A stretch of 64,000 bases of DNA from Tubiluchus corallicola (Eukaryota; Animalia; Priapulida): assembly GCA_030141605.1 (NCBI GenBank), contig JAQGDQ010000035.1, positions 620,001 to 684,000 on the forward strand, in the 5' to 3' direction. Below the pieces are notes generated by a model. The model did not search any database. It was given only the letters and a program-made list of their open reading frames with translations, and was not told the DNA's origin. This document shows positions 1 through 64,000 of this stretch, piece by piece. The number at the start of each line of letters is the position of its first letter. The first letter of the stretch is position 1. The position numbers and the translations under genes were made by a program.

Positions 1-3000
1 TCTTCTTCCATTGTATTCCGCTTAATGATCAGAATAAAGATCAGTTCTCAATAAAACATAATCACTACTCAAAAACGTGCAAACAGAGAACAAGTGGATG
101 GTTTCCCTGTGAATAAAGGATGATTAAAACAGTAAACTTCGTAATGACTTAAACTGTTTCGATGAACAAACCTGTGAATTACTGTTTGTTGAAATTACCC
201 AAGAACATACAAAAAATACCTTAGTTGGAGTATTATACAGACCTCCGGGTGTCAGTATCCCAGTATTCCTTGATGGTTTAGATAATCTTCTCTCTAAAAT
301 AATTGATGAAAACAAACACAACTTTATCTGCGGCAACTTCAACTTAAACTTGCTTAAAGTGTGACTCGCACAAAGGAACTGAATCTTTTCTCAATTGCCT
401 ACTTAGTCATTCATTGTATCCCTTAATCACCAAACCAACAAGAATTACTAATTACTCAGCAACTTTAATCGATAATATATTTACAAACTGCAATTTTAAT
501 CAATAATATATTTACAAACTGTGTGTTAAATGACAACCTAAACTCGGGCATTCTCTACAGTGATATATCTGACCGTTTCCCATTTATTCAGTAACTAGCT
601 TGAAAGTGACACTTCATTCAAAACTAATAGGTTCAAAATTTAGAATCTTTGATCATAGCAGCATCACAGACTTCAAGTCCAAACTAGCATCCTATGACTG
701 GTCCCAAATATTTTGCATACAGAACCCTAACTTGGCATTTCAATCCTTCTTTAAAGATTAGTACAATATTTACAATGGTAGCTTTCCACTAGTCACAAAA
801 ATAATAAAGCCACGGAAGTTAAATAAACCTTGGCTAACAAGCGGGTTGATACACTCAATTAAACATAAAAATAAATTATATAAGCTAAAATTAAAAAACC
901 CTACTAATCTGAACATTGGCCACTATAAAACATATAGAAATAATCTAATGCCAATACTAAGAAAAGCTGAAAAAGATTATTATGCCATACTATTAAAAGA
1001 AATATGAATAACATGAAAAAAACATGGAAAATTATAAACTTAGCTATTAATAGAAGAGATACTTCTCATATAGAACAGTCACATTTCAAAAAATCACAGC
1101 ATAACCCAATGACATCGAAAGAAATATCTGATGCTTTAATAATTATTTTGTAAATGCAGGATCAACTCTAGCAGACAAAATGCCTTCTACAAATACATCA
1201 TATTTTTCATATTTACCAAATGCAAGTAGGAATTCAAAGCAGTTGCTTCTAATTGACAAAACGGAGCTGCTAAATGTGGCAAATAATTTAAAAAATAAAA
1301 ACAGTACAGGATATGATGATATATCACAAATTCTCCTTAAAAGATCCATCAACTGTACTGCTGAACCTTTACTTATGTTTAAAAAGTCATTTTCAACAGG
1401 TATAGTCCCAGACTCTCTGAAAATAGCTAACGTTAATCCAATTTTAAAAACTGGTGATAAGTCCCAGTTTCAGAATTATAGACCCATTTCAATTCTTCCC
1501 TGTTTTTCCAAGACTCTTGAAAGTTTAATGTATAATGGAGTATTAAGTTTTATTAAAAAAACAACATATTATATAGCAAACAACTAGGCTTAAACAGAAC
1601 CACTCCACTTACATGGCTGTACTTGAACTTCTTGATTTCATATCAAATGCAATTGACAATAATTAATTTACAATTGGTATCTTCATTGATTTATCTAAGG
1701 CCTTTGATACTATTGACCATAAAATACTCTTATATGAATTAAACAACTATGGTGTCAGAGGTCTACTTTTACAGTGGTTTACAAGTTATTTACACAACTG
1801 AAAACACTCTGTACTAACAGATAACACATTTTCTTCTTTGAGGCAAATCAATTATGGTGTCCCGCAAGGCTCAATCTTAGGTCCATTGCTTTTCTTCTCT
1901 ATATTAACGATCTCCATAGTCTCCACTCTGCTAGACTTCATTTTATTTGCCGATGATACTAACATGTTCTATAGTCACTCAAACTATGAATCAATGATAA
2001 ATACTGTAAACCAAGAACTTAAAGTTAATAAGTTGTCACTGAATATTGAAAAAACTAAATTTACTGTATTCACAAATAAAAATAAAAGAATGCCTAGTAA
2101 TATTACAGTAAAAATTGATGCAGTCCCAATAATTAAAGTAAAAAATACTAAGTCTTAGGCATCATCATAGATGAACACCTGACTTGGCAAGAACATCTTA
2201 GATTTATCGAAAGCAAAATCTCCAAAACCATAGGTATTAAATACAGAGTTAGACGGATATTGCCTAAATCAGTACTTGTATTATTATATGATTCTCTTTT
2301 TTACCATATCTTAATAATTCAAACATTGTTTGGGGGTGCACATACACCAGTTGATTGAAAAAAATTTACGAGATTCAGAAGAAAATAGTGCGAGCTACAT
2401 TTATAACGGTTATCAGGACCACATGCCACCAACATTTAAAAAACTAAATTTTCTAAACATTTATGACATTAATAACTTCCAAACCGTCATTTTCATGTAC
2501 AACTTATCTCAGAAATTATTGCCATCCGTATTTACTATTATTTTTGTTTGAATGCTGACATACATAATTACAATACACGATATAGACTTAACTATCATTA
2601 CATACATTGCAACACAAATGTTAGGAAATTTTCTATTAAATACAATGGCCCTTACATATGGAATTCAATTGCTCCAGCTATGAAAAATGCCAACTCGCTG
2701 TCCATATTCAAAAAAGTATATAAATTTCACTTGTTGGAAACATTAATTGATCACTCAATCATGATTTGTTGTTGTTTTTCATTTCCAAATACTTCCCCTC
2801 TAGGATAATAATATAGTTACTAATTCCCAGTCGTATATATATATATCTGCAATGCGCACCTCCGTATAGTCTAATCAACTGTTGCCTCCTCCACAAATGC
2901 TTAGCGAATGTATTAAAGCATTTATCATTTCTCTGTACCATCAGTTTACATCGTAATTATGAAAATTCAATATTACTAATGCCCACTGTAACTCGTGACT

Positions 3001-3141
3001 AATTCTAGTGGCCTAGCATAAGCTAGCTTCTTAGTCTCTAGCGCAGAATTCATGAATTGTATCATAATTTTGTATTAACAAAAACTGATTATCGATGTAC
3101 ATGTAATGCATGTTTATTGCGAAATAAATCTGTTGAATTGA
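1..3141 (+). mobile_element. Decayed non-LTR retrotransposon (CR1/L2/Crack-like ORF2: endonuclease end + reverse transcriptase + 3' UTR), running off the window start
   Basis: Frameshifted ORF pieces: LVGVLYRPPG (~221-250), KPTRITNYSATLIDNIFTN (~430-490), [35 protein letters not shown] (~1675-1730), GVPQGSILGPLLF, FADDTN, HNYNTR, FSIKYNGPYIWNSI; AATAAA at ~3123 then TTGAATTGAA tail. Confidence 0.9.
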
Positions 3142-4498
3142 AAAATTTTAGTGACTTATATACATTCGTCTAGCTGTACCAAATGAGTTTTTAACGATTA
3201 TCTGCATAAAAGGATCACAGCATTCTTTTCTCTTTGTTATTGTGTTTTTGTATTATGTGCTTTACAGATTTACATCTGATCCTTTCTTTATCGTTATCCT
3301 AAGATAAACATCAATTTTTTCTTTCAAGTTCTGCAAGAACATTATTTTTTTAAAATAATATTCTCCATTATATGGACAATATATTTGTTTTAGTTGGTAC
3401 ACTCTAATATTTATTCAATATTCCCGAACAAAGTGCTAATCTATAAGATTGTTCTATCAGAGCATATCAACATTCTAAAATAAGAACTTTGTAAGTAATG
3501 TTGATTATAAAAACCACCAATCCCCAGAAGTTTTTCCAATTTTACTTTGGGCTGCACAACAGTATCCTACACTTACATTTTAATTTAATTAGATTAAGCA
3601 ATTTAATTATGTATTGTATGTGCCCACTGTCATTTCTTTTACTTAGGCCTGTATGCATAATGTGTCAATTAAAAGTTAAATTTTAAAAGCTTAATTTTTC
3701 TAGTACAGATCTGGTTAATAGGAAACGCAAGTCTTTTAACATTTAAAAAGGCATAGCATTTCTTGCGATGAAGATCATTTTGTTTTTGACACTGGTGGTA
3801 CAAACAAAAAACAAACAAAAATGAGCTTTCAAAAAAGAATTAGACTCTATGAAATGAAGTTGAACACAAATGAAAGATGCTGACAGTTGAGGTAGTACAT
3901 TAAATTGTTGTAGGCGTATAGTGCTGCCCGTTTGATTAAACATCTAAATTTGGTAAACAAAATTTGTCAAAGTATACAAATGGGTCCAAAATGTTATTCT
4001 CAAAAAAATTAAGTGCCAATAATTATGGAAGCTAATTGACTCATACAAAAAACATAAATGAAGCATTTTTATAATGAAAACATTTAAAAGTAAAGGCTTT
4101 TTATTTTCAAAACAATAAGCAAGAACGCTGGGTGTTTTGCAGTACTACCACTAATGTAATGTTTCAACTGACAAGGGTTACATATGAAGAAACAACCAAA
4201 ATACAATTGAATAGAATTTATGAAGCAATTACGAGTAGGAATTCTGCTAGCCATGATTATTACAGATTACACACTATTGTAGTACAACATAATTTAAATG
4301 GATTTGCTTTTATGAAATACTAAACAAAGTATCATTTTGATTCCATAACTAAAGCTGTAAACAGATAACAAAGTAAAATTGTTACAGTATAATAGGCTAT
4401 CAAAATTCACCATGATAGCACTGCACAAATTTAGAAAAAAAACTTATTTACAGGATTATTGTACATGTATCCACTTGATTTTACCACTTTGAGTAGCA

Positions 4499-7400
4499 TC
4501 ATTGCCCTATCTGGAACGCAGTGGATGACGGTTCATTCAGCTCCTCTTTCTGGCTACTTCTATGACAAAGCTCAAATCTGGAATTTTCCTGAGGTAATTC
4601 ATTGGATATGTCAGATTCCATGATCAAATCAAAAATATTTTCATCTAATGCATCATCATCACTATACTCATCTAAAATAAAGAAATTATTGACATGTTAC
4701 ATAATATGGAGAAATGTAAAAAATTAAAAAGAAAACTATATGACAATACAAAACAGTTTTTAGTATAATTAATATTAATCTTTTATTCGTATAAAAAATT
4801 TTTATATACCAATGTAGAATAAATAATTAATACAATAAAAGATAATTTTTCTTATTAATTGAAAAGAAGCAAAAGATGAAATCCATATACACATTGCCAT
4901 CATGCTACATGTAGTTGCTTACACGTTAATAAAATGTTTTTCTAACTTTTCTTTTCACATTAAAGCAAAGAGTACAACCATACTTTATTCTTAAATCAAC
5001 ATCCGAGTCATTCATAAAATTCGAAATTTTTGGTACAACGTGATTCGGAATTTTGAATTCTTCTCAAAAATCCCAATTTACGACTGTCAATCAAAAAATT
5101 TGCTGGCATGGTACCACAATAACACACAAGTTGCTTTACATTTTTTTCTGTCATTCAATAATAAATGAATATAATAATGTAAAACAAGCAATTCTTAACA
5201 CTGACTCAAATTCAATTAGACATGTACAGTTGAAAAAATCAAAACAGACAAGCAAAAATAAAGGTTTTGCAAGCAGCAAGTTGTTAAAATACATTTCTAC
5301 CAGGAATTGATTGCAAAAGCAATGGCAAATAATGGCAGCAAAACAATAATAAATGAATATAAGAATCAAGTCTATTTAAAAGCATTAGCTTCATATGTAC
5401 TGCAATTCACCTAGTTATACGTTTTTAAGCTTTTGTGAAGAACTAATCAACAAACCTCCATGTTTTATGGCAAGATTCTTGCAGAGAGGTGATGCCAAGA
5501 AGTTGGCTCAATTTTACCTAATCACTGTTAAAACATGTCTTTGGGTATTTTATTTACTAATTAATTGATTAATTAATTAAATGTCGTTGTAAGAGTAAAA
5601 AAGAACAAAAAGAACGTATATATTTTGTCCTCAACATTTAGTCACTTTACACAGTATATAATTCTCCTGAATGTCAGAAAAATCTACATTTTATGTAATT
5701 TTCGGACAATTAGCCATGTTTACGGTCTTTCTGGGACGAGAAGAAAAAACAGCAAATGAAACAAGAGGCGCCCATTCATAAAAAGGATACCATGCTCTTA
5801 CTAACTGCAAAACATACCTTGAAATATAAAATCTGACTCACCATCACTTGCTGATGACATGTGTACAACATTGCTAGGAATGTCAATCTGTGAAACCAGA
5901 GCGGCCAGGTCAACATACGATCGTAGAGACAGCATACTTGCCTATCAAACAGTAATTAAAAGAATCAAGTAATCTACTATTTTAATAAAAATGTTGCTTT
6001 ATTAACTTCAGCAAACATCACAATATTTTGAGCTGAATAAATACTTACTAAGTCAGCAAATCTAAAACAACTATTAAGAAAGAATTTTATTCTTCGTGAT
6101 TGGTAGCCAATATATATTGGAGCAACAATGGCTTCACAGCTTCACAGAGCTCATGGGTTACTCATACATGTTACAAACCTTTTACCAGTGCTCACGAACA
6201 GTTTCACAGGTGTCACAAACAAGATTACAGAGATTAGCTTTACACAAAAACTTTATGAAAATAACAAATAATTTCATTTAATTTGTTGAGATGGACGCCA
6301 TAGCAGAAAAAGAGCCCAATACAAAGAGTATAAATTTTTGTGTAAACTTGCCAACAATCACATAATTACTTACCTCTTTTTTCTTTTTTTGCACATCAGT
6401 GTCACCATAATAAGTACCTTTAGCCAAAAAGAATAAGCCAAGTGTTCCAGTCTTGGCATACTGTTCAAACAATGTTTTCCCATGATTATAACCGACATCC
6501 TGTAGCAATTCAAATAATTAATTTACAATATAAATGTGCATGCCTGCTTGATAAATTCTACAAACTGTACTAAAAGGTGCTTGTTTACAGATCTGCAACA
6601 TGTAGTCAATAAAACAGACATTTCGGATGTCAATGAAAATTAGACATTTTAAATGCCAATAAAAATAGCAATTTCAGTTTTCTAGGTAACGTAGAACTGT
6701 ACGATATATTTGAATACAAAAACTACTGTCTGATTTCTATGTACTACAGTAGACTCACGGTTAATAGATTCAATTGCTTAATTGACTTACTTAAAACGCC
6801 TGGAACGGGTTGCTTCTATTCAAACATACATAAAAACTATCGGTAAGTGACTCAAATAACTCCGGATAATTGACTCAATATTTTCCCTTCACCTACTTAA
6901 AATAAGATATTTGCATGTGCCCAAAGAGCCTTTCTTACTTTTATGTCATCTTTACTTCCCGCTTGTGCACTATGTATGCCGAAACAATCATGTTAAGTAT
7001 CGTTTTGTTTATAAGCAGCTACGTTTTTCATGCACTAATACGCTAGTATAGCGGTTTTGTTTTGAATCAGTTACCCGCTCGCCCACTGTTACCTAAAGAA
7101 TTTCTGGAAGCTAAGCATTTAATCACTTGCCTAGCAGTTTCCTTTTGATGCTCTCGTTGAAAATCGCGCTTTCAGGCTTAAGGAGATAACAGTCAAAGAT
7201 GCAGATACAGTAATCAACCGGTATTCCTTGTGATTTACAAGAGTGAACATCGTACAGCAAATAAGAGCAATGTTGAGCAGAAGATTCAGAACTGTTTTAG
7301 TCATGCACAACAACAGATTTTCAATGTTTTTATAATTACGAGAACTTTGTGGGCCAACTTTTTCGCGAGAAAATAAAGCAGCCGACTTTGAAGGAATTTT

Positions 7401-10400
7401 TGCAATTTTTGCAAATAAACAGACTTAGAAAAGTCTGTGATTTAGAAAAGTATACTTTTTAATTTATTGCTAATTCACTTTTACAAATTAATATTTTAAA
7501 ATACTTTATCTAATTTTTAACTGCATAAAGGAATTTAGGCATTACTTCTTTTCTAATATTCATTAAAAACCTTTGCAGCGCATAGTAAGTTGATGACTCA
7601 TACTTCTATACCTGTAATACTACACACATCGGTTAGTAGGTTCAGTCGGTTAATTGGGTCAAAACACGTCGGTCCCAAAGTGAGTCTATTAAGCGGTGCT
7701 TACTGTAGTAAATTTCACTCTTTTTTTAGATGTTGGAGAATCGAAACTGCAATTGTCAAAGTTAGTTCCTCAAAATTTGCTTGAGCAGTTTATGCAAATT
7801 TCTAATGACTTGTAAGCCCAAGTGGGCTGGAAACAGCTTTAATAACATTTTACAGTATTAATTAACACATGAAGTATTACATTGTTATTATCATATGTTT
7901 ATGTCAATAAAGATATTCAATCAATCTAATGGCTTAAATTTTAGCTGCAAGTCTGTTCTTTTGGAATTACTGTACCATTACCGTTTTTTGTACTAATACA
8001 CTAACATGATTGTATTATTTGGGCTAAACATATATGAATAGATGGTAAAAAAATAAAACTGAAATCACATAAAAAGTAGAGTAGAGAAAAACTATACTAA
8101 ATTAAGTTCATCTTTATCAACTTAAATCAGCTTACATGAATCTCATCAAAGCTGCCAAACTGCAGTGTTTTGTACTTGTCAATGGGTGGCCGGATGTACA
8201 TCACAAAGTCATTCTTTTTCACTTGCTCTAACTGCCTGACACAGGAAACGTAAGCCAACCGTGACTGAATTTCTGTCATGTCTGGTACCTGAAATATTAA
8301 TATTTAATGAAAAAAACTGTGGCAAAAAGTAAATGCATTGTCCAACCATGTTTCTTCTTATCATTTTACAAAGCTTATTAATTATTACATCTCATCTTCA
8401 AAGCTGAATGTATGGACAGTACTGCTAGCCGCTATTGTGGCCATATCAGACTGGACATTGGAATACAGTACATGTATATACAAAAGGGCTAGAATTTCAT
8501 AAGATTTATTATTTATATTTAACGGAAATGATTGAAGGCAAAATCAGGGACACTATATCTGGGGAGCATTCCATGTGCACAAAGTCATAGGGAAATTTCA
8601 TTCAGGGTGTTGTGGCCGTCAAAGATAGGCTATATTGTCAGGAGACAGTTGTTTTTGAGCTGATTTAAGTGGCGCAAGATTTGCCTCATTTCCTGAAAAT
8701 ATCTACAATAATGTTAAGATAAGCAAAAATAATCCAGAAGTGATAATATCTATGCATAAAATTTACATATTAGTTCATAATCTTGTCTAAATGGTAAAAT
8801 TGAACATGATTTATCATTTCATTTATTTATTTTTAGAATAAACAATTTCAGATTGCCAACACAAGTGAGTAATAGAGCTTGCATAATTCAGTCTATAACA
8901 CAAAGGTTACTACATACAATAAAGGAATTACCAGTTTGTTAAGTGATAAAATTCAATTTAAATTAAAACTTTTTTCTCTTGACCAGTCTACTTCTCTTGA
9001 ACAAAGATCAAAGAGAAATTTACAAGTCATTTTTGGAAACGTAATACTGTGTGAAGAGTTTACAAATACAAAATTACCCGAACAGGTGTTACCCAAGGGT
9101 TCCATCGCTTCCACAACAGCCACCAACCTGATAACTCATCACCATAATTGGTCAAGTCGGACTCATCTTGACTTCCAACGTCTATAGCTACTACTCTATA
9201 AGCACCCATTTGACGAATAACATCAGCTAAAATATAAAACTTCTGCATAATTTTTCGATGCCACAAAGTTTTCTATTCTGAGCAGAATAGCACGTCTTAC
9301 TGATCTGGTAAATGTAGGTCACATTGTACTTTTGTGTAACTTTCAAAATGTTGATTAAATTGTTAAAAATTTGGATACCTTTCTTTATCAATATTTCACT
9401 AAATCAATACAAATTTATCAAACATACATCATTTTTATGAAAATTAAGAAAAAAATTTGTTTAATCACTATTTCAACATGAGCAATTTGTTCAAGAAATT
9501 ATATCACGATAAAAACTGTAAGACAATTGTTGTAAACGACATCAGCAAAATAAAATTCCCACAATCAATTCATTTAAAAAAACATGGCAAACTGTGTAAA
9601 AATAACAATTTCAGAGTAATACTATCACAATATTTTCATCAGTAAATTTTGTCATTTGCAGTGCATATACATGTAATTTAGCCATAGCTAATCATTCGTT
9701 ATAACCCTATCTCCCAACACTCAAAAAAAAACTAGCTGCTATTACAAAATAGATTGTTTGCTAAGTAAAGTGTTTTGGCATCATTTACTTGGGACAAATT
9801 TTACTTAATATGTGAATATAAAAACAGTAACAATAATAATTTAATTTTTAGGGGCACAAATGCTCATGTTAATGCAATTTGGTCTAATTAGTTTCACAAG
9901 TAATCACAAAATAATCGATACTATTATCACTGTGGCAGTACAAAAAACATTTATAAGCTTTTTAAAATAAGAGTAAATTCACATGCAGCAACAGTAACAC
10001 TATAATGTATAACAAAAACAACTACACAGCTAATTTATTATCACCCAAACCCATATAAACTTAGAACACCGTAGCAATAATTACCATGCACATTACAAGC
10101 ACATGCTTAGAGAATAATGATCACCTGGAAGATTATTTACATATGCTCCATCAACAAGAAGATGTCCGTCTTTTGGATCACACATTGGGGGAAGATAGAC
10201 AGTGATGGACATGCTAGCACGTACGTACCTCCACAAATAACCTGTGGGAGGTAATTAAAATCAAATTCAAATCAGTGCTGCCTCACCTGGCAAATTATTA
10301 ACATATCCTCCATCAAGAAGTAGATGCCCATCCTGTGGATCACACAAAGGTGGCAGGTAACCTGACAGAGACATACTAGCGCGGACGTACCGCCACACGC

Positions 10401-13400
10401 TTCCTACACGGAATAAAATGTACAACTTGTAACCCTACTAAAGTGAACAAATAAACAAAGCAAATTAAAAGTGGACTTATTAAAGTCAATTAATGTTTAT
10501 TTTGTCAAAATATAAGAGCTGCCTGATTATTTTATTGCAGAATAATTTATTTAAAATTTTCAATCAAAGCTTACCATTTTCATATAAATTTCTCCACTGA
10601 AGTAAGTGGCTACAGAAGAAAAGTGAAAATATGAACAATTTTCAGAAAATAGAACAATAGTCCTCTTAAAGCAATGCTATAGTTTAAGGTAAAAACATGT
10701 GTGATAAGGAATTCCACAGACAAGAAGTTTAGGGGAAAAACAGGATTTATATAAGTTGCTCTGCATAAGATGTTTCGATACTTTCTGATCAGTGGGACTA
10801 ATTAATGTTTTAATGTCTCTCATAACACCTTTAATGATAGCTGTTTGTTATGTAACTAACACGATAAAATTTTTAACCTGAGCAAAATCGTTTTTTCATC
10901 TACCAGCTTCACACGTTTCTTTAAATAGCATGTGTATATACAGCTTAACAAGTGTCAAACTTTAGATGTATTTTTGAGTAGTTTGTTTGATAAAGGCTAA
11001 ATGTGCATAATACTGCATAATTTAGAATTTTTGGTAACTCCTTTACTGCCAGTTTAGTTTATACAACATCATCACTAAACACTAAAGCATGAGAAAATGC
11101 AGAATTGCAATCAGCCAAGTGGAGAAAATATTGCACGGAAACCAGTTTTTCAGGTACCCCTCTTTCCATATTGCAAGGGATCACCTCTTACAAAGCCATT
11201 GTATATCGGCAACTATAAGTATGGCGGCATGCAATGGCATGCCATCAAAGTACCTGTTCCACAGAACTGGCAGCGCGGAGGAGGTAAGAGAGAAAATTCT
11301 GGCAAGTTATTCCTTAAAAATTCTTATTTGCTTTGTCATTTTGGAGTAGTTTCCTAAGAATTAAAACTCTCTTCAATCCAGTCTTGAACCCTAGACCTCT
11401 TGGCTGCTGTCAATGTTACCATATTCTAGATTACTCACTAAGTCACAGTTATTATGGAAATAAATTCTTTCATTACTGAGCAGTGCCGAACTTTAATGCA
11501 TGTGTTGATTGAACAAATGGTGATAATAAATATGAATGATGATAAGGAAAGCTGTTTTTAATACAGAAGTTGAAATGGCAGACAAAAAAACAAACCTGAT
11601 GTATGAACTCTCATTGTAGAAGATGTAATATCAGTTGTAATGCAAAAGTATGGCAACCACAAATCTTCGATTTGCTTATCTTGAAAGACAGTCTCAATGC
11701 TCCTGTTAAAAGCTGCACCTACGAATGAAATCAAATTATATGTCATCTAATTGTTTCATCTGCAAAAGTTGAATGAACAAGTTCACAAAAAGGCCAACTT
11801 AAACTTAAGTTCCATATTCATCTTCCAAATCTGATCAGTCGAACTAATTAATGTTTTAATGTCTCTCATCTTCCAAACCTATCAAACAGACCTACCAAAC
11901 TATAAATAAGCAAAAAAGGGAAAAAAACAACAAATTTCTGTTTTGAAATCGTGGAATATTAGGGGGTTAATTTGCACCATTTCATGGCTCAATACATAAG
12001 AGCTTTAGGTAGGGTTGAGAGATGAATGGAGCCACTTATAGGCCAAATTCTGGATAAAATTAAGTTAAACACAGCCAAATTTAGCCAACGCTGAGCTTGA
12101 AAAATAGCTAAAATAAGTGAAATCTATGAGGTGAATTTCACAGTTAAATAATACTCATTTAAGGTAATTCTAAAGTACTATTTTATAATTAAACCATTTT
12201 TGTTTCAATTTTGCAGTATAAGCAATAACTACATTTCCTTTAATCAACTAAAGGCTGCTGGACGGATTTTTCAGAGTAGGAATCTACAGAACACGACCAT
12301 TTAATTTAGAAATAAAGTTATAAAAATTACACTCTGTGTTGTAAAACATATTAAATATTTTTTCTTTGTTATTTACTAGCAAAAAGACCTGACCTGAAGC
12401 TGTGTATTTGTTGACATAACTAGCTCTGTCACTAGACCTATATACAATCTCAATTGATTAGTGATGCTACATACAGCACTGCCAACTTATAACAAGAACT
12501 TTGCCAAAATCCGATTGTGAACTTGATCTTGAATTAAGTTTATTCTTTCTAAGAGGCACTCGAACTTCAACTGAGTTCATTTTACTCTTAAAGAACTTGG
12601 AACAATTGATTTTCTGATGGAACTTGCCCACCACTGTGAACACAACAGCAATCATCAACAGGACAAAGACGAGAAATATACTCACTGAAAACAAATAAAC
12701 AAACAATAAATAATAAACCATTCCAGACTATTTTACCTTCCTGGTAAGAGCTTATCTAAGCTAATTAATAATGCGAAATAAAAGACCATTACCTTCAGCC
12801 ATTTCTAATGTTATAACATTGTATTGTCTAGAACAAGACTGCATCCCATGGATTGATGCATATTATTCAAGACATAACTTGTAGCATATCATTCAACAGT
12901 TTATTCTGCAGGGGCATTAGAATTGAATTCACTAAAAAGTGACCTTCTGAGGATCATAATATATCATACAGAAAGAGTAGTGCATTACTCTACAAACCAC
13001 TACAAAAAACTGTCAAACATAAAATCAATGAGTCACAGCAGTAGTGCTGTAGACATAAAACAGAATTTCACAGAAGATTAACATTGTTATACTATAAAGC
13101 CTGAGGTGTAAAAAAACTCATTTGTACCCTAGGTTTATACATACATTGAAAATTGCGAAGTATGTATAGAATTAAATTGACAATAAAGCATTGGAGGATA
13201 CTACATTAGCAAAAATGCATTACACTCTGTAAGCTCACTATTTTCTAATTAATTTAATTGCCAAACCACTGAACATAGACTAATCTGTATGGTGGAATCT
13301 CTTGGGCTCCTTAATGTATCTCTGCACTAACTGAAATATGAGAACATATTGATTGTGGCCAAATTTATGGATTACAAAATAGAAGAGTTGATATTTTATA

Positions 13401-16400
13401 CTATGTATTGAAATTAACAGCCATGGTATCCAGAGTTTTTGAAGGAGTTGGCTTCTACTTGCAATCTACAAAGGGGCAATGAAGCAGATAATGGTGATAT
13501 TTTCAGTATGATATCCACACAAAATTTTTTACTGATAACGTTTCCAGTAGTGTCCTTACAACCGTGGATACAGATGGTCATTAAGTTGTAAGGAACCAAT
13601 TCTTAACCTCCGTGTTGTGTGATCACACCAATCGTGTGATGAATCACAAGTGGAGTATTTCCGTATGTAAAATATTTCGGTCAATTAAGAAAAACCTAAT
13701 TACTAATTAATTGCGCTTAGATCATGACGTTGCAACTAAGACAGACTTTGAAATGTAGCGTGCCATGCATTGAAACACTCACCAGAAAACATTGCAGTGA
13801 TTGGATATGTCAAATCAAGGACTTTTGTCCAAAGGGAAGTCATGCCTTTTGCCCACTCTCTGGCACGCTGGGTAAACCTAGTTATGTTCCTCTCTTCGCA
13901 CCACAAAGCACCCATGATAGCACCAATGCTTGTACCACCAACCATGTCAATTGGAATTCCATATTCTAGCATTGCTTTGATCAATCCAACATGTGATGCT
14001 CCCCTGAAAATTAAAATTTAAAAACTTCAATATCCAATTAATGAAAAGCAACGAATATATATTAATGAGCATACTATGAAAAATGACATTTAAACATCAT
14101 ACACAAAAAAGCTGCGCACAAAAAGTGCACATACCTGGCACCTCCTCCACCCAAAATTAGGCCAATTGAAGTCCCAGTTAGAAATCGTGCCAAGCGAGAA
14201 AAATCAGAAAAACGATCAGGAGGACTAGCAAATACCCGATCATACATTTCTTCCTAGCAATAAAAAAGAAACAACATCAATAAACATACAACATAGAATT
14301 TACACTAAAATAACAAAAATTAAACATTTAGAAAGAACACTTTGTATACTGCATGAATCTTAAGAAATGCGCAAGAATCTGAAGGTGGAGATGCACTAAT
14401 GAATTAGTAAAATATCACTTGAAACTACTTCACTGCTGCACAAATCAACACACAAATTTGAGCGGACAATAAAAATATTTCTGTTTCTGTCTAATCGCCT
14501 GGGTGATATTTTTTTATCATACATCCGGACAGGAATTCTATAAAAATTTTTGTGCATTCATATATTTACCCGATGCATCCATATAAAACAGCATTTTTTT
14601 AATTTAAAACATAAAATGTAAACATTATAACATTGTTATTTCGGTGAGGATGCAGCCATGTTTTTCTACAGCTAACTTTCGGACAGGGCTGCCATTTTGT
14701 ATGATGCTGATTATCGTATTGGAGGCTAAAAAGTATTGTATTTTCCACCAAACCAGTGTATTAACGAGCGAGTTGTGTTGCCACTCATACCATAATTATA
14801 AGAACATAGGTTCATATTGTATAAAAACAGACAATACGATAATCGAAATTATATGGTAATTTAGTAATCCGAAACAAAAACTAAAAAACTAAGTATGAAA
14901 AAATATGCGTTGAAGAAATTTAAAACATTACTGTTAACCAGTGGGAAATAAACAAACTTTGATTTCAACTGATTTTAAACATTCCAAGATTTAGCTCTAA
15001 ACATTCACAAAGCTTTAAAAAAAATTTTCTTTACTCCCACTGACATACTTTCAGCTCATGAGGTAAGACAGAAACAATTTTTTGTGGGTAAGCCTTAGCA
15101 ATGACATTACAAATAAAATGCAGGAATTGAGAATAACATGCGAAATGACAATGTACCATTCTTGCAGGAGATCTTTTAAGAAACATCCTTTTAGGGCAGC
15201 GAATGTGATGATGGGAGGTACACCAATCACGCATGTTCAACCATTCAGCTGTACGAGAAGGACTTTGTGCATCAGAATGGTGCAAAAGAACTAATTCTTT
15301 CTGTGCTCTCATGGCAGTTTGGCTCAATTGCGATTCAATCTAGTAAACAGAAATATCACATGAAATAAAGAACAAAAAAATTGCTAAACTAGTAAAACAC
15401 AATATTTTGTATAATGCTTTTTGTACACTGATGTGGAGTGTAATACTGGATGATAACAAAATTAATTCTAAGTACAGAAGTTTACAGAACATTCTACCAG
15501 TTTATCGTTTTTTACAATCTACATACAAGACTTACTTAACGGGCAAATACTTGCAATGTAATTTTATAAAAAAATAAAATGTTGACACACATCAACATTT
15601 TGTTAATTAGTTGATGTGTTAATTAGTTAATTAGTTTAAACTTTTATAATTATGTAATTAGATCAGATGCCAAAAAGTTAGCTGACGCCAAACTCCAAAA
15701 AAGAATTTTAGTGAATTTTCTTAACTTTTACAGTAAACAAATTGTGTTAAAATGGGCAGATAAAACATAAACACAAAGAATTTCTGCTATAACTAGAAAA
15801 TACCTTGCCAACTGAGGGCTCTTGATTAGCTAGAGCAACGATTAACACACAGTCAGCATGTCGAATGCAACGCCGAGTCCAAGGAGTCAGTTTGTAGTCA
15901 CACATGTAAAGAACAATTCGATGCATATCATCTTGTTGAGCCAACCAGCTGGATAAACGATAATCATTAATCTGATCTAAAGCACCAGGACCAAGTGTCT
16001 CTTTAATAAAACTGCTTGTTAATCTCATTGTGGGACCTGAAAAAACATAAAATGACTTACTAAGCAAGCTGGCTAAGCTGAGCCAGTTTGTTAATATGCA
16101 ATTTGAAGTGAGTTACAAATTGAATTACAAAAAAAGAAAACTGATGAATTTTAATATCCATAGTTTGTGGTTATTGACAAGAAGTCACCAAGAATTTTTT
16201 AAAAAACACACAACAATTGTTTAAAAAATTACCAATACACTTACTAACAAAATGATATAATTTATGATTTCTCTTAAGAAACTTATACTGTACCAGATTT
16301 CAATTTATTCTTATAACATCTGTTAGCAGAATAGCTGAAATTTCTTGGCAAAATACCTCTACAAAATGCATTTGAGCATAATTAATTCATTGGTTTTAAT

Positions 16401-19400
16401 AATATCTTCCATAATTATTATGATACAGTATAATAATAACATGTATTAATTGCAAACTTATCATCAGTACCTATTCTGACTTTCACCTTTCGCCTTTTGA
16501 ACACAAAACAATACAATGTACGCTATAATTTGCAATGGAAAACATCTGTTCCACTTTTGAAGTTAATATGTGCAAGGTTTTTTCTTAGTGTATACAAGTA
16601 AGCATGTACACAGACAGCAGTGAAGTGTGGGTAATTAGCATGAAACTTTATTCCCCCCAAAACTAACTATTATGAATTATGCATCTATGCTATCATAAAA
16701 TTGCTGTCAAAACCTTTATTATACAAAAATAAAGGAATGGTATACTTTTAATAAATCTTCAAGGGATTTTATTGGTCACGAAAAATCTGTTTCAGTAACA
16801 TAAATATAAAAACGATTTTTATTCTATTTCACATCACACCACAATATAATTTTAATTTTATTTCAGTTTAAAATGAACCCGTACGTTAAGAGTACAAAGA
16901 GTGACTAGAAACACTACTAGTGAAGTGCCTATAAAATTATATGGAAGACCAGACGTTAACACACCTATAGCTTCCAAAGCATGGGTAAGTTCGAGTGTAA
17001 ATGTATCCAATGGAACATCATCAGTGACAGGCATTACTGCAATTGTTGATAAATTACCAAGAGAAGCTTTAGCATCTAATGATAATTCTGCTGGAGGACG
17101 TTGTTGTGATATTAAGACACGTTCACCAAGTAGACGCATTAATCGGGCTACCACCTAGGAAAAAAGTATAAACAAAAAGGATAGTTAATTGGTTTTATCC
17201 CCACAAAATAAATTACTGGCTCACATAATTCATTAAGAACTTTTCCAAACTTAACCCAAAAATTAAAACTGCATTAACACAGAAACTACATTAAGTTTAA
17301 GCTGCTTCATACAATTTATCACAAAACACACTTTATGGGGAATAGTGTAACAGAAAAATGTATCTTTCACTCTGTAGAGTTCAGTGCAGGAAATGATTTT
17401 GTGGACATTATGGAGTCCAGTCAGTGAGTCTGTGGAGTGATTTTCATGACTGATCTTTGCACACGTCGATGGGGTGAGCATAAGTCATTTTATAGGTTGA
17501 CAGGTTGGCACTTTTACAGATAATAACAATAAGATGCAAAAAACAGGTCTCTGCAAGAACACAAGCATTTTGTATGTATGATGACATCATATGCAGTTAA
17601 GGTGTCACAATCAGAGGTCACAAAACTATCCAGTTACAATAACCGATACTAAAACATCTTAAATGAAATAATGGAACTTACTTGTGGGTATTTTCTCTTA
17701 ATTAAAGACAATAGACCCTCGGGTAGTTTGGCCACTTCTGTATCTCGGACAGCCATAACAGTAGTAGTTCTTACAGTCTGAGTTAACACCTCAACCTATA
17801 GTTACAAACATTCTAATTGGTCAAGAACTAATTAAGACAAAATTCTCCTTTTGTATAAGCCAAAGACAAAAACCACACTTTGACAATTACACTTCCTGGC
17901 ACCTAGAACATAACTGCATATGAAATTAAATACAATGGAACCACAGAAAGTATTACAAAAGTGTTAATAAAAAATAAACAAAAAAAAATCGTTTACATTA
18001 TCTCTGCGCTATTGCAAAAACATAGTTTCACATTAGACGTTAGCAAAACACAAAACTTACTACACCAACTAGTTCTCCTCGTCCATGCTCTTCACAGAGT
18101 TCTCTTTTTTTGTCAGCCCGAGTTAATACTGACCGTAGACGTCCAGATAATACTATATATATTGAGTCAGCTAAATCACCTTGCCTAAAAGAGCAGCAAA
18201 TTTAAAAACTAAGCAAAAACATGCATTACAAATAAATTCTGGTAGCAACTTTATCAGCGGCTACTTATAACAACAAAAATAATCAAAATGTAACTTAAAT
18301 GATTATGAGCAAATATTCTTAATAGTTACAATAGACGACTCACATGTTTATTATTATAACACATAACAAAATAATGTTGATGAAGATGCCACTGGAACAT
18401 ATCTCAATCCTGTTACATTACTTTCTATGGAAGTCTTTGCCTCATTTAACGACGTTTTGCTTAACCTCATTTAACCGTTTTGCATAAAAATGGAGTCATT
18501 AAGCGAGGACTTACTGTAGCTACAAAGATTAGGTTATGAATTATATAAAAAACCTGTATGTACCTGAATACAGCGCGACCAGCTTCAATCTGTGTCCAGT
18601 CTAAAGCAAAGTCTATTGATCTGACAAACTGGGACAATCTTTGAGCAATACCATGTGCTACATGCAGGACCACTTTTGGTGAATCACGCATAATACTGGG
18701 AACAGAGTAACGTTATCTTATTAGAGAACAATACAAACAGACACTAAGATGAGTTAACAAATAATTTGAAAGTAAGGAGTCAAAATGCAAACCATTAATT
18801 ACAACTAGCACTTCTAATATAAAAAACAACAGTGAACCGGTCGTCTTCTCAAAATAACTTGAAGAGTATGCAAAAATCAGGACAGTTCCTATTTTCCACT
18901 CATTTTAACTCTTGCTTTAATTGTTTAATTTACAAGACCATGAACAGATGACTTCTGTGTACTGATAATATAGATTCAAGCGAGTAATTACAAGCTATAG
19001 ACACATTGATTGATTATACAAAATACTTTAACATCAGACAGGAAACATAAAAAACTTTATTAGTATAAAACCAGTTTTTTATTAATATTAATATTCAGTA
19101 CTAGTACAGACTTACTCATAAAAGTTTGACTTTGTGATTACGATTAGATGGCTAAGTTGTCGCGCACGAATGGTGAACATAGAAGGTTCACCAGTCAATA
19201 CACTCAGTGTACCCACAATTTCACCAGGATTTGCTACAAATAATAAGTTCTGAAAAATAAAAAATAAAAACTTTTCTTTAATCAAAGATTTGTGCAGCTG
19301 GTTCCCTAGGATAATTTATCAAGCAACTGAAAATAATGAGCTATTTTTCAGTAGATTCTAATCAGAACGAGAATTATATACTGAGCTGACAAAGTAGTAA

Positions 19401-22400
19401 ATAGGCATACAAAACCTGGAAATTCGATAGTAAATTTTTTAAATTAAGAACGGCTTGGACTATTGCAGTAGGTAAACTCTGGAATTTACCATTTAGATAC
19501 TGTCTTAGTGATAGTGACAGAAACGATTTGTTAAATGTTACCATAGCTGCTTGAATAGTAAAAAGCATATAGCCAATTTCCTTGCACATAATTCTTGATT
19601 TCGAGCATTTTCTATAATGGATTATAATTTGTCATCTATTTGTAATGAGTACAAAACTTTTTACATATGTGAAAATTTGGTTTCTAAAGTTTTTTCCTGT
19701 ACATTAGATGTAAGCATTTATTTTAATAAAGAATAAATTGTAAACTCCATTAAAGAAGTTATATAAGCTCTAGAGCGCGTTTTTGACAGAAATGAGTCAT
19801 GTGCCATATTAACATGTCTTATTCTCACTTAATTGTATATATTCACATTGCCTACTGATCTTGTTAATTAGTGTCATTTTACTTGTTGATGTGACTGTAC
19901 CACGAGTACGAATAAATGATATATATATATAAGCAATTCCTTCTTGGTTTTCTTGCTTCATCTGTCTGATTATACTGCCTTATACTATCATTGTATCTAT
20001 ATGGTATTCAACAAAAAATATTTTCTTGAACAATAAACCAATCCATATATAATGTGCTCATGTGTTAAAAACATTAATGTGCTCACATTAAGCACTTATA
20101 TAAATTCAGTAGACGCCGCTTAATAGACGCACTTTGGGACCGAACTGTTTGACCCAATTAACCGATTGAACCTATTAACCGAAGGGTGTAGTATTACTGG
20201 TATAGAAGTATGTCACCAGTTTACTATGCACTGCAAATGTTTTAATGAATTTTAGAAATGAAGTTATGCCTAGATTCCTTTGTGCAGTTGAAAATTAAAA
20301 AAAACAATTTTTAAAATATTAATTTACATAAGTGAATTAGCAATAAATTAAAAAATACAGTTTTCTAAATCAAAAATATACAAAAATTCCTTCAAAGTTG
20401 GCCGCTTCATTTTATCGCAAAAAAGCTGGCTCGCAAAGTTTTCATAATGACAAAAACGTTAAAAATCTCTTATTGTATGATGAACAAATTCTCATAAAAT
20501 ACATAGTGCTTGGCGTGCTTAAACTGTTAGTGGTGCAAGTAGCTTCCTCTGTATTTACGTCTCCCTGATGTACTGTACTGTACCTGTATCCCTAGCATAA
20601 CAGCAGTATCTAACTGATTAAACTTTCTGGCAAAGGCACTTTCTGGCATACAAGGCAAACCACTAAGCAAGTGATTAAACGTTTAACTTCCAGAAATTCT
20701 TGGGTAACGAGGTTAATTGCAGTGGTTGATATGATAAACGTTCCTGCTTACAAACAAAACGATACTTAACATGATTGTTTCTATGTATATTATAAGACAA
20801 AAGTGAACTAAGATGATATAAAAGTCATAAAAGCTATTAGTCCCAGGAAAGTGTCTTATTGAAGCATGCGAAGCAAAAATATTGAGTCAATTATGTAGAG
20901 CTATTTGAGTCTATTACCGACAGTTTTTATGTACATTTGAATTGAAGCGGCCCGTACCAGGCGTTTTTCAGTCAATTAAGCGATTGAGTCTATTAACCGT
21001 GAGTCTATTAAGCGGTGCCTATTGTAATCACAAAACTCATCATTCACAAAATTTGCTACTTGGAAGAAAAGCTGAGTGATCAAAAGTAAAGGAAAAGCCA
21101 AGCAATGTCAGACCTTGAAAAAGTGAATGAATAACCATTGCAAAAACATCATTTGTGTGCCAGGTTCTTTCATTAACTCACAGAAAAAGAGTGTACACAC
21201 ATTTGAATGTGGCGAAGACACCTTTGCTTATTTATTTATTTATTTTTGCTTAAAATATTATCTTTGATAGGATTTCAGACAAATCAGCTCTGTGTTATGC
21301 AGATATATAAAGTGTATTTTGTAAAAACAGAAACTATGCAATAAAGTTACTACAATAAACACTTTTCAATGATCTCAAATTTTCTATTCATTCAAAGAAT
21401 ATAACAATCAAGAATCAACACTAGTGGCACCGACACTAAAAATCTGTACCAAGTATGATCATGGAATTATCCTATAGGCTAGACTACAGCCCTGAGCCCC
21501 TCAAACTTTGATATTTGGTAAAAATACGTTTTTTCACTATGGCTACGTTGAAATATGAGCTAGCTTAAACCTGTTGCTAGCTTCTTTTGCAATAAATAGT
21601 TAAATAGTGGCATTTTTTAAAGAATATTTTTATTGACAAACAAAAGACAGCTATTCCATTTTATTTAAAGAGTCTGCAATAAGTTTACTTCAAGTTATGT
21701 AAATGTCGCTAAAATATATCACAAGGAAAAATATTCATGACAGGTGTGGGAGAGTTAGGTGGCTCAATCTGCGGAGGGCCAGGATTTCATTAGTCTAGAG
21801 GCCCCAAAAGCTCATAATCTGACCCTGAGTATGACATAATGTTAACTTACATGGCACTTGCTAGCAATCTTAGAAACTACACATTTGATTACCTCAGTAT
21901 GTTCTTTGTCAATAATACGCTGCATAACCTGTAGTGCTCCAGTGACAACGAAAAATATGCTGGAATCCTGAAATGAAGTTAGAAAATTAGCATGAACTAT
22001 AACCAATCATTAAAATAGTTAGATCCAAAATAGTTGTCATGAGAATCAAAATGATGGCATTTAACACACCATTACCAAGTCACAGCAATTCTAAGTTTTT
22101 TTGGGCTTCACATACATATATATATATATATATATGAAGGCGTTCTGATTATTTGCATAAAAAAGAGCATTACCGCTTCAGCTTGTCTGACTAGAATTTT
22201 CCCAGCGCTAACCTGGCGAAGAACCATTCTTCCCTCAAGTGCCGTGTCATCCTATACATAAACAATAAAAAATTTTGTTGAATTTGCACAAATAAAATCC
22301 AAATAATGACATATATGAATAATGACATACATACACGCATGCATGCACACACACGCACACTGAAGATCATAAGGCCAAAGTGAAACAAAAATATCTCTAT

Positions 22401-25400
22401 CATTTGGAAACCTTAATCATATAAACAATTTAATAGAAACAACAGCAGAAAGTTATAGTATGTTTTAACTGTCCTAGCAGCCAAAATTCTAACAACAAAA
22501 TTATAAAATCAATAATTTAATAGCAATGCTTGGCAAAGTGCATTCTGTATTGGAAAACTGAGCACAACAAATGCCTGCAATTTTCAGACTTAAAATGATA
22601 AAACGTTTCACCTTTAAATCAAGAATTCTCACTAGATCCTCTTTGGCTAGTTGCATCATATAACTTTCTTGTGATCTCTTTGATGTGGCAGCAGCAGAGT
22701 TCAATGGATCATCGGAGAGATCCTCATCACATGGACTTTGGTCACTGGGCACCGAAAACGAAATGTGTTTAAACTGCTTTGAGCTGGTAACAGACTCTTT
22801 CTACAAAATGAGATGCAAAAGATAAGATAAATAACCAGTAGCAACCACAGAACCATAGATGTCTTATGCACATATATGTAAAAGTTAATTTTCCTATACA
22901 TGAGCTACTTGGTTAATAAATGAATGGGCAATAACCAGAAAAATATGCAACATTGTCTCCTGATATACTTCTCTTTAGTTACAGTTACGTGGTGACAGTT
23001 GCATTTATTCAATGCAAAAATACGATATTACCATAGAGCCATTCTCCACATCCTATATGAAGGATAATGCACACAGTCAGAAAAGACAATACTGGAGAAT
23101 ACTGGTGAGGTTGCAAGACACTTCTTCCGGCACTTCTGAAGAATTACTTTTAGTGATGCATTGTTTGGTGAATAACTAAAAATGTACTAAATCCTGACTT
23201 GATCACAAGGGGCTGTCATAAAGTTGAACTTGTAAGTCAGATATTTCTAATACTAATCTAGACTCAGTCCTGGCTTTTTCAAATTTCCTTTTTTTGCTCA
23301 ACTGTCAAAGATTTAAAACTGTTGGTTTATTCTTCATCCTGCCATAAAGCAGATAATTTTGCAGATAAATAGTTATGAAGATACTATATGATCAAATAAT
23401 AATTACGGATTTTAAAGCTGTTCTTGATCTTATGTCCTTATCGCGATCAAGAGAGTAGGCTCTTGCCCTCTGACAAGCAGCATCAAAATCATTTTTTGTA
23501 ACCGTAAAAGCCTTTCCTGAAAAAAATTAAAAATACAATGTGTTTGAGCATTCACACTTCATAGATTGATATGCGCCTAATAAGAAAATGCAATACAATT
23601 TCGTAAAATAGGGTGAAAAAATTATTTAAAATGACTGTCATCAATAATATACCAGAAAGAGAAGCTTTTGTCTGTATATTAGGTCCAGGGATGTTAATGC
23701 TCTCTGACTTGCTAGGTTTCTCGTCGGCACTGCTGTTAGTAGAAATACTTGCTTCCACAGACTCTTGTCTATGATGTTCATCAAGATTGCTGCGAACAGG
23801 TGGCTTTGACGGGCTTGATAAAAGTTTTCCAGATATCGACTGCACCAAAAACTTTTGGCTGGAATCTGCTACCTAAACGCAAATTGTTAAGCTATTTTTT
23901 GTGCTTACACCACCGAGTTAACTAAGGACTTTTTGGTCAAAAGGTCAATCTATATACCTACTACAGAAGGCGGAGCAACCTAAATAGTATATCAGTTTCC
24001 AAATAACTTATTATGTAGTTAATCAATTTTGTAGCAAAATATTAACTTCCACGCTGCAATAAACCTTTTCAAAATAGTCATTATTGGAATCTAGACAAAA
24101 AGTTTAAAAATTAGTTTCTTATAGCTGTACTGGTTCATAATCTGTTATATAATTGTACAATTATTTTATTAACATGTACCAATTACAGCTTCCATTATTG
24201 GTTATTTTTTGAGTTTTTCTTTTAAAAAATAGAATGATCAGTTCATTTAATGTAAACGAAAAACTTTGAATGAAAAACGTTTCTTTAACAAAAGAAAAAA
24301 TGCAAATAATGGATATGTTTACATCTTTTTTCTTGGAGTTCTGTAAGAAAAAAAACTGATTTAGAGTTAAGATTTGAATCGAGAATAGATGTTAAGAAGA
24401 AAATACAAATGCTATTGCTTACAGGATTTATTAATTCTGCACTCAGTCCCAAATAATTATGAAGTGCTAGGAATGTCACTCGCTGCAACCGAACCATAAT
24501 CATTTGCACAACACGAACCAGGGAACCGGGATATCTTTCTAATGTATCGCTTAAGGCATGTACAGGCAGACGCAGAATGGTCGCGTCTTCCGCTGCTTTG
24601 GCTGAAACTGTCTTGTATGTAGCTGCATGTCCCTAATTTATAAATATAACACAAGTCAAATTATCCTGTAAAAATGTAGTTTCTTAAAATATACAATATT
24701 TTTATGCAACTGCAGTTAATGTTCAAATCAGCAAATTTACTTAAGATATAGAGGTAATATTTATTATTGCAATAGGTGCCGCTTAATAGACTCACTTTGG
24801 GACCGAAGTGTTTTGACCCAATTAACTGACTGAACCTATTAACCGACGGGTGTAGTATTACTGGCATAGAATTGTGAGTCACCGGCTTACTATGCACCTA
24901 TGTTTCCCCGCATGGAGCTTCGTCTGTAGTTTCTCGTCTGTAGTCACATCCGCTGGCTAGTGTGATGCACTTACTGTACTGTACCTGGGTCCCTCGCATA
25001 ACAGCAACATCTAACTGATTAAACTTTCTGGCAAAGACAGCCAGCGCTTCAAAAGCAAACCGCTAAGCCAGTGATTAAAGGTTTAGCTTCCAGGAATTCT
25101 TGGGTAACGAAGTTAACTGCTGTGGACGACGGGTTAAAGGAAATCATTAGGCTAGCAAATTAGCATATGATAAATGTTCCTGCTTACAAACAAAACGATA
25201 CTTAACATGATTGTTTCTATGTATATTATAAGACAAAAGCGAACTAAGATGATATAAAAGTCATAAAAGCTTATTAGTCCCAGGAAAGTGTCTTATTGAA
25301 GCAAAAATATGGAGTCAATTATGTGGAGTTATTTTAGTCAATTACCGACAGTTTTTAAGTACGTTAGAACAGAAGCGACCCGTACCAGGCGTTTTTGGTG

Positions 25401-28400
25401 AGCCTATTAAGCGACGCCTACTGTATTATTATTATTATTATTATTATTATTAAAACTCTATCTTGAAGACGCCTTGAATAGGCTGCTCCTATTCAAACGG
25501 GAATAAAAACTGCCGGCAACTGACTGAATAACTTCGCACAACTGATTCAACATTTTTCCTTCACATACTTAAAATAAGACACTTGTGTGTGACCAAAGAA
25601 CTTTTATTATTTTTATGTCATCATTATGTCGATTTGGTGCACTATAATATATGTAGAAACGGTCACGTTAAGTACAGCCTTGTTTGTAAGTAGTTACGTT
25701 TATCATGTACGCTAGTGTAGAAATTTGACTCCCGCTTGTCTGCTGAAGTTAAACTCGATTTTTTCTGGAAGCTAAACATTTAATCACTTGCCAAGCAGTT
25801 TGCTTTTGAAAATCCCGCTACTTTTTATAGGGGAAACAAGGTCATCACCAACTGCAGCTCAAGCACTAGGTGACTAGAAGTTTTGCGTGAATACGTGCAG
25901 CATAAAGCAAGAGATTTTCAACATTTTTATCATTATGAGAATTTCATAAACCAACATCTTTGTGAAGAAAAGAAGCAACCTTTCACCAATTTTTGCAATT
26001 TTTATTTCAGTGGTGGTAGTGAGATTTGAGCGATTTTTTATTTCCTTTTAATATTAAACCACTTTATATTAATATTTTTAGATAATTGCACATGGGAATT
26101 TTGATATAAATTTGTTTCTAAAATTCATTTAAAGCTTTTGCAATGCACACTAAGGCGATAAGTGATAACTCATATTTCTATAGTAGTAATATTCTACGCC
26201 CGCCGGCTAATTGATTCAGTTGGTTACTTGGATCAAAACACTTCCATCCCAATGTTAGTCTATTAGGCGGTGCCTACTGTATAAGTTTGTACATGTGTAT
26301 GTATTTGCATGTTCTTGGTGAAGAGAATTCAAAACAAAACTTATTGTATCAACTGGTTTCTTGTACGAAACTAATTGTTCAGAGTAGGAGGGTATCTTAT
26401 TAGCTGAAATGCCAGAAAAAATTTTGATTTCTAATACACTTACTGTTATAACGTCTAGAATAGAAAGTAGACTAACAATATTATCACCAGGTAAAACCTC
26501 TTTCACTACAACATCTCCTGCTCCCTCCTACAAAAGAAAGAATGTTTTTATTTCACTTACAAACTTGACAGCAAAGTAAAAGATCATGAAACATGACATT
26601 AAAAGCAATTGTACATTTAGATACTAAACATGTCTTAAATCGCAGCCTCTGTCATTATAGGTTAAAGAAACAAACTACAATGTGTTTTAAAAATTTCAGC
26701 CAAACAGTGGGCAAAATTTGATTAAAGAAAGAATATGATATCTTACGGCACTGCAATAAGTCAAGGCTCCACTAATACATCATAACAGCTAACAGAAAAC
26801 ACTTTCAGTTTGTGACATTAAAACATGTTTCCTACATTAGGAAATAATGTGCAGCACTTCCAAAGTTCCTGACAAAACACATCAATAAAAACATCTGACA
26901 TGTCACATTAATACAACTTACTGGAGCTGAAACATATAGAAGTATTTTTCCTGTTTGGACCACATATACGCTATCATCAACTTCACCGATGCGAAACAAA
27001 TACTCGTCAGTTGGAACAAATACAGATGTCATATGACGACACAATTCCAGAAATAATGGTTTTTCAAAATGACCTAGCACACTGCAAAATAAATAATCAT
27101 AACAAGATTTGTTATTTACTGATACAAAATCACTTTTAATGGAATTACAAATTAAAAAATTGGTAATAAGTAAATGGCAGATTCTATAAAGACTTGGATC
27201 TATAGGAGCAATGAACCAGGCATTCTTTTTTGATGAAATAAATCAGTTAAAAATTAAAAATCACGTTATTATTAATTAAGCTTAGATTGTAAAATGACTA
27301 AGACTCAACAAATGACAAGGTTCTGTCAAATGGCTACTTTTATCAGTCCAAACAAAAATATCCAAATTTACTACAACAAGAACCATAAATTTTGGCTTTT
27401 GCCTTTACTGGCTTTAATGACCGTCACAGACAAACTATCAAACAAAGAACTTTAACATCTAAATTTAGCCACAATATCTTAGTTAAAACCAACCAACACT
27501 ATAATAAGAATTATGTACATTTACAGACACATAAAAAATTGACTCAATGCTATGAAAACACACGACACTTACTATCATTTTCATTGTTTACTAAAATTTA
27601 AAATCAAATTAGATCTTATTTTGGGAAAGCCAGTAAGCAATACTTGCATTTTGTGCACAACTTAAGAGCTGCTCCCAAAAATGTTTGCACCAAGTATGCA
27701 AAATTTGATATCAAGTTTTTTACAGGAAAGAACAATTCTGTTGTAATATTCTGATTTTAAAACATCTGCTCTTAGATGGGATAAAATATCTCACAGAAGT
27801 GGCTAATACATATATATGAACTTGAACATAATCATCTAACTCTAGAAGCTTTGCAAACTGTAACATCCTGAGACAATAAAACACGTTTGCAAATTATTTT
27901 TGCTTTTATAGATAAAGTGTCAGGATTATTATTTCAATTTACAGAGCAAACATTGTACAGGACATTATAAAAAAAAACAGTCTTTCAACAAACAACATTA
28001 ACAAAATAGTAGTTTACCAAGGCGAGGTCTTCTCCAGTACTTGGGCAGGACCAGTCCTTCCTCACGCACGTTGTAGTAATGCAGCAGAATTCGGTCTCCA
28101 ATGGAAGTTGGCTAGGTTAGCGTCTCTTTCAGTCTACTTCGTGAGCAGCAGGTAGTCTTTTCCAGGAAGTCTCCACAGCTTTCCATTAAACTGGCAGGAC
28201 ATAGAATAGGATCTCTTGAGATCGGATAATAAGAAGATCACCTTCTCCGAATTCCCATGCAGAACGGGAGCGATTTAGACCATCGAACGTGAAGTCAAAG
28301 GTGACAGTATCTTCATCCAACGTAAAAGTAATTAGGCTATGTAATGAATGCCTAATTTAACAAATGTCTCTCAGCAATTGTGTAACTGACGAGGTTTCAC

Positions 28401-31400
28401 CAGCAAAAGAAGAACATCGTTCACCAACGAATAAGAACATAATAATGAACAAACCATCCATTTCTCGTTCAATCATCGTATGAAAGAAAAACCATGATAT
28501 ATAGATATATGTGACCATTTTTCAACACGGCCATTCTACTCTCTGCCATGTAGGCCAATACGTCTAATATCCAGGCCTCGAAAGCTAGCCGACCAATCAA
28601 GAACGAGTTCCGGGTGAAGTGACATCAGTAGTACAGCGACGGGGGTTTCACATTTGTTGAAACACAGGCATAATATTATCATGGAAAAAAATGTTGCTAA
28701 ACGTATTTTCGCTTAAAAAATATAAGTCATGTTGAAACGAAACGAATTTCATCTTCTTCTGCCTAATTACATATTTAAGGTAGCTTAACAGAAAATGGCT
28801 TCATTTAATGGATAACTTCGTCTAAAATAATGCTACTCTTGACTAAAGATGGCAGCACAAGATTGGAACATTAAAATCAATACATCAATATTATCAATCG
28901 TTAGGTAAACAATTCGTGATACCGTTTAGTGATATTTAATACTTAAAGTGAAAAATAATTAGTAGCAGTAATCTGCTAGATGGGGGACCATCACACAAAG
29001 AAATCATTCGACCATTCGACTTTTCAAAAAGTAGTGTTAGTTTTAAAAAATTATTTTCTGAAGAGTTCTTTTTACTTTTTCTTAAGTCTCATTCCTATTT
29101 TTTTCCTTATGACGATGCAAAAAGGCATACTTTTATTATTACTTGTGGTGTCTCTCTAGTACCATCACATGTAGCTTATTAGTTCATTTCATAAGGCATC
29201 TATTCATTTCTTCATGTTTAGCCTTGACTTTGACTTTGGCATTTGACTTTGTTTGAAACAATTTGTATAAAAATATTTTAAAATTTATAATTTTGTGAAA
29301 CATAATTCGTATCCAGATCATAAATTTGAAAAAAATTTGAAAAAACAAAAATGTGACCTTAGGAAAGCAACCTATAAGCAATTAAAATGTTTATATTTAA
29401 TGTTTGCTTTTCCTATGGGTAGGTAGCAAAAGTATTGGAATAAATGGATAGGAAATCATAATCAATAATCAAGGTAAAAATAACAGCTCTAGGACACATG
29501 TTAAACTACATGTACAATAACAACATAAAATTTAAGATTTTTTATTTATACAGCTTGTCGAAGAGCTAAAAAGCAGGCAAAAAGCTGTGTTCTCACACCA
29601 TTTGTTTCAGCAGAAACCAGGTGACACCTTGTCTCAGCAAAATGCTGCTTTCTCACACCAGGTATAACAATCTCAGGTACGTCTCCTAATGATATATAAT
29701 TAGCTTATAATACCGGGTTTTACACATGACCAAAGTGTAGTACACATAGTTTTCTACCTACCGTACACTTTTGAGCATGTAAAGTACTTCTGGTGGAAGT
29801 TCTAGCTCCCTGTCTTCTAGTAGGTCTTCTTCCAGGTATTCTGGCGGAGGCTCTTTCTGCTGCAGCATAACTTTACTCTCTTTCTTTGGCACACGCAGCA
29901 ATCTAGGTATCAATAGAGATAATAATTAAGCTAAAAAAGTACTTAGTAAAACAATGAAACATCAAAATATTTGACCTATCACTTACTGAAATGTCTTCAA
30001 AACATTAATGTCTTCATTTTTTCAAACTGATGTCAAATAGTTTAATTAATTTCACTTCATGTAAAACATGTAAACAAGTAAAAACAGAAGAGCTGAATAG
30101 TAAAAGAGCTTTCAACTAAGTTATTACTCTTCACAGCTTGCATAATGCATGGCTTGTTACTGCAAAAATTTTGCTCCAGTATTCTTGTCCCTGTTATGAA
30201 GGACAAAAATGGGAACATTTCTAACACCAATAATTATCGCCCAATAGCACTATCACCTATTTCAGCAAACTTATGGAGCAAGCTTTCATGGAACGCTATG
30301 AGAACTTGTTACCATCTACGGATAACCAGTTTGGCTTTAAACATGATCTGGGCACTGAAATGTGTATTTTCACCTTAAAGGAAATTGTAAATTTTTAAAC
30401 GTCCAAAAATAGCGTGATTCATGTATGTTTTATAGATGCTTCAAAAGCATTTGATAATGTCAACTATTGCAAATTATTTCTAGAACTTTATCATACTGAT
30501 TTTCTAAAGATAATCTCGCATTTACTGTATACAAGGTATGAGAAACAGGAACTGGCAATTAGATGGGGGAACAGTATCTCAGACAAGTTTAATATGTCTA
30601 ATGGTGTTAGGCAAGGCAGCTGCTTGTCTTCTAAACTATTTAATACTTATCTTTGTAAACTGAATCGCACCTTAACAGAATCAAAAACTGGCTGTTTTAT
30701 TGGAAATGTATATACTAATCATCTTATGTACGCTGATGACACCTGTCTGATTGCTTCTACTATAACGAGCCTTCAGTATTTATTAAATTTGTACATGAAG
30801 TGTGCAGCACAATGTGATATTAAGGTGAACTATACGAAAACAAAACTTTCAACCTTCAAACCGTTAAATTATACTAAATTCCCCACAGGAAATATTTATG
30901 CAGAAACTAATACCATTAAAATCTTGTACAGAAGAAAAGTACCTAGGCCATCTTTTAAAAACAGATAAAACAGACAATACGGATACTGACCACCAGCGTT
31001 GTTTGTTCTACATTCGATCAAACAAATTAATTAGATATTTTTCTAACTGCAGTACAAAAGTCAAACGAACATTGTTCAAAGGTTATTGCTCTAACTTTTA
31101 TTGAGCCACATTATGGAATAACTATTACAACTACGGCTTAAAGAATTTAAAAGTTGCTTATAATAAAGGGATCAGAATTTTGTTTAATCTAAATTACAAC
31201 TGCTCAACTAGACAAATGTGTATGGAACTAAATTTACCATATTTTGATTTTATTATTAGAAGATCACTAAAAATTAGAGCTACTAACACTTACAATGAGT
31301 TGATAAATAATATATTTAATGGCGACTGTTTATTGATATCTAGATTGTATAAGCATTGGAATAAATGCTTACATACTGTAGCCCAATAAAGTAAAGTTGC

Positions 31401-34400
31401 AAATATTGTAAATACTTAATTAACTGTATTTAATTGTGAGACACTGCTAACTGATAATTGTATGTTGATTTATATGTATGTTTGTTTGAGAACTATAATA
31501 TGTATTGTAATATGGACTTTGTTCTGAAATAAAAATATTCAATCAATCAATCAATCATAAGCTTAGATTCTGAAAGGGAACAATGACAAGAGGGGTATTA
31601 ACAATAACAATGACTATTCAACAATGACAAGAGTGATGTGGAAGTTGGTCGCGAATTGCGGCCATAATTGCTGTACGTGATTATAGAAATAGTTTTGCTT
31701 TACAATAATTTCCCAGATTGGGATTTTGAGTGACGTGTCATGTTCTGAACTTCAATAGAAGTTGGCTTTTCTTATACGATTTCTTATATGGCTCAAGAGT
31801 AATATTAACAACAACAATAAAATTTTATTCAACGATGGCAAGTTTTATTAACAATAACAATAATTATTCAACCGACAGCAGAAACAGCAATGTACAATAG
31901 CTTTAATGTATGAACTTATACCATTTTTACATGATCCTAATTAGCCATTTTGTATTTGGGCACAAAATGAGATAATACACAAACAAATAACAATCAAACC
32001 TAACTGCAAACTAAGAATCTCTTCGAATCTCACTAAGCGAATACATAATTAAACCATTTGTAATCTAAGAAGATTTCTGCACAGTCTTTATGACTATTAC
32101 TATTTATCACATTTGCTCCCTGAATCAAAAGTGCAAGCAAAATAAGAATCTCAAGTGAAAGGTTCATAACAAAATTCCCGTAAAATCAAAAGTATCTGTA
32201 ACTAAATTTTAATTATTTTCTTACAGCTTAAATTCAAAAACAAGTCTGCACTCACCATAATTAATCCAATTCCAGGCTAACAAAATTACTCAACTACAGC
32301 TGTAACTGATCAAATTTCAAAAAGCTGCTGTTATTTCTCTTGGAGATGAATGATAAATATTTTGAAAATATGCTCTGTGGATTGAGACATAAAACTCAAA
32401 GAATGCAAGGTCAGCAGGTACCCCAGAAAAATCGTTATGTCATTTATGGCTACAGGTTAAGCTAAATGCATCTGCTATCTTTGTACAGTTTTAGTTATTA
32501 AATCAGACATTTTGCTGGAAAAAAATTAAGCACCCTAGTCAAAATCAAATGTATTTCAAAGAGCTCATATTTAAACACTAATAAAAAAGCACAACTTGTA
32601 CTTTAAAAAACGTGTTGCAAAAACCTTTAATTGGAATTACTTACCTTTTGGCAAATTTAAGAACCATTTGTCGTTTTTTTATTCGTCTTCCAGACATGTC
32701 GGTACGTGATAAAGAACTGTTTACCTATAAGACAGAGTTCATTAAAGCATTTAACAGATTTGCTTAAATAGTCACGATACCAAAAATTTACATATAGCTC
32801 AGTGAGCATAGGTCGCCTTTTTCAGAAAGAGAGAGAACACCGATACTTTGTTACAATTCTGAAACATTTGTGAAAATCGAAAGTGTTTTTTTACACAGCA
32901 AAAAATCTGTTCATCACAACAACTTGTTTTCTTTAAAGCGTTACTTAATTTTCTATACGTTAGGAAGCACTGACTTTGTCCTTTGGCACAAACTATTAAA
33001 ATGACAGCGATTTTTTTTGTGAAAGCGAGTCTTTCGCTCTTTCAAACAAATAATCTGCAGGTAGATGATATAACATTGTAAATGTATTAAGAATTTTTTT
33101 AATTTTAATTTAAATTTTCTATCTTGACATTAAAATGTGTTATTTGAACTATGAGTGCTATTCTGCACCATTGCAAAATACCACAGTTTTCAAGTAATAA
33201 ATAAGAAATGATTAAAACTACTGGAATAAACACTAGTTTGTCTTTAGTTAATGAATACCTACTTTTCGCAACATCTTCTGTCCATAAAACCAGACTTTAT
33301 CCCGCTTGCGAAACCTTGGCTTTTTATGTGACAGAGATATTTGTTTTATCTGAGGCATAACTTCTTCCACTGAAACAGTAAAAATCAACAAATGCGTAAA
33401 CTTACAAATATAGAGCAGTTACAGTTAAATACATGTACTGTATTTACACTCAAAACAAGCAAAAAAAGAACAAAATTAAGACATGAGTTAGTAAACTCTA
33501 AGCACAACCTATGTAAGGCAAGGAGACAATGCACGTAAGCATACGATTTCAGGGGTTTAAGGGTTTTCACATATGTATGCTAAAATATCAGTCATTTATT
33601 TATTTACAAAAACAATTAGATTTCATATTAAAGAATTGTACCATTGTAATTTTTGTTTTTACACTATGTCATATTACCCATTCTAGTTGTCTGCTTTATC
33701 AAAATATTGTAAGTCCAAACTAGCTAAATATAAATAATGATCAAAATAATCACGTCATGCTTGCAAACAGTTTTATTAGCAAATTACCTTTTTTTCTGCA
33801 TTTGCGAAATATTATCACAGCGACTATGATAATACTGCTTAAAGTCAAAATCCCAATGACTAGATACTGAAAAAAATAAAAAGCTAATTAATGTTTAATC
33901 ACTTAAGTATATTTAATTTAGAATTATTTTATGAGCATTTTGAACAACAATCCAACAATCCTACACTAAGATAAAAAGCAGAAAGTGCCAGTACAGACAG
34001 TGCTAGCATTTGGCCAAGTGGCAATGGCACCTTCTTGCAAATTTAGGCAGTGGACATTTCAAGGCGACCAACAAACGACCCATGAAACCAACCAGCCAAC
34101 CAACAAACTATTTGTATTAATAATTAATTAATTATTAATAAATTAATTTAATTAATAAATGTATAATTATTGCAAAATGTTGCTTATTGTTGCTTATTAA
34201 TAATTGTGTACTCTCTTACTTATAAGAGAACAGAATAAAATAAAGTTGAATAAATGGAATGGAACAAAATAAGAGACATCAGCACGGAATGGAAGGGCGT
34301 GGAACACGACATAATGTAATAGAATGGAAGATAACAGAACAGTGTGTCATGTGTCTAAGGGTAAAAGCACAGTGAACGCCTCCAAATTTGGCCCCTGTGA

Positions 34401-34608
34401 TGCCAAAAAATTTTCACGTAGATGTTTGTGTAATACAGCAAATGAAAGCTCTTGTTCTGTACTTCATATAACTACATTTGGATTATAAATTAGATGAAGT
34501 TATGCAATTTTAAGAAAACCATGTATTTCTCAATTGTATAAGGAAGACAATCAGTCTTTCATGTTAAAATGCTTTTCTAAACACCTTAAATATCAACTAA
34601 TATTTAAC

Positions 34609-34649
<41 letters not shown>

Positions 34650-37605
34650 GTGTATAGACATAGTTTATATGTATATATATTATATATATATGAAATGCAT
34701 ATTTTAAACATTCGGTAACATTAACTAGGCGAATTTTTGTTTTTGTCGTAATAAATGTGTAACATTTTTTCGATATTTTTAAGTAAAAATAAACCAAATA
34801 ATTTGTGTTATCAAACCTTTATTTTCATTTTCTAAATTAAACTAACATAGTTTTACCAAAAAAGCTTAGTTTTTGATAAATGGAACTGCAAGTATAGATG
34901 AGCCAGTATGTCAAAGTTCGTAAATATACTACGTTTTATTAATAAATTTAGAACTCCAAGCTATTTCTTTTGACATATTTAACAAAAAACTAGCCTATTG
35001 ACACCGGATTCTACATTTTTCACAAAACAGATGCTTAAACATCAGCCAGAAGGCTGATTGCACATTTGTATTGACGTAATGGACAGACAAGTACATTTAG
35101 GCCTACATATTATTGCAAACTAAGTATGGTTTCACCTTTTTGCATTATATAAGGACATTAATATCAGGAAAAAGCAGTCATTAAACTTCAGTTGTTTTAA
35201 TATTTGGTAAAAACCGCTAAAAGGATCACAACCACTAAACAGTTGTTGACGTAAAGGACAGACATAAGAACACATACCTTAGAAGTGGCATTTTGGCAAA
35301 ATTGTATAATAATTACTTGGCTTTATGCTGTTGATCAACTAAACAAACAATAGATCTTGACTTAGTAGCACAAACAATAGATCTTGACTTAGTAGCAAAA
35401 AAAGTAAATTATTACACAAAGTGATTACTTAACAGGCCTTTGGACTAACTTCTTTTGAAAACTGAGAAGAGCGGTAACAAGCACGTCTCAATGTAATTAA
35501 CCAAAATGGCTGCCACCGCAGTGTGCTGGGATGTCCCAGAATAGTAACTGCACAAGGGCTGCAGGCACAGTAAATAACTGGTGCCATGTTATGATTGCCA
35601 GTTGAATATTTTTCTAACAGGAATTAAGTAAAATATGCACAAAAGAAAGAGGGCCACGAGTTACACGCAAAAGCAGACAAATGGTTCAAATCGTGGGAGT
35701 CAGGTATTTACTGTAACTGAGGTAGGCCCGGGCTTTAAGAAGGTGTGACAAAAATTGTGTCACATCAAAAGGCTGTCCTTAACTATTACAATGATGGTGC
35801 CTGTTGTTGCTTTCTAAGACAAAGAGCAGATTTTAAATAGCATGTACTCACAATTTTGTGTAGTTTTATTTAGCAAAAAATTTATTGCTTAACGAAGGAC
35901 TTTTATGGAGCAGGCTTACAGCAACAATTGAGCAGAGTCACACTATTATAAATTCACGGATTATATAATAATATACACATAATATGTTGGTACTACATAC
36001 TGTTTCAAGTTTCTAGATAAACCATGGAAAATAATAAAAGCCTGATTCTCATCATGTGAACAGTATGGTAGATAGGTATTCTGAGCCTTCAAATTAATAA
36101 AAACACTGTCAGTCCCAAGGGTAATTAGTTTCCTATCTTTTGATTAAAGCTTTTATGCTGTTATAAGACTGCCAAACGCTACTATTGCATTAATGTTTAT
36201 TAAGGTTGAACATCCAATATTTTAGCAGACTTCTTAATTGTTATTCAAAGTTTATCTATCAGGGGTAATTAACTTATGTTGTTTAAACCCTAATCTGTAA
36301 GACTGATCATTTATAATGTCTAATATGGTCTTGAAAGTATGACCATTTTGTAGATTTTATAAAATATACTTTCCTTGTAGCATATTTTCCTAGTACAAGT
36401 TAAACTTTTCCAGTACTAAACTATCCTAGCACCAAACCTGTTCGGTACCATTTTTCCTTGTATCAGATTTACTTGTACCAGAAATGTTTGCCAACCTTCG
36501 CCAGTACTATATTAAATCTTACCAGTACCACATTTTCCCTAGTGCTAAAATTTCGTTGTACTAAAAATTCGTAGCAGCAAATTTTCCCAGTACCAAAATT
36601 ACTAGGGCCAAATTTACCGTATTTTCCCGTGTATAAGAGACCCTTTTTTGCTCAGAATTTTCACTTTAAAAACAGGGGGTCTCTTATACATGGGAGTAAG
36701 TCTTTTCAATAAGATGCATAAATTGTGACACTAATGATTTTAAAGAAATAAGTGCTCTACAAGTGCCTCAAGGCATGGAATGGTGTAAAGCCAGAGGTCA
36801 TTATTAAATCTTTCAAGAAGTGTGGCATCTCCAATGCCATGGACGGCACAGAGGACAATGCCATTTTTGAGCAGAGTGACTCCTCTGATGATGAACTGGC
36901 TGGAATTGCTGAAGGTCTGACTCCAGTTGATATTTTTGATGACAGTGATGAGGAATTTAATGATTTCTATGATGAATAAAGTTATTCATTACCAAAAAAC
37001 TTTTTTCCAGAATTTTTGCCTAAAAATTGAAGGGGTCTCTTATACACAAGGGTCTCTTATACACGGGAAAATACGGTACCTGTACCAAACTTACTAGTAC
37101 CATTTTTTTCCATGTTTTTCAGTTTATTTACATGCTGTAAGCACTTGCAGCGAGGGAGTTTGTGAGAATGTGTGTTACGTCATCAAGTTCGGCGGGGCTA
37201 AACGAGGAATGCGATCTGCGTATTGGGAGATAATGGACAAGGATCGTGTATAGAACATTTATTTTCTCCAATATAGTTTTTACAGCAAGTTTGTTAAATA
37301 TTAAATAATTGTAATCATGGAGCAGGACAGGGAGGGACCATAGGGCTATCTAGTCTCATGCCCTTCCATATAGACAGATTGGCATATTAAAAATAAACGG
37401 TGATGCTGCAGATAACAAAAACAAATAAGGAAAAAAGTACAAATTGTCAACGAACAAATGGAGAACCGATGAAAAGACTGTATCTTGATCATCTCATACA
37501 TAATAGGCCTTGATCTCGTAGGAGGGGGTAACTTATTAAACTTACCGAATAGGTCATGAGATTTGTAGCAAAAATTTCGTCGATGTCAATCTCACTTTCA
37601 GACAT
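4499..37605 (-). CDS. PNPLA6/7 (sws): Patatin-like phospholipase PNPLA6/7 (neuropathy target esterase / swiss cheese), ~1327 aa without microexons: N-terminal TM helix, cNMP-binding domains, patatin domain
   Basis: Exons joined by GT/AG and phase: 37546-37605, 33788-33866 (TM), 33263-33369 ([12 protein letters not shown]), 32645-32724, 29762-29902 ([22 protein letters not shown]), 26922-27081 ([17 protein letters not shown]), 26444-26527, 24423-24632 ([19 protein letters not shown]), 23653-23872, 23407-23516, 22612-22800, 22174-22251, 21893-21967, 19116-19249, 18564-18695, 18061-18184, 17682-17795, 16965-17154, 15804-16036, 15157-15339, 14135-14253 (LGGGGAR), 13783-14003 (GGTSIG, catalytic Ser), 11596-11718, 10287-10403 OR 10125-10241 (DGG/DGA, catalytic Asp), 9078-9226, 8136-8288, 6374-6499, 5842-5941, 4499-4671 (TGA). 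Total 3984 nt, frame open throughout. First exon is the least certain. Confidence 0.93.
6747..7705 (+). mobile_element. Non-autonomous Tc1/mariner-pogo-type DNA element (MITE family A), copy 1
   Basis: TA|CAGTAG..TTAATAGA ... TCTATTAAGCGGTGCTTACTG|TA; internal sequence shared with copies at 20107, 24770 and ~25460. Confidence 0.85.
10125..10241 (-). CDS. PNPLA6/7 (sws): PNPLA6/7 exon 24b, duplicated alternative catalytic-Asp exon (G)[38 protein letters not shown]
   Basis: 117 nt, phase 1-1, acceptor ..ctcccacag, donor G|gtgatc; no stops or indels; 30/39 aa identical to 24a. Confidence 0.85.
10287..10403 (-). CDS. PNPLA6/7 (sws): PNPLA6/7 exon 24a, canonical catalytic-Asp exon (G)[38 protein letters not shown]
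   Basis: 117 nt, phase 1-1, acceptor ..ccgtgtag, donor G|gtgagg; matches the NTE consensus including DGG. Confidence 0.93.
11154..11283 (+). other. Orphan exon-like GC-rich block antisense to PNPLA6/7 intron 23
   Basis: tttttcag|GTACCC...GGAGGAG|gtaaga; open in two + frames ([43 protein letters not shown]). Confidence 0.3.
12467..12844 (-). CDS. Candidate nested two-exon small single-pass membrane protein (75-89 aa), or alternative terminal exon of PNPLA6/7
   Basis: Exon 12793-12844 ([17 protein letters not shown], donor G|gtaatg), 108-nt intron, acceptor ttgtttatttgttttcag, exon 12467-12684 ([25 protein letters not shown]...WQCCM*); phases match. Confidence 0.4.
20107..21024 (-). mobile_element. 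MITE family A, copy 2 (inverted relative to copy 1)
   Basis: TIRs CAGTAGACGCCGCTTAATAGAC ... GTCTATTAAGCGGTGCCTATTG; body is the reverse complement of 6747-7705. Confidence 0.85.
23032..23052 (-). CDS. Candidate 21-nt microexon (DVENGSM) of PNPLA6/7
   Basis: ctgactgtgtgcattatccttcatatag|GATGTGGAGAATGGCTCTATG|gtaata; phase 0-0 between phase-0 exons. Confidence 0.55.
23962..23979 (-). CDS. Candidate 18-nt microexon (VAPPSV) of PNPLA6/7
   Basis: tatttag|GTTGCTCCGCCTTCTGTA|gtaggt; phase 0-0 between phase-0 exons; GC-rich blip in an AT-rich intron. Confidence 0.5.
24770..25423 (-). mobile_element. MITE family A, copy 3 (internally deleted)
   Basis: CAATAGGTGCCGCTTAATAGACTC ... CTATTAAGCGACGCCTACTG|TA; long near-identical stretches with copy 2. 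Confidence 0.85.
25424..25451. repeat. (TAT)n microsatellite
   Basis: About 9 perfect TAT units. Confidence 0.9.
25460..26279 (+). mobile_element. MITE family A, copy 4 (more diverged, left end lost)
   Basis: Colinear with 6795-7705 (ctattcaaac..taaaaact..; tctggaagctaa.catttaatcacttgcc); ends GTCTATTAGGCGGTGCCTACTG|TA. Confidence 0.75.
30124..31556 (+). mobile_element. 5'-truncated, decayed non-LTR retrotransposon (RTE-X/Proto2-like RT) in PNPLA intron 4
   Basis: [54 protein letters not shown]; AATAAA followed by (TCAA)n tail at 31528-31556. Confidence 0.88.
34610..34691. repeat. (TA)n microsatellite region
   Basis: Long TA runs. Confidence 0.85.
35344..35397. repeat. Perfect 27-nt tandem duplication
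   Basis: CAAACAATAGATCTTGACTTAGTAGCA x2. Confidence 0.9.
36370..37105. repeat. Degenerate ~15-16-nt minisatellite (GTACCAAA-TTTNCC core) interrupted by a pogo element
   Basis: Units such as ttttcccagtaccaaa, ttaccagtaccaca, ttactagtaccat on both sides of 36617-37076. Confidence 0.6.
36617..37076 (+). mobile_element. pogo/Tc2-type deletion derivative with a transposase C-terminal remnant
   Basis: Perfect 27-bp TIR CCGTATTTTCCCGTGTATAAGAGACCC, TA TSD, subterminal GGTCTCTTATACA repeats; ORF 36752-36979 [29 protein letters not shown] plus acidic tail typical of pogo/CENP-B-like DDE transposases. Confidence 0.9.
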
Positions 37606-39269
37606 ATTTGTATCAACGTACATTACGTTTTCCGTGAGAAGCATTTTAATAAATCAAAAAGTTACCCTACAATTTAAGAAAGAGAACTGTCATTTTAGTG
37701 AATAACCAATGCAGGTCAAACGAAATGAAAAAACACTGTTACACACTCGCTCGCAAACATCATAACATGTCTGTGAAACAAGCAATTGAAACAAACGATA
37801 GCATAGCCCTCTATTGAATGATACTCGAACTTAAAAAATTTTGCCATGTGCAAATACCGCACACCTATATTTATTTATAACGCTTTTCCGGGTTACAGCA
37901 AGTTATCCATATTTGAATTTCAAATATTTCTTCTAAATTATTGCATTAAGAACAATTTACATTGATGCAGCTCACAAAGATCGGTTTGGATTATCTTCAG
38001 GACTACCCTTTGTTAGTAATGATGACTTATTGCGTTACTTACAGTTAAAGATGATAAATGGTCGTAGTGTGAAGAGAGTCACAGTGCACGATACGATTGA
38101 TTAAAGTGTTTTTGTTGTGACCTTACGGTTTCTGGTTTAATTGTGCACCCGTAACTTCATAAAGTGGTCTACAAAAAACCTCTATAATGAAATAGCAGCT
38201 AGATGGGCAACATTTATGTAATGCTTTGAGTTTAGGCTACAACAATTAATACAGAGCGTAACTACTGAATGGAAAGTATAGACAGTTCTTGTGGAGTTAC
38301 CAGGGATCTCTATCTTTATGAGCAAGAAAAAGATTTTGGGGTGCATAATAATCGATGCCAAGAAAATGTTTCACACCTATGCAGCTAGAAGAATATTATA
38401 ATAAAGGCAAACCAGATTTCTCGTGTATAATCAACCAATGACAACCAGGGATAGTATTTGAAAATGGACAAGACTAGATGGCAATATCAGTTCTATAATG
38501 CCAGTCTCTGTATGATTAGATCTGATTTAGACATAAAAATGTTATGAAATTTTGGGGACAGTTTTAAGATAGATGCAGTATAGTCTAGTAGCCACTGAGA
38601 AGGTGCAAAGAGTGAAAAAGCCTATTCTTTCAATTAAAGGCCATTCATATGAAGACAGAATAAGCTCCTTAACTTTTTATCAATGCTTGTAAAAACCTAT
38701 TGAGGTACAGGTGATATATTTCAACAAGAGGTCATTATTCAATATTTTGAAATTGCAAATTTAAACGTAAGTAAAAATAAAACTAAAAAAACAATGTTTC
38801 ACCTTTCAGTAGCTAGACCACCATGGTTTATCTTCAAGAGGAAAACAAGCACATACGATCTCGATCTTTGAATTTCACAATAAGTGTGTTTTTGTAAATA
38901 CATCTTCTGAAAAGCACATTAGTTTTAGTTTTTGTTTTTTATATCAGTTAAGGAATGACAACGTTTTTTAAAGAATACTCATTTATCTAATTTGTTACTT
39001 TCTATTATTTTTTGTAATCACACATTTTCACTTTATATTTTATTGTGTGCTGTTCTAGACTGTCAATCACAGCACTTCATATACAATCATCTTTTTGTGA
39101 ATTATTATTTTTTGGCATTTGATCTGCTGTTTTCTCTATCAAAAGTCTTTAAGCCTACTAGCATCTCCACACAGGGACAAAATTGACTGCTTATACGTCA
39201 TGCACGTGACCATTGTTCTTCAAGTAAAAAGTTTTGTAGTTTAATGACGGTCGTGTGGCTGTGGTTTTA

Positions 39270-40310
39270 ATTGTTGTTCCCACTAAATGGGCTAATGTGA
39301 CCAGCGGTATACCACAGGGAAGTGTGCTTGGACCTAATTTATTTACTATTTACATAAATGATCTTCCCGAAGTTTTCAACTATGGTAATAGCCTATTTGC
39401 AGACACAATAAAACATATGGAAAAGCATGCTGCCTGAATGATTTTGAGGTCATGCAGAATAATATTAATGATGCTGACCAATGGTGTCGCCAATGGCAAA
39501 TGGAATTTAACACCGAAAAATGTAAGCTCCTGACTATTGGAAGGCATGATATTGCAGGTCGCACATATAAAATGGCATATGGACAAAGTTCTAAGAAATT
39601 ATAAGTGTCACAGAAGAAAAAGATCTGGGTATCACCATTGACAATATGCTTAAATTCAAACACACATAAATAATGCTGTTAATAAAGCACATAGAAGACT
39701 GACCTTAATCAAGTGTAGCTTTTCTTATCTTGTTGGATCTATGATGACCATGCTATACAAGTCAATAATTTTCCCTATATTGGATTATGCTGATGTGATA
39801 TGATGTCCAAGTCGTCAAGACATGATAAGGACAATTGAAAATATGCAATGTCGAGCTACTAGACTAGAGTTGTATCTGCTGTTTCTCATTTACCGTTTGT
39901 TGCAAGACTTAAGAGTCTTGGCCTTATAACTCTGAAGTATGGACGCAAAAGATAAGACTTAATTCAAACATTTCGTATCCTTAAAGGCACATAAACTGTC
40001 AACAGCGAAATAATTTTCCTTCGGCAAACATATCATGGTCCTGCAAAATTAAGAAGAGAACAGTTCCCCTAAGGTGGAGTAGAAGGAGGGATACATTTGC
40101 AAGATGAGTAATTAATGAATGGAACATGTTGGCTGACACTGCAGTTCAAGCCTCTAGTCGTTCCCAGTGAAAGATACATCTCAATAGACACTGGAAATGC
40201 AATCCAGAAAAACATATAGACCACAAGATGCCACAATGGCAATACGAAGTCTTTACCATACTTTATGATCGCAGTCCCTATTTTTGTTATTTTTATTTTT
40301 AATAAAGTAA
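39270..40310 (+). mobile_element. 5'-truncated decayed CR1-type LINE between the divergent PNPLA and UHRF1 starts
   Basis: [53 protein letters not shown]; AATAAA near 40301. Confidence 0.85.
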
Positions 40311-40679
40311 ACAAGAAAGAGTGGAGAGGTCCATAAGTTGTTTATGCTTAACCTCTATCTTTGACGGTAACGTAAAATGGATAGATTTACTAAATTGGCA
40401 CGATATAGTAATTACCATTTTATAAATAAATTTCAGAGTTAATTCCTTTTATCTGCATCGTGTCACTAGCCTTAGCTTAACAAAAATAAACGTTTTATCA
40501 TAACGTGGTTTTCTTCACCTATTTTCGTTGCATTAGCAAAATGATAACAATCTCTGTACATATTTGTAGTTCTGTACCACCTATATCGGGAACAATTTCT
40601 ATCTTCTTGCCAGAGTCGTAGCAAATTCTGTGCCGTTTCACTGAAAAACACACCTGAAATAAAAGAAGTTTACAGCAAT

Positions 40680-40810
40680 TTTCCCGCCAAGTTCACTTGT
40701 GTTTGTCATACAAGTGTATTGTGAAAACACCGGGCAGTTTCATTTTAGAACTCTAGTTCTTATTTTTAATATCCGGCAGCACGATTTTTACCTAAAGCTT
40801 GTAGTGATTG
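40680..40810 (+). promoter_or_regulatory. Candidate UHRF1 promoter E2F site and non-coding first exon
   Basis: TTTCCCGC(CAA) at 40680-40690; donor TTG|gtatgt at 40810; acceptor ttttcag at 44011-44017 lies 18 nt before the ATG, which implies an upstream UTR exon. Confidence 0.5.
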
Positions 40811-43800
40811 GTATGTTTTGTTTAGTTTATTCAACATTAAATAGTTTTATGTTTGAATGATCAGTGGGACAACAGGCTGATAGTTGAGTTTAGATTATTT
40901 CAAAAATGCCATAATTGTGAGTGCACATTGCTATTAGAGTGGCTGAACAAAAATTATAGAGTGCACCACCATAGCTGCAAGTGTGCTCATTTGATAGCAC
41001 TATAAGCTCGTATATTTAATTTAAAAAACCGCATTTCAAATAATTTAAAAATTATTTCGAAATGACGGACAGTTAAAGTTCTAAAAAGCGGTCGTGTTTT
41101 AGCAGTAACAAAAAATGGCCAAGTCCAGTTTGAGCAAAAAGTTAAAATTGTATTTTTATTTTAGCATAGTATTATTTATAGCTAAAAGTAAAAATTCCAA
41201 ATGCAGATTTTAGTATGTTAGTATTGTTAGTAATGGACAGACATAGACATAGACATATCATGTGATATGGCACTATCGCATTCATTTTCCATCATCCAAA
41301 AAACCCGAACGATGTTTTACCTTAACACTAACAAGTGAGAAAATGGACTTTTTATGAAAATGTGCCAAGTTGTCAACTTTAGAATGTTATAAATGATGCC
41401 AATTCAGCGGGTAGTTAAGTGCTGATAATTAATATAAATTTTGGTAGCCCAGTGTAATGTAAACCAGATATTCATAAACATTTTGCACCTCCACATTTCT
41501 GCTAGGAAAATTTTTTACATGAAAAACCGGGAAAACAGCATTTTTGTGAGTATTGCCAAATTTACCGTATGAAAACTATGCATTTTAGAAAGTGGGATTT
41601 AGTTGGCTGCACCTAGCCATTGAAGGGATTTTTCTGGGTTTAGTGCCAAGTCCATGTTTTCCTCTTGTACAGATAAAAATCTGGTATGAAGAAACTCCTT
41701 TGTCATGGCAACACATTAATTAATTCTTTGTAGAATTAATCCAAGAGTATTTTAAAGGTATTTTTTCAAAGATAATACTTTGAATCTGTAATCTTTTATC
41801 ATGTGGTATATGCACTACCTTGATTACACCTGTTTTAATGCATTGATGACCTTTTTCCAGGAACATCTAATTGATATTTTATCATTTCTGTTATTTAGCC
41901 GTATAATATAAATGTTAACCAAATCATAATTATTGACGTGCATTTTAGTAGCCAAGAACTGTTATCAAACAGAAAGCATTTATAGCAATACCTGTGCAAC
42001 ACCTAGTGCTGAAAATTCTTAATTAGTTTTACCTGACACAACTAATCGATAACTGTTTTATTTTATAATTGTAAATGCTAATTGTTACTTTTTCTCAGAT
42101 ACCCACAGTAGGTTTCTTAAGAAATGATACAGGATGGAAAACCTGGATACATAATAGGTTTGCAATTTCTCCTGTTGCATGTAATTTATGAAACGTTTTT
42201 ATATTTTTTTGTGATTTGAATGTTCAGTCAGAGCCCAGTTTAGTTTTTACTGTCTCCAGAGAGAAATGCTGTAACTTCACCTACATTGCATTTTCTCTGG
42301 TACATCTAATGGATAAATTGTTTTATCACATTTGGCTGTGCACTTAAACATCTTAGTCATTGAGAACTTCATGTACTTAAAGTTCTCCAAACCAGGATTT
42401 GCTCAAATGTTGTTTCAGGCATGTGAAACCGAAATACTAATATAGTATTATGTCACACTTGGATAATCACAATAATACTTTTATGGCTGTACCCTCTGTC
42501 GTCGCACAGAATGCACCCCTTGATCACACCTGTTTTAATGTATTTATTGCCATTTTTAGGCATCTATTTGATGTTTTTTGTTTTTGTTACTTACGTATAA
42601 TGAAATTTTTCCAGTGTGACAAACCTGGCTGCATGGCAAGTTTGCAATTTCCAGGTACATCTAATTGATAATGCGTGTATTTTTGTGAATGTAGTTAAAT
42701 GTGTTGTTAGCTCAGTGTCTAGCTCAGTAGGATTAACTGCCTGCAATGAAATGTCTTGTAGCATTACCTGAGATACAAAATTGACAAATACAGACTGTTA
42801 TTGCAATATGACTGTGTGCTGTAACTTGCAATATATGTAGAGCTTACAATTCCTGTTTCTCAATTTCAAATGTGTACTAGATTTTCTTTGGGCTAGGGTA
42901 AAGTCAAAAATGACAAAAGTTAAAAAATAATTAAAATTCAACTTGTAATAATGCAAAGTAAAGTTATTATAAATAATGATGTTAACTACACAAAATTTCA
43001 TATCTGATTTCTTTTTATAGTACATTATACAATATTTGTAGTACTTTCTTAATATGAAGTTGATATGACTTAATATGACTACGCCTAGTTATTAATTTTT
43101 TTATGCCAAACTTGGGTAAAAATGGAAAATGAAAATGTAAAACTGTTGCAAGTAAACCTGATATGGGTTTTTTGGATACAAGCAGAACATCTAACTACTT
43201 TTTGTAAGAAGTCTAAGATGCACCCACTTCTGCTGAGTACATCCTCATGGTTAATTGCTGAGTTTTTATGACAGATAAGATTGAAGGAACGGAGATTTAG
43301 TTAAAAGGAATAGTGGTTAAAATATTGGGTTGGTAAGATATATGAGTATAAATTTATCATGGTAAAGTATAAAAGTATTTTACTAAAATGTGAATTTTCT
43401 GCACAAGAGATGATAATGATTTAAGCTTACCATTGGCAACAAGCAAGATAATTTACAAAAGTTTACATGTTGGAAACCGTTGACTTTCAAAGTAGCATGT
43501 TAGATCTCAAAAACATCAACGTGTTTATTAATTATCTGATCTTGAACTCCAAACTCAAATGTTGACCTTTTAGCTGTTGTATAATGCAAAATGAAGATGA
43601 CACTATAATCACTTTACTGGTCTGCAGGATTCCACTAGGTTGGGTAAGATTTGCAAAAGCCAAGAAAAACAAGTTTTAAATATTTAAGTTTGTTTTATCA
43701 TAATCATTCTTTAACATCATAATAAACATCAAAATTGATAGTTTTGTTTATCATAATTTTGTTAACTGGAAAACCTTTAGCCAGAAACTAAAGTTTAGTC

Positions 43801-44035
43801 AGAATAGCTAAAGAAAATATGAAGTAATTAAATTCTTGGCAAATGAATACCTCCATATTTTAACATACTTTCATTATAATGTGACTGACATAACACAAAA
43901 AAGGCTAAAAATATTGGCTGTGATGAAATGATTCAATTTCAGAAATGAATAGCGTGTAATTCATTTGCGTGTAATTTAAAATGTGGTATGAGCTGAGACT
44001 AATTTTGATATTTTCAGGTAGAATACAGGTTCAAC

Positions 44036-47000
44036 ATGTGGGTGCAAGTTAGAAGCTTCGATGGGAAGAAGTCAGTCCGTGTTGATGGTCTATCAAAGTT
44101 AACAAAGGTGGAAGATTTCCGGAAGCGATTGGTTGAGTTGTTTGACGCTGATCCAGAAAGACAGAGACTATTCTACCGTGGCAAGCAAATGGTCGACGGC
44201 CACACGTTGTTTGATTACAACGTTGGTCTTAATGAGATTGTACAGATTATGATTCGCCCAGTTTTAACCAATTCGGACATTAACTGTAACAACGACACAG
44301 CTGGTGAATACATCATACTAGCATCAACTTGTTTGCCTAGATCTTTTATTTATTAATTTGTACAGTTTAAACATATTTTAGTAGCAGCCAGAGTGATGCT
44401 TAAAGTAGGCATTAGACAACAATGTTGAATGTCATTTATTGGCATGTGAAATGATGCAATTCAAACTAAACACACAACTTATTTTGAATTTTTCTTTGCA
44501 CCGAAAGAACAGACAACCCTTCTTTTATAAACTCGCTTATTTTATTCAAATATGTTGTTGTTTTTAGTGTGCAGCACATAGTTTATAAGTGATTTAATAA
44601 GTACCTTAGTTTGTTACGCAAATGTAATTATATTTATCAACATTGCACAATAATGAGTTGTATTAACATCAGTGAAGAAAGAATATGTCTATATTACTTA
44701 GAGACAAAAATTATGCATCAACTCTGAATTTCTGGACAGTGTAGTATGAAATAGCTTGTTAATAGTAGGTCTAAAAATGTTTTTATACCTTTCAGTTTCT
44801 GTATTTGTACCACTTGTTGCAGAGTAGTGATTTGGTTATATAGATTTTGGTACTGATAAGTTAAAAAAGCATTTTACAGTCATACCTCTGTTGTCGAATG
44901 TCTCCGTACTCGTACAAATCGGTTTTCAACCAGAAAATTCGTGCTGAAATTGTTTCCACTCTCGACCAACCGCCAAACACGTGATAAACACGTGTGGCGA
45001 GCCGAGTAGAGCTGAGCGTAATCGACCGCGCATGAGAGTAGTCATGCACAACATTTGAATTGCCTAACATCACTAAGGGCTTTCTACGCTTATTTTTCTC
45101 CGCTTTTTCATGCAGGAACAATTATGTTTTTCTTTCAAAGTAATTTTATTATGTTTTTCTTATCAATTATATCATATCTACTGTTTGAATAAACATTTTT
45201 GCATTATTATATTTCGTTTTAGTAATACTTTACAGTTCATTTTGTGCTTGAGCAGAGGTACTACTATACTATCTTATAATGGAACAGCTTGTCTTTCTAA
45301 TCTGTTGTAGAGTTAAGGAAGTAAATCAGACATGTTAAAGAATGACCGCCTCTGTGTTTCACTCAGTTTGCTGGCGACCAACTATAGAAAAACTTCAAGC
45401 TATTGGTGAAATACAAACAACTGTGTACATTTTCATGATGTGTATGAATATATTATTTTAGTGTATGACATGTTCTGCCACTGTTCTGACATACTATTCT
45501 AATTTGTTAGCCTAATTTCACCTAATTTTTTTCTTCAGAAACCGAAGATGCGAATGGAAACAGTAGTGGTGATGAAAGCTGCTGCTCAGAAAAAGAGAAC
45601 AAAAAGGAGAGTGTTGTAAGAGAGGAAACTGAGAAGCATGACCTCCGCCATGACAATGAAACTAGTAGCAGTTTATACAAGATTGGAGACCTAATTGATG
45701 TTCGAGATAATTCTACAAATGCATGGTTTGAAGGTACTGTGAAAAAAATTACTGAAGACTTTGAAAGTCATTCTGCTACTGTCAGTCATAATGGTATTAT
45801 AACCAGTGTTGATTTGACAAATGATACGAAATCTAACATTACAGATGGGTTTCTATACCATGTCACATACGACGCATACCCAGAAGATGGTATCGTACAG
45901 TTTAAATGCCAAGACATTCGGCCTCGTGCTCGCAAGCTTCTTTCCCTATCTGAACTTAATATTGGCGATATAGTAATGGCAAACTATAATTATGATGAGC
46001 CAAATGAGCGTGGATACTGGTACGATGTAGAAGTGGCCAAAGTCTGCAATACTCGAACAATAAAGTTGCTGTTTGGATCTTTGCACATTGGAGAAAATAA
46101 AGCTGTTTTGAAAGATTGCAAAATACAGTTTATAAATGAGATATTTAAAATTGAGAAACCAGATTCAGTTACGCCTCATTGTTCACCTGTGAAAAGATTG
46201 AGTAAGCCTGAATGTGACCACTGCGGTGACAATCAGCGGAGAAAATGTAAGCATTGTGGATGTAGCATGTGTGGAGGAAAAAATGATCCAGGCAAGCAAA
46301 TATTATGTGATGAGTGTGATGATGCTTACCATATTTATTGTCTTAACCCACCTTTGGAAACTATTCCCGACGAGGAGGAGTGGTACTGTCCTCTTTGCAA
46401 AAATGATAGTAGCGAAGTTGTGCAGGCAGGAGAGAAATTGAAAGAAAGCAAGAAAAAGAGTAACATGGCTTCCGCTAAAACTACTTCTTCTCGTGATTGG
46501 GGCAAAGGTATGGCCTGTGTCGGTAGAATGAAGGAATGCCGTATTGTTCCTCCAAATCACTTTGGTCCAATTCCTGGTATTGAAGTGGGCATGATCTGGA
46601 AGTTCAGAGTTGGAGCAAGCGAAGCTGGCGTTCATAGACCCCATGTAGCTGGCATACATGGACGAGAACATGACGGCGCTTATTCGATTGTATTATCTGG
46701 AGGATATGAAGATGATGAAGATTGTGGTGATTCGTTTACGTACACGGGTAGTGGTGGTCGAGACCTTTCCGGAAACAAGCGTACAGCAGAACAATCTAGT
46801 GACCAACTTCTGACAAGAATGAACCTGGCCTTGGCCAAAAATTGTTATGCGAAGGTTGATGCACAGAAAGGTGCCGATGCAGGAGATGACTGGCAGTTAG
46901 GGAAGCCCGTAAGAGTGGTGCGAAACTGCAAAGGAAAAAAACATTCAAAGTACGCTCCCGAGGATGGTAATCGGTACGATGGTATATATAAAGTAGTCAA

Positions 47001-47634
47001 GTATTGGAAAGCTAAAGGGCAGTCTGGATTCAACGTGTGGAGATATCTTTTGAGGCGGGATGATTCGACGCCAGCTCCCTGGACAAAGGCTGGACAAAAG
47101 AGGATTAAAAATTTGGGTATTGAGATGCAGTACCCTGATGGCTACCTGGAAGCTGTGGCTGCAAAAGAAATAGCTAATGGCAATCAGTCTGCAGACAAAG
47201 AAGATTTAAAAACAAACCGCAAGAGAAAGAGCAAGATAAATGGTGTGAGAGAAGAACCGCCACAAAAGAAAAGCAAGCCAGCTAAGAAATATGAAGTTAG
47301 CCCTGAGATTCATAAACTTGTTAAATTAGATGAATGTAATCGGAAATTATGGGATGAATGCCTGAAAACAGCAGAGGACGGACAAAAACAGTTCTTATCA
47401 TCAGTTGAGGAGCATTTTTCTTGCATATGTTGTCAGGATATCACTGTTAAGCCTATTACAACCAAATGCTTACATAATGTTTGTCAGCCTTGCCTGAAAC
47501 GTTCATTTGCAGCTGAAGTTTTCAGTTGTCCTGCTTGCCGCACAGAGCTGGGAAAAGATTATAGCTTGGCAAGTAACAAGAATCTGGTTTCAATTCTCAA
47601 TAAATTGTTTCCAGGTTATGAAAGTGGGCGTTGA
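44036..47634 (+). CDS. UHRF1: E3 ubiquitin ligase UHRF1 (UBL-TTD-PHD-SRA-RING), ~787 aa, exons 44036-44303 and 45539-47634
   Basis: MWVQVR..LSKLTKVE..QRLFYRGKQM (UBL); AWFEG, YHVTYDAYPE, NYNYDEPNERGYWYD (TTD); PHD C4HC3; GVHRPHVAGIHG, GAYSIVLSGGYEDD, GSGGRDLSGNKRTAEQS (SRA); RING and FPGYESGR*; phase-1 intron G|gtgaat..ttcttcag. Confidence 0.96.
44877..45260 (+). mobile_element. Tigger/pogo-like DNA element fragment in the UHRF1 intron
   Basis: TA|CAGTCATACCTC.. terminus and CpG-rich body in a CpG-poor intron; right end not located. Confidence 0.45.
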
Positions 47635-49154
47635 ATGTCTATCGTGCATGTACGCAGATTTGGAAGAACTTACTACATCTGGAAGTGATAGCATCACATA
47701 GCTGTTCCTAAATGGATAATGCACTATTACCATTTGTAGCCTACAGCAAAATGGTGCTACTGCATGGAGAGCTACAGTACTGCTATTCCTTAAGTGATGA
47801 CAGTTACTAATAAACAAACTATATTGAAATTATGTTATAAGAAGTGTTTGTCTTGTTACTATCTTGATAATTTTAAAATTAGGGTACTGGTCTTAAATTT
47901 CATTGCATATTACTATACATATCATGTAATTCATGATTTGCTATTTTTCAGGTATAAACCATGAAATTGTTAACTAGATTGTGTCTCTTGTGTGAAAATT
48001 GTGTGTTTTTGTAAATATGTGGCTTCATTTGATCAGGTGTCCAAGAATGAAGTTTGTGTATCATACACAAAAATTGCTTTAAATCATGTAGCTTCTGTAA
48101 CTCTCCTTTCAAAACTATTATAAGAAGTTATATATTTTTCATAATTGTGAAAACAAAATAAATTGCCGTGCCTTAATGTATATACTGTTGTATGAGTCGT
48201 GATGGTGAAATCAAGTATTACAAAATATGACCAATTTTTGCAAATAATATAACATCCATTTCTAGGTTTAGTAAAAACAGTTAATGTTAGCCACTAGTTT
48301 GTAAATATTTAGAGCAGTTTTGTAATTTTTAAAAATGAATTAGTAGTGTAGTCTGTGTATAGAAATGGGTAATTAAATCCTTCTATACGTAATGACAAAG
48401 ATGTTTTGCATTATTATGCAGAAGGACGATGTATACACGTCTGTTGCCTGAATGTGGTTGAAATAACTTTGATCAGTTTAGTGGCTCATCTTAGAGGCAT
48501 AGCATCGATAATTAGTCAGGTCTTGGCTCCCCCAACCATGTTGCAGGGCTGTAAACTGTATGAAAAAATTACACAATTTTGGAACAATCAGATTTGCTTT
48601 AAGCGTCATTTTAGGATTAGCAGTAAAAGTACAGTGCACAAGACTGTACACTTCAAGAAAAAGGAAACTGACCTCGCATAAATTTTTGATTGAGTCATTC
48701 AGAAGAACCTTATTTCATTTATTACAATGCAGCACAAGCATGTGATCGTAGGACAAATTTTCTATGAAAATGTACAAATCCGTCTTTATGGAGGCTTGTG
48801 AAGATCTCAACTTTTCCAATACACAGCTCCTGATTTGTGACAATATTAGTAACGAAATGAAATATTACTATAAAACCAACTACAGTACCAAGCCCTGGAA
48901 AGTTGTCATGTTTTTGAGTTTCTAAAATTTTATTTTTTTCTTGTGTAAGTCAGTTTTCTGAACTTGCTTTTATTTAAAAAAACTTAGTTGTTGTATAAAA
49001 AACTATTTTATTGCAGAGTTGCACATGTTCATAATAGTGGTTTATAACATTCTATCTAGTTTTTATGTATTTTAGTGGGGTTCATACAAATGTGACTTGT
49101 AAAACTGCCATGTTGTTCTTACATGCTATGTTCTCAGTTGTGTATCATTTATTT

Positions 49155-49160
49155 AATAAA
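49155..49160 (+). terminator. Candidate UHRF1 polyadenylation signal
   Basis: AATAAA about 1.5 kb after the stop, followed by T-rich sequence; another AATAAA near 48158. Confidence 0.35.
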
Positions 49161-50356
49161 ATTTATGTATTTTAGCATCTAAGAAATAGTTATTATTTTA
49201 CCTAACCGAATAACTTTAGTTGCTGTGTAACATCATTCACTTCAAAGGGCACCATGCTGTAGTAATTCCTTTTTCTTGTCATTAGATTGCATCATGACAT
49301 GTCTAATTCGCTTTACTGTCTTCTAAAATCATTGAACTAACACTAGCTTATGTACTTTTATTTATTTATTTAAAGTTTATTTCAGCACATAAAAATGCCA
49401 TATAAAAGTTAAAATTTACTATTACAAATAAAAGAAAGGAAAAGGACGATATTACCTGAAAATGTAAGGTTGACTAATAAAGCTTCTAAGATCAGTTACT
49501 CTAGTAGAGGCAAGATGGAAATTTTAAATATCGAAACGGTTCAATAAAATAATGGTTAAATGAGAACTGAGGATAACATAATAAATTTTTATTACTCTAC
49601 ACTTCTTAGAACTTTGAAGCAGCAAAATGATCAAATAAAACGCTACCATTCTAATTTTCTCTTCTATTTGCCTCAATTCATATCATGGATCTACACATTC
49701 TTGTCAAGTCGCTAGGTGTCAGCACATTGCTGTAAACTAACAGCTGGACCCGAGATCTTTCGTTAGATGCCAGTGCTTTAAGACTTAGACGCTGTTTTCG
49801 TTTTCACCTTAAGATAAAATATACTTTATTCCAGGTAAAAATCCATAATATCAACACACTTATACTATAAAACTACTATATATGTGCAATAGCTACCGAC
49901 TTCTCGAACACATGAAATACTACCACAATAAAAATAGTTACAGATAAAAAATGTCAAAAATACATGTACAAAATTTAAAAATTAACAGATAACTTCTGTA
50001 TACAGCCGATTTATCCAATATTGATAATTTTTAGATACCATACCTAAACTGCAATACCATACCTTTACTTAATTCTGCTTTTACAAAATATTAGCCTAGG
50101 CTGTTTTCGCAAATAATGATAATAATACAAAACAAAAACATGCGTGCCGGCCGGGATTTAGAGAACTAAATCCTCAAACAATTTGTGAGAGCGTTGTTGC
50201 TTCCAGAAAGGTAGTGTTTCGGCGAAAATGTCTTTACGAATAAAGCATTGTTTATTTTGTAACATTAAAGACAAAAAGGACAATATATCGTAAATAAGGG
50301 ATCTTGGATTCATAAATGAGAATTCTAAAAACAGTAAGAAAATAAATGTTGACCCG

Positions 50357-50470
50357 GGCCTAGTTTCTCAAAACCAGCTTTAAGTTAACGACGTCATTAT
50401 ATCATCAGTTTAGTAACTGTGATAGCGACGTGGTTAACTTTAAGACGACTTCGTTGTTTGGAAACCGGCT
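50357..50470. mobile_element. Short palindromic MITE-like hairpin
   Basis: GCCTAGTTTCTCAAAA..TTAAGTTAACGACGTC pairs with GACGTGGTTAACTTTAAG..TTTGGAAACCGGC. Confidence 0.55.
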
Positions 50471-52699
50471 ATGTACAAAGAGTAACTAAACCCTAAACAC
50501 GTTTTAATATTCTGTAGTTAATCGTCCACGACGTAATCATTTGTCAAGCACACTTACTATAATTATAACATAGAACATAACATTTAAAATCATGGAAACT
50601 CAGGCGATAACTAACAAGGCAGCAATAACCCAGCGGTGTTACAGAAAAGCTGTGCCATTTCACTGCTTTTATGGACGCGATTTTTTACAATAAACTTTAC
50701 TTGTTACATGTACAGTTCTTTTGTTTTAAATTAGCTGCCTTCGAGGCAAGCATGTCAAAATTAGCCTTTACATTAATCATAGGTTGGGCTTTCAAGCAGT
50801 AGATTAATTCTTAAGCTCTCAGGCCTACAGACTAAAGGGGGTATAATGAAAATGTATAGCTGTCTTTAATTTAACTACAGAAACCTTCTATATCTGCGAC
50901 TAACTGAGGAAGTAGCACCTAGCAAACTAATAATCGCTTGTCGGTCTAAACAAAGACATAGACAGAGATATAGACTACATCAATTAATAAAAAAGCAATA
51001 AACCTTTCATCTGTGCCAGGTTCCACTATCCGAACAAACTACAGGCAATAGAAAAATTTGCAGCTGTCAACATCTAAGGAGGAGAAATGTTTCTACCGTA
51101 TGGTGCCACGCCTTTGTGCTGTCACCTTGAACTTGGATCTATATGCTAACTAGCTCGAGGAAATATAAAAATCATGTAGACAAGAAAATGTGCGAAGGTT
51201 GAACAAGGTGTAATTACATCCGGGTATGAAATTCAAATCTTCCGTTAATATCAAATTTAGCAAACAAAATTTGTTTACTAAATTTCAAGGTCTAGCCACA
51301 AAGTCATTGATCAAGTGCAGAGTCAAGTGCATGCACTATAATAGCCACTATTGTGCTAAAATTGATGAATGACTTTATGAAATCATGGTTCACAGCGGCT
51401 GACGTTGTAGGAAATTCATCACTAGAAGAGCCCAGGCAACAAATCATCTTAAGATTATTGATTTATGATGAATTAAAACGACTATAGAACGTTAAAACGA
51501 AATTTGAAGTTTGAACGAAGCCGGAAATTAACGTGGATTTGGACGAAGAACCTTAGATTAGAAATCCAAAGCTACGACAAATATGTCACATAGAAGATTA
51601 ATAATTAAGTGACTTAAGTGCATTTCTTTATTCATTATGTTACTAGCATACACTTAAGTTACGTACAATTACAGTAGTTTCTAACAATATTACATATTAT
51701 ACTGAATATCATTTAGATGCAAATAACCTACATAATAGTAATGGCGATGGTGATAACGACGACGACGACGACGACAATAATGATGTTGATCAGCTTATAA
51801 CCTGAGTTTCAAGATAATAATTTAAACGTAAACAGAATATCGATCGAACAGTTTTTTTACACACATGGTTGTTATATTGTGAAGGCAGTGGAAACAAAGG
51901 TTGCTGTTTGAACGGTTTGGTCTTGACCACTGCGGAAGCGAAAGAAATGAAATTGAAGGTCAGCTAAACGGACGTGTCCACTTAGGCGTTTCAGTTGAGC
52001 TTGAAATTTTCATATATTCACGCCACGTGAGGGGCAAGATCAGTTTTGCTGTCCAAGGTCGACCAACGTCATAATGTGAACGTGTTCGTGTTTTTGTCTG
52101 TCGAGTAGACATTCATTGCCTGGAGACAAGGTTCACGACCCAACAAGGAATGGACAAAAGAAGGTCACAATTATTATTAAATAGTCAGAAATAGACGTGC
52201 TGATGTACAATTCCCGCCTGACCTTAGTCCTTGAACTGGCTAAAAGTTAGTTATAATGACCAGTGACCACACAGGATTAGGCTGTGTTTTGAAAAGGCGA
52301 TTACAGAGTCGATTAAACTAGTATTACAAGAACAGAGGCCGGGTAGAGTCAAAGGTTACATGAAATTGCCACCGAGATAGTAATTACATTACAAAATTTT
52401 TTCTGGAGTTGCTTTATATATTCACTTACGTGGCTGAGAATGGCATTCTATAGAATACCCGATTTCACACTTTGTCTGTAATATATATACAAATATTTTG
52501 GGTTTATATTTTTAAAAATAATATTGTTTTTTTGGGACAAACGGAGTCTAAAATTCGGATTTCTTTATTTTATTATCTATTTTAATTTTTTCTGTTTTAA
52601 TGTTGTTTTAAGTGTCAGAAATTACCCGGATATTATCACCACAATAGTTTGTTATATTTAATTGTATGCACCTATACAAATTTGAAGAATATAACAATG

Positions 52700-52945
52700 T
52701 TGATTAATTTTATGACTGTGCTTTCCAAACTGCGTAAAAAGTTCACTGAGAGCACCAAGCTTAAAAAGTTTTTATCTTCCATAGATTATTGTACAGGAAA
52801 GAAATCCGTGTAATAACTCATCTAAAACATTTAACCTAGATGAGACGAAATGAGATTAGTCGACCATTTTTTAAGTCTTTGATATGATTTAGCTATGGAA
52901 TTCAACCCACAACTTCCTGCATGGAAAGAAAGCACGCTACTTGAG
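52700..52945 (-). mobile_element. tRNA-derived SINE remnant
   Basis: ttttaagtctttgatatga..ggaattcaacccacaacttcctgc is the reverse complement of a B-box-like GGGTTGAATTCC head; degraded. Confidence 0.45.
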
Positions 52946-53065
52946 AAGTAAACCTGGTTAAGTGACAGGTTAACCGTTAAAACTATATGTAATTAATAGA
53001 CAGAAGTTCTTATATGCTAGTAATTAACTGTTCAAATATTATAAATCTGTTGTACCACACACACG

Positions 53066-53275
53066 CTTCATTCATTCACTCATTCATTCATTCGCACCAT
53101 TATAAGCTTCATTCATTCGTTCGTTCGTTCGTTCATTCATTCATTTATTCATTCACTCACTCATTCGTTCGTTCGTTCATTATTTCGCTCGTTCATTCAT
53201 TCACTCGTTCATTCATCCACATGTTCATTTATTGGTTCACTCATCTGTTCATTCATTCTTTCAGTCATTTCTTCT
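53066..53275. repeat. Compound (TTCA)/(TTCG)n microsatellite
   Basis: Many TTCA and TTCG units; explains the spurious ORF 53014-53295. Confidence 0.9.
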
Positions 53276-55124
53276 TCAACGAATTCAGTTTTTAATTACC
53301 ACTATTTTTTTGGCATAATAACGGAAGACCATTACAACATTATAGTGACAATTGACAAAAACGTTTGTACCATGGAAGTCGTTTTGAAACTTGTCAAATG
53401 TCAATTTTTCTAGTTACGGGTTGTGTTAGGTTTCGCAAAAGTCAGACAAATCCCACTCGAAAGATAGACATTGAGTTTTGTTGAAAGCAAAACTTTTCCC
53501 ATAGCAATCAGGCAGCTGAGCGTCCATCTGTACACCTGATAGATTAATAATTAATTCACTTGTTCGTATATCAGAATTACATGTTGCTGCTCTATCCGAG
53601 ATAATCTCACTGTACAGTGTACAGTGCTCGTACCTGGATGTTGTTGTTGTGACAATTTTTTGAAAAATGAACGCTCGCAAAAAGAATTCATGGTTTTGTT
53701 TTCCGTTTTCATCGCTCAGTTTCGAACCCTTAATAAGTAGACCTGAAGTCGAAACGAATAAGGGAATTCCTCACACACCGAAAACATGTAGCATTGTGGC
53801 ATAGTGTGACTAAGTGTCATTTGAATTTTCTAGTACTTCACAAAAACTTAATGTGAATATTCGATTTGATTAATTTATAATCAACAAACGATTTGTTTAT
53901 CAGTGCCTAACATTCGGCCTTGGTTAAGTGACAAGTACTATTGCTTGTGTCACCCCTTTGCAAGAGAAAATATGAAAATTTTATTTGTATGACCTACTTT
54001 TAAATTGTGTACTTGGAATCTAGAGCCACTGGACGCCTAGCGGAGTGTAGGCCTATTCGTCAACATAATTCTGGATTCAAGGTTTAGGTAAACACATGCA
54101 CAAGAAAGTTTAGTAGAATATTGTTGATACAAAACACCATAGAATGTATCCATGCTGCATGATCTCAAATAGAATAATAATATTTTAATTGGTAACTGTT
54201 ATTACTAAATTTTATGTAAACACAAAGGCCGCGTATATTAGACATGCCATCTTACCAATCCTATTTAAAGTACATAAATCCAATTAAATAAGATAGGCTT
54301 GAGTAATTACTGCTCATCGCTGAAATTCTGTGAAAATATGCAGATCGAATTCTTGCAATGTCCTGCATTATTTCTTTATACACCCTATTACTTAGTTATG
54401 GAATAACTCGCTATTAAATAAATTTTCTCTAAGAGATTTGAACAATAAACCCGTTCAACGCCATCATCATTGCGCTGCACAGTTCCTTGTGATCAAAATA
54501 GTGGTTAATTTAGAAAGCTAGCCTAACAGTTTGCCAACTAAAGCAACAAATTCAATGCTTATTTTGTTCATGTTAGCGTAATTGCTAACTGGACTAATTT
54601 TTGTAATTAATTTTGAGTTTTTAGACGCCTGAATTTGTGAAATTTTAAAAGTATAATGCGCCAATGTAATGTGGTGCTTTGTTTAAACTCTGTTTGTTTA
54701 TTTGCATCTGGCGTTATCTTATAAAATCGCATCCTTATTAAATTAAAATAACTTCCCACGTCTGTAGATATTAATTACAGTTAAAATGTTTTGTTTCAAA
54801 TGAGAGTAAATTTACTTAGATACTTGCACTTTGAAATGAAATTACGTAACTATGATAATGAGTTGAAAGTGTGTCAATTTAGAGCTTAGAGTCTATAAAG
54901 TATAAATTTAACCAAAAAAGCTAATCTAATTAAATAGAAATTATTCATAAATTAATTAGAAATTTCCGGGTTTAAATACAGAGGTTCAACTGCGACTCTT
55001 CACATTTCCTTTCCTTTGGTTAAAATTTAGTTACTATTATTTGGCAGTATATTTTTAGTTTATAACAAAACATCAAACGCCTGCATTTTCACGTAAGTCC
55101 TGCCCCCCCCCCCCGTTAGAAGAC

Positions 55125-55355
55125 TTAAGTGGCGTTTATTATATGCGTATCCGGAATGCGTAGCGTTATGGGATGCGGAAATAGATAAAATCGGTTCATA
55201 TTGTTTTTAATGCACTCGTTTACCAGACCTGCTTTATGCGTTATTTTTCCTGCAGCTACTTTCTATTGACTATTGATTTTTATTCCGCAGCTATTTTGAA
55301 AGTGGATAACTCATATCGCAAACGCATACCGGATGCCCAGGTAAACGCTACTTAA
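55125..55355. mobile_element. MITE with ~45-bp imperfect TIRs (PIF/Harbinger-like)
   Basis: TTAAGTGGCGTTTA..ATCCGGAATGCGTAGCGTTATG vs reverse complement of the right end TTAAGTAGCGTTTA..ATCCGGTATGCGTTTGCGATATG. Confidence 0.7.
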
Positions 55356-58300
55356 CTTTAGCTTTGCTAAACTGCTCCGTGATTTCACCATCTTCACTTA
55401 ATCTTCAATCACGATTTTCTTTTAACAACGAACCCTTCTCGAGTTCTCGTGCATCGATTACACTTTATAATGTCACTGCAATAATAAAGTTGCGAAGAGG
55501 GCCCTAGGTAGACCTACTATTTTCACTTCAAGAATTCGATTTTCCCAAATCCAATCTGATTTATTTTAGAGCATGAACCAGTTAAAAACGATTTTTGTAT
55601 TAAAGCGTTAATGTGTTGGTTACAGCTGTTATAAGATGAAACTTTTCAGAAACACGGGCAAGCAACCATCGAAAGAAGCCTTTGACTATTTGCCAGCTTC
55701 ATTTGTGTATATTTTATTGCCTTAATCTTAGATGAGTTAGAATAAAACTAGAATCTTTAGCTTGATCAAATGGCCTTTGTACTTTCATTTTTAAGGAATA
55801 GAGATTTTTGTATTATCGTTATGATAATGAAATTAATATAATACTTTAGGTTTGGTTAAAATATTAATTTTGATTCGTGTACTGCCGTTAGTGTGTTTGG
55901 TTTTATTATCAATTTGGACAGTTTATTATGCTACGAAGCGTTTTTAGAATAAAAGCATCAAGCAAGATACTTTATGCATGTTCTATAACCATCATTCAAA
56001 TTATGATGATTTCTCTAATTATCGTTGTGAATTTGCAAAACCGCAGAAAAATTTAGATTAATACATGAAGCGATTTTTAGTAAATCGCGAGTGAGTCCAC
56101 GACTGTTTAGGGATTCTAATTCCGAAAGTTGTTACTTTATTACGAATATTAATAGTACTATATTACCGTAAGCTTTGAATATAAGTTTGTAATAGTTATT
56201 TAAAACCTATTTTATGTGGACTTTCTTGACTAATTTATGCACATGAAAGTTCAGAATTTCAACTTCTTGAAAATTTGTTTCTTTCATCTTTACTTGCCAT
56301 GACCCGTGGTGGCAGGTATCTGCCTATGACGTCAGTCACCTCTGGTATTACTGGTATGCGACACACAGGTCCTAAAATAGTGGCTTTCAGTGGAAGCAAT
56401 TTTTTAGTTATATGTAATTTACGCTTCTATAATGATGTATTGCTGACGACTGGAATTTGCTAATTTACAAAACAGGCCTCAACGGCGCATTCTTGGTGAC
56501 TGCGTCATACGTTTCTTTTTGTTTATCAGCCAGAAAACGTGACTGTGGACGAAGTCACGAAGCAACCAAATAAAATGGGCTTAATTTTGGAAGTTCTACT
56601 TTCTGGTCCGACCTTTAAGAATGTAATTTTGCTAACACTGTAATAAACGAATATTGCAAGAGTCAGCTGAGCTGAGTTATCCTTTGTTGTGAACTGTCAT
56701 ATCCACTGTACATAAAAGTTAATTGTTTTACAATGCTCGGCATATTTCTGCTTTCAGCAAAAACTTAGCGTGCTTGCTGCAACTGTAACGTTTAAATTAT
56801 ATTCATGATCTTATTTGCCAGGCATAATTTTATCTCATTGTGCATAACCTAGTAGTAGCACTTTATTTACTGGGCTATAATACATTTATTATACCTGCTA
56901 AGCACCTCAGTGGGGACAATTGTTTAACTTCTTACATATAGTCAAAACCAGGAAAAATATTTTCTGGAATGAATTTACCAGCTACTCAAGCAAAATAATT
57001 AAGCACAATTTAACTAGGGTAAGAACCTCACGTGAAACTACGCTCTTAGGCATGATGAAACACCGCCCAAAGTTTACATGTCCACTCATTGTGAAACACA
57101 GCACGATCATGTGTTGTAAAATACAGTAAAAAGTTTCAAACTACCTTTTAAAAACAACTCCAACGAAATGTTTAGTACAGCCAATCTATCTTGGTTAAAT
57201 AATGGTTACTGTGTTTTTGACCTATGGACGGAGAAGATTATATACTACGTTAGCGAACACCTAATAATGACGTTCTTCGTTGCGGGTGCTGATATTACTT
57301 GCTAAGGTTGCGTGTATTGGAGCTGTGGGGATACAGAATGTGAATGCATGTGTACATGCATACAAATGTTCAAGTGTTTCAGTTTTTAACTTAAATGATA
57401 AAAAGGCCTGTAGGGAAAAACAATATGAAATTTCAGAGCTTAGGTTTATTGAGGAATTTGTAAGTCCAATATAATTATCACTAAAATCGCGTGATGTACT
57501 AACTTTTAAGAAATTTTGACTTAGCGTGGTGGAAATTGTAGATCATCAGCTTCAAGAACCATTTCGTGCCGCAGAAACCCTGTTTCTGGACAATTTATCT
57601 GCAATACTGGTCTCCGGTTATTACTATTTCATTGATATATGTATAATGTTGCAGGACAGAAAGGGTTGCCACCACGTCACTAACAGGAATCAGGAGTCAA
57701 AAGCCAGCAGCTATGCTTCTGGTAAGCGCTGTAAACTAATGTCTTTCTTGTATTTTAGACGTTTTATGAAGCTTTTTTCAAAACAAAAATCAAAAACTTT
57801 AAACCACAAAGTAGTAACACGTTTTTTGAGTTTAAACATTAAAGAACACTAAGACAAAAGTCCGGACAGTCTACATTAATTTTTGGGGAGTTCCTTCTAA
57901 GGCGTAATAATCCATGATGTTTTTTGAGGATTTTGGTGATCAAATTATTAAGCACTTTACGTTATGTAAATTAAAGCTAAAGCGGAAGGATACTTGCATT
58001 GCAATTGTCGTTGCAGCAAAAATTGACGACTGGGTGAAAATTAATGATGAAGCCATGCTTAACGATTATGTAATTTAATAAGTCTACTGTTGTCTTAGCT
58101 AAAAGAGATTCTGCTGTTTTTAGCTTAGCTTTATGCAAAATTTCAATAGCAAGCAAGTCATATTTCCATTTTTTTCATTTAAATTTCAATGTGATATCCG
58201 AAGGTCGAAATCAGCAGATTTCTGAATTTTTCAAAAATCCGACCGGAGTCCGAATCTATGACTAAATTTCAGGAGACTCCGGGCCAAATCAGGAATGGTG

Positions 58301-61300
58301 CAACCCTAAAGGACGAAGGTAGAATGTATAAGACACTTCAGCTCACGCAGTGTTTCATTTTAGAGATAAGAAACGTTTCAGTCCCGCCACAAACACTTAA
58401 CATTAAGAGTGGGCCTAGCGTTGGCGTTCTGTGTGTGTCGAAATTGCTGTGAGTACATCACAAGACTATTGGGGGCGCTTTGATAGTGAACCAGTTGCTC
58501 ATTCATTTGGCTCCTTATTTTGCACTATGACATACGGTATAAAAAATAGCATGGGAACATTTTAGTGACACGAACTGAAACAGTTGAACAAATAATCTTT
58601 ATTAATTTACAATAATCAGAAAATATATTATAATTTTTATTGTTTTATTGTATCACAAGATGTTATTGTATTACAAAGTTTTACGTACAAGATTTCTTCC
58701 AAATTACATGTAGTTTATTTTAGTTAATGTTATTGAGTAACAGCTCACATAAATTTGGCGTATTTTCTTATTCAAGCGCCTGATTGTTTTCTTTAGCACG
58801 TGCATTGATGAGCGCTACATGACTCTGGAACTCGATTCAAACGAATAAGCTATTTTCGACAAAATTAATGCCTTTTCACACACTAGTCAGTAAGTTGCAC
58901 GTACAAGGTTGTCAAGAGGTATCCATGATAGTGTCGCATTTCTGAATACCTGCGACTGATCGGGTCGCTTCTGCTGAAAAATTTTGCTTGTCTCGTGATC
59001 CTTGCCATGATTCTTGTGCTTCAGGCTACGGGCTTGGCCTTCGACATCTGCTGTTGTATTACGGAATGTGGTTACAGAAATGCACGAAAACTTTCCCAAG
59101 CCTCAAAGATCATTTAGCTAATTAGCTGCTAAGCTTATATACGCAGTGTGGTGAAATCTTATCCTCATAAATAAAACTGGGTGACAAATGCGGAATTTCG
59201 TATAAAAATTGTTTCAGATAAAGGTGCGAGTCCTGGATGACCATAATCTAAGGCTGGAAACAGGCCTATGATTTTAGCACATTACACTAAACTTAAAATA
59301 ACGTAACATAAGAATTTATGACCTAATTAGCACGAAACAAATACTTTTCACTGATATTAACTTTCTTTCCTTTACACATTACTAAATATTTAAACATGAT
59401 AATTTAAAAGCTTCGTTTATTACGTTACAAATTTTCTCACAATCACAAATTACCATTGTACCCGTACGTTCAACTAATAGCGGTGATAACAAAATGATCT
59501 GTTATCTTCTCTGTGATCTGTATTCTCTGAAATGTAGCTCATGGGTCATGCGTATTTCCTAAAACGCGCATTGTCAAGCATAAGGACGTAAAATCTCTGC
59601 TCACAATGATCGTCATAAAAGTGGCTATGACCATAATGAAAATAATAATAATATCTGAATAGTTGCAAGCAAAAGTATCAGCAGCGACATCTGTAGGTTC
59701 AAGACTTCAACAGAGAACTATGAATGTATTGTTGGCTGTACTTTGTTAAAATTCTGGCCAATGTGGCTTTAGGTTAACGTTTCGCATATTCGAAACATTA
59801 TTAAATTGAATCAAAAACATTCTTCGCAGCTATCGGGCACCGAACGAAGTGTTTGTGCTTAAGATTCTCAATTTTGGTTCGATGCAGTATCAAGCACGAC
59901 TAGACATATGTATTGGGCTTTCCTCTTTCAGTATAAATTTCGTTGCAACGCTTTTAAGTAGAAGATCCGTTTGTGATAGACCAAAAATTGATTCAAAGTT
60001 TTCTGACAAGGTTGAAAATTGCTTCACGTTGCCGTTTTCGCGACGCCATACTACTAAAATCGTGAAAACACTCTACGCTTCCCGATCACACAGCGCGCAT
60101 AGGAAGTACCCCGATTTAAAAATAAACAAGATAATCATAACAGTATTTAAGCTAAAATCATCATAAAATGTGTATACTAACCTAACGATTCAAAGTCGTT
60201 TTTGTGGTACCAACATGAAAAGAATAACATTTATTTGTCGTTGCCGTTATTAGTTCAAGGTACATGAAGATTTGAAAGTTGCGATTGCGGCGGGAAAATT
60301 TGTAGTAAAACAACGAAAAATGATTAAGTTATCAAACAAAATTTTTTTATATATCATGACGCTTACAACCTTGTAAGCGTTGTAACTCTATGGCTATAAG
60401 TGGTTTGTTCGCAAATTTTTAATTATCTGCTAAGGTCTACAGATTATCTATACTTTAAATGCAGACTAGTTTGTGTTAGTTCAGTAATAAACTGTATTTA
60501 GCGGCATAAGTACTATCATAAACAGTACTAGTAATAGTAGTATAAAATGTCAAGAAAGCGAAGCAGGGTGAATGTTAAAAATGGCGAATAGCTGAGTGAT
60601 CATGGTGTGTCTTTAATAATGTAAGTTAAGCAAGGTTAGACCAGACAAGTGTATGCTGCCTCTAGGCGGTTTTATCTGCTTCCAGTTTTTCTCTCGGATT
60701 CATGTGCCGCTCCTGCTACAACCTCACAAGCATAGTACGTGGTATCTGCTATTATGTGTTGGCACAAAGGTGCTGTTAATGCAATAGACAATATGGTTAT
60801 ATTGAACAGTTACTCAACAGAAGCAATAAATGGCAAAAATAGCATCTTTATTCCTCCCATTTATTTTTGTTCTTTTTGAAGCTACTAGATGAAAATATCG
60901 AAAATGCCTGTCCTACTCCATTCTAAACTTGTCGATGGAGTGTGGAAGGCAATTTTTTTATTAAAATCACAGTGTATCGTCGCACTAGAGAATTTTGTCA
61001 CACTAAAATTTCATTTAAATCACGCTTCTTTGTTTCAGTTAAAAGTTCAAAACAAAAGTAATTATTTCCCTGTAAAAGCAAAACATCGTGTTACATTTTT
61101 TTCTAAAGACTTCTGAAGAAGAATCAGATTAAATCAACGCATGTAATTAGTTTATAATTCGCACGATAATCCCTTCAACGGAATTATACTTATAAAGTCT
61201 ATGTAGTACATATAGACTTTTGAAATATTTGTGCCTGACTCGCGAGATTTAATTTCGTATTATTAAAAAAACGGATGCAACGGCAGCACATAATCCCAAC

Positions 61301-61417
61301 ATGAGTTTACATTTCTAATCCGGGATTTAAGAAAAAAGGTTAAAGGTGGTACTAAATGAACCGTATTTGGTGAAACGTGTCGTTTGGTGTACATGCCGAC
61401 ACGCATGTCTGGTGCAA

Positions 61418-61478
61418 CCAATCAGCAGCTCATGGCTAAACTGGGCGGAGTATTTCCGAATTTACTACCACTATAAAA
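61418..61478 (+). promoter_or_regulatory. Core promoter of the arrestin-domain gene: CCAAT box, GC box, TATA box
   Basis: CCAAT 61418-61422, GGGCGGAG 61443-61450, TATAAAA 61472-61478 in canonical order, about 125 nt before the ATG. Confidence 0.7.
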
Positions 61479-61602
61479 TAGAGCAACCTTGGGGCTGAAT
61501 GAACAAACCTCAAACCTGTCGTAGACAACGGTATAATTGCATTTGTCTTTCTTTGAAGATTATACAATTCGTACTTGTGTGAGCGCATGCTTAGATGTAG
61601 TC

Positions 61603-62601
61603 ATGAAGCAGAAACTGGAGAAGTTTGAGATTTGTGTTGACAAGGCATCATGTATGCCAGGTGAGATAATTAAAGGTAGTGTATCATTGACTCTCTTACG
61701 ACAAATCAATGCAAAATACATTTCTGTACATTTCGAAGGGGAAGGACTAGCGAAGCCTACAAATGCTAAGAACAAATATGTCCGTCAGTTCATGCATTTT
61801 GATGAGAAGATAGCAGTCTTCGACAAGACTGTAAGTTCGGTGCAGACGGCTTTTGCAACACCCGGAAAGCACACGTTCTTCTTCCGGTACCGTATACCGA
61901 AAAATCTGCCGACGAGTTTCAGTTACACTACACCTGACCACACGGCATCTATCATCTACAGCGTCTACGCACGGATAAAAATACCGAAAAAATTTAATTC
62001 CAGGCAGATTATGACCCGCACCGGAGTGCAAGTTTTGAAAAGGAGGCGTTCCGTTGACAATGGCCAAGACGCCAATGAATCACTAACACGGGAGAATTCG
62101 AAGTTTGATTTGACTGAATGTACGTACATGTTTACCCCGCTGGTTGTAGATGATTCAGTAAGTAAGCGTGCAAGCACCCAACAGAAGCAAGGTGTTACTA
62201 GAAGCTTGTCCAGTTCTGGATCTGACAGTTCTGACATTGCATATGACAACAGAAAGTTATCAGACGTTTCATCATCAAACGACTGCGTCTTTGACGACGA
62301 CTGCATGTCAATGATGTCGACAGAAAGTGACAATAGCCGCCGGTCTTCAACACTATCAAATCTTTCAGAAAGCGAGCTGTGTAAAGATCGCCTGCGACAT
62401 TCCAGCTTTGATGAATGCCCACCATGCCCGGACGAGGTTACACAAGAGTACATCGTTAGGGTCCTACGGGCCTGTGACGGTGCGCACACTCTGGAAGAAA
62501 TCACAGAAGGAATCGAAAAAATTAACAAAGAAGAAGAAAATTCTCCAGATGGAACACCCAGACGAAAAAATTCGTTATTTAAAACAGTGATTGTACTTTG
62601 A
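61603..62601 (+). CDS. Intronless arrestin-N-domain (alpha-arrestin/ARRDC-like) protein with a Ser/Asp-rich tail, 332 aa
   Basis: MPGEIIKGSVSLTL..ISVHFEGEG, PGKHTFFFRYRIPKNLPTSF..IIYSVYARIKIP match the Arrestin_N pattern; first ATG at 61603 (the ORF track starts at an upstream TTG). Confidence 0.8.
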   Translation: MKQKLEKFEICVDKASCMPGEIIKGSVSLTLLRQINAKYISVHFEGEGLAKPTNAKNKYVRQFMHFDEKIAVFDKTVSSVQTAFATPGKHTFFFRYRIPKNLPTSFSYTTPDHTASIIYSVYARIKIPKKFNSRQIMTRTGVQVLKRRRSVDNGQDANESLTRENSKFDLTECTYMFTPLVVDDSVSKRASTQQKQGVTRSLSSSGSDSSDIAYDNRKLSDVSSSNDCVFDDDCMSMMSTESDNSRRSSTLSNLSESELCKDRLRHSSFDECPPCPDEVTQEYIVRVLRACDGAHTLEEITEGIEKINKEEENSPDGTPRRKNSLFKTVIVL

Positions 62602-64000
62602 TCATCATATTGTCAGATGGGTTTGTGTACACAAAAGGGAGTCGTATATAACATTTTGTAAATACTTCACTGCCTTGCTTTAACATAATAGGATATCATT
62701 AGACAGTGCATAGACAGTTCTCAAGGCAGAACAGACTATACTTAGCGTAGTGGTAATGAACTAGTTTTTCTGAGGCCACATTACGATCACATCGGAACAC
62801 CTCAGATATTGGCACTTTTAGTTGAATATAACGGAAATTTCACATTTTCTAGGCATATTGGTTTATATTTCATTAATCGATATTCTAATATGATTCTCTA
62901 ATAATTAGTTACCATACTTTGTAGTCACTCACTTATTGATTTTCTAGTCACTCAATGGTTGAATGGCTAGTCTCAGATTTGTTTTTCTACCAAACAGTGT
63001 GTCTTAAAATTAAGCTCATGGACCTTTCACTTAACAGTATGCGACCGATGACTATTACTATAAAGTTTTAGAGATGTTACATGTAAAATGCCACGTCGCT
63101 TCATCTAACTAGAGTTCACTAATATGAAGAAATTGTAGCGCTGTAGCCTTGAATGATAACTGAGGCTTGTGTTCTTTATGTAGTTGATTCAAAAGTGTGA
63201 CAGATTTTGCTCATTGTGACCTCAAATCTGATACGTTTCTGTATGCGGTATGCTATTCAGTGAACTATGAAACATTTAAATTAAAAAGTGAAAATAAATG
63301 TTCTAATAATTACATTTATTTGTGTTTATAATTATATAGAGCGCGAGTGCATGATGCTCTTAGGACCATTAAGGCTGTTAGTCTTTAAAATTAAAAACTC
63401 TCAAAATGTAAATTTACAGTAGTTTTGTAGTAGTAGCTGTATTTTTAAAATGCAGTACTCTGTAGTAATTTAAACAGCATTGAAAAACTATTCAGTAGTT
63501 TAATTATAATCTTCTCATTATGAGTTGTATGCATAAAGTAGACAAGCATTAGCTAATTTTTGCTTAATATATTCTGTTCTCGAGGGAATCTGATTAAAAA
63601 CGTGTTGTAACAAGAGAAGCTTGTTAAGTACGCGCTTATAATTACATTATAGTGGCGCATTTTGATGTATCATATGTTTCATGCCTGTATATAGTTAACA
63701 AAGTTTATACATGAGAATGTTTTTTTGTTTATTGAGTCTTTAGTAAATGCGGTCGAGTATTCATTATGAAAGAAAATCCAATGAAAGACAATCTAAACAG
63801 CGTAGATAACCTCATAAAATAATTACTATGCAATTGATTAGAAATATTTTTTGTAAACATTGTCGAACAGTTAAACAAAAACTATAATCGTAATCTGCTA
63901 AAACGCCTTTCAAAATTAAAAAAATAGAAAAAACCATTAAGAAATTTTTCATGTTGATCTATTGCAAAAAGCGGCTCAGTGTTAAAACGTGCAATTGCTT

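What the first reader, a model, noticed from the sequence alone, without database searches (positions are those of the whole stretch)
10125..10403. Duplicated, probably mutually exclusive catalytic-Asp exons in NTE/PNPLA6/7: a splice switch of the active site (DGG vs DGA)
Seen: two intact 117-nt phase-1 exons in tandem. 24a encodes [39 protein letters not shown]; 24b encodes [39 protein letters not shown]. 30/39 residues are identical, yet 15 of those 30 codons differ synonymously, which points to an old duplication with both copies under purifying selection. Established: patatin enzymes use a Ser (GxSxG) / Asp (DGG or DGA) dyad, and this segment carries the Asp of NTE. Inference: one gene makes two phospholipases that differ only beside the active site (SLSGY vs SITVY; LDGG vs VDGA), possibly changing substrate preference or organophosphate sensitivity by tissue. 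Neither exon appears in the ORF track. I cannot tell from here whether similar isoform pairs are already annotated in other invertebrates.
Basis: partly seen in the sequence, partly recalled or inferred. Interest (0 to 1): 0.9.

Follow-up and report, generated by a model that had tools for sequence, protein, structure and literature searches.

The report
Ancient swappable catalytic exon in NTE
This invertebrate's neuropathy target esterase gene carries two tandem versions of the exon that holds its catalytic aspartate, likely spliced one-or-the-other; the same pair is already catalogued in humans and flies, so it is an ordinary new example, although what the second version does appears untested.

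Summary
In detail: two intact 117-nt phase-1 exons, 45 nt apart, 30/39 residues identical, dN/dS about 0.07, in an NTE/swiss cheese/PNPLA6-7 gene. It is not new. The same pair is human PNPLA6 event 164, dated to Bilateria and matched to fly sws, and this scan noted it earlier in two arthropod genomes. The window probably comes from a priapulid relative (one-gene tree). Mutual exclusion is likely here because the 45-nt spacer is too short by the published under-50-nt rule, but no RNA covered the exons. DGA is a normal patatin motif, so the DGG/DGA change alone implies no switch of activity. What this study adds: exon order differs between lineages, three-exon clusters exist, and exons group by type rather than by position (99/97 support, 39 columns). 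That favours one old duplication reshuffled later. The exon covers the mobile loop that positions the catalytic Asp. In eight paper searches I found no assay of the minor isoform.

The parts
10287..10403 (-). Exon a, canonical type (SLSGY, LDGG); catalytic Asp codon 10314-10312
   Evidence: 97% identical to Aplysia and 95% to amphioxus and Daphnia canonical exons
10242..10286 (-). 45-nt GT-AG spacer intron; branch-point-like sites CACTGAT (A at 10272, 15 nt from the donor) and TTTTAAT (A at 10255, 32 nt from the donor)
   Evidence: consensus match only; shortest other intron measured in this gene is about 131 nt (borders)
10125..10241 (-). Exon b, alternative type (SITVY, VDGA); catalytic Asp codon 10152-10150
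   Evidence: carries the three residues that mark alternative exons (non-Leu at 13, Val at 30, non-Gly at 33)
10226..10253 (-). Possible local hairpin over the acceptor of exon b (weak lead)
   Evidence: -12.8 kcal/mol, z -2.43, 5 of 200 shuffles, lowest z of 16 acceptors, found post hoc; not seen in related loci
11596..11718 (-). Upstream flanking exon
9078..9226 (-). Downstream flanking exon
13779..14003 (-). Exon with the catalytic Ser motif GTSIG
   Evidence: (Patatin E 9e-10)
6376..33340 (-). NTE/sws/PNPLA6-7 gene, approximate span of exons matched by tblastn (cNMP-binding, NTE P-loop and patatin domains); true ends not mapped
   Evidence: one spliced junction 8136/6499 in run X2

Best explanation
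The two exons are this animal's copy of the known bilaterian NTE/PNPLA6 exon pair, and they are likely spliced one-or-the-other, so the gene would make two same-length enzymes that differ at 9 residues in the loop carrying the catalytic aspartate. Shown: anatomy, selection, and homology to the human and arthropod pairs. Inferred: the 45-nt spacer puts any branch point 15-32 nt from the donor, too close for exon a to be joined to exon b. Exon a likely gives the main enzyme and exon b a minor one, as in human. Exon b keeps the Asp and likely stays active. Its changes fall at the start of the mobile D-segment and two residues after the Asp, so it likely alters how the active site is set or entered (activity level, activation or lipid preference) rather than the chemistry. 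The pair likely arose once, and its order was later reversed in some lineages by re-duplication and loss.
For: Human pair: same 117 nt, same phase 1-1, same region, 85-nt spacer, dated to Bilateria. The rule by which that dataset validates in-frame pairs requires no joining read (that cluster 1435 met it is my inference from its listing). Single-exon isoforms of either type are annotated in Daphnia, amphioxus, rotifer, moths, horseshoe crab and fish. Steric rule under 50 nt; spacer and branch-like sites. Human alternative exon is 1.8-11.9% of the pair in 26 tissue columns, highest in spleen (pancreas, left out of my script, is 0). Exons group by type: 100/83 in 47 rows, 92/94 in 32 rows, 99/97 in 43 rows. 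Three-exon clusters in L003 and L004 and three variants in Lingula show that re-duplication happens. D-segments start 17-25 residues before the Asp in Pat17, VipD, ExoU and PNPLA2 (table, with Asp positions; Pat17's Asp215 recalled); the positions that vary most among alternative exons lie 15-18 before it.
Against: No junction or expression data for either exon in this organism. 108 of 272 long NTE models that carry the motif join two or more copies in frame (models, not read counts, and favoured them by score). Spacers in related loci run from 41 to 1019 nt, so the steric block is not the general mechanism. The tree rests on 39 columns, and convergence could mimic grouping by type; AU tests did not reject the position-based tree (p 0.215, then 0.059) and rejected the two-duplication tree only in the larger set (p 0.125, then 0.022). 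The functional step rests on analogy to other patatins; the folds were uninformative.
Confidence: 0.85

Rival explanations
1. Exon b arose by a separate duplication in the canonical-first lineages (arthropods and this animal) and converged on similar residues; it is not orthologous to the vertebrate alternative exon.
For: Order is canonical-first here and in Daphnia, barnacle, ostracod, moths, spiders, horseshoe crab and centipede, but alternative-first in vertebrates, amphioxus and rotifer. The published supplement calls common origin only 'the balance of probabilities'. Gly to Ala and Gly to Cys are each one base change.
Against: Exon b is 87% and 85% identical to the two alternative exons of L003, which lie upstream of their canonical exon (P0097 and P0465; order). 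Grouping by type 99/97; two-duplication tree p-AU 0.022.
Confidence: 0.2
2. The exon-b product is a low-activity or regulatory form that tunes total NTE activity, not an enzyme with its own substrate preference.
For: Minor share in human tissues; the third motif residue is never Gly in 22 of 22 alternative exons (partly by selection of rows); positions 13-16 vary widely among them; total NTE activity tracks disease severity in people.
Against: Asp, the following Gly, Tyr34, Asn37, Pro39, Pro18-Pro19, Asp22 and Asp25 are invariant in 22 of 22 alternative exons; DGA occurs in PNPLA5, described as an active hydrolase; one Caenorhabditis model has a DGA exon as its only copy (P0107).
Confidence: 0.25
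3. The exons are not exclusive: both are routinely included, giving a 39-residue in-frame insert.
For: The frame is kept; many database models join both.
Against: 45-nt spacer with branch-like sites 15-32 nt from the donor; human pair listed as mutually exclusive; a doubled catalytic loop is unlikely to fit the fold (inference).
Confidence: 0.06
4. Exon b is a silent, decaying copy in this species.
For: No RNA evidence here; some related genomic loci hold a single copy between both flanking exons (L020, L022, L069), so loss occurs.
Against: dN/dS about 0.07, intact frame and splice sites; keeps the marker residues of alternative exons.
Confidence: 0.04

Closest known systems
Human PNPLA6 tandem-exon substitution, event 164 (Martinez Gomez 2021, PMC8373072); MXE cluster 1435 (Hatje 2017, PMC5740500)
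   Same: Same gene family, same 117-nt phase-1 exon with the catalytic Asp, short spacer, one DGG and one non-DGG copy with Val before the Asp.
   Different: Order reversed (human: alternative first); alternative motif VDGA here against VDGC; SMSITVY against SASYCPY; spacer 45 against 85 nt.
Drosophila sws and other arthropod sws exon pairs
   Same: Fly sws has two exons at the same position (text; its figure not seen); Daphnia, moth, spider, horseshoe crab and centipede models share the canonical-first order; the centipede also has VDGA.
   Different: Most arthropod alternative exons have DGC; arthropod-like loci have spacers of 235-702 nt, too long for a simple steric block.
Sterically exclusive exon pairs (donor to branch point under 50 nt; 57 human clusters in PMC5740500; alpha-tropomyosin exons 2/3 recalled)
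   Same: Spacer shorter than the threshold.
   Different: Branch point here is predicted from consensus only; exclusivity not measured.

Membership tests
NTE/sws/PNPLA6-7 | cNMP-binding region, NTE P-loop domain and C-terminal patatin domain in one gene | tested here: met
   (NTE_Ploop E 9e-28; Patatin E 9e-10; cNMP E 0.0013, below cut-off on a single exon); collinear tblastn exons at about 60% identity
NTE/sws/PNPLA6-7 | GTSIG serine motif and DGG/A aspartate motif | tested here: met
   human dyad Ser1014/Asp1134 with GTSIG and DGG
Bilaterian PNPLA6/sws exon pair | Two homologous 117-nt phase-1 exons at the catalytic-Asp position | tested here: met
Bilaterian PNPLA6/sws exon pair | Alternative exon descends from the same duplication as the human one | tested here: inconclusive
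   Grouping by type 99/97; rival trees p-AU 0.059 and 0.022; only 39 columns (weaker)
Mutually exclusive exons | Same length, phase and homology | tested here: met
Mutually exclusive exons | Junction reads bridge each exon and none join them | tested here: inconclusive
   No RNA record lay on the exons
Sterically exclusive exons | Donor to branch point under 50 nt | tested here: met
   The whole intron is 45 nt; threshold
Functionally distinct isoforms | Different substrate, activation or inhibitor profile | not testable with these tools
   No assay found in the paper searches

The most novel reading that the evidence does not exclude
All bilaterian NTE alternative exons are one ancient exon that has changed places with its partner through re-duplication and loss, with three-exon clusters as surviving intermediates. 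It swaps the enzyme's mobile catalytic-Asp loop, so animals from priapulids to humans make a hidden second NTE with its own activation, lipid preference or organophosphate sensitivity, one that lacks the exon hit by some PNPLA6 disease mutations.
Probability: 0.3. Interest if true: 0.6.

Novelty: new member of a known kind. Interest (0 to 1): 0.3.

Why it matters
As a discovery it matters little: the pair is catalogued. It adds a probable priapulid-like example and evidence on a point the catalogue left open, namely whether the vertebrate and invertebrate pairs share one origin. The open question is functional. NTE is the target in organophosphate neuropathy, its residual activity tracks the severity of PNPLA6 disorders, and the canonical exon carries a pathogenic variant for Boucher-Neuhauser syndrome. 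An isoform that replaces this exon has been kept across bilaterian phyla, yet the review passages I read do not mention it. A simple two-isoform assay would settle what it does.

Tried and rejected
No whole genome is held. RNA: no RNA holder listed. Run X2 (RNA by guess) gave one contig joining 8136 to 6499 but nothing on exons a or b; this says nothing on expression. Run X1 tiles the region without differences, but its depth peaks on the exons and it has adapter ends, like a capture library; it may be the window's own source and is not counted as independent. A third exon copy in the window: none. RNA structure as the switch: the 231-nt region folds no better than shuffles (z -0.12); pairing of exon b's acceptor with the next intron was matched by 78 of 1000 shuffles; the local acceptor hairpin (5 of 200, best of 16) is absent from 29 acceptors in 14 related loci (z -1.4 to +1.5); the inverted repeats look like chance. 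Folding a natural moth fragment with the alternative exon gave mean pLDDT 31 alone and 58 with an alignment, under 50 over most of the exon; no fold search was run on it. No solved NTE structure was found by sequence; the nearest is PlpD. The UHRF1 tree is the quick tree, since the careful one did not finish. A modelling paper (PMC6643263) is not held. Three mouse papers mention changed Pnpla6 splicing or editing, but the passages do not say which exon. Earlier findings by sequence and by place: none. Assembly artefact rejected: synonymous divergence near saturation and the same pair in many species.

Full report
Observation. On the minus strand, exon a (10403-10287) and exon b (10241-10125) are each 117 nt with AG/GT borders in phase 1, separated by a 45-nt intron. 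Each fits in frame between the exons at 11718-11596 and 9226-9078; so do both together and neither. The exons share 86 of 117 bases, against a window background of about 30 and a best other match of 51, and a profile search found no third copy. dN is 0.14 and dS 2.1 (Fisher p 1e-8); none of 20,000 neutral simulations at either of two divergences kept 30/39 identity without a stop.

The gene. Exons from about 33,340 to 6,376 match NTE/sws/PNPLA6-7 proteins in order at about 60% identity, with NTE P-loop, patatin and weak cNMP matches. The Ser motif GTSIG lies two exons upstream of the pair. The duplicated exon aligns to the ASxxxP and DG blocks of patatins (PlpD alignment; block definitions in passages of PMC7517356). 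One contig of run X2 joins 8136 to 6499, so the gene appears spliced in a run with the same species label. The neighbouring UHRF1 has its best hit in Priapulus (66%) and groups with it (SH-aLRT 99, quick tree, 27 rows chosen from 120 hits plus the window). The animal is therefore probably a priapulid relative; this rests on one gene.

It is known. PMC8373072 (passages, section 17 and supplement rows read; its Figure 27 not visible) lists PNPLA6 event 164: two 39-residue exons at chr19:7556966-7557082 and 7557168-7557284, with exactly this region, dated to Bilateria and matched to two exons of fly sws. Its supplement says common origin is only the balance of probabilities. PMC5740500 (passages and rows of supplementary files 3-7 and 9) has the pair as cluster 1435, phase 1-1. 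Its expression rows give the alternative exon 1.8-11.9% of the pair in the 26 tissue columns I computed, spleen highest and brain 2.4%; pancreas, cell lines and embryo stages were left out, and pancreas is 0. This scan reported the pair earlier in two arthropod genomes.

Spread and order. Of 115 hits to exon b, 92 parsed with two or more copies (the score favours such models). Alternative-first order: vertebrates, amphioxus, rotifer, and apparently Trichuris. Canonical-first: the window, Daphnia, barnacle, ostracod, sea spider (partial), moths, spiders, horseshoe crab, centipede. Lingula has three annotated variants, one with VDGA; their order is not known. All six Hydra models show only the canonical type. 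Of 80 metagenome loci (the best of 487; many are transcript-like or near copies), 16 hold more than one copy: 11 canonical-first, 3 alternative-first, and 2 (L003, L004) with two alternative exons, one DGA and one DGC, before the canonical one. L020, L022 and L069 hold one copy between both flanking exons.

One origin or two. In 24 canonical or single exons and 22 alternative ones, position 13 is Leu in 24/24 against 0/22, position 30 is Val in 0/24 against 20/22, and position 33 is Gly in 24/24 against Ala 7 and Cys 15 (unnamed single fragments were chosen by position 33, so that count is partly circular; the Caenorhabditis row was in neither group). Exon b has all three alternative states. 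Trees split exons by type: 100/83 (47 rows), 92/94 (32 rows), 99/97 (43 rows; L021 and near-duplicate loci left out). The position-based tree was not rejected (p-AU 0.215, 0.059); the two-duplication tree was rejected only in the larger set (0.125, 0.022). With 39 columns, a non-mixture model and possible convergence, this favours but does not prove a single duplication. Three-exon clusters show a route to reversed order: copy one exon, lose the original (inference).

How exclusion would work. The spacer holds branch-like sites 15 and 32 nt from the donor, under the 50-nt limit used for steric interference; the next shortest intron measured in this gene is about 131 nt. Skipping or double inclusion keeps the frame, so decay of frameshifted RNA cannot enforce the choice. 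Spacers elsewhere run from 41 to 1019 nt, so the steric block is lineage-specific. Against strict exclusion, 108 of 272 long models with the motif join two or more copies, but these are gene models, not read counts. A hairpin over exon b's acceptor is a weak, unconserved lead. None of this was tested on RNA of this animal.

What the swap would do. DGA/G is the normal motif, and human PNPLA5 has DGA (passages of PMC10291501; section 4 of PMC12871566), so exon b likely stays active. That review defines a D-segment that brings the Asp to the Ser, is flexible, and is thought to be fixed by partners or dimerisation. It begins 17-25 residues before the Asp in four of its five examples; the residues that vary among alternative exons sit 15-18 before it. 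I infer that the exon swaps the front of this loop and so tunes activation or substrate entry. The review passages do not mention PNPLA6, no NTE structure was found, and my folds were too poor to check. A review of NTE (passages of PMC9025805) notes two fly isoforms of 1425 residues and assigns them no function. Eight searches found no assay of the alternative isoform; subscription journals are mostly outside the library, and the supplements of the bioRxiv preprint on variant activities (passages) could not be seen and may list variants in this exon.

Verdict. Real, old and probably exclusive, but a new member of a published event. Interest 0.3, for the unresolved function and for the evidence on exon order.

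Noticed in passing
window 44009-47634 (+): UHRF1 gene whose Tudor, PHD, SRA and RING domains lie in one unbroken 702-residue reading frame, with the ubiquitin-like domain in a separate exon; far fewer introns than the NTE gene next to it, possibly a partly retroposed copy.
   Followed up: partly
L003:100-1600, L004:66-1590: Three-exon NTE cluster: alternative (DGA), alternative (DGC), canonical; spacers 151/998 and 153/1019 nt.
   Followed up: partly
L018:1173-1440, L055:776-1040, L060:2863-3120: In Daphnia-like loci the alternative exon is itself split by two short introns while the canonical copy is whole, so the exclusive unit would be three small exons.
   Followed up: no
P0171, P0400, P0401 (Lingula models): Three same-length isoforms at this exon: two canonical-like and one DGA type; genomic order unknown.
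   Followed up: no
P0107; L052:1100-1216: A Caenorhabditis model and a transcript-like locus carry only an alternative-type exon; in the nematode it may have replaced the canonical one.
   Followed up: no
window 10784-10823 and 11830-11869: 40-nt direct repeat, 95% identical, in the two introns flanking exon 11718-11596.
   Followed up: no
window 1132-2808 (+), 30097-31389 (+), 39240-39604 (+): Broken LINE-like reverse transcriptase remnants; the first two match Pfam RVT_1; the second lies inside an NTE intron on the opposite strand.
   Followed up: partly
window 61537-62601 (+): 354-residue frame with an arrestin N-terminal domain and a Ser-rich tail.
   Followed up: partly
window 4499-4696 (-): Acidic frame ending in a stop, a candidate last exon of the NTE gene; not tested.
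   Followed up: no
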